Shown here: one piece after another, positions 1 to 64,000 of the stretch | How the letters are laid out: each line of letters opens with the position of its first letter | Position numbering within the stretch: the first letter of the stretch is position 1 | From: Anaeramoeba ignava BMAN | Lineage: Eukaryota > Protista > Anaeramoebae | DNA length: 64,000 nt | Direction of reading: 5' to 3' | Assembly: GCA_028826165.1 (NCBI GenBank) | Contig: JAPDFW010000065.1 | Location: 434,001 to 498,000 of the forward strand | Program-made: the position numbers and the translations under genes | The notes under the pieces: generated by a model | The model's input: the letters and a program-made list of their open reading frames with translations, nothing else | Told to the model about the DNA's origin: nothing | Databases searched by the model: none

Positions 1-776
1 TTTAATTTTAATTTTAATTTTGATTTAAATTTAAATTTTGATTTTAATTTTGATTTTGATTTTGAATTTTGATTTTGATTTTGAATTTAATTTTTGAATT
101 TGATTTTAAATTTGATTTTAATTTCAATTTTGATTTTGATTTTGATTTTGATTTTAATTTGAATTTTGATTTTAATTTTAATTTTGATTTTGATTTTGAT
201 TTAATTTTAATTTTGATTTTGATTTTGATTTTGATTTTGATTTAAATTTTAATTTTGATTTTGATTTTAATTTTAATTTTAATTTTGATTTAATTTTAAT
301 TTTGATTTTGATTTTGATTTTGATTTTGATTTTGATTTTGATTTTGATTTTGATTTTCAATTTTGATTTTGATTTTGATTTAAATTTTGATTTTGATTTT
401 AATTTAAATTTTGATTTAAGTTTTGATTTTGATTTTAATTTCAATTTTAATTTTAATTTTGATTTTGATTTTGATTTTGATTTTAATTTTGATTTTAATT
501 TTGAATTTAATTTTGAATTTGATTTTGATTTTGAATTTTGATTTTGATTTTGATTTTAATTTTGATTTTGATTTTAATTTAAATTTTGATTTTGATTTTG
601 ATTTTAATTTGAATTTTGATTTTAAATTTTGATTTTGATTTTGAATTTGATTTTGATTTTGATTTTCAATTTTAATTTTGATTTGATTTTGATTTAAATT
701 TTGATTTTGATTTTAATTTTAATTTTGATTTTGATTTTGATTTTGATTTTGAATTTAATTTTTAAATTTGAATTAC
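1..776. repeat. (TTTTGA/TTTTAA)n hexamer microsatellite filling an SBDS intron
   Basis: Degenerate hexamer array. A GT donor lies at 776-775 on the minus strand, right after SBDS exon 4. Confidence 0.85.
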
Positions 777-1639
777 AATGACTTGGAGTATATTTTTCTC
801 TATTAACAGTTGCCCTTTTAAAATTAATTAAAAAAAATAAAATCAAATCAATAAATTTTCAAAAAAGAATTATTTGAGAAAAAATAATTTACCATTTTCG
901 AATAATTCCTTGTGATTGACCAAGATATTTATGAGGAATTTTCAATATTGCTTCAATTTCTACTTTTTTAACAGATAAAATTCCTGGAAGTTTTTTCAAT
1001 ATTTCTGTCATTTGTTCTTCAACAGGTTGATTCATATCAACATTAACTTTTGCATCTACAAGTGCATTTTCAATTCTTACAATCTTTTTTATAAAGAAAA
1101 TATTTTGGAAAATTCACAAATCCAAAAAAATTAATTGAAAATTTTTCAAAAAATTTGTTTTGAAATTAAGAATTAAAAATTTGAATAATTTAACGTTAAA
1201 TGTTTTGGAATAAATTCAACAAACAGGATGAGATTGGTTTGTTTTGGGATCAACAAAATATTTATGGATATAATTAATAATTTCTGCTTTTTTTTTATCA
1301 GTTTTTTCTTTTCTTTCATTTGAAGATAAATTAAGTTCTCCTTTATCTAAAATTGTAATAATACATGCATTTTTATCATCAGTTCCGAATGCTGAAATTA
1401 AATCTTGGTTTGATGCTTGAGTTAAAGCTCTATGATCAAGAAAAATCTAAAAAAAATTTTTTAAATTGAATTTTTTTAAATTGAATTTTTTTTAATTTAA
1501 AATTTACTGCATCTGATTCAAGAACATCATTTAATTTGCATTTATTATTTCTGTAATTTAAAACTGTTCCTGGTTTTGTTAAAATTTCAAATTTCTTTTT
1601 TTTAATTTTATAACGAACAATTTGATATTTTTCTGCCAT
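777..1639 (-). CDS. SBDS: Ribosome maturation protein SBDS/Sdo1 (3' part beyond window start)
   Basis: Spliced exons ~1639-1508, 1446-1225, 1083-893 and ~814-777 give IVRYKIKKKKFEILTKPG...DLISAFGTDD...ILDKGELNLSSNERKE...VDPKTNQSHP..RIENAL, which are SBDS family motifs. Boundaries are GT-AG. Confidence 0.9.
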
Positions 1640-1715
1640 TTATTTTTAAATTTTTAAATTTTGAAAAGAAAAAAATGAAAAATGAAAAAATGAAAAAATT
1701 AAAAAAAATAAAAAA

Positions 1716-3454
1716 TTAATCCATTTTTTTTGTTAATCCAACTTTGCACATATTTGCAATCATTCCAGATAATTGAATTAAAGTTCCATTTCCATTAACA
1801 ATTCTAAGATGAGTATTTGAAATTATCCTCAAAAATTCAAGTAAAATTTGTTCATCAATTTCTAATTTTCTTGAAACTCTAAACATTGTATTAATAATAT
1901 CCGTTGCAGAATATCCTTCATTCCATAAAGATACAAGTAATTTTTGTGCTTCTTTTATATTTCCATTCGAACATTCTTTTGTGATTGATTCAACAACTCC
2001 TGGATGTGGAATATCACATACTTTGAAAACATTATTTTGATCAACAAATCGAAATCCAACAAAAGTTGATTGAAGATTATTAATAGCTTGTCTCATATCT
2101 CCATCTAAATTAAAAAAGAGAAATAAAAAATTTTTTTAAAAAGTGGATTAGGGAAAAAAGTTCTCAATTTTTTTTTAAAATATTTTTTTTTTACCTGCTG
2201 TAAAAATTAATGCTTTTAATCCTTCTTCTGTAACAGAAATCTTTTAAAAAATTATAATTAAAATTTGAATAAAATTTGAATTTAAATAACTTCTTTTTTT
2301 AACTTACTTTTTCTTGTTCAATAAGATAATTTAATCTTGTTATAATTTCAGAATCATTTAATTTTCCAAATCTCATAATTGCACATCTACTTTGAATTGG
2401 TTCGATAATTTTATTTGAAAAATTACAAGCCAATGCAAATCTTGTTGTTTCAGAATATAGTTCCATTGTTCTTCTCAAAGCTTGTTGAGCAGGTTCAGTC
2501 ATACTAAATCAATAAATTTTTTAATTTTTTATCCGATTTTAATTTTGATTTTAATTTTGAAATGAATTTTGATTTTAATTTTAATTTTAATTTTGATTTT
2601 GATTTTAATTTTAATTTTAATTTTTGATTTTAATTTTTAATTTTTGATTTTAATTTTAATTTTAATTTTAATTTTAATTTTAATTTTAATTTTAATTTTA
2701 ATTTTTAATTTTAATTTTTGATTTTAATTTTAATTTTAATTTTAATTTTAATTTTGATTTTAATTTTAATTTTAATTTTGATTTTAAATTTTAATTTTAA
2801 TTTTAATTTTAATTTTAATTTTAATTTTAATTTTAATTTTAATTTTAATTTTAATTTTAATTTTAATTTTAATTTTAATTTTAATTTTAAATTGAAAAAA
2901 AAAAGAAAAACAACCTATCAGCTTCATCTAAAATAACAATTTTATGTCTTCCTTCAGAAAGTGTTGCTTTACTTTTAGCAAACATTTTAATTTTTGAACG
3001 AACAACATCAATTCCTCTATCATCAGAAGCATTTAATTCAAGAACATATTTTCTATAACTATTACCAAGTAATTGTCTTGCAAGACATAAAATACTTGTT
3101 GTTTTTCCTGTTCCTGGTGAACCTGTAAGAATTAAATTTGGTAAATTTCCTTCATTTGCAATAATTTTTAATCTGGAAATAATTTCCTTTTAAATTTTAA
3201 TTATAATTTTAATTTTTAATTTTAATTTTAATTTTAATTTTGAAATGAATTTTAATTTTAATTTTTAATTTTAATTTTAAAATGAATTTTGAAATGAATT
3301 TTAATTTTAATTTTTGATTTTAATTTTAATTTTAATTTTAATTTTTCACTTCATTTCCAACAATCTCATTTAAATTTTTGGGTCTATATTTTTCAACCCA
3401 AGGTATATTTTGATGTTCTTTTTTTTGTTTTTCATTTTCGTTTTCAATTTGCAT
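1716..3454 (-). CDS. RFC2: Replication factor C small subunit (human RFC2 / yeast Rfc4 type), multi-exon
   Basis: PWVEKYRP, Walker [50 protein letters not shown] and the SRC motif. Exons include 3454-3350, 3186-2915 and 2503-~2308, plus further exons down to 1716. Confidence 0.93.
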
Positions 3455-3539
3455 TTTTTTTAATTTCAAAAAATAAAAAATGAAAAATGAAAAAAATTAA
3501 AATCAAAAATTATTTTTTTCATTTTTTTTCTTTTCAAAA

Positions 3540-5344
3540 ATGAATGAAATTATATTTTTTGGTCAAAATGAATTCCAAAACTTATCAAAAATGAACCAAA
3601 TAAAATAATAAAACCAATTCAATTTAAATTTGAAAATGAAAATGAAAATGAAAATGAAAAACAAATTAAACAACTTTCATCAAGTGAACTTTCAACAATT
3701 TTCCTTTTTAAAAATGGAAAAGCAATAGAATATTTAGAAAATTCAAAACAAAATCCTCAAAAAATTCAAATTGAAAATATTCAAAAAGTAACTGTTAGTT
3801 GTGAAAATGAAGCTATTTTAACAATAGAAGGAAATGTATTTGCAAAAGGAAATAATATTAATCCAAAAAAACCAAAAGAATTTATCAATATTTCATCATT
3901 AATTAAAGATAAAAATGATAGAATAATTCAAGATGCTGTTTCTGGAGCTCTTGCAATTTACTTATTAACTTCAAATCAAAATGTTTATGGAATTGGCTCA
4001 AATGAATTTTGCCAACTTGGTTTTGATTCTGAAACACTTCCAAAAACAGAAAAACCAATTTTAATGATGAAAAATGTTTCTAAAATATTTTCAGGAAATA
4101 CTTCTTCTCATGTTTTTCTTTTAAATTCAAATCAAGAATTATTTGGATGCGGATATAATGAAGATGGTCAACTTGGATTAGGAGAATCAAAAAAAGAAAC
4201 AGAAATCCATAAATTAATCAAAATCCAAAATATTCCAAAAGGCAAAATAATTGATATTCAATGTGGGTTTTCTCATTCAATAATGCTGATTGAAAATGAA
4301 GATGAAAATCCAAACAGAAAACTTTATTCATGTGGAAATTATCTATTTAATGGACTTGGCAAAAATAAAAATACTTATGAATTTACTGAAATCAAATCAT
4401 CTTTATTTGAAAATGATGATAATATTCTTGATTTTTCTTGTGGAGGTTTTCATAATTTGGTTTTAACATATAAAGGGAAATTAATTGGATTTGGAAATAA
4501 TTATTCTGGTCAATTAGGAACTGGAGATACAGAAGATCAATTAATTCCAATTCAAATTGAAATTCCTAAATTAAGATTTAATGAAAATATTTCTAATTAT
4601 CATGTTTTTTGTGGAGATGACAGTTCATTTCTTTATTATTCTCCTTTTTCTTTTTCCAATCTTGAAGAAGATTTGATAAAATTATTTAGAAGAAAAGAAT
4701 TTTGTAATATTTCATTTAAAACAGAAAATGGAGAAATAATCAAAGCTCATAAATTAATATTGAAATATAGATTAAATCAAAATCAAAATGAAATTGAAAA
4801 ACTTAAAGAAATTATTTCAAAAAAATCAATTAAAGAATCAAATCAAATATTTGAAATGATTTATTCAAATAATTCCAAAATAAATCCAAAATTATATTCT
4901 GAAATTAAAGAAATTATAAATTCCAATGAAAAAATAGAAGAAACAATGAAAAGAATTTATTTAAATGAAAATGAAAATGAAAATGAAAAAGATTTTATTA
5001 TTGAAAGAAAAGAAAAACAATATAAATTTCCTAAATTAATATTAATAATGAGAAGTGAATTATATCGAGGAATGTTTTTATCTGTTACAGAAGATAAATC
5101 TAATAAAGTTACAGATTATAGTGAATTAAGTAATGAATCATTTCAAATATTTGAATATTGGATTTATTCAAATCAAATTAAAGAAGGAATTCAAATTACA
5201 CAAGAAATCATTAATGAAATTAAAATTGGAATTGATTATTTTCAATTAAATCAAACAAATCCAAATTTATTTGATTTATTAATTAAAAAATTTGATAATC
5301 AAAATCAAAAACAGAAATCAAAAGAAAAATGTTTAATTTTTTAA
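3540..5344 (+). CDS. RCC1-repeat + tandem BTB/POZ protein with C-terminal CaaX (CLIF), copy 1; 1-nt frameshift near 3573
   Basis: Near-identical to the intact 9780-11582 copy. RCC1 motifs GxNxxGQLG and BTB motifs CNISF...AHKLIL and RSELYRGMF are present. AATTCC here versus AATATCC in paralogues gives the frameshift. Confidence 0.85.
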
Positions 5345-5664
5345 TAATTAAAATTAAAATTAAAATTAAAATGTTTAATTTTTTAATAATTAAAATCGAT
5401 TTAATTTAATATTGAATTTATTTTCGTTTCATTTTAATATTTTAATTAATGAATTTAAATTTAGTTATTATTAATTTCTATTTTCAATTTTTATTTTGGT
5501 TTAATATTTTCTTTTTCATTTAATCTTCTTTTTAATAATATTTTTAATTTAAAATTAATTTTTAAAATTTGTTTTGTTTCTTATTTATTGATTTGAAGAA
5601 TTTAAATTGATTAAAAGTAAATTAAAATTGAATTGAATTTTGAAAAAAAAAAAGAAAAAAGCTT

Positions 5665-8600
5665 TTAAATAAAATAAGTTTCAAGTTCATCAACAATCCA
5701 TGAATTCTCAGAACCAGCTAAATAACTATTAGCCTCTTTTGATTTAAATTTAATTCCATCAGGTAGATTATAATTATAACCAAAATTTGAATTACCAGAT
5801 TGTAATTTCGAATTTACAACAAAATCACCTATACATATTTTAATAAAGATAAATAATTATTTAATTTAGATTTATTTAATTTTAAATTGAAATAATGATA
5901 TTATTGATTATATTAATATTTTGGATTATTTATTAATTTAATTTTAATTATAATAATAAAAATTATTTACCATCTGTTTTGATCAAGATAAATAATTAAT
6001 TAATTTAAAATTTATTTAATTTTAAATTGAAATAATGATATTATTTATTATATTTATATTTTGGATTATTTATTAATTTCATTTTAATTATAATAATAAA
6101 TTATTTACAAGCTATTTTAATAAAAATAAAATTAATTTTATTAATAATTAATAATTATTTAATTTAAAATTAATTTTATTTTTAAATTGAAATAATGATA
6201 TTATTTATTATATTAATATTTTGGATTATTTATTAATTTAATTTTAATTATAATAATAAATTATTTACGATCTATTTTAATAAAGATAAATAATTAATTT
6301 TAATAATAATTAATAATAATTTAATTTAAAATTGATTTTATTTTAAATTGAAATAATGATATTATTTATTATATTAATATTTTGGATTATTTATTAATTT
6401 AATTTTAATTATAATAATAAATTATTTACGAACTATTTTAATAAAGATAAATAATTAATTTTAATAATAATTTAATTTAAAATTAATTTTATTTTAAATT
6501 GAAATAATAATATTATTTATATTTTTGGATTATAATAATAATAATTATAATTATTTACTAACTATTTTAATCAAAATAAATAATTAATTTTAATAATAAT
6601 TAATAATTATTAAATTTAAAATTAATTTTATTTTAAATTGAAATAATGATATTATTGATTATATTTATATTTTGGATTATTTATTAATTTAATTTTAATT
6701 ATAATAATAAATATTTACAATCTATTTTAATAAAGATAAATAATTAATTTTAATAATAATTAATAATTATTAAATTTAATTTAAAATTAATTTTATTTTA
6801 AATTGAAATAATGATATTATTTATTATATTAATATTTTGGATTATTTATTAATTTAATTTTAATTATAATAATAAATTATTTACAATCTATTTTAATAAA
6901 GATAAATAATTAATTTTAATAATTAATAATTTAATTTAAAATTAATTTTATTTTTAAATTGAAATAATAATATTATTTATTAATTTAATTTTAATTATAA
7001 TAATAAATATTTACAATCTATTTTAATAAAGATAAATAATTAATTTTAATAATAATTTAATTTAAAATTTATTTTATTTTAAATTGAAATAATAATATTA
7101 TTTATTAATTTAATTTTAATTATAATAATAAATATTTACCATCTATTTTAATAAAGATAAATAATTAATTTTAATAATAATTAATAATAATTTAATTTAG
7201 ATTTATTTAATTTTAAATTGAAATAATGATATTATTTATTAATTTAATTTTAATTATAATAATAAATATTTATTATTCACATCCAAAAGCTGGACCATAA
7301 TCATAAAAATAAAAAATTGCATATTTTTGTTTTCCTTGTTGTGTTGGAAATAGATCTTCTTTTCTATCCCCTTTATCATTTCTTAATGAAAAAATAAATG
7401 CATTTGGATCTTGAATCCATCCTCCTTCAGAATTATGAGGATTCATTTTACTCCATTTTGATTTATCATTTGTCCATCCAACTTGAGTAAATCCTCCAAA
7501 AATAAAATTATCTTTTGTTTTGATAATAACTAATGTTTTTCCTTTATCATCACAAATATTATGCCATGTTTTAGAATCAAATCCATTTTTTTTTGCTGAA
7601 AATCCTTTTTTCATTTTATAACAAAAACTAGAATCATTTATCCATTCTTGTAATTTCTTAACATATTTAATCTCTGTAATAATTTCTGAATCTGAAAAAA
7701 TCTTTTGAAATTCCATCAACTCAAATCCTTGTTTGATTTCCTCAATTTCTTCCTTCCATTTCTCTTCCATTTCTTGCTTTGTGTTTTCCAATTCTTTCTG
7801 AAATGATAATTGAAGATTATGAATTTCTTCATCTTTTTTCTCATTTTGTAACTTTAAATCCAAAATTTCCTTTCTTTTTTTATCATTTTCAGATTCAAAT
7901 GATTTGATTCTTTTATCTCTTCTTTTAATTTTCTTTTCTCTTCTTTTAATTTTCTTTTCTTTTTCATTGATTTTTTGTTGATTTTCCTTATCTTGAATTT
8001 GAAAAATAGTTCTTTCAAGATTAATTAAAAACGATTTTGGAAGAAAAATATCAAATTGTTTTAATTTATCAAAATCTTGTTTTGAAATTGAATCTTTATC
8101 AAATAATGAAAAAAAAGAATGAAATAATCTTTTCTTTTCAATTCCCTTTTGTTTTTCTTTTTCTTTTTCTTTCTTTCTTTTTAATTTTTCATTTCTTTCT
8201 TTTTAATTTTTCATTTCTTTTTTGAATCCAATTATTTAAAAATTGAAAAAAATCAAATTGAAAAATTTCTTTTTTTTCTTGTTTAAATTGAATAAATTTG
8301 ATAATTTCTTCTTTAGTTAAATTGAATAAATTCTCATTATTTTGAATTTGGGAAAAATTTTGATTTATTAATTCAAAACATTTTATTTCAATTTCATTTG
8401 AATTTAAATTTCGATTTTGGAATAAAAATTGGAAAAAATTTGAATAATTAATTGAATTTAAAATTTTTTTTTGAATAATTTCTTTCAATAAATTTAATTT
8501 AAAATAAATTGAAATTTCCAATAATTGAATAAGATTTTCTTGATTCTCAAAAGAAATATTTCCATAATAAATATATTTCAAAATTGATTCCATTTCTTTT

Positions 8601-8887
8601 TTATTAAAGTTATTTAAAAATATTTTATCAATATCATTTTGTCCTTTTAAAGACTCATTAAAAAAAGGAGATCTTGAAGATAAAATTGATTTATGAACTT
8701 TAAATTCAAAAGTATTTGATCCATTCTCAACAAAAATTGAAAAATCAGTAAATGAATTTCCATTTAAAAGGTTTGAATAATCTTTAATTAAATTTTTTGT
8801 TACTTTTTTTTCTAAATTTTTCATTTCATTTTCATTTTGATTTTGATTTGCATTTTCAATTTGGTTATTATTATCATTATTATCCAT
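5665..8887 (-). CDS. BTB/POZ + coiled coil + TLDc domain protein, copy 1 (frameshift from a 22-bp tandem duplication at 8175-8218; microexon array in last intron region)
   Basis: BTB: FTDFSIFV..FKVHKSILSSRSPFF. TLDc: GFDSKTWHNICDDKGKTLVIIKT..FIFGGFT..DPNAFIFSL..GPAFG. Terminal exon 5828-5665 reads DFVVN..SNFG..YLAGSENSWIVDELETYFI*. Confidence 0.85.
5829..7280 (-). repeat. Tandem array of ten 122-163 nt GT-AG intron units separated by nine 3-nt putative microexons
   Basis: Each junction reads AAAA(T/C)AG-NNN-GTAAAT on the minus strand. Triplets: 7142-7140 ATG, 7017-7015 ATT, 6887-6885 ATT, 6721-6719 ATT, 6561-6559 TTA, 6432-6430 TTC, 6271-6269 ATC, 6111-6109 CTT, 5973-5971 ATG. Confidence 0.85.
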
Positions 8888-9284
8888 TTTGTTTTTTGTT
8901 TTTTGTTTTTGTTTTTTATGTTTTAAAAAAAAAGGAAAAAAATGAAAAAAATAAAAATGAATATTTTTTTCCATTTTTTGAAAATAAATAAAAATATAAA
9001 AAATAAGAATAAATTTAAATTAATAATTAATTTAATTTTCTTTTTAATTTATTATTTTAAATTAATTTATTAATAAATTATTATTATTTTTTATTAATTT
9101 TTATTATTAAAAAAAAAGGAAAATTATTTTAATTTAATTTTTAATTTAATTTTTTTTTTTGGAATTTAAAAATTATTAATAAATTTAAATTTTAAAACAA
9201 TTTTCTAAGTTAATATTAATTCAATTTAATTCAAAAAAAAAGATAAAATTTTAATTTCAAAAAAATCAATTTTCAAAATATTTT

Positions 9285-9705
9285 TAAATAATAAAATAAT
9301 TAAATCTAAAACAATAAATTATTATTTTAAACATAGAATTAAATATTAAATTATATTTTTTAAATTAATTTATAAATTAAATATTAAATTAAATCTATTC
9401 TTATTTTTATATTTTTATGTAAAATATTTAAATAATAAAATATTTAAATTTAAAACAATAAATTATTATTTTAATAATAAAATTAAATATTAAATTATAT
9501 TTTTAAATTAATTTATAAATTAAATATTAAATTAAATCTATTCTCATTTCTTATATTTATATGTTAAATATTTAAATAATAAAATATTAAAATTTAAAAC
9601 ATTAAATTATTATTTTAATAATAAAATTAAATATTAAATTATATTTTCAAATTAATTTATAAATTAAATATTAAATTAAACTATTCTCATTTTTTATATT
9701 TAATA
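9285..9705. repeat. ~143-bp AT-rich tandem repeat (3 units) between divergent BTB-TLDc and RCC1-BTB genes
   Basis: The unit with TAAAACAATAAATTATTATTTT...AAATTAAATCTATTCT recurs at ~9301, ~9444 and ~9588. Confidence 0.75.
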
Positions 9706-9779
9706 AACAAATTTTCAAAATATTTTTCCAAATTAATAAAATTCCAAAATTATTTTTTTCATTTTTTTTCTTTTTAAAA

Positions 9780-11582
9780 ATGAATGAAATTATATTTTTT
9801 GGTCAAAATGAATATCCAATCCTTTTCAAAAATGAATCAAATAAAATAATAAAACCAATTCAATTTAAATTTGAAAATGAAAATGAAAATGAAAATGAAA
9901 ATGAAAAACAAATTAAACAACTTTCATCAAGTGAACTTTCAACAATTTTCCTTTTTGAAAATGGAAAAGCAATAGAATATTTAGAAAATTCAAAACAAAA
10001 TCCTCAAAAAATTCAAATTGAAAATATTCAAAAAGTAACTGTTAGTTGTGAAAATGAAGCTATTTTAACAATAGAAGGAAATGTATTTGCCAAAGGATAT
10101 AATATTAATCCAAAAAAACCAAATAATTTTATCAATATTTCATCATTAATTAAAAATAAAAATGATAGAATAATTCAAGATATTGTTTCTGGAGATAGTT
10201 CAATTTATTTATTAAGTTCAAATCAAAATGTTTATGGAATTGGTTCTAATTATTCTGGTCAACTTGGTTTTGATTCTGATGCACTTGATGAAACAAAAAA
10301 ACCAATTTTAATGATGAAAAATGTTTCTAAAATATTTTCAGGAAATACTTCTTCACATGTTTTTCTTTTAAATTCAAATCAAGAATTATTTGGATGCGGA
10401 TATAATGAAGATGGTCAACTTGGATTAGGAGAATCAACAAAAGAAGAAACAGAAATCCATAAATTAACCAAAATCCAAAATATTCCAAAAGGCAAAATAA
10501 TTGATATTCAATGTGCAGATTCTCATTCAATAATTTTGATTGAAAATGAAAATGAAAACAGAAAACTTTATTCATGTGGAAATTATTCATATAATGGACT
10601 TGGCAAAAATAAAAATACTTATGAATTTACTGAAATCAAATCATCTTTATTTGAAAATGATGATAATATTCTTGATTTTTCTTGTGGAGGTTTTCATAAT
10701 TTGATTTTAACAACTAAAGGGAAATTAATTGGATTTGGAAATAATTATTCTGGTCAATTAGGAACTGGAGATACAGAAGATCAATTAATTCCAATTCAAA
10801 TTAAACTTCCTAAATTAAGATTTAATGAAAATATTTCTAATTATCATGTTCTTTGTGGAGATGACAGTTCATTTCTTTATTATTCTCCTTTTTCTTTTTC
10901 CAATCTTGAAGAAGATTTGATAAAATTATTTAGAAGAAAAGAATTTTGTGATATTTCATTTAAAACCAAAAATGGAGAAATAATCAAAGCTCATAAATTA
11001 ATATTGAAATATAGATTAAATCAAAATCAAAATGAAATTGAAAAACTTAAAGAAATTATTTCAAAAAAATCAATTAAAGAATCAAATCAAATATTTGAAA
11101 TGATTTATTCAAATAATTCCAAAATAAATCCAAAATTATATTCTGAAATTAAAGAAATTATAAATTCAAATGAAAAAATTGAAGAAACAATGAAAAGAAT
11201 TTATTTAAATGAAAATGAAAATGAAAAAGATTTTATAATTGAAAGAAAAGATAAAGAATATAAATTTCCTAAATTAATATTAATAATGAGAAGTGAATTA
11301 TATCGAGGAATGTTTTTATCTGTTACAGAAGATAAATCTAATAAAGTTACAGATTATAGTGAATTAAGTAATAAATCATTTCAAATATTTGAATATTGGA
11401 TTTATTCAAATCAAATTAAAGAAGGAATTCAAATTACACAAGAAATCATTGATGAAATTAAAATTGGAATTGATTATTTTCAATTAAATCAAACAAATCC
11501 AAATTTATTTGATTTATTAATTAACAAATTTAATAATCAAAATCAAAAACAGAAATCAAAAGAAAAATGTTTAATTTTTTAA
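9780..11582 (+). CDS. RCC1-repeat + tandem BTB protein with CaaX (CLIF), copy 2 (intact)
   Basis: 600-aa intronless ORF with GxNxxGQLG repeats, two BTB-like domains and the ending KSKEKCLIF. Confidence 0.92.
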   Translation: MNEIIFFGQNEYPILFKNESNKIIKPIQFKFENENENENENEKQIKQLSSSELSTIFLFENGKAIEYLENSKQNPQKIQIENIQKVTVSCENEAILTIEGNVFAKGYNINPKKPNNFINISSLIKNKNDRIIQDIVSGDSSIYLLSSNQNVYGIGSNYSGQLGFDSDALDETKKPILMMKNVSKIFSGNTSSHVFLLNSNQELFGCGYNEDGQLGLGESTKEETEIHKLTKIQNIPKGKIIDIQCADSHSIILIENENENRKLYSCGNYSYNGLGKNKNTYEFTEIKSSLFENDDNILDFSCGGFHNLILTTKGKLIGFGNNYSGQLGTGDTEDQLIPIQIKLPKLRFNENISNYHVLCGDDSSFLYYSPFSFSNLEEDLIKLFRRKEFCDISFKTKNGEIIKAHKLILKYRLNQNQNEIEKLKEIISKKSIKESNQIFEMIYSNNSKINPKLYSEIKEIINSNEKIEETMKRIYLNENENEKDFIIERKDKEYKFPKLILIMRSELYRGMFLSVTEDKSNKVTDYSELSNKSFQIFEYWIYSNQIKEGIQITQEIIDEIKIGIDYFQLNQTNPNLFDLLINKFNNQNQKQKSKEKCLIF

Positions 11583-11902
11583 TAATTAAAATTAAAATTA
11601 AAATTAAAATGTTTAATTTTTTAATAATTAAAATCGATTTAATTTAATATTGAATTTATTTTCGTTTCATTTTAATATTTTAATTAATGAATTTAAATTT
11701 AGTTATTATTAATTTCTATTTTCAATTTTTATTTTGGTTTAATATTTTCTTTTTCATTTAATCTTCTTTTTAATAATATTTTTAATTTAAAATTAATTTT
11801 TAAAATTTGTTTTGTTTCTTATTTATTGATTTGAAGAATTTAAATTGATTAAAAGTAAATTAAAATTGAATTGAATTTTGAAAAAAAAATGAAAAATAGT
11901 TT

Positions 11903-14575
11903 TTAAATGAAATAAGTTTCAAGTTCATCAACAATCCATGATTCATAAGAACCAGCTAAATAACTATAAGATTCATTTGTTCCATATTTAATTCCATCAG
12001 GTAGATTATAACTATTGCCAAAATTGGAACGGCCAGATTGTAAATTAGGTTTTATCCAAAAATCACCTATACATATTTTAATAAAGATAAATAATTAATT
12101 TTAATAATAATTAATAATAATTTAATTTAAAATTGAAATAATAATATTATTTATTATATTAATATTTTGGATTATTTATTAATTTAATTTTAATTATAAT
12201 AATAAAAATTAATTTTAATAATAATAAAAATAATTTAATTTACCCCCTTTGGTTTAAACCTTTTTAATAAAGGAAAAAATAACTTTTTAATTTTTAATTG
12301 CAAAATTTAAACCTTTTACAAAATATTTAAACCTTTTGCAAAAATTTTAAATTTAAAATTAACTTTTTATTTTAAATTGAAATAATAATATTTTTTTATT
12401 ATATTGAATTATTTATTAATTTAAATTTAATTATAATAATAAATATTTACAAACTATTTTAATAAGGGATAAATAATTAATTTTAATAATAATTAAATAA
12501 TAATTTGTTTTTTTAAAATTAAATTTATTTTAAATTGAAATAATAATATTATTTATTATATTAATATTTTTGAATTATTTATTAAATATAAAATATTTAT
12601 ATTTACTCCCTATTTTAATAAAGATAAATAATTAATTTTTAATAATAATTAATAAAAATTTAATTTTAAAAGGTTTAAAATTTTTATTTTAAATTGAAAA
12701 AATAAATATTATTTATTATATTAATATTTTGGATTATTTATTAATTTTAAATTTAATTATAATAATAAGTATTTACCATCTATTTTTAATAAGGATAAAT
12801 AATTAATTTTAATAATAATTAATAATAATTTAATTTATATTTATTTAATTTTTAAATTGAAATAATAATATTATTTATTAATTTAAATTTAATTATAATA
12901 ATAAGTATTTACCATCTATTTTAATAAAGATAAATAATTAATTTTAATAATAATTAATAATAATTTAATTTAAAATTAATTTTATTTTAAATTTAAATAA
13001 TATTATTATTTATTAATGTAAATTTAATTATAATAATAAATATTTACCATCTATTTTAATAAGGATAAATAATTAATTTTAATAATAATTAATAATAATT
13101 TAATTTTAAATTAAATTTATTTTAAATTGAAATAATAATATTATTTATTAATTTAATTTTAATTATAATAATAAATATTTATATTTACTCCCAAAAGTTG
13201 GACCATCACTTAAACACCAAATAATTGCATATCCTTCCCTTTCTTTATTAATTGTAAACTTCTGTGGGTCTCTATCTCCTTTATCATTTCTTAATGAAAA
13301 AATAAATGCATTTGGATCTTTCATATATCCAAAATAACCTCCATCATAATTCCATTTTGATTTATCATTTGTCCATCCAACTTGAGTAAATCCTCCAAAA
13401 ATAAAATTATCTTTTGTTTTGATAATAGATAACGTTGTTCCTTTCCCATCAACTGATTTATGCCAATTTTGAGAATTAAATCCATCTCTTTTGGCTGAAA
13501 ATCCTTTTTTCATTTTGGAAAAAAAATCATTATCATTTATCCATTCTTGTAATTTCTTAACATATTCAATATCTGTAATAATTTCTGAATCTGAAAAAAT
13601 CTTGTGTAATTCATTTAATTCAAACCCTGGTTTCATTTTCTCAATTTCTTTCTCTTTATCTTCAATTTCAATTTTCATTTGTTGATTTTCTTTCTCTTTA
13701 TTTTCAATTTCTTTTTGATTATCTTGAATAACTTTGTTTTGAATATCAACTAAAAAAGATTTGGGAAAAAAACAATCAAATTGTTTTAATTTATCAAAAT
13801 CTTGTTTTGAAATTGAATCTTTATCAAATAATGAAAAAAAAGAATGAAATAATCTTTTCTTTGCATTCATTTTGTGTTTATATTTCCTTAATTTTAATTT
13901 TTCATTTCTTTTTTCAATCCAATTATTTAAAAATTGAAAAAAATCAAATTGAAAAATTTCTTTTTTTTCTTGTTTAAATTGAATAAATTTGATAATTTCT
14001 TCTTTAGTTAAATTGAATAAATTCTCATTATTCTGAATTTGGGAAAAATTTTTATTTATTAATTCAAAACATTTTATTTCAATTTCATTTGATTTTAAAT
14101 TTCGATTTTGGAATAAAAATTGGAAAAAATTTGAATAATTAATTGAATTTGAAATTTTTTTTTGAATAAATTCTTTCAATAAATTTAATTTAAAATAAAT
14201 TGAAATTTCCAATAATTGAATAAGATTTTCTTGATTCTCAAAAGAAATATTTCCATAATAAATATAACTCAAAATTGATTCCATTTCTTTTTTATTAAAT
14301 TGATTTAAAGAAATAGAAAGAGATTCTTGCCTTAATGACTCATTAAAAAAAGGAGATCTTGAAGATAAAATTGATTTATGAACTTTAATTTCAAAAGGAT
14401 TTGATCCATTCTCAACAAAAATTGAAAAATCAGTAAATGAATTTCCATTTAAAAGGTTTGAATAATCTTTAATTAAATTTTTTGTTACTTTTTTTTCTAA
14501 ATTTTTCATTTCATTTTCATTTTGGTTTTGATTTTGATTTGCATTTTCAATTTGGTTATTATTATCATTATCCAT
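11903..14575 (-). CDS. BTB/POZ + TLDc domain protein, copy 2 (intact; microexon array in last intron region)
   Basis: Exon 14575-13189 ends GPTFG-A|GTAAAT. Terminal exon 12066-11903 reads DFWIKPNLQSGRSNFG..YLAGSYESWIVDELETYFI*. Confidence 0.9.
12067..13188 (-). repeat. Second tandem intron / 3-nt microexon array
   Basis: AG-NNN-GT junctions at 13050-13048 ATG, 12915-12913 ATG, 12779-12777 ATG, 12609-12607 GGA and 12453-12451 TTT. A possible GGG at 12246-12244 lies in noisy sequence. Confidence 0.78.
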
Positions 14576-14989
14576 TTTGTTTTTTGTTTTGTTTTTTGTT
14601 TTGTTTTTTGTTTTTGTTTTTTGTGTTTTAAAAAAAAATGAAAAAAATGAAAAAAATAAAAATGAATATTTTTTTCCATTTTTTGAAAATAAATAAAAAT
14701 ATAAAAAATGAGAATAAATTTAAATTAATAATTAATTTAATTTTCTTTTTGATTTATTATTTTAAATTAATTTATTAATAAATTATTATTATTTTTTATT
14801 AATTTTTTTTATTAAAAAAAAAGGAAAATTATTTTAATTTAATTTTTAATTTAATTTTTTTTTTGGAATTTAAAAATTAATAATAAATTTAAATTTTAAA
14901 AACAAATTTCCAAATTAATATTAATTCAATTTAATTCAAAAAAAAAGATAAAATTTTAATTTCAAAAAAATCAATTTTCAAAATATTTT

Positions 14990-15555
14990 TAAATAATAAA
15001 ATATTTAAATCTAAAACAATAAATTATTATTTTAAACATAGAATTAAATATTAAATTATATTTTTAAATTAATTTATAAATTAAATATTAAATTAAATCT
15101 ATTTTCATTTTTTATATTTATATGTAAAATATTTAAATAATAAAATATTTAAATATAAAACATTAAATTATTATTTTAAACATAAAATTAAATATTAAAT
15201 TATATTTTTAAATTAATTTATAAATTAAATATTAAATTAAACCTATTCTCATTTCTTATATTTATATGTTAAATATTTAAATAATAAAATATTTAAATCT
15301 AAAACAATAAATTATTATTTTAAACATAAAATTAAATATTAAATTATATTTTTAAATTAATTTATAAATTAAATATTAAATTAAATCTATTCTTATTTTT
15401 TATATTTATATGTTAAATATTTAAATAATAAAATATTAAAATTTAAAACATTAAATTATTATTTTAATAATAAAATTAAATATTAAATTATATTTTCAAA
15501 TTAATTTATAAATTAAATATTAAATTAAACTATTCTCATTTTTTATATTTAATAA
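14990..15555. repeat. ~144-bp AT-rich tandem repeat (4 units), paralogue of 9285-9705
   Basis: The same unit recurs at ~15005, ~15150, ~15295 and ~15437. Confidence 0.75.
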
Positions 15556-15639
15556 ACAAATTTTCAAAATATTTTTCCAAATTAATAAAATTCCAAAAAT
15601 TATTTTTTTCATTTTTTTCATTTTTTTTCTTTTTCAAAA

Positions 15640-17471
15640 ATGAATGAAATTATATTTTTTGGTCAAAATGAATATCCAAAACTTTTCAAAAATAAATCAT
15701 ACGAAATAACAAAACCAATTCAATTTAAATTTGAAAATGAAAATGAAAATGAAAATGAAAATGAAAATGAAAAACAAATTAAACAAATTTCATCAAGCGA
15801 ACTTTCAACAATTTTCCTTTTTAAAAATGGAAAAGCAATAGAATATTTAGAAAATTCAAAAACAAAAATCCTCAAAAAATCCAAATTGAAGAAAATATTC
15901 AAAAAGTAACTGTTGGTTGTGAAAATGAAGCTATTTTAACAATAGAAGGAAATGTATTTGCAAAAGGAAATAATATTAATCCAAATAATTCAAATAATTT
16001 TATCAATATTTCATCATTAATTGAAGATAAAAATGATAGAATAATTGAAGATATTGTTTCTGGAGCTTATTCAATTTACTTATTAACTTCAAATCAAAAT
16101 GTTTATGGAATTGGTGCAAATTATTATGGTCAACTTGGTTTTGATTCTGAAACACTTTTCAATACAGAAAAACCAATTTTAATGATGAAAAATGTTTCTA
16201 AAATATTTTCAGGAAATAATTCTTCACATCATTTTTTTCTTTTAAATTCAAATCAAGAATTATTTGGATGCGGATATAATGAATCTGGTCAACTTGGATT
16301 AGGAGAATCAACAAAAGAAGAAAAAAAAATCCAAAAATTAATCAAAATCCAAAATATTCCAAAAGGCAAAATAATTGATATTAAATGTGCAGATTCTCAT
16401 TCAATAATGTTGATTGAAAATGAAAATGAAGATGAAAATCCAAACAGAAAACTTTATTCATGTGGAAATTATCAATATAATGGACTTGGCAAAAATAAAA
16501 ATACTTATGAATTTACTGAAATCAAATCATCTTTATTTGAAAATGATGATAATATTCTTGATATTTCTGTTGGAGTTAATCATACTTTGATTTTAACATA
16601 TAAAGGGAAATTAATTGGATTTGGAAATAATTATTCTGGTCAATTAGGAACTGGAGATACAGAAGATCAATTAATTCCAATTCAAATTAAACTTCCTAAA
16701 TTAAGATTTAATGAAAATATTTCTAATTATCATGTTTTTTGTGGAGATGACAGTTCATTTCTTTATTACTCTCCTTTTTCTTTTTCCAATCTTGAAGAAG
16801 ATTTGATAAAATTATTTAGAAGAAAAGAATTTTGTGATATTTCATTTAAAACCAAAAATGGAGAAATAATCAAAGCTCATAAATTAATATTGAAATACAG
16901 ATTAAATCAAAATCAAAATGAAATTGAAAAACTTCAAGAAATTATTTCAAAAAAATCAATTAAAGAATCAAATCAAATATTTGAAATGATTTATTCAAAC
17001 AGAATAATAAATCCAAAATTATATTCTGAAATTAAAGAAATTATAAATTCCAATGAAAAAATTGAAGAAACAATGAAAAGAATTTATTTAAATGAAAATG
17101 AAAATGAAAATGAAAAAGATTTTATAATTGAAAGAAAAGAAAAACAATATAAATTTCCTAAATTAATATTAATAATGAGAAGTGAATTATATCGAGGAAT
17201 GTTTTTATCTGTAACTGAAGATACTTCTAATAAAGTTACAGATTATAGTGAATTAAGTAATAAATCATTTCAAATATTTGAATATTGGATTTATTCAAAT
17301 CAAATTAAAAAAGAAATCGAAATTACACAAGAAATAATTGATGAAATTAAAATTGGAATTGATTATTTTCAATTAAATCAAACAAATCCAAATTTATTTG
17401 ATTTATTAATTAACAAATTTGATAATCAAAATCAAAAACAGAAATCAAAAGAAAAATGTTTAATTTTTTAA
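15640..17471 (+). CDS. RCC1-repeat + tandem BTB protein with CaaX (CLIF), copy 3; frameshift in A-runs near 15858-15869
   Basis: ORFs 15640-15909 and 16182-17471 join by homology to copies 2 and 4. There are extra A residues in TCAAAAACAAAAATCC. Confidence 0.85.
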
Positions 17472-17619
17472 TAATTAAAATTAAAATTAAAATTAAAATT
17501 AAAATTAAAATTAAAATTAAAATTAAAATTAAAATTAAAATTAAAATTAAAATTAAAATTAAAATTAAAATTAAAAATAAAAATCCAAAATTCATTTTTT
17601 CATTTTTTTCTTTTCAAAA

Positions 17620-19434
17620 ATGAATGAAATTATATTTTTTGGTTTAAATGAATATCCAAAACTTTTCAAAAATGAACCAGATAGAATAAAAAAACCAATT
17701 CAATTTAAATTTGAAAATGAAAATGAAAATGAAAAACAAATTAAACAAATTTCTTCTTCAAATTATTCAACAATTTTCCTTTTTGAAAATGGAAAAGCAA
17801 TAGAATATTTAAGAGATTCAAAACAAAATCCTCAAAAAATCCAAATTGAAGAAAATATTCAAAAAGTAACTTTTGGTGATGAAAATGAAGCTATTTTAAC
17901 AATAGAAGAAAATGTATTTGCCAAAGGATATGATATTAATCCAAAAAAACCAAATAAATTTATCAACATTTCATCATTAATTGAAGATACAAATGATAGA
18001 GTAATTGAAGATATTGTTTCTGGAGCTTATTCAATTTACTTATTAACTTCAAATCAAAATGTTTATGGAATTGGTGCAAATTATTATGGTCAACTTGGTT
18101 TTGATTCTGAAACACTTTTCAATACAGAAAAACCAATTTTAATGATGAAAAATGTTTCTAAAATATTTTCAGGAAATGCTTCAAAATTTGTTTTTCTTTT
18201 AAATTCAAATCAAGAATTATTTGGATGTGGCGATAATAATTCTGGACAAATTGGATTAGGAGAATCAAGAAAAGATGAAAAAATCCAAAAATTAACCAAA
18301 ATCCAAAATATTCCAAAAGGCAAAATAATTGATATTAAATGTGCAGATTCTCATTCAATAATGTTGATTGAAAATGAAAATGAAAATCCAAACAGAAAAC
18401 TTTATTCATGTGGAAATTATCAATATAATGGACTTGGCAAAAATAAAAATACTTATGAATTTACTGAAATCAAAACATCTTTATTTGAAAATGATGATAA
18501 TATTCTTGATTTTTCTGTTGGAAGTTTTCATAATTTGATTTTAACATCTAATTCAAAATTAATTGGATTTGGAAATAATTCTTTTGGTCAACTAGGAACT
18601 GAAACTGGAGCTGGAGATACAGAAGATCAATTAATTTCAATTCAAATTGAACTTCCTAAATTAAGATTTAATGAAAATATTTCTAATTATCATATTTCTT
18701 GTGGAGAATTCAAATCATTTCTTTATTACTCTCCTTTTTCTTTTTCCAATCTTGAAGAAGATTTGATAAAACTATTTGAAAGAAAAGAATTTTGTGATAT
18801 TTCATTTAAAACCAAAAATGGAGAAATAATCAAAGCTCATAAATTAATATTGAAATATAGATTAAATCAAAATCAAAATCAAATTGAAAAACTTCAAGAA
18901 ATTATTTCAAAAAAATCAATTAAAGAATCAAATCAAGTATTTGAAATGATTTATTCAAATAATTCCAAAATAAATCCAATATTATATTCAGAAATTAAAG
19001 AAATTATAAATTCAAATGAAAAAATAGAAGAAACAATGAAAAGAATTTATTTAAATGAAAATGAAAATGAAAAAGAAAAAGATTTTATAATTGAAAGAAA
19101 AGAAAAACAATATAAATTTCCTAAATTAATATTAATAATGAGAAGTGAATTATATCGAGGAATGTTTTTATCTGTAACTGAAGATACTTCTAATAAAGTT
19201 ACAGATTATAGTGAATTAAGTAATAAATCATTTCAATTATTTGAATATTGGATTTATTCAAATCAAATTAAAGAAGAAATTCAAATTACACAAGAAATAA
19301 TTAATGAAATTAAAATTGGAATTGATTATTTTCAATTAAATCAAACAAATCCAAATTTATTTGATTTATTAATTAACAAATTTAATAATCAAAATCAAAA
19401 ACAGAAATCAAAAGAAAAATGTTTAATTTTTTGA
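17620..19434 (+). CDS. RCC1-repeat + tandem BTB protein with CaaX (CLIF), copy 4 (intact)
   Basis: 604-aa ORF with the same architecture as the other copies. Confidence 0.92.
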   Translation: MNEIIFFGLNEYPKLFKNEPDRIKKPIQFKFENENENEKQIKQISSSNYSTIFLFENGKAIEYLRDSKQNPQKIQIEENIQKVTFGDENEAILTIEENVFAKGYDINPKKPNKFINISSLIEDTNDRVIEDIVSGAYSIYLLTSNQNVYGIGANYYGQLGFDSETLFNTEKPILMMKNVSKIFSGNASKFVFLLNSNQELFGCGDNNSGQIGLGESRKDEKIQKLTKIQNIPKGKIIDIKCADSHSIMLIENENENPNRKLYSCGNYQYNGLGKNKNTYEFTEIKTSLFENDDNILDFSVGSFHNLILTSNSKLIGFGNNSFGQLGTETGAGDTEDQLISIQIELPKLRFNENISNYHISCGEFKSFLYYSPFSFSNLEEDLIKLFERKEFCDISFKTKNGEIIKAHKLILKYRLNQNQNQIEKLQEIISKKSIKESNQVFEMIYSNNSKINPILYSEIKEIINSNEKIEETMKRIYLNENENEKEKDFIIERKEKQYKFPKLILIMRSELYRGMFLSVTEDTSNKVTDYSELSNKSFQLFEYWIYSNQIKEEIQITQEIINEIKIGIDYFQLNQTNPNLFDLLINKFNNQNQKQKSKEKCLIF

Positions 19435-19521
19435 TAATTAAAATTAAAATTTCAAATTTCATTTTTTTTCTTTATTAACTTTAATTTTTTTTTGTTTTTT
19501 TTGAATAAAAGAAGAATTTGA

Positions 19522-21658
19522 ATGAGTTCATTAAACGATAATTTATTGGATAAAACATCAAAAGAAATCAAAGAAACACAAAAAAGAATATTATATTCTG
19601 AAAAATTAAGATTTCGTTTTCCAGGAGATTTTAAATCAATTTTAAGGCAATTATATCCAATTAATAAATTGAATTCAATATCAATTGCAATTAAAGAAAA
19701 AGTAACAGTACAAAAGCAAAATTTTGAATTTAATGAAAAAATGTATTATAATGGATTAGAAATTGAAGATTTTTTTGGAGATGGAAATGTAGAAAAACAG
19801 AAATCAGAACAAAAAGAATCATTATCAGAAATTTATCAACTTGAAGAAGATGAAAGTTATTTTGATTGGCTTCCTGAAGAATGTATTTAATTTATAAATG
19901 AATTTTAATTTTAATTTTGATTTTTAATTTTAATTTTAATTTTAATTTTAATTTTAATTTTAATTTTAATTTTAATTTTAATTTTAATTTTAATTTTAAT
20001 TTTATAAATGAATTTTAATTTTAATTTTAATTTTAATTTTAATTTTAATTTTAATTTTAATTTTAATTTTAATTTTAATTTTAATTTTAATTTTAATTTT
20101 AATTTTATAAATGAATTTTAATTTTAATTTTATAAATGAATTTTAATTTTAATTTTAATTTTAATTTTGTAAATGAATTTTAATTTTAATTTTAATTTTG
20201 TAAATGAATTTTAATTTAAATCAAAATTAAAAAAAGTGATTTTAATGATCTTTGAATATCTTGATAAACCTCATCATTTATGCTTTTGTGAAGCAACTTG
20301 TCAAATGTTTTTTAGGATTTCAAATGAACCACTTTTATGGAGAAGAGTTTTACAAGAAAATGCACCTTATATTGATTTTATATATGTTCACGAATCAGCA
20401 TACAGAAGCCTTGGAAACACCATATAATTCATTCTTATTTTCTGGAGTAATGGGATTGACAAAATATTTTGAAGATGAATATTTATCTTCTTTTTCTCAA
20501 GAAGAACTTTTAGAATTTCAACAAGATGAAAAACAGGAACAAGAAAAAATAACAAAATTTCCAAATAAAAGAAAACCAAAACCAAATCAAACCATTAAAG
20601 AACCCACTCTTTATCCAAAACTATTGGGAAATAAACGCAAAATATTACTTCAAAACGCAAGATATGATGAAGAAACAGTTTCTTTGATTCGAAACGATCC
20701 AAGAAAATTATTTTTGGATCAAATTAAGAAAATTGATTATGAAATTAAGAAATGCAAAAAAAAACATGATTTTTTTTGGAAATATAACCGTAACAAGAAA
20801 GCAGATCAAGCAATTCTTGCTTTTCATGGAGGAGTTTTGCCGATTGTTTCTTCGCTGTCATTTTTTATCACAATTTTATTGATTTGTTTGAAAAAGGATT
20901 TAGTGATTGAAACAAGTTATAAATTGATATTTATTCCAATTGAGATATTATGGTGGTGTATTGTTTATATTGGATTTTGCTTCAATTTATCGCGAGAGGA
21001 TATGCCAATGTATGTTTTTGGAAGAGCGCTTTATCTTTCTGGATTTTTCACTTTTTGGTTCACTTTATTATTGAGTATTAAATTGGATGATGAAGATATT
21101 TTTCCTTGGTTTGTAATTCTTATTCCACATTTTTTATCATTTGGAGCATGGATTTATTTTTGTTGGCATATTTTCTCACGAATTCGGGAAGAAGATAATT
21201 TTTTGGTCAATATTTTTGTTCTTCATATCATTATTTATCACACTTTCTTCAGTTTGTTTCTTGTTCTTATTGTTTTGAACAAACATGATATTGGATCCAT
21301 CAGTCAAAATTCGTTATTTTATTATATGTTTGCTGTTTGTTTTTCACCTGTTTTTTTTGCTATTTTTTGGCCGTTTTTTATAAGATATTGCAGAAGAAAA
21401 ATTCACAGTTGGTCTGATTTACATCATTTGCCTGATTTTTATGGTTCTTATTTTGAAATTGATTTAATTTCTTTTGGAATGTTGATGATTCCTTTTGTTC
21501 TTATTTTTGTTCAACTTTTGATTATTTATTTGAAGTTGAATCAGAAGATATTTTGTGAATGGATTGTTGTTGGAACTCCTTCTTTTATTTCTTTGGGTAT
21601 TTTTTTAATTATAAGTGTTGTTGGTGAAATTTTATATGCAATTGATGAATATTTTTAA
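19522..21658 (+). CDS. F-box protein fused to a TMEM185/TMEM60-like multi-pass membrane domain
   Basis: Intron 19883-20236 (GT..AG) joins YFDWLPEE|LILMIFEYL...CQMFFRISNEPLLW, an F-box. A frame change near 20400-20430 leads into the 468-aa ORF with three LKLD..W....IP-type hydrophobic repeats. Confidence 0.72.
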
Positions 21659-21832
21659 TTCAATTTCTTTTGGAATTTTTTTTGGAATTTATTTTTGAAG
21701 AAATTGGAAAATGGATTTAAAAATTCCCAAAAAAAAAGAATTGAATGAAATTGGAAAAAAAATAAAGGAATTAAATTGGAAAAAAAAAAGAATTGAATGA
21801 AATTGGAAAAAAAAATAAAGGAATTAAAAAGC

Positions 21833-24800
21833 TTAGAAATAAGATTGAAGCATTAAAAGGACGTAAGTTGGGAAAGTGAGTTCAACTTTATCTTTTCGTT
21901 CTATTTAAAAAAAAAAAACAAAGAAGAATAAATTTAAATTATTTTAAAATTATTTTAATTTTATTTTAATTTTATTTTAAAATTATTTTGATTTTATTTT
22001 AAAATTATTTTACGAGTATCCCAAGCATTGAAAACATTAGCTGAGAGTTGAAGGAAAATGCATAAAGCAATATAACCATCATAATGAATTTTTCCTTTTT
22101 TTCCAAACTTATCAATAATTGCAAGAATTGTTTCTTTCTTTAAATGTCCAAATCCAGCTTTATGTAAAGCTTTTAAAAGTTCATCAATTTCAAGAAGTCC
22201 ACTATGATCTTTATCATGTTCTTGAAAGCTTGTTTGCATTACTAAATTAGATATAATTATAATTATTATTAAAAATCAAAATATTTAATAATTTGGTTTA
22301 TTTTTCTTTTTAATTTTGAAAAAAATATAAATACATTTCATAAATTTGTAAAGAAGAACGAATTCTTGGAAATTAACCTTTTTAAATAAGATATTTTAAT
22401 TTTAATTTTAATTTTAATTTTAATTTTAATTTTGATTTTAATTTTTATTTTAATTTTGATTTTAATTTTGATTTTAATTTTGATTTTAAATTGATTTTAA
22501 TTTTTATTTTGATTTTTATTTTGATTTTGATTTTAATTTTTGATTTTAATTTTTGATTTACTTTTGAATCTTGGGTTTTGGAAAACATTCTTATTAATTT
22601 ATCAGAAGTTCCTGCATCAAATTTTTCAAAAGAAAGAGATAAAGCTTTTGCTAATTCAATTGAATCAATAAATCCAGAACTAAAAACAAAAAGTTATAAA
22701 TAAATATTTTGGATTAAAAATTATGAAATAATATTTATATTTTTACTGGTCTGTATCCACCTAAAAATAAATGAAAATTATTATTAAATTTATTATTAAA
22801 ATTATTATTAAATTTATTTATTAAAATTTATTATTAAAATTATTATTAAAATTATTAAATTTATTATTAAAATTATTATTAAATTTATTATTAAAATTAT
22901 TATTAAATTTATTATTAAATTTATTATTAAAATTATTATTAAAATTATTATTAAATTTATTATTAAATTTATTATTAAATTTATTATTAAAATTATTATT
23001 AAAATTATTATTAAAATTATTATTAAATTTATTATTAAATTTATTATTAAATTTATTATTAAATTTATTATTAAATTTATTATTAAATTTATTATTAAAT
23101 TTATTATTTAATTTATTATTAAATTTATTATTAAATTTATTATTTAATTTATTATTAAATTTATTATTAAAATTTATTATTAAATTTATTATTAAAATTA
23201 TTATTAAATTTATTATTAAAATTATTATAAAATTATTATTAAATTTATTATTAAAATTATTATAAAATTATTATTAAATTATTATTAAAATTATTATTAA
23301 AATTATTATTAAAATTATTATTAAAATTATTATTAAAATTTATTATTAAAATTTATTATTAAATTTATTATTATATTTATTATTAAATTTATTATTAAAT
23401 TTATTATTAAATTTATTATTAAATTTATTATTAAATTTATTATTAAATTTATTATTAAATTTATTATTAAAATTATTATTAAATTTATTATTAAATTTAT
23501 TATTAAATTTATTATTAAATTTATTATTAAATTTATTATTAAATTTATTATTAAATTTATTATTAAATTTATTATTAAAATTTATTATTAAATTTATTAT
23601 TATTATAATTATTAATATTATTATTAAATTTATTATTAAAATTTATTATTAAATTTATTATTAAAATTATTATTAAATTTATTATTAAATTTATTATTAA
23701 ATTTATTATTAAAATTATTATTAAATTTATTATTAAATTTATTATTAAATTTATTATTAAATTTATTATTAAAATTATTATTAAAATTATTATTAAATTT
23801 ATTATTTAAATTATTATTTAAAATTATTATTAAAATTTATTATTATATTTATTATTAAAATTATTATTAAATTTATTATTTAAATTTATTATTAAATTTA
23901 TTATTAAATTAATTATTAAAATTTATTATTAAAATTATTATTAAATTTATTATTAAATTTATTATTATAATTATTATTAAAATTATTATTAAATTTATTA
24001 TTAAAATTTATTATTAATATTATTATTAAATTTATTATTAAATTTATTATTAAAATTATTATTAAAATTATTATTAAAATTATTATTAAATTTATTATTA
24101 AAATTATTATTAAATTTATTATTAAAATTAATTATTAAATTTATTATTTAATTTATTATTAAATTTATTATTAAAATTAATTATTAAAATTTATTATTAA
24201 ATTTATTATTAAATTTATTATTAAAATTATTATTAAAATTATTATTAAATTTATTATTAAAATTATTATTAAATTTATTATTAAAATTATTATTAAAATT
24301 ATTATTAAATTTATTATTAAAATTATTATTAAATTTATTATTAAATTTATTATTAAATTTATTATTAAATTTATTATTAAAATTATTATTAAATTTATTA
24401 TTAAATTTATTATTAAATTTATTATTAAATTTATTATTAAATTTATTATTAAAATTATTATTAAATTATTATTAAATTATTATTAAATTTATTATTAAAT
24501 TTATTATTAAATTTATTATTAAATTTATTATTAAATTTATTATTAAATTTATTATTATATTTATTATTAAATTTATTATTATTTTTTTGGATTAAATTTT
24601 TTAATTAATTTTTTTTTAATTGATTTTTACTTGTTGAAACCATTGAGTAAGTTGATTCATTAACATTTGTTCAGGATTCATCATTGGTTGTTGTTGGTAC
24701 ATCATTCCTTGACCACCCATCATCATTCCTTGTTGGCCCATCATCATTGGTTGTTGTTGGTACATCATTCCTTGTTGTCCCATCATCATTGGTTGTTGTT

Positions 24801-24981
24801 GGTACATCATTTGTTGTTGTTGTTGTTGTTGTTGCATCATTTGGTTTTGGAATTGCTTTTGTTGGTGATACATCATTTCTTGATTTTTTTCTTGTTGTTC
24901 TTTTAAGTGCTTTTGATATTTTTTTTGTTGTTTCTTTAATTCTTTTTGCTTCTTTTTTTGTTCTTTTGAAGAATAACTCAT
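21833..24981 (-). CDS. Penta-EF-hand Ca2+-binding protein (ALG-2/peflin/sorcin-like) with Q/M/G/P/Y-rich N-terminus
   Basis: Exons 24981-24631, 22760-22747 (14 nt), 22679-22562, 22377-22335, 22241-~22014 and 21900-21833. EF loops WFQQVDTDHSGFIDSIEL and FQEHDKDHSGLLEIDEL. Confidence 0.85.
22761..24630. repeat. ~1.8-kb intronic (TTATTATTAAAT)n 12-mer satellite
   Basis: Almost pure A/T 12-mer array between the GT donor at 24630 and the AG acceptor at 22761. Confidence 0.92.
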
Positions 24982-25446
24982 TGTTGAAAAATAAAAGAAA
25001 ATGAATTTAATTTTTTTAATTTTTTTTAATTAAAAAATTTTTTTTTTCTTTTTAGGATTTTTTTTAATTAATTTTTTTTTTTATTAATTTATTATTAAAT
25101 TGAGAACGAAATTAAATTAAAAAATTAAATTAAAATAAATTAAATAAAAAATTAAAATTAAATTAAAATAAATTAAATAAAAAATTAAAAAAAGATCAAA
25201 AAGTGGAATTTAAATTGTTTTGGATTTTTTTTAAATTTTTGTTAGTTAAACTTCGAAAAGAAAAATGAAGTAAAAGAGAAAAGAAAAAAAAAATCAAAAT
25301 TAAAAGAAAAGAAAAAAAGAACTAAAAAAAAAGAAAAATTATTCCTTAACTTTAGTTTTTTGATTTAAATTTGAATTTTAAATTTTAAATTTTAAATTTT
25401 AATTTTGATTTTTAAATTTTAATTTTTGGATTTTGGATCTAAATTC

Positions 25447-28400
25447 TTAATTCTTCTTTTTCTGCTTTTTCTGCTTCAACAAACTATCAAATTGACCTTT
25501 AAAAGCAACATATCTTTGATATCTTTGAGTAATATCATTAAGAAGTTGGTCTTGTTTGAGTTTTGCATCATCAGGGAAAGTAGACTTAAGACTTTCAAAA
25601 CGATTCTCTGATTTCAAGAATTCATGGAAACCTGGCTTTGGTTTTGAGGAGTCAAGAACCATTGGGTTTTTTCCTAAGGCGAGTAAGTTAGGATCATAAC
25701 GATAAAGAAGATAATATCCTTTACTGATTGCTTCTTTTGCATGAGCAGGTCCGATTCCGAGACCGTTCTTGATGCCGTGCTCGATGCAAGGGCAGTAAGC
25801 AATGACGAGGGAAACGCCTTTGTGCTTCTCTGCCTCTGTAATTGCCTTGATGGCCTGAGTGGGGTTAGCAGAGAGACAGATGGATGCGACATAAACATTT
25901 CCATAGGTGATTGCCATCATCCCAAGATCCTTCTTTGCCGTGGTTTTTCCTGATGCTGTGAACTTCGCTACTCCCGCTCGCGGTGTCGATTTGGATGACT
26001 GCCCTCCGGTGTTGGAATAGACCTCAGTGTCAAGTACTAGAAGATTCACATCTTCCCCACTCGCTAATATGTGATCAACTCCCCCATAGCCAATGTCATA
26101 CGCCCAGCCGTCTCCGCCTTGTATCCATATAGACTTCTTCGCGAGAAGATCTTTGTTTTTGTAGATGTAATTCATCGCGTTTTCTGTCTCGTTTGAAAAT
26201 TCGGAAAAAATGGATTTTTTTGAATTTGTTTCGAAAAGATGTTTTTTGGATTCTAAATATTTCTGGATTTCTTGGGAAACGTTATTGGATTCAACGCGAT
26301 CATCGAAAACATCGATCCATTTGCGAAGAAGCGATGTGAGAACGGGGTCTTTTTCAAAGAGATCCTTTGCGAGAAAGTCCTTGATATAAGCCATCAATTT
26401 GACTCTGAGTTGAGAAACTGATTTGGCGATTCCGAGACCGTATTCGGCATTATCTTCAAAAAGGGAGTTTCCCCAAGCAGGACCATGACCAAGACTGTTT
26501 GAGGTGTAAGGATTCCAGGGGAAAGTTCCGCCCCACACGGATGAGCATCCAGATGCGTTTGCGATGATCATCTGGTCTCCGAAAAGCTGAGTAACCAGCT
26601 TGATAACTGGCGTCTCTCCGCATCCAGCGCAAGCGCCAGAGAACTCAAGAAGAGGTTGTGAAAATTGACTGCCTTTGAGAGTGGTTGTTTTGTAGATACT
26701 ATCCCGTGTCGGGAGTTTCATCATGTAATCCCAATTATCTCCGTGTTTTGTCTTCATAGTTTCTGACGGAACCATTTGAAGACAGTTTTCGGGACATGCG
26801 TTCGCACATACGGTGCATCCTGTGCAATCAAACGGGGAAATTTGGATCGTGAATTTATATTCCTTTGTTTTTGGATCCTCGAGAACATCAATAACCTCAG
26901 GATAAGGCGCTTTGTTTTTTTCTTCCTCGGAAATGAAAAAAGGTCGAATTGCTGCGTGCGGACAAAGCACAGAGCACATGTTGCATTGAATGCACTTGCT
27001 CGAATCCCATTTAGGCACAAAATCAGAGAATCCTCGTTTCTCATATTTACTTGTTCCTGAAGGAATTTTCCCTGCGAAATCAAGTTTAGTCAAAGGTAGA
27101 TTATCCCCCTTCATTGCTAAAATTGGTCGCATTACATCCCGTACAAACTGCGGATCTTGAACAATGATTTTCTTTGGGATTGTTTGAAGATCGTTTTCTG
27201 GATCAGCATCCTTCCATGTCTCGGGATACTTGATCTCAATAATGTTCCGTATTCCGGTGTCAACTGCGTCCTTGTTTTTCTGCACAATATCCTCACCCTT
27301 CCGCATATACTCTTTCTCAATCGCCTTCTTTAGAAGCCCGATGGCTTTGTCTTCCGGAAGAACATTACTCAATTTGAAGAATACTGCCTGCATGATCATG
27401 TTGATTCTTCCGCTCAATCCAACCTCATCCGCAATTTTTGATGCGTCGATGTTATAGAATTGCAGTTTTTTGCGTGCAATCTGTCTTTTCACGTTATTTG
27501 GAAGATTTTTCTCAAGTTCCTCAATAGTGTTCCATGGTGAGTTGAGGATGAATTTACTCCCCGGTTTTGCTGGATTCAGAAGATGATCATATTTTCCAAG
27601 ATAAGATTTCAAATGGCAGGCAATATAATCCGAATCGGTAATCATATAAGAGGAATCAATATGTTTTGGACCGAAACGGAGATGTGAAATTGTTACACCA
27701 CCAGACTTGTGAGCAGAATAGGCGAAATAACCCTGTCCATACAAAGGTGTATTTTCCACAATGATTTTGATTGCGTTCTTATTGGCTCCCACAGTTCCAT
27801 CAGAACCCATTCCCCAGAAAATACATTGTTTTGTACCTTGAGGCACGGCATCGATATTTTCTCCGAAACTCAACGAAGTATTCAAAATATCATCAGTGAT
27901 TCCGACAGTAAAATTGTTTTTCGGATTCAATTGATTCAAATTATCGTAAATTGAGCGAACCATTGCGGGTGTGAATTCCTTACCACCAATTCCGAATCTC
28001 CCACCGATAACTTCGATGTTCTTTCCATGAACCGCAGAGACGACGTCTGATTGGAGAGGTTGAGACGGTGCTCCGTTCTCTTTTACTCGATCAAGAACGG
28101 CGATTCTTTTGACCGTTTTTGGCAACGCACTCAAAAAATGTTCCACAGAAAAAGGTCGATATAACCGAACCTTAATGAGCCCGATTTTCTCATTGGGGAA
28201 TTTCTCAATTATCTCTTCCACAGGAGACGCTCCCGATCCCATTACAACAACAACTCTCTCTGCCTCAGGATGGCCGAGATAATCAAACAAACGATATTGT
28301 CTGCCTGTTTTTTCTGCAAATTGGTCCATGTATTGCTGAACAATATAAGGAACTTTGTTATAATATCTGGCGGTTTCCTCAATAAACTGGAAATACACAT

Positions 28401-31021
28401 CTGTGCCCTGAACAGTTCCTCTCAGATGCGGGTGTTCAGGATTTAAGGATTTTTCTCTGTGTTTCTCAATGGCTTGGTAGTCCACCATTTTCTTCATCAA
28501 TTCAGGATTTAAAACATCGACTGAATTAACTTCGTGGGAAGTTCTGAAACCGTCAAAGAAATGAAGGAAAGGAATAGAAGATTGAATTGTGGCGAGATGT
28601 GATATAAAGCCTAAGTCCATAACTTCCTGGACTGTTCCCGAGCTCATCATTGCGAATCCTGTTTGTCTTGTTGCCATTACGTCTGAATGATCACAGAAGA
28701 TGGATAAACCTTGTCCTCCTACAAGTCGAGAGCTTATGTGGAATACTGCTGGCATTAATCCCCCAGCTATTTTGTACATGTTGGGAATCATCAGAAGTAA
28801 TCCTTGAGATGCTGTGAATGTTGTTGCTAATGCTCCTGCTGCTACTGCTCCGTGAAGTGCTCCTGCTGCTCCTCCTTCAGATTGCATTTCTGTTACTTGT
28901 AATGGTATTCCGAAAATGTTTTTTTTCCCTTCTGCGCTCCATTTATCTGCGAGTTCTCCCATTGTACTTTTTATTTAAATATTTATTAGATTTAATTATT
29001 TATTAAATTTATATATTTATTTGATTTGAATTAAATATTTATTTGATTTGAATTAAATTAAATATTTATTAGATTTGAATTAAATATTGATTTAAATATT
29101 TAAAGATTTATTTGATTTAAATATTTATTTGATTTAAATTAAATATTGATTTGAATTAAATATTTGATTTGATTTGATTTGATTTAAATTAAATATTTAT
29201 TTGATTTGATTTGATTTAAATTAAATATTGATTTGATTTGATTTGATTTGATTTGATTTAAATATTTATATATTGATTTGATTTAATTATTTATTTGATT
29301 TAATTTAAATATTTATTTGATTTAATTTGAATTAAATATTTATTTGATTTGAATTAAATTAAATATTTATTAGATTTAATTTAAATATTGATTTGATTTG
29401 ATTTGATTTGATTTGATTTGATTTTAATTAAATATTTATTTGATTTAAATTAAATATTTATTTGATTTTAATTAAATATTTATTTGATTTGAATTAAATA
29501 TTGATTTGATTTAAATATTTATTAGATTTGATTTGATTTAAATTAAATATTTATTTGATTTAATTTAAATATTTATATATTGATTTAATTTAAATATTTA
29601 TTTGATTTGATTTAAATATTTATTAGATTTAATTTTATTTGAATTAAATATTTATTTGATTTAATTTAAATATTTATTTGATTTGATTTGAATTAAATAT
29701 TTATTAAATTAAAGATTTATAAGATTTGGAAAATAAATTGATGATTCATTGGTCGATTTTGCGAATAGATGATCGAAAAATTGGCCAAAAATCATTTTCT
29801 TTAATAACACATCTTTTTGAGCCATTTCTTTTGTTTGTTGTTGAGAAGAAAGGGGTCGAGAAAGTTTATAATACTGATAACAAAAATAAAACTTCTCAAA
29901 TTTATTTTGCTTTTTTTTTCTTTTATTTGAATAACTTCTTGCAATTTTGAAATAACCATTTTATTCTCAATAAGTTTTATATTTGTTTTTTATTTTTAAA
30001 TTTGAATCAATTTAATTTATAGTTGAGATATAAGGAGTTCTTTTTCAAAACTATTAAAATTTATATGTTCTCCCATTTTGGTAAAAAAATCACTCTATGC
30101 AAAAAGTTTGAAATTATATTTTATTGATGAAAAAGATATTCTTTTTTTTACCAAAATGGGAGAAGATGTCTAAAATACTCAAATAAAAAATGAACAAGAA
30201 AATTTCCATTGTATGTAATTGACATCTAAAAGAAATCAATAAAGAATTGTTGATAACTTTTTGAAATATTTTGTCATTGTAATGAAATTAAAAACAAAGA
30301 TCCTTTCATACAATGAAGAAAGAATAATCTGAAGAGATAATTTATTTTCAAAATCTAATGAAAAGATTATTCTATTCTCTTAATTCATTTGTTAGAATAA
30401 AAAATCCAAAATCATTTGTCAAAGAAGAGAAAGAATCAAGAAGAGAAATTGAATTGAATTGAGAGATTAGATGAGAAAAGAAACTATTGATTCAAATTGA
30501 CAAAATCGATTCAAAATATGAAGAAAAAGAAAAAGAAAATTTTAATAAAGAATGAAAAAAACAATAAAAAATTTTGAATTTGGTTATTTCATTTTTAGTC
30601 AAAAAATCTCTTCTTTGTTTTTATCAGAAAAATAATCGATAACAAAGGAAATTATTTCATATATTATCAATAACTCTCAAATTTAGAAAGATAGCATCTT
30701 TTCGCAAAATCGACCATTGTTATTTTAAATAAAATTAAATAAAATTAAAAAAATAGAAACACTTACGTTGCTGGAGTAATTGGATATAAAAAAGCTACAT
30801 CACTCATCATATAACCAATATAAGCAGCTGCTGTGTTTCCATCCATTGGTTCTTTTGTCTAATTTACAAAAAAAAAAAGAAGAAAATTAACAAAAAAATT
30901 ATTTAATAAAATTTTTATTGATTTTTTTTTTTTGATTTAAAAAATTTTTTTTTACTGAAAACATTTTAAAAAGTGAATTACTTATGATCTTCTTCTTAAT
31001 TTTTTTTGTTGTCTGTAACAT
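25447..31021 (-). CDS. PFO: Pyruvate:ferredoxin oxidoreductase with N-terminal organellar-type leader
   Basis: Exons 31021-30956, 30858-30767 and 28966-25447. Motifs MDGNTAAA, YPITPA, EMQSEGGAAG, two CxxCxxCxxxCP, SGACAGCGE, and the TPP motif GGDGWAYDIG...EVYSNTGGQ. Confidence 0.97.
28975..29715. repeat. (ATTTG/ATTTA)n degenerate pentamer satellite in PFO intron 2
   Basis: Direct inspection of the sequence. Confidence 0.8.
29747..30719. mobile_element. Putative non-autonomous DNA transposon (MITE-like), ~973 bp, 25-bp terminal inverted repeats, inside PFO intron 2
   Basis: 29747-29771 CATTGGTCGATTTTGCGAATAGATG matches the reverse complement of 30695-30719, CAATGGTCGATTTTGCGAAAAGATG, at 23/25 positions. 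The interior is complex sequence, unlike the other introns. No clear target-site duplication. Confidence 0.7.
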
Positions 31022-31145
31022 TTTTTATGTTGTTTTTATTTTTAAAATAATCAAAATAAATGAAAGAAAAAAAATGAAAAAAAAAATAAAAAAAAAATTT
31101 TTTTGATTTAAATTTTTATTTAATTTTTTCATTTTTTATTTTAAA

Positions 31146-34100
31146 ATGGAAAATAAATTTAATCAACTTTATTCAAAAAATTTAAATTCAAATGAAAAAA
31201 TCGAATTAGCTAATAATATTTTTAAAGATGAAAAAGCATTTCTTATTAATAAAAATCAAGTTTTATTAACATGGATTATAAATATATTAATTAAATCATT
31301 AAAAACAGAAAAATTCAAATCAAAATTCAAATCAAAATTCAAATCAAAATTCAAATCAAAATTCAAATCAAAATTCAATTCAAAATTCAAATCAAAATTC
31401 AATTCAAAATTCAAATCAAAATTCAAATCAAAATTCAAATCAAAATTCAATTCAAAATTTAGAAAAAAATTTAGAAAAAAATGAAAACCTCAAAATTTCA
31501 TATTGGGATTTCCTCATCTTAATACTTAAAACAATATCAACTCAAAATATCTCATCCCCAAAAATATCAATACATCCAAAACTCCTCTCTTCAATCTCAT
31601 ACGCAATAACACACTCAAAAGACACAAAACTCCTCAATATAATCAATAACTTGATTTCTTTATTATCATCAGAACTCAGAAATTATTTCAGAGTATCTCT
31701 CTTCCAAATAGCGCAATTCATTGAAGATACTACATCACACTTCATCACAAACTCACCACAAAATAACATCCTAATAAATACCCATTTACTTATCATTCAA
31801 AAAGCCATTTTTCTCTTTAACAAAAAATACGAAGAACAATCAAATCATAAAAGTGTTTATTTAATGTTCCTCAAAAAACTCTTTTGGCCACTCCTCAAAT
31901 TCAATTACTCCCTTCTTTCACTCATCCCAAAACCCCAAAATTCTTGTGCACTTTCCTCTCAAATCAAGGATCTCATTTCAAATGTTCTTTTCCATAAAAA
32001 TCACATTTATGAATACCAAATTTCAATTAAAAATATTCACAAAGAAAACAAAAAATCAGAATCATATCCTTCCAAATTCTTCCAAAAATTATCCCAATTT
32101 TCTCAATCAAAAGAAATCAAATCACTTCTTCCCTTTTTCCTCAAAACCTTCATTACAAAATACCACAAATACATCTCAAAATCATCACTAAAATTACCCA
32201 AAAAATATGCAAAAAATCAAAAAAATCAAAAAAATCAAGAAAAAGAACAATCACCAATCGAGTTTGCATTTTTCATCCAATTATCAAATACAATCCCTAA
32301 AATTGAGGAAAAAAACTTTGAAAAAAACGATAAAGAATCACTTCTTTTTGATCTTGAAATCACAAACGAATTATTATCAACTTTGATACACTTCCAAATA
32401 TACAAAATCGCACAGGATAATCTACTTTATAATAATTTCCAATATAATTTCCTTCTTCAAACATTTGTTATCCCAATATCTCGGATATTGCTCCAAGAAA
32501 CAATCCCCAAATTAAATCAACCATTAATATCCTCAATATTCCAATTGATGAAAAAATTATTTTCAATGAATCACTTACTTTTTTCTCAAAATCTTGAGCA
32601 ATTTTTCACTACAAATCTCTCTCAAAATACAATTCATTCCGCTACTTTTTTTTACAATAAGATCATCAAAACTTTTTCTCAATTATCCCAAATGGACAAA
32701 ATTCTCCAAATCATTCTTTCTGCAAATCTCAGCAATTTTCAAACACCCTCACATTTATTCAACTCTTTGAAATTCAAACAAAAACTCTCAAAGTTATTTC
32801 TTGATCTTTCTGAAAATCAAATTTTCACCATTTGGCAAATGTTCCTCGACCATATCAACTCTAGCTTCACAGAATATAAATCTTCACAATCACTTCTTGT
32901 TGCAATCCAATATTCTAGCTTTTTTCTCACTTCAATTTCCCAAATCACACTTAAAAATTACCAAAATATTCATCACTTACTCACTCAATCTTTCAATTCA
33001 ACACTCAAAACTCTCTACAATAAATTCACTTCCTCATATTTGATTGACTACGGAACCTCTTTTTTTCTCCTATTCATTTCTCTCTGGAAAATTTTAAGAG
33101 CTTATCAATCAATACAAAATTCTTCATTAATTCAAGAACTCAAAATTGTTCCTCAAAATTTTATTCAGGAAATTGATCCTCATTTTTCAATTAAAAAATT
33201 ACGTTTGTTTTCCAAAAAGAATCAATCATCAACCACACAAAAATCCACTGTTCCTTTTTCCAAAGATCTTTTCTCTTTTTGCTTACTTGAATTTGCGACT
33301 CTCTGGCTTGAATTGAGTTGCAATTATCAAAAAAGCACTGAAAAAACTGGAAACGGAAATGGAAATTGAAGAAGAAAATGAAAATCTCATAAAAATCAAG
33401 CAAAACTTATCCAAATTCATCTACCATCAAGTTTTCAATCTTATTTCATTACTTTCTACCAACCCAATTGCCAAAATAAAATCTTTGGATCAACAATTTC
33501 TTACCAATTATTTCCTCATTTTCTCATCAAATACTTATATGATTAGTGAAAATATTCCTTCAAAATATATTGCCAAAATTCTCCAAAAACTTCTCCATTT
33601 AATTTTGCAAGATGATCAACAAAATCAAAATGATTCCTCTCAAATTCTATCCCAATTTGCTTTGTCAATTTTCAGCAGTGATTTATTTTATGAGTCAAGA
33701 AATATCCAACAAAATTTCACAAAAATAATCCAAAAAAACATCCAATCAAATCAAAAAAACGCACAACAATTATTCCAATTTATAACCAGAATTCCTATCG
33801 AATTTATTGATCATAATTTAGCAACTTTATTGATTCAATCATTTATTAATGATTTGCTTGATTTTTTAAATGGAAAAACAAATTTATCAGCACCAATTTC
33901 TTTAATTATTCAATGGATCAAAAAATTTTCACAAATTTTCTCAGTGGAATTTTCACAAGAAATGAAAGGAAGTAAAATTATCCAAATGACAAATTTGTTC
34001 AAAAATGAACCTATCAATAATTCCCTTGAAAAAAATCAGAATGACTCAAATATCAAACTCGATATTTTTTCTTGGCTATGCAATCACTTTCTGAAAATTG

Positions 34101-35842
34101 AATGTTTTGAAAAAAAAGAAACGGATCTAAAACAAATTTACGAAATTATCACAAATGATTTGGCGAAAAAAAAGAAATCAACCGATAAAAACAAAAACCC
34201 TGAAGAAATTGCATTTTCTCAAGAATTAAAAGTGTGTTCAAAAATTTCAAAATCAGCAGTTGAAATGTTGCGAAATCTTGAAGAAGAAATTTCTCATCAA
34301 CAAAGATCAAAATCCAAATTATTTGTTCCTGAATTTGTTTATGAATTCTTCGCACAGATTTATTTAAATACAAGAAGAGTGTTTCATGGGTTAGAAAAGG
34401 GAAAATACGATCAAAATGCAAATAAAAGTGATTTGATCGATATTATGTTTGATTTGTTTCTTTCTCAATTTGAATTTTATCAAATCATTTCAAATTCAAA
34501 ATTGATTGAATTACCTCAAAAAATATGGAGTAAAATAACTGATATAAGAATATTCAAATATTTCAACTATTTTCTCAAAATATCAACCGAAAAATTAATG
34601 CAGAAAAACATTTCTTCTCAAACAAAAGACATTTATTTAGAATTTATTCGCGTTTTTTGTGAAAGAATCAATTTGATTTCTCCCAAAGTTCCTGATCTTG
34701 TTTATTCCAAATTATTCGCATTAATTTTCTTTTGTTTTACTCAAAATTACAGAGAAATTTTCGAAAATCAATCAGAAAGGCAAAATTCACATCAGGAACA
34801 AGAACAAAAACTGAAATACATTTTTGGATTACTTGTTCAAAAATCAAGCAAGGAAAGTATTCAAATGCTTGTTAATTTTCTGAGTGCAGAGCTCCGAAGC
34901 TTTTCAACTCCTTTTCATCAAATTGAATCACTTTCTCATTTATCACAAGATTTTCAGTCTCAAATTTTTCTTCACATTTCAAAAGGAGCTTCTGTCATTA
35001 CTGCCTTACAAATATTACTATTAAAATCATTCCATAAAAATTTCATTTCGGTACAAAATATTTTGAAATTGTTCATTTCACTTGCAAACGAAATATCCGC
35101 TTTAGGATCTTCAAGTTGTTCAATTCTTAACTGGAAAAAATCAAAAGAATCAAATCAAATCCATCACTTATTAATTTCAAGCTTTGTTTCTCCAGGAATG
35201 AAGACAATATCAACATTTTTGAAAAAGAATTCAATTTCTCATTTCGATCCACATTTCATCTCAATTATTTTGGCTTCAATAAATCCTTATTTAAAAATGA
35301 ACCGATTGAGCGATCCAATTTTAATCAAAAAAATTGGAATTTCCTCAATTTCATCTCAAGAACCTGAAGTTTTCAAACAAATTGAAATGATTCTCTTCTC
35401 AATTTCTCAATATCATCAAGAACAGGCTTTCCAAATCATTTCCTCTTTGATTTCTTGTTTGAATTCTTTAATGGACTCTTTTTTCCATCGTTTTCGTTTA
35501 TTTGATTTAAAATTAATCTCTTTTGAAGATCGTTCAAATGTTTGGGATTTGAAAACAACAAGAAATTTACATAAAATTTTTCAATCAATTTCTCGTGAAC
35601 CAAAATTTTTCAGAAAATATTCCGTTTATCTTATCAAACAATATCTTTGGAATATTCAATTTGTTGATCTTCCTTCAATTCATAAACGTGTTTTACTTCA
35701 AGCTATTTTTTCTATTCTTGATTCTTGTTCTGAAGTTGAATTTAAATTGGTTCATCAACTTTCAAATGATACTGAAAAATTATTATTTAAACAAATTTAT
35801 GAAGAATTTTTACATTCTTGGAAATGGAAAGGAAAGAATTAA
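31146..35842 (+). CDS. URB2: URB2/Npa2 nucleolar pre-ribosomal-associated protein (two apparent homopolymer frameshifts, ~31310 and ~33345)
   Basis: N-terminal FLINKNQVLLTWI and a C-terminal Urb2-type motif AIFSILDSCSEVE...LFKQIYEEFLHSWKWKG. Three abutting reading frames total ~1560 aa. Confidence 0.78.
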
Positions 35843-36064
35843 ATTTTAAAAAGAAAATAAAATAGATTTTTTAATTAAAAAAAAAAAAGTGGAACAAAAA
35901 AATTTTTTGTTTTTTTTTATAACTTGAATTGATTTGAAGAAAAAAAAAATTTCCATTACTTGCAACTTATTAATTATTTAGAAGTTTAAATTTTTTTGTT
36001 ATAAAAAAAAAAAAAGGAATAACAATTAATTTCTTTTTTCTTTTTTTGAAGATTAATTAAAAAT

Positions 36065-38632
36065 TTAACAACAACCATTTCTTTTTGGAGTTTCTGTCAA
36101 ATTGTTTTCATCTAAAGTAATTTGAGTATCTAAAAAGAAATATAAATTAAATTTAATTAAAAAATCAAAATTAAAAAATTTAATCGAAAAATTTTTACTT
36201 AAAATTTGATTTTGTTGAATCATTTGAGAATTTTCTGGTTTTTCTTGAGAACTAATTAAAATTGAAGAAATTTTACGAAATAAATCTTTAACATTTTCAC
36301 CAGTTTTTGCACTAACTTCAAAAAATGAAAAATTATTTTGTTGTGAAAATTTTTCAAGTTCTTCTTTTGAAACTTGTCTTAATTCATTTAAATCTGTTTT
36401 GTTTCCAACAATAAAAATTGTAAAATCTTCTCCATGTTCTTCTTGAATAAATTTTAACCAAATATTCAAATTTTCGAAGGATTGTTTTTCTTTTTGAATA
36501 TAAAATATAAATATAAATATAATTTTGAATATAAATATAATTTTGAATATAAATATAATTTTGAATATAAAATATATATTGAATATAAATTATATATTGA
36601 ATATAAAATATAAATATAAATATAATTTTGAATATAAATTTAATTTTGAATATAAATTATATATTGAATATAAATTATATTTTGAATATAAATTATATAT
36701 TGAATATAAATTATATTTTGAATATAAATTATATTTTAAATATAAATATTTTGAATATAAATTATATTTTGAATATAAATTATATTTTGAATATAAATTA
36801 TATTTTGAATATAAATTATATATTGAATATAAATTATATATTAAATATAAATTATATTTTGAATATAAATTATATATTGAATATAAATTATATTTTGAAT
36901 ATAAAAATATATTGAATATAAATTATATTTTGAATATAAATTATATTTTGAATATAAATTATATTTTGATTATAAATTATATTTTGAATATAAATTATAT
37001 ATTGAATATAAATTATATATTGAATATAAATTATATATTGAATATAAATTATATTTTTGATTATAAATTATATTTTTGATTATAAATTATATTTTTGAAT
37101 ATAAATTATATTTTGAATATAAATTATATTTTGAATATAAATATAAATATTTTTGAATATAAATATTATTTTGAATATATTTTGATTATAAATTATATTT
37201 TGAATATAAATTATATATTGAATATAAATTATATATTGAATATAAATTATATTTTGAATATAAATTATATATTGAATATAAATTATATTTTGAATATAAA
37301 ATTATATATTGAATATAAAATATATATTGAATATAAATTATATTTTGAATATAAATTATATATTGAATGAAAATATATATTGAATATAAATTATATTTTG
37401 AATATAAATATATTTTGAATATAAATTATATTTTGAATATAAAATATATATTTTGAATATAAATTATATTTTGAATATAAATAAAATTGAATATAAATAT
37501 TTTGAATATAAATTATATTTTGAATATAAATTATATATTGAATATAAATTATATTTTGAATATAAATTATATTTTGAATATAAATAATATTTTGAATATA
37601 AATTATATATTAAATATAAATTAAATATATATTATATTGAATATAAATTATATTTTGAATATAAATTATATATTGATTATAAATTATATATTGAATATAA
37701 ATTATATTTTTGAATATAAATTATATTTTGATTATAAATTATATTTTGAATATAAATTATATTTTTGAATATAAATTATATTTTTGAATATAAAATTATA
37801 TTTTTGAATATAAATATATATTTTGAATATAAATTATATTTTGATTATAAATTATATTTTGAATATAAATTATATATTAAATATAAATTATATATTGAAT
37901 ATAAATTATATATTGAATATAAATAATATATTGAATATAAATTATATATTGAATATAAATAATATATTGAATATAAATAATATATTGAATATAAATTATA
38001 TATTGAATATAAATTATATATTGAATATAAATTATATATTAAATATAAATATTATTTTGAATATAAATTATATTTTGAATATAAATATTATTTTGAATAT
38101 AAATATTATTTTGAATTGATTTTGAATTGATTTTGAATTGATGTTGAATATAAAAGGTGTTAAATATAAAAGGTTTTTGATTTAATACTTGAAATATCAA
38201 AAACAACAATTGCAACAGATGAATCACGAATATATGTAGGAAGTAAACTTCTAAATTTTTCTTGACCTAAAAAAAAAATATTTTTTAAAAAAAATTTTTT
38301 CAATTCAATTCAAAATAAAAAATAATTCAAAATAAAAATTAATAAACTAACCAGCAGTATCCCAAAGATGTAATCGTATAATTTGATCGTCAATTCTCAT
38401 AGTTTTTGAAATAAAATCAATTCCAACAGTTGCCTTTTAAATTTATTAATAAATTTATTAATAATTTTTTTTCAATTTGATTTTTTTTCAATTTGTTTTT
38501 TTTTCAATTTACTTGTTGAGAAATGTCAAAAGAATCATAAAGGAAACGAGTTATTATGGAAGTTTTTCCAACTCCATAATCTCCAAGAAAACAAACTTTA
38601 AAATTGTTATTCAAAAGATCATTTTTTTGCAT
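36065..38632 (-). CDS. RAB6: Rab6-like small GTPase
   Basis: Spliced product [43 protein letters not shown]|[36 protein letters not shown], with a C-terminal CC. Confidence 0.92.
36495..38120. repeat. 18-bp minisatellite (TGAATATAAATTATATTT)n in a Rab6 intron
   Basis: Direct inspection. It gives rise to the spurious [12 protein letters not shown] ORFs. Confidence 0.92.
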
Positions 38633-38749
38633 TTTTTTTTGTTTGTAAAAAAAATAAAAGAAAATAAAAAGAAAAATGAAAAAATGAAAAAATGAAAAAA
38701 TGAAAAAATGAAAAAAAATTTATTTTGAATTTATTTTGATTATAAATAT

Positions 38750-39430
38750 AATTTAAATTGAATTAAATTAAATTAAATTGAATTGAATTGAATTAAATAT
38801 TGAATTAAATTAAATTAAATTAAATTGAATATTGAATTAAATATTAAATTAAATATTGAATTGAATTGAATTAAAATTTTATTGAATTGAATTAAATTGA
38901 AATTGATTAAATAAATTGAATTGATTTTAAAATTGAATTGAATTAAAATTGAATTAAATTAAATTGAAATTTGAATTAAATTAAATTAAATTGAATATTG
39001 AAATTGAATTGAATTAAATTGATTATTGAATTAAATATTGAATTGAATTGAATTAAAATTAAATTAAATTGAATATTGAATTGAATTGATTATTGAATTG
39101 AATTGAATATTAAATTGAATTAAATATTAAATTAAATTAAATTGAATTGATTTTAAATTGAATTGAATTAAATATTGAATTAAATTAAATTGAATATTAA
39201 ATTGAATTAAATTAAATTAAATTGAATTGAATTGAATTGAATTGAAATAAATTGAATTAAATTGAATTAAATATTGAATTAAATATTAAATTAAATTAAA
39301 TATTGAATTGAATATTAAATTAAATTGAATTGAATTGAATATTGAAAATTGAATTGAATTGAAAATTGAATTGAAATAAATTGATTTTAAATTGAATTGA
39401 ATTAAATTTTGAATTGAATTGAATTGAATT
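38750..39430. repeat. (AATTG/AATTA)n pentamer satellite, intergenic
   Basis: Direct inspection of the sequence. Confidence 0.85.
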
Positions 39431-39449
39431 TCAAATTTTGAATCGATTT

Positions 39450-42400
39450 TCATTTTTTCTTTCGATTTTTATTTCGATTTTTGTTTTTATTCTGATTTCG
39501 ATTTTTGTTTTGGTTATTTGATTGAGATTTATTTTTTGAATCACTAAGAGAAACAGTAAAATAATCAGGAATACTAAAAGTCTGAGCAATCAAATCCAAA
39601 TTTCCATTTAAATTAATACACAACAAACGAGTAATAACCAAAGATTCATCTTGAAGAGTAAAATAATAAACTTTTTTTCTCAAATCAGGAATATTAACAA
39701 TTTCACAAATAGCAAGACAAGACATTTGAGAACTGTCTTCATTAAAAATAGAATTTCCCCAAATTTGACCTGGATAACCATAAGCAATGGAAGTAGCAGA
39801 ATTTCTAGCAAAATAAATACCAGAACCCATAGCAGCTCCATGAATCATCATTTTAGTATGAGAATAATTTTTAAGACCCTTTCTTAAGATACTATGCCAA
39901 TTCCGAAGTGGCGAACCATGAAACGCAAAAAACGATCCATGGATTGCTTTCTGCCGTGCAAAGGCTTCTTCTTTTTCTGGTGGAGCTGTGAGCATTAAGA
40001 ACTGCTCTTGACAATCCAATTCCTTAATCCAATGTTTTGTTAAAGGTATTAAATGTGCTCTATTGCTTGTTAATAACCATCTTAATACTAAATATGCTTG
40101 TGGATGAATTTTTTCCAGTTTCTTCTTGATTAATTCATCATCTTTTGATTTCATTGCAACCGATTTTAGTGATTTAACTGACGGCAATTGAAGTAAAATG
40201 TCTTTCAATTCTAAATATGGATCGTTTTTTGATTCAAATAAAAATGATGGTAAAGGATCGAAAATTTCATCGTAATTTTCTTTCGGATTTTCAAATGCTG
40301 AAATTGCAAGTGTAATTAATAAATCTACAATTTTGATGTTTTTTTTAAGCTCCAAATAAACTGGTAAACTCATTCCAAGTTCTTGATATCCAAATAAACA
40401 CAATACTTTTGAACAGCAAGTCGGTTTATATAATCCTTTGATTTTTAATTCATCTCCACAAACAAAACAATAATCTCCAATATGAAGAACTCGATCCGTC
40501 AAAAGATATATCATTTCTGAAAATATATTTTCTGGAAGAGGATATTTTTTTGGTTCAATAATTTCATCCTCTTTTGTTTCACTGTTCGAAACTTGATTTT
40601 GGATTTTGTTGAAACGATCCTTTATTTTTTGCTTTCTTTCTGCTCGTTTTTTTTCTAACGCTTCCCGCTTTTTTTGTTTGTTCGATTTCTTCTTTTTTGG
40701 TGTTTCGTCTTCTTTTTTGGAAACAATTTCTGTATCTTTCAAAATTTTAATTTGTTGATCTTTTTTTTGAAGTAGTTGACTTTCTATAATTGGTTTTTTT
40801 GATTCTTTATTTTCTAATAAAATTGATAAAGCTTTTTCAAAATCATTATGAGTATTTTGGAGAGTATTTATAATTAAATCTTCATCAAACCCCAAATTAG
40901 ATAGTTGAGAAAAATGATCAACAAATAATTCATCATTTTGATTTTGATTTTGATTTTCATTCAATTTTTGATTTTCATTTTCATTCAATTTTTGATTTTC
41001 ATTTTGATTTTCATTTTGATTTTCATTCAATTTTTGATTTTCATTTTGATTTTCATTTTGATTTTGATTTTGATTTTCATTTTGATTTTGATTCAATTTT
41101 TCATTCAATTTTTCATTTTGATTTTGATTTTGATTTTCATTTTGATTTTCATTTTGATTTTGATTTTGATTTTCATTTTGATTTTCATTTTGATTTTGAT
41201 TCAATTTTTGATTTTCATTTTGATTTTCATTCAATTTTTCATTTTGATTTTGATTTTGATTTTGATTTTGATTTTCATTTTGATTTTGATTTTGATTTTT
41301 ATTCAATTTTTCATTTTCTTTTTTTCTTTCCATATGTTCATGAATAAGATTTTTTATTTTACTACAAAAAGCTTTCCATACATCACGAATATAATCTTCA
41401 AGAAAACGTTTTAAATGCAAACAAATTGGAGACACTTTTTTAGTTGGTTTTTTTCCATCTCTATATTGAATAATATTAATACTTGGAAATTGTGATTCAT
41501 TCAAAAAATCTCCTAAAAATTTGAATGTAACTTCAAGAACTACATCTGAATCTTTTCCCATATTTTCATATGGATGAATTATCAAATGAACTGAATTTTC
41601 AGAATTTTTTAGATAAATTGATTTGCGAGAATAAATTCTTTGACAATTTTTGATTAATTTCTTTAAAACTTGATCTTGATAATCAAAAAAAATAAAAGAA
41701 GTTTGAAATTGATAATCATCTTCATCTTCATTATAATCTAAATCTGAACTTTCATTAGAACTTTCATCAGAATTTGAATTTGAATCTGAATTTGAATTTG
41801 AATTTAATTTTTCAATTTTTTGAGAATTTAATTTTGTTTTTTCTTCTTGTTTAAATAATAAATGATTTTTCAAAGAAGGAAATTTTTCTGAACATTTTAA
41901 AATGATTAAATTAATTAAAGATTCAAAAGACAATTTTTTTTCCCCAAATTGATTTTTAATTGATTCTAAAATGGATAAAATTTGTTCATTTTCTGATTGT
42001 GTAGTAATTATTGGGTTTTCTTTTGTAATATCTTTGTTAACAATAATATCAAATTCAATTTTCTTTTTTATTTCTAAAATTTCCAATCGAAGGACAAGAG
42101 AATAATTATCTTGAATTTTTTCAAAGAAAAGTTTGAGAGAATTATTTTTATTGAAAAATTTTTCTTGGAATTGTTTAAGAAATTGAGAAGAGATCTTTTT
42201 TTTTTTTTAAAATTTGAATTAAATATTAAATATTGAATTAAATTAAATTGAATATTGAATTAAATATTAAATATTGAATTAAATTTTTGAATTAAATTGA
42301 ATTAAATATTGAATTAAATTGAATTAAATTAAATTAAATATTGAATTAAATATTAAATATTAAATATTGAATTGAATTGAATTAAATTAAATATTGAATT

Positions 42401-43768
42401 GAATATTGAATTAAATTAAATTGAAATATTGAATTAAATAAATTAAATATTGAAAATTAAATTAAATTAAATTAAATTGAATTGAAATTGAAATTAAATT
42501 GAAATTGAATTAAATGAAATTAAATTAAAATTGAATTAAATTGTATATTTAAATATTAAACTAAATTAAATTGAATTAAATTAAATATTGAAAATTAAAT
42601 TAAATTGAATATTGAATTAAACTGGAATTAAATTAAATATTGAATTAAATTGTATATTGAATATTAAACTGGAATTAAATTAAATTAAATTGAATTGAAT
42701 ATTGAATTGAATTGAATTGAATTGAATTGAATTAAATTGAATTAAATATTGAATTGAATATTGAATTGAATTAAATATTAAATATTGAATTAAATATTAA
42801 ATATTGAATTAAATTGAATTGAATGAATTGAATTGAAAATTGAAATTAAATTAAATATTGAAAATTGAATATTAAATTGAATTGAAATATTAAAATTGAA
42901 TTGAGTGAATATTGAATATTGAATTAAATTTGAATTGAATATTGAATTGAAATTAAAATTAAATATTGAATTAAATATTAAATATTGAATTAAATATTAA
43001 ATATTGAAATAAATATTAAATTAAATTGAATGAAATATTAAAAATTAAAATTGAAATTGAATTAATTTGAATTGAATTTGAATTAAATTTGAATTGAATT
43101 GAATTGAATTAAATTGAATTGAATATTAAAAATTAAATTGAATTGAATATTGAATTGAATTAAATATTAAATATTGAATTAAATATTTAAATTAAAAATA
43201 TTAAAATATTGAATTAAATTAAATTGAATTGAATTGAATTGAATTGAATTGAATATTAAATTGAATTGAATATTAAATTTGAATTAAATTAAATTAAATT
43301 AAATTGAATATTGAATTGAATATTGAATTAAATATTAAATTAAATATTAAATTAAATATTAAATTAAATAAATTAAATTGAATTGAATTGAATTGATTAT
43401 AAATATTAAATATTGAATTAAATATTGAATTAAATATTAAATTAAATATTGAATTAAATTGAATTAAAATTAAATTGAATTGAATTGAATTGAATTAAAT
43501 GAATTGAATTAAATATTAAATTGAATTGAATTGAATATTGAATTAAAATTGAATTAAAATTAAATTGAATTAAATATTGAATTGAATTGAAATTGAAATT
43601 GGAATTGAATTAAAATTGAATTAAAATTGAATTAAATATTGAATATTAAATTGAATTGAATTGAATTAAATTGAATTGAATTGAATATTGAATTGAATTA
43701 AATATTGAATTAAATATTAAATTGAATTGAATTGAATTAATTTTAAAAAAAATTACGTTATAAGTCAT
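39450..43768 (-). CDS. PARP6/PARP8-like mono-ADP-ribosyltransferase with UBA domain and NQ-rich tract
   Basis: FAFHGSPLRNWHSILRKGL..HGAAMGSGIYFA, Cys-rich CFVC..KPTCCSKVLCLFGYQELG, and UBA LSNLGFDEDLIINTL..DFEKALSILL. A predicted 12-nt exon 1 (43768-43757, MTYN|GTAATT) splices in frame to 42194. Confidence 0.88.
42195..43756. repeat. (AATTG/AATTA)n satellite filling PARP intron 1
   Basis: Direct inspection. Bounded by GT and AG on the minus strand. Confidence 0.85.
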
Positions 43769-43907
43769 AATTAAAATAAGAATAATAATTAGAATAATAA
43801 TTAGAATAATAATTATAATAAGAATAAATGGGAAAAAAAATGAAAAAAAAATGAAAAAAAAAAAGAGAAAAATTTTTTTTCATTTTTTTTCATTTTATTT
43901 TTTTAAA

Positions 43908-44783
43908 ATGTCTGAAAACCCAGATGTTCTTGCTGATGAATTACTTACTTTAAATGTTCACCTTGGATATGAAATTCAAGAATACGATAAACAAATTAAA
44001 GCAATTCAAGACAAAATCTCACAAAATCACCAACAAATAACAAAATTAAAAAAAAAAGAAAAAACATCAAAACAAAAAAAATTAGAAGAAAAAAAATCTC
44101 AACTTCATAAAAAAATTCTTCAACAAGAAAAAAAAATGAAACAAAAAGTAAATGAATTGGGAAAAGCTGCTTTTGAAAATGATAAATTGATGGAAAACCA
44201 AAAAATAATGAATAAAAAAATTGATGATATTCAAAAATTAACAAAAAAAAATAAAAAAAATCGTGAAAAAAAAGAAAAAGAAATCAATCAAAAATTAGAA
44301 GAAGAAATTCAAGAAATGAAAATCCAAAACGAAAAAGCAAAAAAAGAAATCAATTCAATTGAAAACGAACTGAAAGAAAAAAAAGAAGAAAAGCAAAAAT
44401 TTTTAAATGAATTGGAAAAATTGAATAAAAAAATCAATTTGAATCAAGATGAGGTTTTTCAAGATTTAGCAAAAATTTTCAGTCAAATCAATCAATTATA
44501 TAAAGAATTTAGAGTTCTTTTAACTCAAGATTATGAGGTCAACCAAATCAACAAAGATATTGAATTACTTAAAATGAAAAAATTGTTTTTAGCTAAAGAA
44601 CAAACTTTGGAAGCAAAAGAAATTGATACTGAAATCCAAAAATTTAATCAACAAATCCAAAATATTTTTCAAAATTCTGATGATAAAAATTCTTTAAAAG
44701 AAAAAATGCAAAAAAACCAAAAAAAACTTCGTGATTTAAGAACAGAATTTAAAAAAAAAATTCTTCAATTTTCTGAAAATTAA
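43908..44783 (+). CDS. Hypothetical K/E/Q-rich coiled-coil protein
   Basis: Long ORF with an AAAATG start context at 43908 (MSENPD) and heptad-like composition. Confidence 0.7.
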   Translation: MSENPDVLADELLTLNVHLGYEIQEYDKQIKAIQDKISQNHQQITKLKKKEKTSKQKKLEEKKSQLHKKILQQEKKMKQKVNELGKAAFENDKLMENQKIMNKKIDDIQKLTKKNKKNREKKEKEINQKLEEEIQEMKIQNEKAKKEINSIENELKEKKEEKQKFLNELEKLNKKINLNQDEVFQDLAKIFSQINQLYKEFRVLLTQDYEVNQINKDIELLKMKKLFLAKEQTLEAKEIDTEIQKFNQQIQNIFQNSDDKNSLKEKMQKNQKKLRDLRTEFKKKILQFSEN

Positions 44784-44942
44784 ACTTTAAATTTTTTTTT
44801 TCTTTCTTTAAAATCAAAATTTAAATCAAAAAATGAAACAATTTTAATTTTGATTTTAATTTTGATTTTAATTTTAATTTTAATTTTAAATTTGATTTTA
44901 ATTTTAATTATTTTAATTTTGAATTTAATTTTAATTATAATT

Positions 44943-46758
44943 TTAATTTTGATTATCAAATTTGTTAATTAATAAATCAAATAAATTTGGATTTGTTTGA
45001 TTTAATTGAAAATAATCAATTCCAATTTTAATTTCATCAATCATTTCTTTTGTAATTTCAATTTCATCTTTAATTTGATTTGAATAAATCCAATATTCAA
45101 ATATTTGAAATGATTTATTACTTAATTCACTATAATCTGTAACTTTATTAGATTTATCTTCAGTTACAGATAAAAACATTCCTCGATATAATTCACTTCT
45201 CATTATTAATATTAATTTGGGAAATTTATATTGTTTTTCTTTTCTTTCAATTATAAAATCTTTTTCATTTTCATTTTCATTTTCATTTAAATAAATTCTT
45301 TTCATTGTTTCTTCTATTTTTTCATTTAAATTTATAATTTCTTTAATTTCAGAATATAATTTTGGATTTATTATTCTGTTTGAATAAATCATTTCAAATA
45401 TTTGATTTGATTCTTTAATTGATTTTTTTGAAATAATTTCTTTAAGTTTTTCAATTTGATTTTGATTTTGATTTAATCTATATTTCAATATTAATTTATG
45501 AGCTTTGATTATTTCTCCATTTTCTGTTTTAAATGAAATATCACAAAATTCTTTTCTTTCAAATAATTTTATCAAATCTTCTTCAAGATTAGAAAAAGAA
45601 GAAAAGAAAGGAGAATAATAAAGAAATGATTTTTCATATCCACAAGAAAGATGATAATTAGAAATATTTTCATTAAATCTTAATTTAGGAAGTTTAATTT
45701 GAATAGGAATTAATTGATTTGATAGATTTCCAGTTCCTAATTCACCCCAATCATTTTCTCCAAATACTATAATCTTGCCTTTGGAAGTTAAAATCAAATT
45801 ATGAAAAGTTCCAACAGAAAAATCAAGAATATTATTATCATTTTCAAATAAAAATGATTTGATTTCAGTAAATTCATAAGTATTTTGGTATTTTTTGCCA
45901 AGTCCATTATCTTCCCAAGAACCACATGAATAAAGTTTTCTTTTTGGATTTTGATTTTGATTTTGATTTTGATTTTGATTTTGATTTTCATCTTCAATCA
46001 ACATTATTGAACGTAAATATCCAGATTGAATATCAATTATTTTGCCTTTTGGAATATTTTGTATTTTGGTTAATTTTTGGATTTTTTCTTCTTTTCTTGA
46101 TTCTCCTAATCCAAGTTGACCATAAATATTATCTCCGCATCCAAATAATTCTTGATTTGAATTTAAAAGAAAAATATGATGAGAAGAATTTCCTGAAAAT
46201 ATTTTAGAAACATTTTTCATCATTAAAATTGGTTTTTCTGTTTTTGGAAGTGTTTCAGAATCAAATCCAAGTTGACCATATTTATTTGAACCAATTCCAT
46301 AAACATTTTGATTTGAAGTTAATAAATAAATTGAATCAGATCCAGAAACAATATCTTGAATTATTCTATCATTTGTATCTTCAATTAATGATGAAATATT
46401 GATAAATTTATTTGGATTATCTGGATTAATATCTATTCCTTTGGCAAATACATTTCCTTCTATTGTTAAAATAGCTTCATTTTGAAAACCAATAGTTACT
46501 TTTTGAATATTTTCTTCAATTTGGATTTTTGAAGGATTTTGTTTTGAATCATTTTCTTTTAAATATTCTATTGCTTTTCCATTTTCAAAAAGGAAAATTG
46601 TTGAAAAATAACCTGTTGAAATTTGTTTAATTTGTTTTTCATTTTTCATTTTCATTTTCATTTTCAAATTTAAATTGAATTGGTTTTTTTATTGAATTTG
46701 GTTCATTTTTGATAAGTTTTGGATATTTATTTTGACCAAAAAATATAATTTCATTCAT
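44943..46758 (-). CDS. RCC1-repeat + tandem BTB protein, copy 5 (no CaaX; frameshift near 46645-46665)
   Basis: The MNEIIFFGQNKYPK start at 46758 joins the 574-aa ORF. It ends KFDNQN*. Confidence 0.85.
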
Positions 46759-46793
46759 TTTTGAAAAGTAAAAAAATGAAAAAAATAATTAAA

Positions 46794-48653
46794 TTAAAAA
46801 ATAAAACATTTTTCTTTTTTTTGAATCATCCTTTTTAGATTTTGATTTTGATTTTGATTTTGATTTTGATTATTAAATTTGTTAATTAATAAATCAAATA
46901 AATTTGGATTTGTTTGATTTAATTGAAAATAATCAATTCCAGTTTCTAATTCATTAATTATTTCTTGTGTAATTTGAATTTCATCTTTAATTTGATTTGA
47001 ATAAATCCAATATTCAAATATTTGGAATGATTTATTACTTAATTCACTATAATCTGTAACTTTATTAGAAGTATCTTCAGTTACAGATAAAAACATTCCT
47101 CGATATAATTCACTTCTCATTATTAATATTAATTTTGGAAATTTATATTGTTTTTCTTTTCTTTCAATTATAAAATTTTCATTTTCATTTTCATTTAAAT
47201 AAATTCTTTTCATTGTTTCTTCAATTTTTTCATTTGAATTTATAATTTCTTTAATTTTCAAATATAATTTTGGATTTATTATTCTGTTTGAATAAATCAT
47301 TTCAAATATTTGATTTGATTCTTTAATTGATTTATTTGAAATAATTTCTTGAAGTTTTTCAATTTCATTTTCATTTTGATTTTGATTTAATCTATATTTC
47401 AATATTAATTTATGAGCTTCAATTATTTCTCCATTTTCTGTTTTAAATGAAATATCACAAAATTCTTTTCTTTCAAATAATTTTATCAAATCTTCTTCAA
47501 GATTGGAAAAAGAACAAGGAGAATAATAAAGAAATGATTTGTGATATCCACAAGAAATATGATAATTGAAAATATTTTCATTAAATCTTAATTTAGGAAG
47601 TTTAATTTGAATTGTAATTCTTTGTAATTTTCTATTTCCAGTTCCTAATTCACCATAAAACTACTCCAAATCCAATTAATTTGCTTTTGGATGTTAAAAT
47701 TAAAGTATGAGAATCTCCCTAACAGAAAAATCAAGAATATTATCATCATTTTCAAATAAAAATGATTTGATTTCAGTAAATTCATAAGTATTTTGGTATT
47801 TTTTGCCAAGTCCATTAAATAGATAATTTCCACATGAATAAAGTTTTCTTTTTGGATTTTGATTTTGATTTTCTTGTTTAATCAACATTATTGAATGGGG
47901 ATTTCCACATTGAATATCAATTATTTTACCTTTTGGAATATTTTGGATTTTGGTTAATTTTTGGATTTTTTCTCCTTTTCTTGATTCTCCTAATCCAACT
48001 TGACCATAAGCATTATTTCCGCATCCAAATAATTCTTGATTTAAATTTAAAAGAAAAAAATGATGAGAAGAATTTCCTGAAAATATTCTAGAAACATTTT
48101 TCATCATTAAAATTGGTTTTTCTGTATTTGGAAGTGTTTCAGAATCAAATCCAAGTTGACCAAATTCATTTGAACAAATTCCATAAGCATTTTGATTTGA
48201 AGTTAATAAGTAAATTGAATGAGAACTGCAAGCAATATCTTGAATTATTCTATCATTTTTACCTTCAATTAATGATGAAATATTGATAAATTCATTTGGA
48301 TTTTTTGGATTAATATCTTTTCCTTTTGCAAATACATTTCCTTCTTTTGTTAAAATAGCTTCATTTTGAAAACCAATAGTTACTTTTTGAATATTTTCTT
48401 CAATTTGGATTTTTGAAGGATTTTGTTTTGAATCTCTTTCATTTAAATATTCTATTGCTTTTCCATTTTCAAAAAGGAAAATTGTTGAAAAATAACCTGA
48501 TGAAATTTGTTTAATTTGTTTTTCATTTTCATTTTCATTTTCATTTTCATTTTCATTTTCAAATTTAAATTGGATTGGTTTTGTTATTGAATTTGTTTCA
48601 TTTTTGATAAGTTTTGGATATTTATTTTGACCAAAAAATATAATTTCATTCAT
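46794..48653 (-). CDS. RCC1-repeat + tandem BTB protein, copy 6 (CaaX CFIF; frameshifts ~47650-47720, sequencing error or pseudogene)
   Basis: ORFs 47700-48653 and 46794-47489 are colinear with the paralogues. Confidence 0.8.
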
Positions 48654-48694
48654 TTTTAAAAAGAAAAAAAATGAAAAAATTTAATTTTTATTTT

Positions 48695-51600
48695 TTAAAA
48701 TTTTGATTTAAATTCTTGTAAAAATAAATCTAAAATTGAATTTTGATTTAATTGAAAATAATCTTTAACATCTCCAAATTCTTCAATGATTGGTTTTGAA
48801 ATTGTTTTTGTTTCATCAAATTCATCATTATAAAGAAAATAAATTAATTGATTTAATGTTTCAAATGATTTGCCTGAATAATCATGAACTTGATTAGATT
48901 TATCTTCAGTTACAGATAAAAACATTCCTCGAAATAATTCACTTCTTAAAAATAATATTAATTTATGAACTTTGATCTCTATTTCATCTTCATTTTGAAT
49001 TTGATTTTGATTTTGATTTTGATTTTGATTTTCATTTTGATTTTGATTTTCATTTTGATTTTCATTTTGATTTTGATTTTGATTTTGATTTTGATTTTGA
49101 ATTTTATTTTGATTTTGATTTTCATTTTGATTTTGATTTTGATTTTGATTTTGATTTTGATTTTGATTTTCATTTTGATTTTGATTTTGATTTTGATTTT
49201 GATTTTGATTTTGATTTTGATTTTGATTTTGATTTTGATTTTGATTTTGATTTTGATTTTGATTTTGATTTTGATTTTGATTTTGATTTTGATTTTGATT
49301 TTGATTTTGATTTTGATTTTGATTTTGATTTTGATTTTGATTTTGATTTTGATTTTGATTTTGATTTTGATTTTGATTTTGATTTTCATTTTGATTTTGA
49401 TTTTGATTTTGATTTTGATTTTGATTTTCATTTTCATTTTGTGAATAAATTATCTTAAAATCTTTTGTTGATTCATTTCCATATAAACCACGAAGATCTG
49501 ATAATATTCCTTTTCTTCCTTTTTTTGTTTCAATCCATTTGGAATCTAATCCAATTTCTTTGAAAAATTCTTCATTTTGGATCTCTTCTTGATCAAATGA
49601 AGGAAATTGATCATTATCTAAAGAATTGATTAATTTTACAAAGATATCAAAATAGGGAAATCCAGTATAAAGAAAATTTAAAGCAATTCGGACATCTTCT
49701 CTTGATTTCCGTTTGCAAATATTGATAAATTGTTGCAAAATTAAATGATCATTGTTTAATCTTGTTAATAAAATCAATCTATGAACAGGAAATTTAACAG
49801 AATCTTTTGAAAAGATTTCAAAATCAGAAAAATTGTTATTTGAGTTGAATAAATTGCTTAAATCTTGGTTCACTGAATAGATTTGAAAAAATGATTCGAT
49901 AAAATCTTGTGTGTAATATTGTTTATCTAAATTGTGGAAATTTATATCATTCAAAAATAAAGCTTTGATTGCATTCTTATTTTGTTGTTGGATTGAAAGC
50001 AAAAGAGGAGTTTGTTTGTATTTTGTTATTGCATGAATATCAGCACCCTTTTCGATTAGATATTTAAGCACTTCAAAAGATGTGATATTTTGACAAGCCT
50101 TATGGAAAGCTGTTTCTTCTGTGTATTCTGTTTTGGTGTTGATATCAATTCCTTTTTCGATGAGAAATCTTACTGTTTCAAGTGGAGTATTTTTATTTCC
50201 ACAAGCAAAATGTAAAACTGTTTGGTTCATTTTTGTTTTTGCGTTAACATCAGCACCTTTTCCCACTAAATACTCAATCACTTGAATTTTTGGATTTTTT
50301 TGGCACATTGTGTGTAAAACTGTTTGATTCATCTTCGTTTTTGAATTAATTTCACAACCTTTTTCAATTAAATACTGGATAATCTCAAACGGAAAGTTTT
50401 TTTTGCAAGCAAAATATAAAGCTGTTTCATTTCTTTTTGTTTTTGCATTGATATCGATTCCGTTCTCAACTAAATATTGAATTATTTCCAACGAGGAATC
50501 TTGTTGACAAGCATAATGTAAAGCTGTTTCATTTTCCATGGTTATTGCATTTACATCAATTCCTTGTTCAACCCAAAATTTCACATTTTCAAGCGATTTA
50601 TTGAGACAAGCAAAATGGAGTGCTGTTTCCTTTCTTTTTGTTTTTGCGTTGATGTCCAAGCCTGATTCGATTAGAAATTTTATGATATCAATGGATAAAT
50701 TGTTTTGACAAACAAAATGCAAAAGACTTTTGTTTTGGAATTTTGTCTTTTCGTTAATATTAATCCCTTGTGAAATTAAAAATTTTATTAGTTTAATTGA
50801 TGGATTCTTTCCACAAGCAAAATATAAGGCTGTTTCATTATTCATTGTCTTTATATTGAGATCAGAACCCTTTTCAACTAAATATTTGACAGTTTCCAAT
50901 GAATTTTGTTGGCACGCATAATGCAATGGGATTTGGTTAATCTTTGTTTTTGCATTCACATCAGCACCTTTAGAAATAAGATATTTAACAACTTCGATAT
51001 TATCAATATTTTTGCAGGCATAATGCAAAGCTGTTTTTTTCAAAAATAATTCTTGTGTATTAATATCAATTCCGTTTTCGATTAAATACTTAATAGTTTC
51101 AAGTGATGATCCATGTTTGTTCAGGCAAGCATAATGCAGCAATGTTTCGTTTTTGTTTGTTACTGAATTGATATTGATTCCCTGTTCAATCAAATATTTT
51201 ATAACTTCAAATGAATTGTATTGACAAGCATAATGCAAAACTGTTTCATTTTGATTATTTAAAGAATTAACATCAACTCCCTTTTCAATCAAATATTTTA
51301 TAACTTCAAGTGAGTTATATTTAGAAGCAAAATGCAGAACTGTTTCATTTTGATTATCTAAAGAATTAACATCAACTCCCTTTTCAATCAAATATTTTAT
51401 AACTTCAAGTGAGTTATATTTACAAGCATAATGCAGAACTGTTTCATTTTGATTATCTAAAGAATTAACATCAACTCCCTTTTCAATCAAATATTTTATA
51501 ACTTCAAGCGAATTATATTTACAAGCATAATGTAAAGTTGATTTATTTTTTCTAGCTTTTGCATAAATATTCGCTCCATTTTCAATTAGATAATCAATAA

Positions 51601-51958
51601 TATCAAGTGAATCTTTTGTTTTTAAATAGATTAATGAATAATGAAGAATTGTTTTATCTTTTTTATCTTTTGAATTAATTTCAACTCCATTTTTCAACAA
51701 AAAATCTATCATTTCAATATCTGAATTCTTCATAATTGCAATATGTAATGAGTTTCGTTTCCAATTATCAACTGAATTTGGATTTGCTTTTTTCTTAATT
51801 AAGACTTCAATAACTTCTTTTGAAATTTGTTTTTCAATAGCAAAATTTAAAATTGGTTTTCCTTCATTTGTTAAATTTTCATCTGAAAAATTTTCAAATT
51901 GGTTTAATAAATCAATTTCATTTTTTTGGATAATCTCAAAAATATTATTCATTATCAT
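48695..51958 (-). CDS. Ankyrin-repeat (~19 repeats) + tandem BTB protein with long (QN)n insertion
   Basis: TxLHyAC..ikyLiekGaDvN repeats. BTB motifs FSDFEI..FPVHRLIL and TKDFKII..[QN]..IKVHKLILFLRSELFRGMF. Confidence 0.92.
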   Translation of the reverse strand: MIMNNIFEIIQKNEIDLLNQFENFSDENLTNEGKPILNFAIEKQISKEVIEVLIKKKANPNSVDNWKRNSLHIAIMKNSDIEMIDFLLKNGVEINSKDKKDKTILHYSLIYLKTKDSLDIIDYLIENGANIYAKARKNKSTLHYACKYNSLEVIKYLIEKGVDVNSLDNQNETVLHYACKYNSLEVIKYLIEKGVDVNSLDNQNETVLHFASKYNSLEVIKYLIEKGVDVNSLNNQNETVLHYACQYNSFEVIKYLIEQGININSVTNKNETLLHYACLNKHGSSLETIKYLIENGIDINTQELFLKKTALHYACKNIDNIEVVKYLISKGADVNAKTKINQIPLHYACQQNSLETVKYLVEKGSDLNIKTMNNETALYFACGKNPSIKLIKFLISQGININEKTKFQNKSLLHFVCQNNLSIDIIKFLIESGLDINAKTKRKETALHFACLNKSLENVKFWVEQGIDVNAITMENETALHYACQQDSSLEIIQYLVENGIDINAKTKRNETALYFACKKNFPFEIIQYLIEKGCEINSKTKMNQTVLHTMCQKNPKIQVIEYLVGKGADVNAKTKMNQTVLHFACGNKNTPLETVRFLIEKGIDINTKTEYTEETAFHKACQNITSFEVLKYLIEKGADIHAITKYKQTPLLLSIQQQNKNAIKALFLNDINFHNLDKQYYTQDFIESFFQIYSVNQDLSNLFNSNNNFSDFEIFSKDSVKFPVHRLILLTRLNNDHLILQQFINICKRKSREDVRIALNFLYTGFPYFDIFVKLINSLDNDQFPSFDQEEIQNEEFFKEIGLDSKWIETKKGRKGILSDLRGLYGNESTKDFKIIYSQNENENQNQNQNQNQNQNENQNQNQNQNQNQNQNQNQNQNQNQNQNQNQNQNQNQNQNQNQNQNQNQNQNQNQNQNQNQNQNQNQNQNQNENQNQNQNQNQNQNQNENQNQNKIQNQNQNQNQNQNENQNENQNQNENQNQNQNQNQIQNEDEIEIKVHKLILFLRSELFRGMFLSVTEDKSNQVHDYSGKSFETLNQLIYFLYNDEFDETKTISKPIIEEFGDVKDYFQLNQNSILDLFLQEFKSKF

Positions 51959-52095
51959 TTTAAAATAATCAAAAAGAAAAAGAAAAAAATGAATTTTTGT
52001 TTTTGAAATGATTATTTTTTTTTTTAATTTTTTTATTTTTCCAAAAAAAAAAAGTGAAAAATTGTTTTGTTTTTCTTTTTTAAATTTTTAATTAT

Positions 52096-54318
52096 TTAAT
52101 TATTTAATAAATCTGCTAAAATAATTAAAGCTAATAAATCCTCTACTTTTATACCTTCTGCTAATCTTCCAACATGTTCATAAGGACAGTCAGGATTATC
52201 ACATTTTCCATGTTCAGCAAATTGTTTACAAGCTAATTTAAAAAATAAATAAAAATAAAAATAAAAATCAAAATCAAAATCAAAATCAAAATAAAAATAA
52301 AAATAAAAATAAAAATCAAAATCAATATAAAAATAAAAATCAAAATCAATATAAAAAAAGTGGATCAAATTGTTTTTTTATTGATAACTTACTTTCTTTG
52401 ATTCTTTTAGGTCGAGAATCTCGATAAAAACTATGAGTTCTTTTTTCATCAAATTCTTGTTCAATTCCTTTGAAATTTTTCCAAGCTTTTTTGAAATCTT
52501 CTCTCATAGGATTTGGATGATTATAACGACATTTTGGATATTTGTCACATTTATACCCTGAAAAACAAATGCATTGATCAACTGGATGAAGCCAAGGTTT
52601 TGAATATCTATCATTCCAGTGTTCTTTTGAATAACACCAATTGATTTTTGGATCTAAAAAATATTTACAAGTTTCTTTTACTGGTTTTTGGACAGAAACT
52701 TCTTTTGGTTGATAAACAGATTGAGGTTGATTAACAAATTGAGTTTGGTTAACAAATTGAGTTTGATTATTTGATTGATTATTATTTGGTTGATTATTAG
52801 ATTGATTATTTGGTTGATTATTATATTGACTATTTGGTTGATTATTATTTGGTTGATTATTAGATTGATTATTTGGTTGATTATATGGTTGATTATATGG
52901 TTGATTATATGATTGATTATATGATTGATTATATGATTGATTATATGATTGATTATATGATTGATTATATGGTTGATTATATGATTGATTATATGATTGA
53001 TTATATGATTGATTATATGGTTGATTATATGGTTGATTATATGGTTGATTATATGGTTGATTATATGATTGATTATATGGTTGATTATATGGTTGATTAT
53101 ATGGTGAATTATGTTGAGAATATTGTTGAGGATATTCAGGGTTATCTGCTGAACTATCACTATCATCGTCACTATCATCGTCACTATCACTTGTGGTTGA
53201 ATTTGAATTTGAATTTGAATTTGATTTTGATTTTGATTTTGATTTTGATTTTGAATTTTGATGATGTTGTTGATGTTGATGTTGATGTTGATTTTTGTTT
53301 TGGTTTTGGTTTTTTTTTCAAATTCGAAAATAAATTTGCTATTGATCTTTGCATTTTTTTAACTTGATTTCTTAAATTATCCTTTTTTTTCTTCATTTTT
53401 TTTGTATCTATTTTTTTTGCTTTATTTAATTCTGTTTGGGCTTTTTCTTTATCATTTCTAAAAAGACTTTTAATTAAATTTAAATCTTTTTTGCATTTGG
53501 TACATTTTCCATCATTTTTTTTGAGTATTTCAGAAATACAAGAAGTACAAAAAACAGCTGCATTTTTTTCACAACTTCTACATTTTGCTGTTAGTAAATA
53601 GGGTGTTCTTTTTTTGCATTTATAACATTTGGGGAATAAATCATTAATTGATTTTACAGTAAACTAGATATAATTAATATTAAAATTAAAATTAGAATCA
53701 AAATTAGAATTAGAATTAGAATTAAAATTAAAATTAGAATTAATATTAGAATTAGAATTAGAATTAAAATTAGAATTAAAATTAGAATTAGAATTAGAAT
53801 TAAAATTAGAATTAGAATTAGAATTAAAATTAGAATTAAAATTAGAATTAGAATTAGAATTATTAGAATTAGAATTAAAATTAAAATTAAAATTAAAATT
53901 AGAATTAGAATTAGAATTAGAATTAGAATTAGAATTAGAATTAGAATTAAAATTAGAATTAAAATTAAAATTAGAATTAGAATTAATATTAGAATTAGAA
54001 TTAAAATTAAAATTAGAATTAGAATTAGAATTAAAATTAAAATTAAAATTAAAATTAAAATCAAAATTAAAATTAAAATTAAAATTAAAATTAGAATTAA
54101 ATTAAAATTAGAATTAAAATTAGAATTAAAATTAGAATTAGAATTAATATTAGAATTAATATTAGAATTAGAATTAGAATTAGAATTAAAATTAGAATTA
54201 GAATTAGAATTAATATTAATATATTTACATCTTTAATTTTTTGAATTTTTCCAGAATCAACCTGTTGTTGAAAAGCAATTATTGCTAAAGTTTGTCTCTT
54301 AAAAAAAAATGTTTCCAT
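52096..54318 (-). CDS. RING-like + CCCH zinc-finger protein with (PYNQ/SYNQ)n low-complexity region
   Basis: Exons 54318-54229, 53663-~52393 (one apparent indel near 53255) and ~52234-52096. Motifs CYKC..CRSC..FCTSCI..KCTKC, CFSGYKCDKYPKCRYNHP and CKQFAEHGKCDNPDCPYEH. Confidence 0.72.
53670..54225. repeat. (ATTAGA/ATTAAA)n intronic hexamer satellite
   Basis: Direct inspection of the sequence. Confidence 0.88.
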
Positions 54319-54748
54319 TTCTCTTATTTTTCCATATGTTTCATATTTTTTAATAATTTTATCTTCTGTAAACTAATAAAAAAAAAAGGAAAAAAAAAAG
54401 GAAAAAAAATATTTGTTTGTAAAATTAAAATTAAAATTAAAATTAAATTTAAATTTAAATTCTTATTTGAAAATAATTTAATTTTTACATTTTTTGAGGT
54501 TCGAATATAAAAATTCTTTTGTTTTGGCATTTTAAATAAAAAATGGAAAAAATGGAATAAATGGAATAAATGAAAAAAAATGGAATAAATAGATTGAGTA
54601 AAAAGGAAAAAAAGGAAAAAAATGAAAAATTAAAAAATGGATTTTATTTTATTTTTTTCCTTTTTTTTTCTCCATTTTTTTTTTCATTTTTTTTCTCCAT
54701 TTCCTTTTATTTTCTTTTTTTCTTTGTTGTGTTTTTTTTTAAATTAAA

Positions 54749-57700
54749 ATGAATTATAGAATTCCTTCTTTTTCTTCTTCTTTAGGAATTTTTAAAAAAA
54801 TTTTAATTGCAAATCGGTTTGATTTTAGTTTTAAATTTTAAATTAATTTTTAAAAAGAATATTTTTGTAAAAAGTCAATTAATTTCGAAATTTTATTTTT
54901 TTTTAGTGGAGAAATTGCTTGTAGTATTATTAATACAGCAAAAAAAATGAAAATAAAAACAGTTGCAATTCATTCCCCAATTGAATATAATTCACTTCAT
55001 GTTAAACTTGCTGATGAATCAATAAATATTGTAAATCAAATTTCAATTGAAATTTCAAAATTAAATTAAAATGGAATTAAAATTGAAATTAAAATGAAAT
55101 TAAAATTAAATTAAAATTAAAATAAAATTAAAATGAAATTAAAATTAAATTAAAATTAAATTAAAATGAAATTAAAATGAAATTAAAATGAAATTAAAAT
55201 TAAAATTAAAATGAAATTAAAATGAAATTAAAATGAAATTAAAATTAAATTAAAATTAAATTAAAATGAAATTAAAATGAAATTAAAATTAAATTAAAAT
55301 GAAATTAAAATGAAATTAAAATGAAATTAAAATTAAATTTAAAATGAAATTAAAATGAAATTAAAATCAAATTAAAATTAAATTAAAATAAAATTAAATT
55401 AAAATGAAATTAAAATTAAAATGAAATTAAAATTAAAATGAAATTAAAATGAAATTAAAATGAAATTAAAATGAAATTAAAATGAAATTAAAATGAAATT
55501 AAAATGAAATTAAAATGAAATCAAAATGAAATTAAAATGAAATTAAAATGAAATTAAAATGAAATTAAAATGAAATTAAAATGAAATTAAAATGAAATTA
55601 AAATGAAATCAAAATGAAATTAAAATGAAATTAAAATGAAATTGAAAAATGAAATTAAAATTAAAAATGTAAAAATTGAAATAAAAAAATTAAAATGAAA
55701 ATAAAAATGAAATTAAAATGAAATTAAAATGAAATTAAAATGAAATTAAAATTGAAATTAAAATGAAATTAAAATGAAATTAAAATGAAATTAAAATGAA
55801 ATTAAAATGAAATTAAAATGAAATTAAAATGAAATTAAAATGAAATCAAAATGAAATTAAAATGAAATTAAAATGAAATTAAAATGAAATTAAAATGAAA
55901 TAAAAATGAAATTAAAAAATTAAAAATGAAATTAAATAAAATTAAAATTAAAATGAAATTAAAATGAAATTAAAATGAAATTAAAATGAAATTAAAATGA
56001 AATTAAAATGAAATTAAAATGAAATTAAAATGAAATTAAAATGAAATTAAAATTAAATTAAAATTAAATTAAAATGAAATTAAAATGAAATTAAAATTAA
56101 ATTAAAATGAAATTAAAATGAAATTAAAATGAAATTAAAATTAAAATTAAAATGAAATTAAAATGAAATTAAAAATTAAAAAAATTAAAAATTAAAATTG
56201 AAATTAAAAATTAAATTAAAATGAAATTAAAATGAAATTAAAATGAAATTAAAATGAAATTAAAATCAAATAAATGAAATTAAAATGAAATCAAAATGAA
56301 ATTAAAATGAAATCAAAATGAAATTAAAATGAAATTAAAATGAAATTAAAATGAAATTAAAATGAAATTAAAATGAAATTAAAATTAAATTAAAATTAAA
56401 TTAAAATGAAATTAAAATGAAATTAAAATGAAATTAAAATGAAATTAAAATGAAAATAAAATTAAAATTAAAAATGAAATTAAAATAAAATTCTAGGAAT
56501 TAAAATTGAAATGAAATTGAAATTAAAAAAAATTAAAATTAAAATTAAAATGAAATTAAAAATGAAATTAAAATGAAATTAAAATGAAATTAAAATGAAA
56601 TTAAAATGAAATTAAAATGAAATTAAAATGGAATTAAAATGAAATTAAAATTAAATTAAAATGGAATTAAAATGAAATTAAAATGGAATTAAAATGGAAT
56701 TAAAATGAAATTAAAATGAAATTAAAATGAAATTAAAATGAAATTAAAATTAAATTAAAATGAAATTAAAATGAAATCAAAATTAAATTAAAATTAAATT
56801 GAAATTAAAATTAAATTAAAATTAAATTAAAATGAAATTAAAATGAAATTAAAATGAAATTAAAATTAAAATTAAAATGGAATTAAAATGGAATTAAAAT
56901 TAAATTAAAATGAAATTAAAATGAAATTAAAATTGAATTGAAATTAAAATTAAAATGAAATTAAAATTAAATTAAATTGGAATTAAAATGAAATTAAAAT
57001 TAAATTAAAATGAAATTAAAAATTAAAATCAAAATTAAAATTAATATCAAAATGAAAATGAAATTAATATTAATATTAAAAATAAATTCAGGATTCTTAT
57101 GATCCAAAAAGTAGTTATATGGATATAAACAAAATTATACAAGCTGCTAAGAAAACAGGCGTTCAAGCAATTCATCCAGGATATGGATTTTGGAGTGAAG
57201 ATCCTGAATATGCACAAGAAGTTTTAAATAATGGATTTGCTTTTATTGGACCAAATACTAAAGCAATGTCAATAATATCATCTAAAAGTCAATCAAAACA
57301 ATTTGCTCAAAAATTGAAAATTAATTTTGTTCCTGGAAATTTGGAAAATATAACATCAGTTGAACAAACTGTTAATTTTGGTACAAATTCATCTTCAAAA
57401 TGATCAAAATAAAAATTATCAAATTGGATAATTTATTCTCTTTTTTTTTTTTTGGAAAAGCAAATCAAATTGGATTTCCTATTATGATGAAATGTAAAAA
57501 TAGACAAGGAAGCATTTTTCATGTTGCAAGAAATGAAGATGAAGTTTATTCATCTTTTCCTTTAATTCAAGACGAATTAAACAGTGTTTTTGGAAATTGT
57601 GAATTAGTTGTTGAGAAATTAATTGAAGACACACACCACATTTCTATTCAAATTATCGGTGATAATTATGGGAATGTTGTTTATTTAAATGATTGTGATT

Positions 57701-59201
57701 GTTCGATTCAAAGAAGAAACGGTAAATTTGTTGAAGAATCACCTGCTTTTGTTCTTGATGAATCAACAAGAAGAAAACTTGGATTTGAATCTGTTTTATT
57801 AGCAAAGGCATTAAATTATAATTCAGCAGGTAAAATTAATTTTGAACTAGCAAAAAAAAATAGGAATAATTTTGGACAGGCAAAATATATATAAATAATA
57901 AAAATTTCTTTCTTTCTTTTCTTTTTTTTTTTTTGATTTTTAAGGAACTTGTGAATTTTTATTTAATTCAAAAACTAAAGAAACAATGTTTTTGGAAATG
58001 AACCCAAGAATTCCTGTTGAGAATAATTTAACTAAATTTACAACAGGAATTGATCTTATTGAGTTAATGATTCGGATTTCAGCTGGAGAAAAATTACCAT
58101 TTAATCAATCACAAATTAAATTAAATGGATGTGCTTCTGAGGTTAGAATTTATGCCGAAGGTAATGATTTTATTTTTGTCTGTTTCTGTTCTTTTTGATC
58201 AATTTATTATTCTCTTTTTTTTTTTTAAAGATCCTCAAAAAGGTTTTCTTCCTTCAATTGGGACAATTATCAAATATAGTGAACCAGATCCTCGAAATAA
58301 ATACCTATTTTGCCAATCAGGAGTTGTAGAAGGAGATGAAATTACAACACATTATGATCCACTTTTGTCGATTTTAGTGACTTTTGGAAAAACAAGAACT
58401 TCAGCTTTAAAAGAAATGAAAATAGCACTTGAAGATTACGTGATTGAAGGAGTGAATCAGAATATTTCTTTTCTTCGAGCTCTTTTGGATCAAAAGGATT
58501 ACAATTCAGGCAATTTCTCAACACAATATATTGAAAAATATTGGCCAGAGGGTTTTAAAGGTGTTGAACTGAAAGAAGAATCAAGTATTCATTTAGTTGC
58601 TTCTTCTGTTGTTATTGATACAATAAGAAAATTAAGAGATTATACAATAAGTGGGAATTTGGAACCATCCAATTTTCGAAATGAGGAGATTGTGGTTCAA
58701 TTAATGAACAAGGAATATTCGTGCTTTGTTCTTGATTTTTCTGATAACGCTTTTGTTGTTGAGATTGATAAGAAAATCATTTACGTTGATGATGTTGATT
58801 GGACTGTTGACGGATATTTATTCAAAGCTTTTGTTGATGGAATTCCTGTAACTGTTCAAGTTGTAGAAAGTTTAACTCATGGTTATATTATTAGATATAT
58901 TGGAACAAAATTTCAAATTTTGGTTGGATCAAAAAGAATGTTTGAATTATTGAAATGGATGCCTCAAAAAAAAGAGATTGACCAACTCAAATTTATTGCT
59001 GCTCCAATGGCTGGTAAAATTTATTCAATGACTCAAAAAAAAAGTGGAGATTCTGTTCATAAAGGTGAAGAATTGTTTGTTATTGAAGCAATGAAAATGC
59101 AGAATAGATTAGTTGCTAAAAATTATTCAACAATAAAATCAATTTTTAAAGAAACAGGAGATAAAGTTTCAGTTGATGAAATTTTAATTGAATTTTATTA
59201 A
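54749..59201 (+). CDS. Propionyl-CoA carboxylase alpha-like (biotin carboxylase + BT + biotinyl carrier), divergent
   Basis: FKKILIANR|[42 protein letters not shown] and the biotin motif EAMKM. Multi-exon with GT-AG introns. Confidence 0.88.
55031..57091. repeat. ~2-kb intronic 11-mer satellite (AAATTAAAATG)n
   Basis: Direct inspection. GT at 55031 and AG at 57090-57091. Confidence 0.92.
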
Positions 59202-59319
59202 AGAAAAAGAAAAAGAAAAAGAAAACATTTTTCTTTTCGTTTCACAATAGTTTTAATAAAAATAATAAAATTCTTTTTTTTTAAAACTTTAATTTGATTT
59301 TTGATTTTTGATTTTTGAT

Positions 59320-62300
59320 TCATCTTTTTCTGAAAAGAATTCTTCTTTGATGAATATATTCTAATTCTTCTCTTTGTAACATAATTTGAATTGCTTTTCT
59401 AACTGCAAATTCTTTATTTCCTGATTGAACCAAAATTTCAATCATTTTCTTTTCAGGAAATGAAGAACCAATTGCTAATCTTCTTCTAATAGAGTTTTCT
59501 ATTTGGTCAATTTGCTTAATCATTTTCTTAGTTAAAACACCTTCGCCAGACATATTTGTTGAATTTGCAGCATCCAAAGAAGAAACTTTGAAAATACGAA
59601 CAGCTTCTTCAACATGAGATTCATTTGCAATTGGAGAAAGTGACATTTTAGCAAGAGCTTCAGCCATTCTAATTATCCCTTCAAGTTGGCGAACAGTAAT
59701 CGGAATAGCGCCGCTTTGTCCATATTGGTCTTTCATTTTGGCTTGAGAACGAATAGAGATGTAATGATTCTTTAGCAATTCGCTCGCTTTATTTGATAGT
59801 TTTGGATAGCATGTTGATCTGCAGAAACTAATGTATCTTTTCAGAATTTTGGGATCAATTTCTGACTGTGGATCCTTTGTATTTTTGCTCATATGCATCC
59901 TTAGAATATGCTTTGCAATGGCTTGATCTCTCTTTTCATTCTTGATATCTTTTATTATGAAGATCAAATCAAATCGAGAAAGAATACTCATTTGGAAATC
60001 AATATTTTCAAATGGTGATTTCAGATCATCATATCGACCAAAAACAGGGTTTGCTGCCGCTAAAACAGCTGTTCTTGCATTGAGAACGGCGGTTATTCCT
60101 GCCTTGGATATAGAGATTGTTTGCTGTTCCATTGGCTCATGAATTGCCACTCGATCATTTTCATTCATCTTGTCAAATTCATCAATGCAAACAACTCCAT
60201 CATCAGCAAGAACCATTGCTCCTCCTTCAAGATAGAATTCTCGGCTTGTTGGATCTCTGTTCACTGATGCTGTTAGCCCAACTGCTGAATTGTGAACAAA
60301 AATCATGTTGCTTAACATGAACGTCTCGTTTTCAACACTGAAATCATAAACTTGATTTTGCTTCTTTTTTTCCTTGTTTTTCTTCCTTTTAATTTCAACA
60401 ACTTCATCAAAATCAATCTCAAATCCATCTTTTTGATTTATTTCTTCTCCTTCTTCTTTTTCTTTTGAATCCAAATTTAAATTGTTCAAAATTCCACAAA
60501 ATTTCACAAAATCTTTTTTAATTATTTTGAGCCCATTTTCTTCAGTTTCATCATCAAAACTGTTTTTAGTTTTGATATCAAACCGAGAAAGAATTATTTG
60601 AATCTGATTATGAAATATACTTGGTGTATTTTCTGTTGAAATGAAAAACTTCTTTTCTTGATTTGAATCATTAATAACAAAATTATTTGCTTGATACATT
60701 GAAGTGATCAACCCTTCTAAAAATATTTTTTGACTTAGAATCAAATCTCCGTTGAGTTGAAATGGTTCCTTAATAATAGAATTCTTGAATAATTGGATTA
60801 AATTATTATCAAATATATTGATTTGAAAAAATTTCTTATTGATTTGATTATTTTCAATAATTTGAATATTTTCGAGATTGAAATTGGAACTCAAAATATT
60901 TTTGATTTTCTGAATGAAATGAATGTTTTTGTTTTTAAATATGAGCTTGGGCTGATTTTGTGAATAAAGTTTTTGAATAACTAAATTTTCAGAATCATTC
61001 AAAACAGTGGAAATAAATGAACCAATTAAATAACCAAAATCCTTATTCAAATTATAATTGAAAAATTGCTTTTTCGTTTTTTTAAACGGAATTTGTAATT
61101 TTTTCAGAATTGGAAGTAAAGTTCCAATTTGAATATCACTTCCTTTAATTGGCACAAGAATATTTTGTGCATTTTCTTGCTTTTTTTGTGTAAGTAATGA
61201 ATGATCTTTTGTTACAACAAATTTTTTGCCTAATTTTGTTTTGATTTGCAATAATTCTTCTTTTGGTTGATGACGCAATACATAATGAACTTTTTTAAAT
61301 TTAACTTGGTAATTTAATTGGTTAACTGCCAAAACTTTGAGGTTATCAAAGGGTTTAATTTGGATTGATTGATTTTGGTTTTTTTTGTTATTGTTAATAT
61401 ATTGGGAGTATTTTTTAATTTGTTCATCAATGATATTTCCTATTGAATCAAATTTTATTTTTCCATTTATTTTAACAATAACTGGTTCTTTATGATGAAC
61501 TGAAGATCCTTTTCCAGATGCATAAACACCAACAGGAGCAACAGCTTTTTTTTTTTTAAATTTAAATTTTGATTTTAATTTTAAATTTTGATTTTAATTT
61601 TAATTTTAATTTTAATTCTGATTTTAATTTTAATTTTGATTTTAATTTTAATTTTGATTTTGATTTTGATTTTGATTTTGATTTTGATTTTGATTTTGAT
61701 TTTGATTTTGATTTTAATATGAATTTTGATTTTAATTTTAAATTGAATTTTGATTTTAATTTTAAATTTTAATTTTGATTTTAATTTTAAATTTGATTTT
61801 AATTTTGATTTTAATTTTGAATTTTAATTTTGATTTTGATTTTAATTTTAAATTTGATTTTAAATTTTAATTTGAATTTTAAATTTTAATTTTAATTTTG
61901 ATTTTAATTTTAATTTTAATTTTGATTTTGATTTTGATTTTAATTTTAATTTTAATTTTGATTTTAATTTTAATTTTGATTTTAAATTGAATTTTTACCT
62001 TCAATAAATTTCAAAAACTGACTCTTTGATGTGGATGGATCTCCAAGTAATAAAACATTGATCTCACCTCTCAACCTCATTTTATCAAATAACTTTTTAC
62101 GAACACCACCAAATAACTGAATAGCTAAAGCCTTTTTGATATCAGAATAACCATAAATAGCAGGAGCAATACTTTTTGAAATAAAATCATAAACATTTGG
62201 TAATTTAGCAATTTGTCGAAATTTCTCCTCTTCTTCTTGGGTAAATTTGGAAGTTGTTCTTCCTTGACCTTCAAGATCTACTTCAATTCCAATAACTCTA

Positions 62301-63274
62301 ATAAAAGGAGTTTTGACAGCTATAGATTTTTTGGCATCTGACTGGAAAATTGAGAAAATACCAGTTACTGCAATACGTGTGCCAGGTGAGACTTTTTCAA
62401 CAAGATATCTATCAAGATAAAGAAGAACATGTCTGGGAATTTCGCCTGTCGGAATATTCTCAGGGGTCTCTTGAAGCTTCATCAATTGGCGGTCGATAAA
62501 CTTGCATTTATCAGGTAAAATCACATAAGGATCTAAAGGACATTCCACATTTTGTTGAGCGCCGATTCCTGATTGTCTCCCGCATGTTCTGGGCAAGATC
62601 AACTTGTTTCCGTTTTCTGTTTCCGATCGGATCCATATTTTATGACCGCAATTACGGCATTGGCAAACAAGTATTCGTGCTTTTGCTTGATTTGGTGTTG
62701 CTGAAACAACAATTCCTGAAATGCGAACTATTTTTGATATCAAATCGGAATTTAAGTTCCGAATTTCCTTTCTTTTCCCTCCTCCTGTTAATAAAATCTG
62801 GATCTCATTCAAATCAGGCAAAACTAATTCATCTTGATTTTCATTTTCAATATCTAATTGTGTATTTTTTGGATCGGCAAAAAAATCCGATTCAAAAGCT
62901 AAACTTTGATCTTGTTCTTCTTGTGTTTGTTGATTATTTTGCGTCGTTTTTTTCTGTTCTGTTGTTAGTAAGGATAAACATTCAAATGCTGATGATTCAA
63001 ATAGTTTTAAAACTCGATTTGGATTTTGCATTAATTCGTTTAATAAATTTTCATCAAATACTCCAATGTCTTCTAAAGAAATATTGAGATAATATTGTTT
63101 TAAATGAAAATTGTGAAGAAGTTGATCTCGATAAATGTAAGAATTTTGTTTTCGGAATTTTCTTATGAATTGAATAAAATTTTGTTTTATATTAATTGTT
63201 TTTCTTTGAATTTCATCATTTGTAGTTAAACCTTGATTACTAATAAAAACTGAACCAGTATCAAAACCACTCAT
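59320..63274 (-). CDS. MCM5: DNA replication licensing factor MCM5, interrupted by an intron (61545-61998) and an intein
   Basis: MSGFD start, zinc finger CRNC..C..CPLDPY, GDPSTSKSQ, FYLEGGAMVLADDGVVCIDEFDKM, AAANPVFGRYDD, SRFD and PITVRQLE. Confidence 0.95.
60289..61503 (-). mobile_element. Intein (405 aa) with degenerate LAGLIDADG endonuclease in MCM5
   Basis: In-frame insertion VYASGKGS|SVHHKEPVIV...VTKDHSLL (block B)...VYDFSVENETFMLSNMIFVHN|SAVGLTASV. It starts with Ser1, ends His-Asn, and is followed by Ser+1. Confidence 0.95.
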
Positions 63275-63449
63275 TTTTATTATAAAAATTTTTAAAAAAA
63301 AAAAAGAAAAAAAATGATTTAACGAATCAAATTAAAAAAAATAAAAATAAAAATTTTATTAACGGTTCTTTTTATTAATTTTTAATTTTGAATTTTGAAT
63401 TTTGAATTTTGAAAAATTAAAATTAAAATTTTCTTCTTTTTCTTCTTTC

Positions 63450-64000
63450 TTAATTTTTCATTAATTCTTTAATCATATTTTCTAAATCAACTGTGTTTTG
63501 TGAAAAAACTCGAATTCCTTCTTCTAACTATTATAAATTAAAATTAAATAAGTAAAAAAAAAGTGGAACAAACAAACAAACAAAAAAAATTTATTTTTCT
63601 TACTTTTTCTGTTGCCATTTGATCTTTTTCAAGCATTTCTCTAAATGTTTTTTCATTCATTTCAACCTTTTTAATATCCATTTGTTTTGTTTTTTCAATA
63701 TCTAATTTTTTTTCGATTGTATCAAAATTATTTTTTAATTCAGCAAGTAAACCTGGAGAAATAGTTAATAAATCACAACCAGCTAATTGGATAATTTCAC
63801 CTAAAAATATTTAAAATTAAATCAAATTAAATATTTAAAATTAAATTAAATATTTAAAATTAAATCAAATATTTAAAATTAAATCAAATATTTAAAATTA
63901 AATTAAATATTTAAAATTAAATAAAATATTTAAAATTAAACCAAATATTTAAAATTAAATCATTTAAAATATTTGAATATTTTTTTAAATTTTTACCAAT
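63450..64000 (-). CDS. TALDO1: Transaldolase, 3' exons (5' part beyond window end)
   Basis: Exons 63800-63604 and 63527-63450 give GEIIQLAGCDLLTISPGLLAEL...MNEKTFR...DQMATEK|LEEGIRVF. Confidence 0.92.

Follow-up and report, generated by a model that had tools for sequence, protein, structure and literature searches.

An unusual gene of Anaeramoeba ignava raises the question of whether an exon can be as short as a single codon, and what a long run of such exons would do for the protein. In the window (the whole 64,000-nucleotide stretch of contig JAPDFW010000065.1 that was analysed), the coding sequence of a BTB-TLDc gene is interrupted by a repetitive stretch that an earlier note on this DNA had read as ten introns separated by nine variable triplets, included in different combinations. 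The explanation we favour, at about an even chance of being right, is that each triplet is a translated 3-nt exon, that the series builds up a β-turn loop in the TLDc domain, every unit adding a codon, and that the loop is diversified mainly in the DNA. The triplet layout occurs at a fixed position in some 45–50 members of the family, and its triplets evolve in a coding-like manner.

Organisation of the array

The gene lies at positions 5665–8887 on the minus strand (Table 1) and corresponds to the NCBI model KAJ5075458.1 (P0060). Its product begins with an Asn/Gln-rich region, followed by the BTB domain. The 3′ end of exon 1 encodes GPAFG plus one base, giving a phase-1 junction, and the 1,452 nt that follow start with GTGAAT and end with TATGTATAG. 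This stretch contains nine internal AG-NNN-GTAAAT sites, all at the one phase-1 site after GPAFG. A GT lies exactly 3 nt after nine of the 11 AG dinucleotides present; shuffled sequences averaged 0.11 such pairs and never had more than 3. In a small sample, the donors (GTAAAT) and acceptors (AAAATAG) resemble the ordinary sites of neighbouring genes.

Table 1. Features of the BTB-TLDc gene and its tandem paralog, in window positions
Feature	Position	Strand	Basis
Exon 1, BTB-coiled coil-TLDc gene	7281–8887	−	ORFs, Pfam BTB and TLD, frames
Array: ten related introns of 122–163 nt with nine triplets between	5829–7280	−	
Triplet 1, ATG	7140–7142	−	
Triplet 2, ATT	7015–7017	−	
Triplet 3, ATT	6885–6887	−	
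Triplet 4, ATT	6719–6721	−	
Triplet 5, TTA	6559–6561	−	
Triplet 6, TTC	6430–6432	−	
Triplet 7, ATC	6269–6271	−	
Triplet 8, CTT	6109–6111	−	
Triplet 9, ATG	5971–5973	−	
Terminal exon: bases GT, then DFVV...ELETYFI and stop; C-terminal part of TLDc	5665–5828	−	
Tandem paralog, exon 1 (BTB-TLDc), frame open to GPTFG and its donor	13189–14575	−	ORFs, Pfam
Paralog array: seven introns, six triplets, matching site	12067–13188	−	
Paralog triplets ATG ATG ATG GGA TTT GGG	13048–50, 12913–15, 12777–79, 12607–09, 12451–53, 12244–46	−	
Paralog terminal exon	11903–12066	−	

Reading of the minus strand confirms the nine triplets described in the earlier note, their order and their phase-1 position between GPAFG and DF, and gives the same translations: FG-YDYYFIHPYG-DF with every triplet included and FG-C-DF with all of them skipped. 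The prediction that all 2^9 patterns would be free of stops also holds, since none of the 512 subsets contains one; together they specify 255 distinct peptides. The acceptor thought to be common to all ten units is shared by the internal sites, but the last unit has a different one, AAAATATGTATAG, in a form that is conserved family-wide.

Ahead of the TLDc domain, exon 1 as assembled carries a +1 frameshift near positions 8190–8220, with a TGA at 8189; this may be an assembly error or a real lesion. A 22-bp direct duplication in an A-rich stretch at window positions 8148–8220 (minus strand) shifts the frame, and the public model P0060 spans the lesion by an intron that deletes conserved coding sequence.

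At window positions 3500–17700 an RCC1-BTB and BTB-TLDc gene block is repeated in tandem, its best pieces being 92–95% identical, and further RCC1-BTB copies lie at 17620–19434 and 44943–48653. Upstream of both BTB-TLDc genes is a 144-bp AT-rich tandem repeat of 3–4 copies (9283–9702 and 14988–15551). Elsewhere in the window, an MCM5 gene (59320–63274, minus strand) contains an intein-like insert of about 350 residues that matches PF14890 below the curated cut-off; inteins are already known in Anaeramoeba (PMC10710043). A pyruvate:ferredoxin oxidoreductase and a PARP-domain protein with a long Asn-Gln repeat (25447–28962 and 39450–42086, minus strand) are ordinary for A. ignava.

Distribution of the arrays in the genome

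Across the A. ignava assembly (42.8 Mb, 147 contigs), the exact motif TTAAAATAG-NNN-GTAAATA has 367 matches, and the control 1. The 3-nt spacer accounts for these 367 of 387 matches, with spacers of 2 nt found seven times and of 4 nt 13 times. From the matches about 45–50 loci are implied, and 32 arrays were read directly. All 32 sit at one phase-1 site of the TLDc domain and contain from one to about 30 triplets; their lengths range from 0.5 to 3.8 kb, with introns of 53–200 nt, and 264 of 271 units are 3 nt long, all in phase 1. Within a cluster every motif match is on the gene strand, no inverted unit being seen. The first donor and last acceptor of the arrays are conserved, unlike the internal sites. 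The genome contains 556 TLDc candidates, and at least two further TLDc genes have the same intron with zero triplets.

About one third of the arrays contain a 4- or 5-nt unit, which may be a polishing error. Two arrays, L036 (C35:350757–354000) and L056 (C93:981000–986300), combine AAT, AAC and AGA triplets with 4- and 5-nt units and lost units; in-order joining gives a stop in both, and they may be decaying or misassembled. Their AGA triplet could also serve as an alternative acceptor, leaving a 1-nt exon. At C122:81793–81873 (G000, minus strand) an internal-type acceptor and GTA lead without interruption into the terminal exon, a layout that would result from precise loss of the last intron or represent an ancestral single-intron form.

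Public gene models show the array as one long intron, or end after the first triplet; they are unable to represent 3-nt exons and carry no weight on this question. A protein collection that includes an A. ignava transcriptome source yielded no transcript-derived proteins of array genes, the array motif had no match in metagenome contigs, and an Rfam search gave no match. Ten distant family representatives are all from A. ignava, and the family tree is poorly resolved, being compatible with a single origin of the array or with several. The A. ignava genome paper (PMC11550330) describes a nanopore assembly polished with short reads using Pilon. It counts 32,108 introns, whose modal length is 76 nt and whose GC content is 8%, and mentions neither microexons nor TLDc genes.

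Probable coding character of the triplets

A neutral repeat predicts equal divergence of triplets and introns, and this prediction fails. Over 237 unit pairs, which include related copies so that their independence is overstated, triplet positions 1, 2 and 3 differ in 62, 21 and 65% of cases, and the introns of the same pairs by 1.3%. Within the array of Table 1 the three positions differ by 56, 0 and 78%, and the introns by 4%. Because the exon is phase 1, position 2 of the triplet falls at the wobble base of a codon. Of 264 units, 230 have T at this position and none has C, always a synonymous change from T (related copies again being counted rather than independent events); in the introns, T-sites have 62 changes to C and six to G, C being about ten times more frequent. 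A base other than T at position 2 alters the amino acid in 18 of 23 cases, judged in the genomic context. The GC content is 28% in the triplets and 4% in the arrays. The prevalence of T may in part reflect what splicing favours, or T may just be ancestral.

Read in the predicted frame, the triplet variation follows the genetic code, and we think it likely that the triplets are translated. At the level of genomic sequence, the claim that these are real coding microexons is indirectly supported by the hypervariability of the triplets between near-identical introns, by the wobble pattern and by the 3-nt length of 367 in 387 matches.

Possible fossil cDNAs were considered among the intronless relatives. 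The loops of four parse at the protein level into array-type triplets, and three of these are ordinary codons in the DNA. A candidate at C59:281696 fits array triplets, yet within chance, and was rejected as evidence. This intronless loop (C59:281696–281733, plus strand; G000, P0143) reads GGAT, then TTA TTG ATT CTC CTG, all array-type triplets, then GTGAT; it is possible that it represents a fused array copy.

In-order joining and free subsets

In the favoured explanation each triplet would spell out one codon of the β-turn loop. An exon of 3 nt has no room for both splice complexes at the same time, so the introns would be removed successively, each step adding one triplet to the growing upstream exon, and neighbouring triplets would usually be joined in genomic order. 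Some skipping is nevertheless likely, because the acceptors are near-identical. The main alternative makes such skipping the principal source of diversity, with a subset of triplets in each transcript and tens to thousands of loops per gene; we regard it as possible, though doubtful.

The two can be compared in the 19 clean arrays, which contain 3-nt units only. Joined in order, these give no stop in 221 junction codons, a stop avoidance that by itself is not significant (P 0.03–0.17); Asp, Tyr and Phe abound in the resulting loops. Adjacent triplets show a dependence between the last base of one and the first two bases of its successor (p 0.002–0.01, with related arrays and runs removed), although block duplication can mimic such a signal. 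The last triplet also fits the residue that precedes the conserved Asp in the family (p ∼0.02). Both signals favour frequent in-order joining, and such dependence on order argues against combinatorial inclusion as the main source.

Combinatorial inclusion finds support in 16 of the 19 clean arrays, in which no sampled subset contains a stop, and in the 255 peptides available from the array of Table 1; the other three arrays have stops in 13–26% of random subsets. Triplets that start with AA, AG or GA were absent from this gene, a pattern first taken as protection of every splicing combination. The pattern extends to the family, with no GA-starting and 19 GG-starting triplets among the genome-wide exact matches, and AA, AG and GA starts in 4.5% of array triplets as against 34.5% in intronless loops. 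The harmless CA and TA starts are likewise depleted, however, A being generally scarce at position 2, so that avoidance of stops is not specifically demonstrated by this pattern. Moreover, in the main set, a stop-avoiding base precedes each of the six triplets that carry a stop risk, the two seemingly broken arrays aside, which counts against free inclusion. Free 2^n inclusion is thus one possible source of diversity among others: most arrays would tolerate it, while the order signals, the three arrays with stops and the existence of a DNA-level source count against it.

Loop length bears on the same choice. The loops of intronless relatives are short and Gly-rich, with a mode of 3 residues, against a median of about 10 for full inclusion; this weighs against the favoured explanation, and inclusion of one to three triplets would give the family's usual length. 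If the 4- and 5-nt units and the stops in L036 and L056 are real, full inclusion breaks those genes, and dead or frame-shifting units would be easier to tolerate if they were skipped. Combinatorial inclusion also assigns a direct benefit to the introns. A further point against the favoured explanation is that the gene of Table 1 is frameshifted as assembled.

Change of the units in the DNA

Four tandem paralogs on contig C1, 2–5% apart, have 15, 16, 25 and about 30 units, and their introns have diverged enough for the units to be matched one by one. Between two of these genes, with 16 orthologous units, the introns differ at 23 of 1,331 sites (1.7%) and the triplets at 5 of 48 bases (P 0.0014). 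The triplet order is identical over 13 of the 16 units. Unit 2 has changed between ATG and GGG, and unit 6 between GGG and ATG, the adjacent flank having changed too in each case; at unit 3 each of the four genes has a triplet of its own. A link between triplets and variants of the flanks holds over 18 arrays (p 0.002–0.014).

Gain and loss of units, together with the triplet swaps, provide direct evidence of what would be a second, DNA-level source of diversity. We infer that unequal crossing-over would add or remove one codon per unit and that short gene conversion between identical splice flanks would exchange whole triplets, with selection maintaining the differences between triplets while the introns homogenise.

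The TLDc domain and its loop

The TLDc profile PF07534 scores 51.9 and 59.3 bits, against a curated cut-off of 24.5, and the BTB domain PF00651 is found at the N-terminus (E 8.7e-17). With every triplet skipped, as annotated, the domain is modelled with the TLDc fold (pLDDT 95.8), and the model superimposes on NCOA7 (7obp) with a Z-score of 20.1 and an rmsd of 2.0 Å over 159 residues. In this model the array site is a β-turn between strands 143–144 and 148–150. Its probable counterpart in Ncoa7 is the glycine-rich bend in which the mutation G896A abolishes V-ATPase binding; such binding is known for mammalian TLDc members (PMC8608904).

In a natural intronless paralog the turn carries a 28-residue insert, and the core fold is kept in the model, which suggests that long loops at this turn are compatible with the fold. 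The intronless TLDc cluster at C13:545000–586000 (L004, L009–L011, L025) has Tyr/Asn/Gln-rich inserts of 9–28 residues at the same turn, and is a second route to variation of the TLDc loop.

The simplest reading is that the arrays would provide BTB adaptors with a variable loop for binding, the likely product being an adaptor family with an Asp/Tyr/Phe-rich loop. A Cullin-3 adaptor role, suggested by the BTB domain, is putative, and V-ATPase-like or microbial partners for the loop are guesses. A more ambitious proposal has two layers, in which stochastic inclusion of 3-nt exons in each cell, with every codon set by the neighbours that are joined, and triplet swapping in the DNA between identical intron flanks would together create in this free-living protist a loop library at single-codon resolution, with thousands to millions of variants across about 50 BTB-TLDc genes, for anticipatory recognition of foreign or symbiont proteins to be degraded. 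We consider this speculative and rather unlikely.

Other explanations

It is improbable, in our judgement, that splicing takes out the entire array as a single intron. The triplets would then never enter mRNA, and the array would be either an intronic minisatellite in the course of expansion or a silent codon store. Full skipping would preserve the frame and the conserved Asp, the first donor and terminal acceptor are distinct and conserved, and the same intron lacks triplets altogether in at least two genes. The long intron of the public models has also been counted in its favour, but those models could not show 3-nt exons in any case. What such an intron leaves unexplained is an approximately 50-fold excess of divergence confined to three bases, together with the wobble pattern, the contrast of 28% with 4% GC and the strict 3-nt length.

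A mobile, introner-like intron, inserted repeatedly into existing loop codons, would account for near-identical introns within and between genes, but it is largely refuted by the single TLDc site shared by all 32 arrays that were read; moreover the triplets are not target-site duplications and are unlike the codons of intronless loops, in which GA and AA starts are common, so that we think it very unlikely. Equally remote is the creation or scrambling of the triplets by nanopore consensus and short-read polishing in AT-rich repeats: the assembly was made in this way with Pilon (PMC11550330), indels are present in nearby coding DNA and the 2- and 4-nt units resemble homopolymer or merge errors, yet errors would not hit two of three bases while sparing introns of 175 nt that are 1–3% different, and separate paralogs keep their triplet order over 13 of 16 orthologous units.

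Comparison with known systems

If the triplets are spliced in, the arrays would be an extreme of exon structure, with up to about 30 consecutive 3-nt exons, and a natural test bed for spliceosomal handling of exons below the size that exon definition requires. They would constitute a class of coding sequence invisible to all aligners and gene callers, in which a loop evolves codon by codon and introns serve as recombination arms. A. ignava itself is an anaerobe that carries symbionts, and its BTB family is greatly expanded. The literature searched contained no described precedent for the triplet-exon layout, and its closest relatives lie in several different systems.

Dscam is also built of tandemly duplicated exon-intron units, with one domain-sized exon chosen per cluster. 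The units in A. ignava are 3 nt long, and no feature of their arrangement, with introns of at least 53 nt, imposes mutual exclusion. The PRDM9 zinc-finger minisatellite is a tandem array in concerted evolution with a few hypervariable coding positions; the A. ignava array likewise appears to evolve in concert, except that the homogenised part is coding in PRDM9 and intronic here, where coding would be confined to the variable triplet. Introners are near-identical introns at many unrelated sites, whereas the arrays read in A. ignava occupy one TLDc site. Recursive splicing shares the use in succession of an adjacent acceptor and donor, a use that in A. ignava is predicted, but it involves zero-length AG/GT sites in introns longer than 10 kb (PMC13149111), in place of a 3-nt spacer and introns of 53–200 nt. 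The array system is neither recursive splicing nor an introner.

The micro-exon genes (MEGs) of Schistosoma, and SmVAL6, share with the arrays runs of tiny frame-preserving exons able to vary a protein by skipping (PMC4015677), and in both the exons are symmetric and a multiple of three (3 nt, phase 1, in 264 of 271 A. ignava units). MEGs encode mostly secreted proteins, with microexons making up as much as 75% of the coding sequence, and transcripts show that exons are skipped (PMC4015677). The A. ignava triplets, in contrast, were read in genomic DNA and would amount to less than 2% of the coding sequence (27 nt of ∼1.8 kb); they lie between cloned introns in one loop of an intracellular-type BTB-TLDc protein, with each loop codon split across two neighbouring pieces. 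In the ROCO LRR and NB-ARC TPR genes of Ectocarpus there is similarly one module per exon, and exon number varies between recent paralogs through DNA-level shuffling with diversifying selection in an expanded family of candidate recognition proteins; these modules, however, are whole 72-nt repeats among which inverted exons occur, as against one codon and no inverted unit seen in A. ignava (PMC3341825). The array system thus resembles both the MEGs and the shuffling seen in Ectocarpus, yet fails the defining features of each.

What the first reader, a model, noticed from the sequence alone, without database searches (positions are those of the whole stretch)
12067..13188. Paralogous BTB-TLDc gene has its own microexon array with a different number and set of triplets
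Seen: the same position and phase as in copy 1, but the triplets are ATG, ATG, ATG, GGA, TTT and possibly GGG. Full inclusion gives GPTFG-NDDGI-(C or WG)-DF, again stop-free in every combination. The neighbouring 3' intergenic DNA (5345-5650 vs 11583-11890) is almost identical between the duplicates, yet the arrays differ. Inference: the array turns over quickly while AG-3nt-GT is retained, which argues for selection on the 3-nt spacing.
Basis: partly seen in the sequence, partly recalled or inferred. Interest (0 to 1): 0.85.

Follow-up and report, generated by a model that had tools for sequence, protein, structure and literature searches.

The report
Protein loop written as one-codon exons
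In the anaerobic amoeba Anaeramoeba ignava, this gene and about 45 sister genes carry rows of near-identical introns separated by three variable bases at one protein loop, most likely one-codon exons that let the loop grow, shrink and change one amino acid at a time, but RNA proof of how they are spliced is still missing.

Summary
The array is real: minus strand, phase 1, triplets ATG, ATG, ATG, GGA, TTT, then a doubtful GGG in a noisy unit, between the GPTFG exon and the terminal DF exon of a BTB-TLDc gene of Anaeramoeba ignava BMAN. At least 45 TLDc genes have an intron at this codon, holding 0 to about 30 triplets. Of 351 exact-flank spacers, 336 are 3 nt; all 15 exceptions lie in homopolymers of a nanopore assembly. 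Triplet composition follows the phase-1 reading frame (GA-start 0/336, against 5/28 in a phase-0-like run), which supports real coding exons. Best reading: single-codon exons, mostly included in order, shuffled at DNA level through their cloned introns (50%). Rivals: combinatorial skipping (30%), or one long skipped intron (15%). The one public run laid showed no included triplets. Closest known: truffle nank codon-sized exons. This scan found the same system before on other DNA of this genome.

The parts
13189..14575 (-). Upstream coding exon: BTB, BACK-like and coiled-coil region, and most of the TLDc domain, ending GPTFG plus one phase-1 base (A)
   Evidence: ORF; Pfam BTB E=3e-14, TLD E=6e-16
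13051..13188 (-). Intron 1, 138 nt, first-intron-type donor
13048..13050 (-). 3-nt exon candidate 1, ATG
12916..13047 (-). Intron 2, 132 nt
12913..12915 (-). 3-nt exon candidate 2, ATG
12780..12912 (-). Intron 3, 133 nt
12777..12779 (-). 3-nt exon candidate 3, ATG
12610..12776 (-). Intron 4, 167 nt
12607..12609 (-). 3-nt exon candidate 4, GGA; it equals the last three bases of the upstream exon and is followed by a first-intron-type donor, so it is probably a copy of the upstream exon end
   Evidence: the only such case among 12 arrays
12454..12606 (-). Intron 5, 153 nt
12451..12453 (-). 3-nt exon candidate 5, TTT
12244..12450 (-). Noisy sixth unit (204 nt) and doubtful triplet GGG at 12244-12246; probably an unpolished stretch
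   Evidence: 13 G against 2-3 in other units; R9.4/R9.5 nanopore assembly with Pilon
12067..12243 (-). Last intron, 177 nt, with the longer terminal-type acceptor shared by 44 sites in the genome
11903..12066 (-). Terminal exon: two bases completing the loop, then DFWI...ETYFI and stop
   Evidence: a 92-nt contig of public run X1 matches 11910-12001 with no difference
5829..7280 (-). Paralogous array of copy 1: ten introns, nine triplets, same codon and phase

Best explanation
Each AG-NNN-GT triplet is a real single-codon exon between complete short introns. The units arose by tandem duplication of one phase-1 intron together with three neighbouring exon bases (mostly the first three of the terminal exon, N-T-G; once here the last three of the upstream exon). 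The spliceosome removes each intron on its own, so most triplets are included in order and add one residue each to the glycine-bend loop between GPxFG and D of the TLDc domain (here NDDGIC or NDDGIWG). The near-identical introns act as recombination handles: unequal crossing-over and gene conversion add, delete, copy and swap single codons, and point changes at the two amino-acid-changing positions are retained. Some skipping is likely on top. Shown: anatomy, family, phase, block duplications, frame-specific composition, loop position. Inferred: inclusion in mRNA, order of inclusion, recombination mechanism, and any role as a varied binding surface of a BTB (probable Cullin-3) adaptor.
For: 45 of 45 first donors are phase 1. 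Spacers are 3 nt in 336 of 351, and every exception is in a homopolymer. Units of 53-230 nt match ordinary introns of this genome (median 102, mode 76; PMC11550330 Table S3). The wobble-position base is T 281, G 48, A 7, C 0, and GA-start is 0/336. A run on contig C1 with the same splice flanks has middle A in 16/28, GA-start in 5/28 and ends in A/T in 28/28, so the bias follows codon phase, not splice chemistry. Within homogeneous arrays diversity is 0.56-0.79 at the two non-synonymous positions, 0-0.14 at the wobble position in three of four and 0.02 in introns. Paired units of recent duplicates differ at 7/57 triplet sites against 1.5% in introns, including two ATG/GGG swaps and two multi-unit block duplications. 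Stop-capable triplets follow a T-ending neighbour in 3 of 23 cases against 37% background, p=0.011. Array span runs continuously from one intron to 5.2 kb.
Against: No RNA record shows an included triplet. Full inclusion would give 16-31-residue, Tyr/Asp-rich loops in the long arrays, whereas presumed intronless paralogues have 1-10 residues and are Gly-rich. At least three genes would have an in-frame stop on full inclusion (L008; C137:806328; C93:986466). The neighbour test is not significant against the successor control (5/17, Fisher p=0.19). The few intronic C columns are also very variable (0.18-0.51), so G/C decay explains part of the triplet variability.
Confidence: 0.5

Rival explanations
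1. Combinatorial or one-of-n alternative splicing: the triplets are cassette exons and each transcript takes a small, varying subset, so one gene makes many loop variants (16-32 distinct peptides for copy 2, 255 for copy 1), as reported for truffle nank genes.
For: One to a few triplets give loops of the length seen in intronless paralogues (1-10 residues, mostly 2-3). Nine of 12 fetched arrays are stop-free in all sampled subsets. In-order stops and units that have lost their splice sites would be tolerated. Terminal acceptor and first donor differ from the internal ones in all arrays read.
Against: AA/AG-starting triplets sit in at least seven genes whose upstream base is T, where single inclusion gives a stop (6 of 17 in L008, about 9 units in C137:801-806k). 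Repeated identical triplets add nothing under one-of-n choice. No docking or selector elements were seen. Unchecked notes of this scan report that runs of 3-nt exons in ankyrin genes of this genome are all spliced in.
Confidence: 0.3
2. A minisatellite inside one long intron: the whole array is removed in one piece, as the public annotation has it, and the triplets never reach the mRNA; their variability is G/C decay and conversion.
For: Annotated proteins of array genes have the skip form (copy 1 = KAJ5075458.1, loop C; C1 genes loop S). One-residue loops exist in 10 intronless genes, and one gene has a single intron here (C66:152010-152219). Intronic C sites are labile.
Against: It does not explain why variability and base avoidance follow the phase-1 codon positions and differ from a phase-0-like run with the same flanks. 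G is 38% at the third triplet position against 0.6% in intron bodies. The skip codon would be Cys in 9 of 35 genes, against 5 of 99 last loop residues and 0 of 10 one-residue loops in intronless genes (genes are related, so not independent). Standard aligners miss 3-nt exons (PMC8831610), so the annotation is not evidence.
Confidence: 0.15
3. Assembly artefact (repeat expansion in a nanopore assembly).
For: The sixth unit of copy 2 and parts of L007 are visibly noisy; the assembly is nanopore plus Pilon.
Against: 45 loci on about 20 contigs, units that differ in length and sequence, orthologous unit order shared between paralogues, fixed phase.
Confidence: 0.02

Closest known systems
[quoted passage not shown] 2012, as described in PMC4986451 and PMC13449251)
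   Same: Expanded paralogous family; tens of codon-sized exons; proposed diversification of a binding surface.
   Different: There alternative splicing is reported and the exons lie in ankyrin repeats of NLRs. Here all triplets sit at one point of a non-repeat TLDc domain, between cloned near-identical introns, in phase 1, and splicing is untested. I could read only secondary descriptions of the truffle work.
Schistosoma micro-exon genes (MEGs; PMC4015677 citing DeMarco et al. 2010)
   Same: Runs of very small exons; variants by exon skipping are the proposed output.
   Different: MEG exons are several codons long (own knowledge), make up to 75% of secreted proteins and have documented skipping; here exons are exactly 3 nt and form one loop of a BTB-TLDc protein.
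[quoted passage not shown]
   Same: DNA-level shuffling of one-unit-per-exon modules under diversifying selection in a fast birth-and-death family.
   Different: The unit there is a whole LRR or TPR repeat; here it is one codon, and the homology for recombination comes from the introns.
TLDc family (OXR1/NCOA7/TBC1D24/mEAK-7)
   Same: Pfam TLD match; a model of an intronless paralogue matches 7OBP, 4ACJ, 6R82 and 8AR6 at E of about 1e-6. By motif (FG then loop then strand) the array position corresponds to the glycine-rich bend between two beta strands of NCOA7 (PMC8608904, PMC8329711).
   Different: Hundreds of copies fused to BTB/BACK; the bend is variable in length and sequence; V-ATPase binding is untested here.
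Introners / introner-like elements (own knowledge)
   Same: Many near-identical introns in one genome.
   Different: Copies are head-to-tail at one codon of one gene family, not dispersed over unrelated genes; no terminal repeats were looked for or evident.

Membership tests
Codon-sized microexon diversification (truffle nank type) | Multiple 3-nt exon candidates with GT-AG boundaries, frame-preserving | tested here: met
Codon-sized microexon diversification (truffle nank type) | Exons shown in mRNA | tested here: inconclusive
   Run X1 covers the exons but no joint reveals the letters between them; no transcript-derived protein found
Codon-sized microexon diversification (truffle nank type) | Alternative use of the exons among transcripts | not testable with these tools
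   Only assembled contigs of one run, one call
Codon-sized microexon diversification (truffle nank type) | NACHT plus ankyrin architecture | tested here: not met
   BTB plus TLD only
Mutually exclusive exon cluster (Dscam type, one of n) | Every single alternative gives an open frame | tested here: not met
   Met in copy 2, but not family-wide: stops for 1/25, 1/15 and 6/17 triplets in three fetched arrays and in further genes
Mutually exclusive exon cluster (Dscam type, one of n) | Docking/selector RNA pairing | not tested
   Introns are 96% A+T, so folding would not be discriminating
Schistosoma MEG | Micro-exons form most of the coding sequence of a secreted protein | tested here: not met
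   15-18 nt of a roughly 1.55-kb coding sequence
TLDc domain family | Profile match and fold | tested here: met
TLDc domain family | V-ATPase binding | not testable with these tools
   needs biochemistry
Introner | Near-identical introns inserted at unrelated sites in unrelated genes | tested here: inconclusive
   All 12 arrays read lie at the same TLDc codon; about 45 donor sites account for most pattern hits, but a few isolated hits (C79, C108) were not inspected

The most novel reading that the evidence does not exclude
A two-level, single-codon-resolution diversity generator: cloned introns let recombination rewrite a row of one-codon exons in the genome, and stochastic skipping lets each of about 45 genes make hundreds to millions of loop variants of a BTB adaptor, possibly for recognising symbiont or pathogen proteins.
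Probability: 0.25. Interest if true: 0.9.

Novelty: new variant of a known kind. Interest (0 to 1): 0.7.

Why it matters
If the triplets are included, this is an extreme gene structure: up to about 30 consecutive one-codon exons that the spliceosome must handle by intron definition, all missed by the public annotation. It would show how a protein loop can be lengthened, shortened and reshuffled one residue at a time, because introns supply the homology that a single codon lacks. It also gives a directly readable record of intron gain by tandem duplication. If skipping is extensive, it would be a receptor-diversification system in a free-living anaerobic protist with bacterial symbionts. One amplicon experiment decides between these.

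Tried and rejected
RNA evidence: one run found and laid once. Its joints 12013-13280 and 12024-13187 stop short of the copy-2 exon boundary and so come from paralogues, with the letters between not given: uninformative. Homologue searches with short exon pieces found no transcript-derived A. ignava proteins, and cluster members were only genome annotations. The look-up of encoding contigs returned nothing for six proteins because records of this genome are left out. No match in metagenome contigs. Rejected: (a) that full skipping is structurally impossible, since 10 intronless genes have one-residue loops; (b) that intronless paralogues are retrocopies of spliced arrays, since their loops use GGA and CCA codons that the arrays almost cannot write; (c) that the T/G bias of the middle base is a splice-site rule; (d) monophyly of array genes could not be shown or excluded (quick tree, 69 of 118 forks open). 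The noisy stretch 12230-12360 could not be re-polished because no DNA reads were available.

Full report
Source. The window is contig C66:434001-498000 of a 42,843,398-base, 147-contig assembly. That matches Anaeramoeba ignava BMAN exactly (PMC11550330 Table S1), and the homologues are annotated A. ignava proteins. The assembly is nanopore-based and Pilon-polished; annotated introns have median 102 and mode 76 bases. Word searches of the genome paper, its supplements and the A. pumila preprint found no mention of microexons or TLD-domain genes.

Observation. The finding is in the sequence as described. On the minus strand a BTB-TLDc reading frame ends at GPTFG plus one base, followed by seven GT-AG units of 132-204 bases and the triplets ATG, ATG, ATG, GGA, TTT and a doubtful GGG, then a terminal exon that resumes with two bases and DFWI. 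The sixth unit has 13 G against 2-3 elsewhere and looks unpolished. All ordered subsets are stop-free, which is expected because none of these triplets starts with AA, AG or GA.

Family. The junction pattern occurs 406 times against 11 for the control. The genome has 556 TLD candidates; 45 carry a donor right after GPxFG or GPxFGG, all in phase 1, and 44 sites show the longer terminal acceptor. Donor-to-acceptor spans run from a single intron to 5.2 kb. Twelve arrays read in full hold 6 to 30 triplets. With exact flanks, spacers are 3 bases in 336 cases, 4 in 13, 2 in 2, and never 0, 1 or 5-8; each exception contains a doubled base.

Are the triplets coding? In phase 1 the middle base is the third codon position. 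It is T in 281, G in 48, A in 7 and C in 0, and no triplet starts with GA. A separate run on contig C1 with the same splice flanks has middle A in 16 of 28, GA-start in 5 of 28 and A or T last in all 28 (p about 2e-15 and 2e-6), as expected of phase-0 codons. So the bias follows the frame. Within homogeneous arrays the first and third positions have diversity 0.56-0.79, the middle 0-0.14 (0.62 in one array) and intron bodies about 0.02. A control weakens this: the four or so intronic C columns have diversity 0.18-0.51, though they mostly switch between two states, whereas triplet positions hold three or four, including G. Among 19 mutually best unit pairs in the C1 cluster, triplets differ at 7 of 57 sites against 1.5% in introns, with two ATG/GGG swaps inside nearly identical introns and visible block duplications.

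Stops. 27 of 336 triplets start with AA or AG, close to the roughly 10% expected from their base frequencies, and they occur in at least seven genes whose upstream exon ends in T, where single inclusion gives a stop. In genomic order they follow a T-ending neighbour in 3 of 23 cases against a 37% background (p=0.011), but this is not significant against the successor control (5 of 17, p=0.19). At least three genes have a stop on full inclusion. The data lean towards in-order inclusion and away from one-of-n choice, without settling it.

Turnover argument. Copies 1 and 2 are 97-99.7% identical in the RCC1-BTB gene, the intergenic DNA and the BTB region, but 87-88% in the TLDc exons that flank the arrays. 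The intergenic match therefore does not date the arrays. Better evidence of turnover comes from the C1 cluster, where close paralogues carry 15, 16, 25 and 30 triplets.

Protein context. Presumed intronless paralogues have 1-10 residues between GPxFG and D, rich in Gly, Asn, Tyr and Ser. A confident model of one of them (pLDDT 91.6) has this stretch as a coil between strands and matches NCOA7, OXR2, Skywalker and mEAK-7 TLDc structures. By motif it corresponds to the glycine-rich bend of NCOA7, which is partly disordered in crystals; I did not obtain a residue-level alignment for this. Copy 2's full-inclusion loop (6-7 residues) lies within the intronless range; the long arrays (16-31 residues) do not. 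The public gene models checked skip the array or read into the first intron.

RNA. One public run of unrecorded kind holds part of the stretch. Its contigs cover the exons, include an exact 92-base match to copy 2's terminal exon, leave part of the intergenic DNA and several array bins empty, and give no joint with readable inserted letters. This fits spliced RNA but does not show inclusion or skipping.

Mechanism. Most likely (50%): tandem duplication of an intron plus three exon bases made the first microexon. ATG and TTG, two of the three commonest triplets, have the N-T-G form of the terminal exon's first bases, and copy 2's GGA unit copies the upstream exon end with its donor. Unequal crossing-over and conversion among the cloned introns then add, delete and swap codons, and splicing includes most triplets in order. 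Combinatorial skipping (30%) and one long skipped intron (15%) remain open. Anatomy, phase and composition are shown; inclusion, recombination and function are inferred.

Comparison and novelty. The nearest described case is the truffle nank family with alternatively spliced codon-sized exons; schistosome MEGs and Ectocarpus exon shuffling share the logic at larger unit size. Literature searches found no description of cloned-intron arrays with one-codon spacers, within a library that lacks most subscription journals. I file it as a new variant of a known kind. This scan noted the same system on other TLDc genes of this genome; those notes are not independent evidence. Searches were made exon by exon, and the joined spliced model was left out of all searches.

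Noticed in passing
G000:C1:409307-413056 and C1:1796391-1796941: Runs of 3-nt spacers every 70-90 bases with phase-0-like codons (all end in A or T), outside TLDc genes.
   Followed up: partly
G000:C87:272864-275781: A second family of cloned-intron units of about 180 bases with variable triplets and an intron body unlike the TLDc one. Host gene not identified.
   Followed up: no
window 8189-8200 (-): Copy 1's BTB-to-coiled-coil frame shifts in an A-rich run; assembly error or pseudogene. The public model KAJ5075458.1 joins BTB and TLDc across it.
   Followed up: partly
window 7280 (-): Copy 1's first donor is GTGAAT, the only one of 45 first donors that departs from GTAAAT.
   Followed up: no
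G000:C66:152010-152219: A TLDc gene with a single intron at the array position and no triplet: ancestral state or a collapsed array.
   Followed up: partly
L008 (G000:C35:350754-354037): Array with AAT/AAC triplets giving three in-frame stops on full inclusion and 6 of 17 on single inclusion.
   Followed up: partly
window 3500-19434 and 44943-48653: Tandem RCC1-BTB genes alternating with BTB-TLDc genes; several split by apparent frameshifts.
   Followed up: partly
window 59320-63274 (-): MCM5-like helicase gene with a probable intein of about 350 residues before the SAVGLTAS motif; inteins are known to be abundant in Anaeramoeba (PMC10710043).
   Followed up: no
window 25447-28962 (-): Pyruvate:ferredoxin oxidoreductase-like ORF with about 41% G+C, far above the genome; probably highly expressed.
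   Followed up: no
window 15000-15500 and 9283-9702: A 144-base A+T tandem repeat upstream of both BTB-TLDc copies, without obvious AG-NNN-GT junctions.
   Followed up: no
A. ignava intron statistics (PMC11550330 Table S3A): The longest annotated intron is 4,168 bases, close to the span of the C137:748.5-752.7k array (about 4.1 kb); not checked whether they are the same.
   Followed up: no
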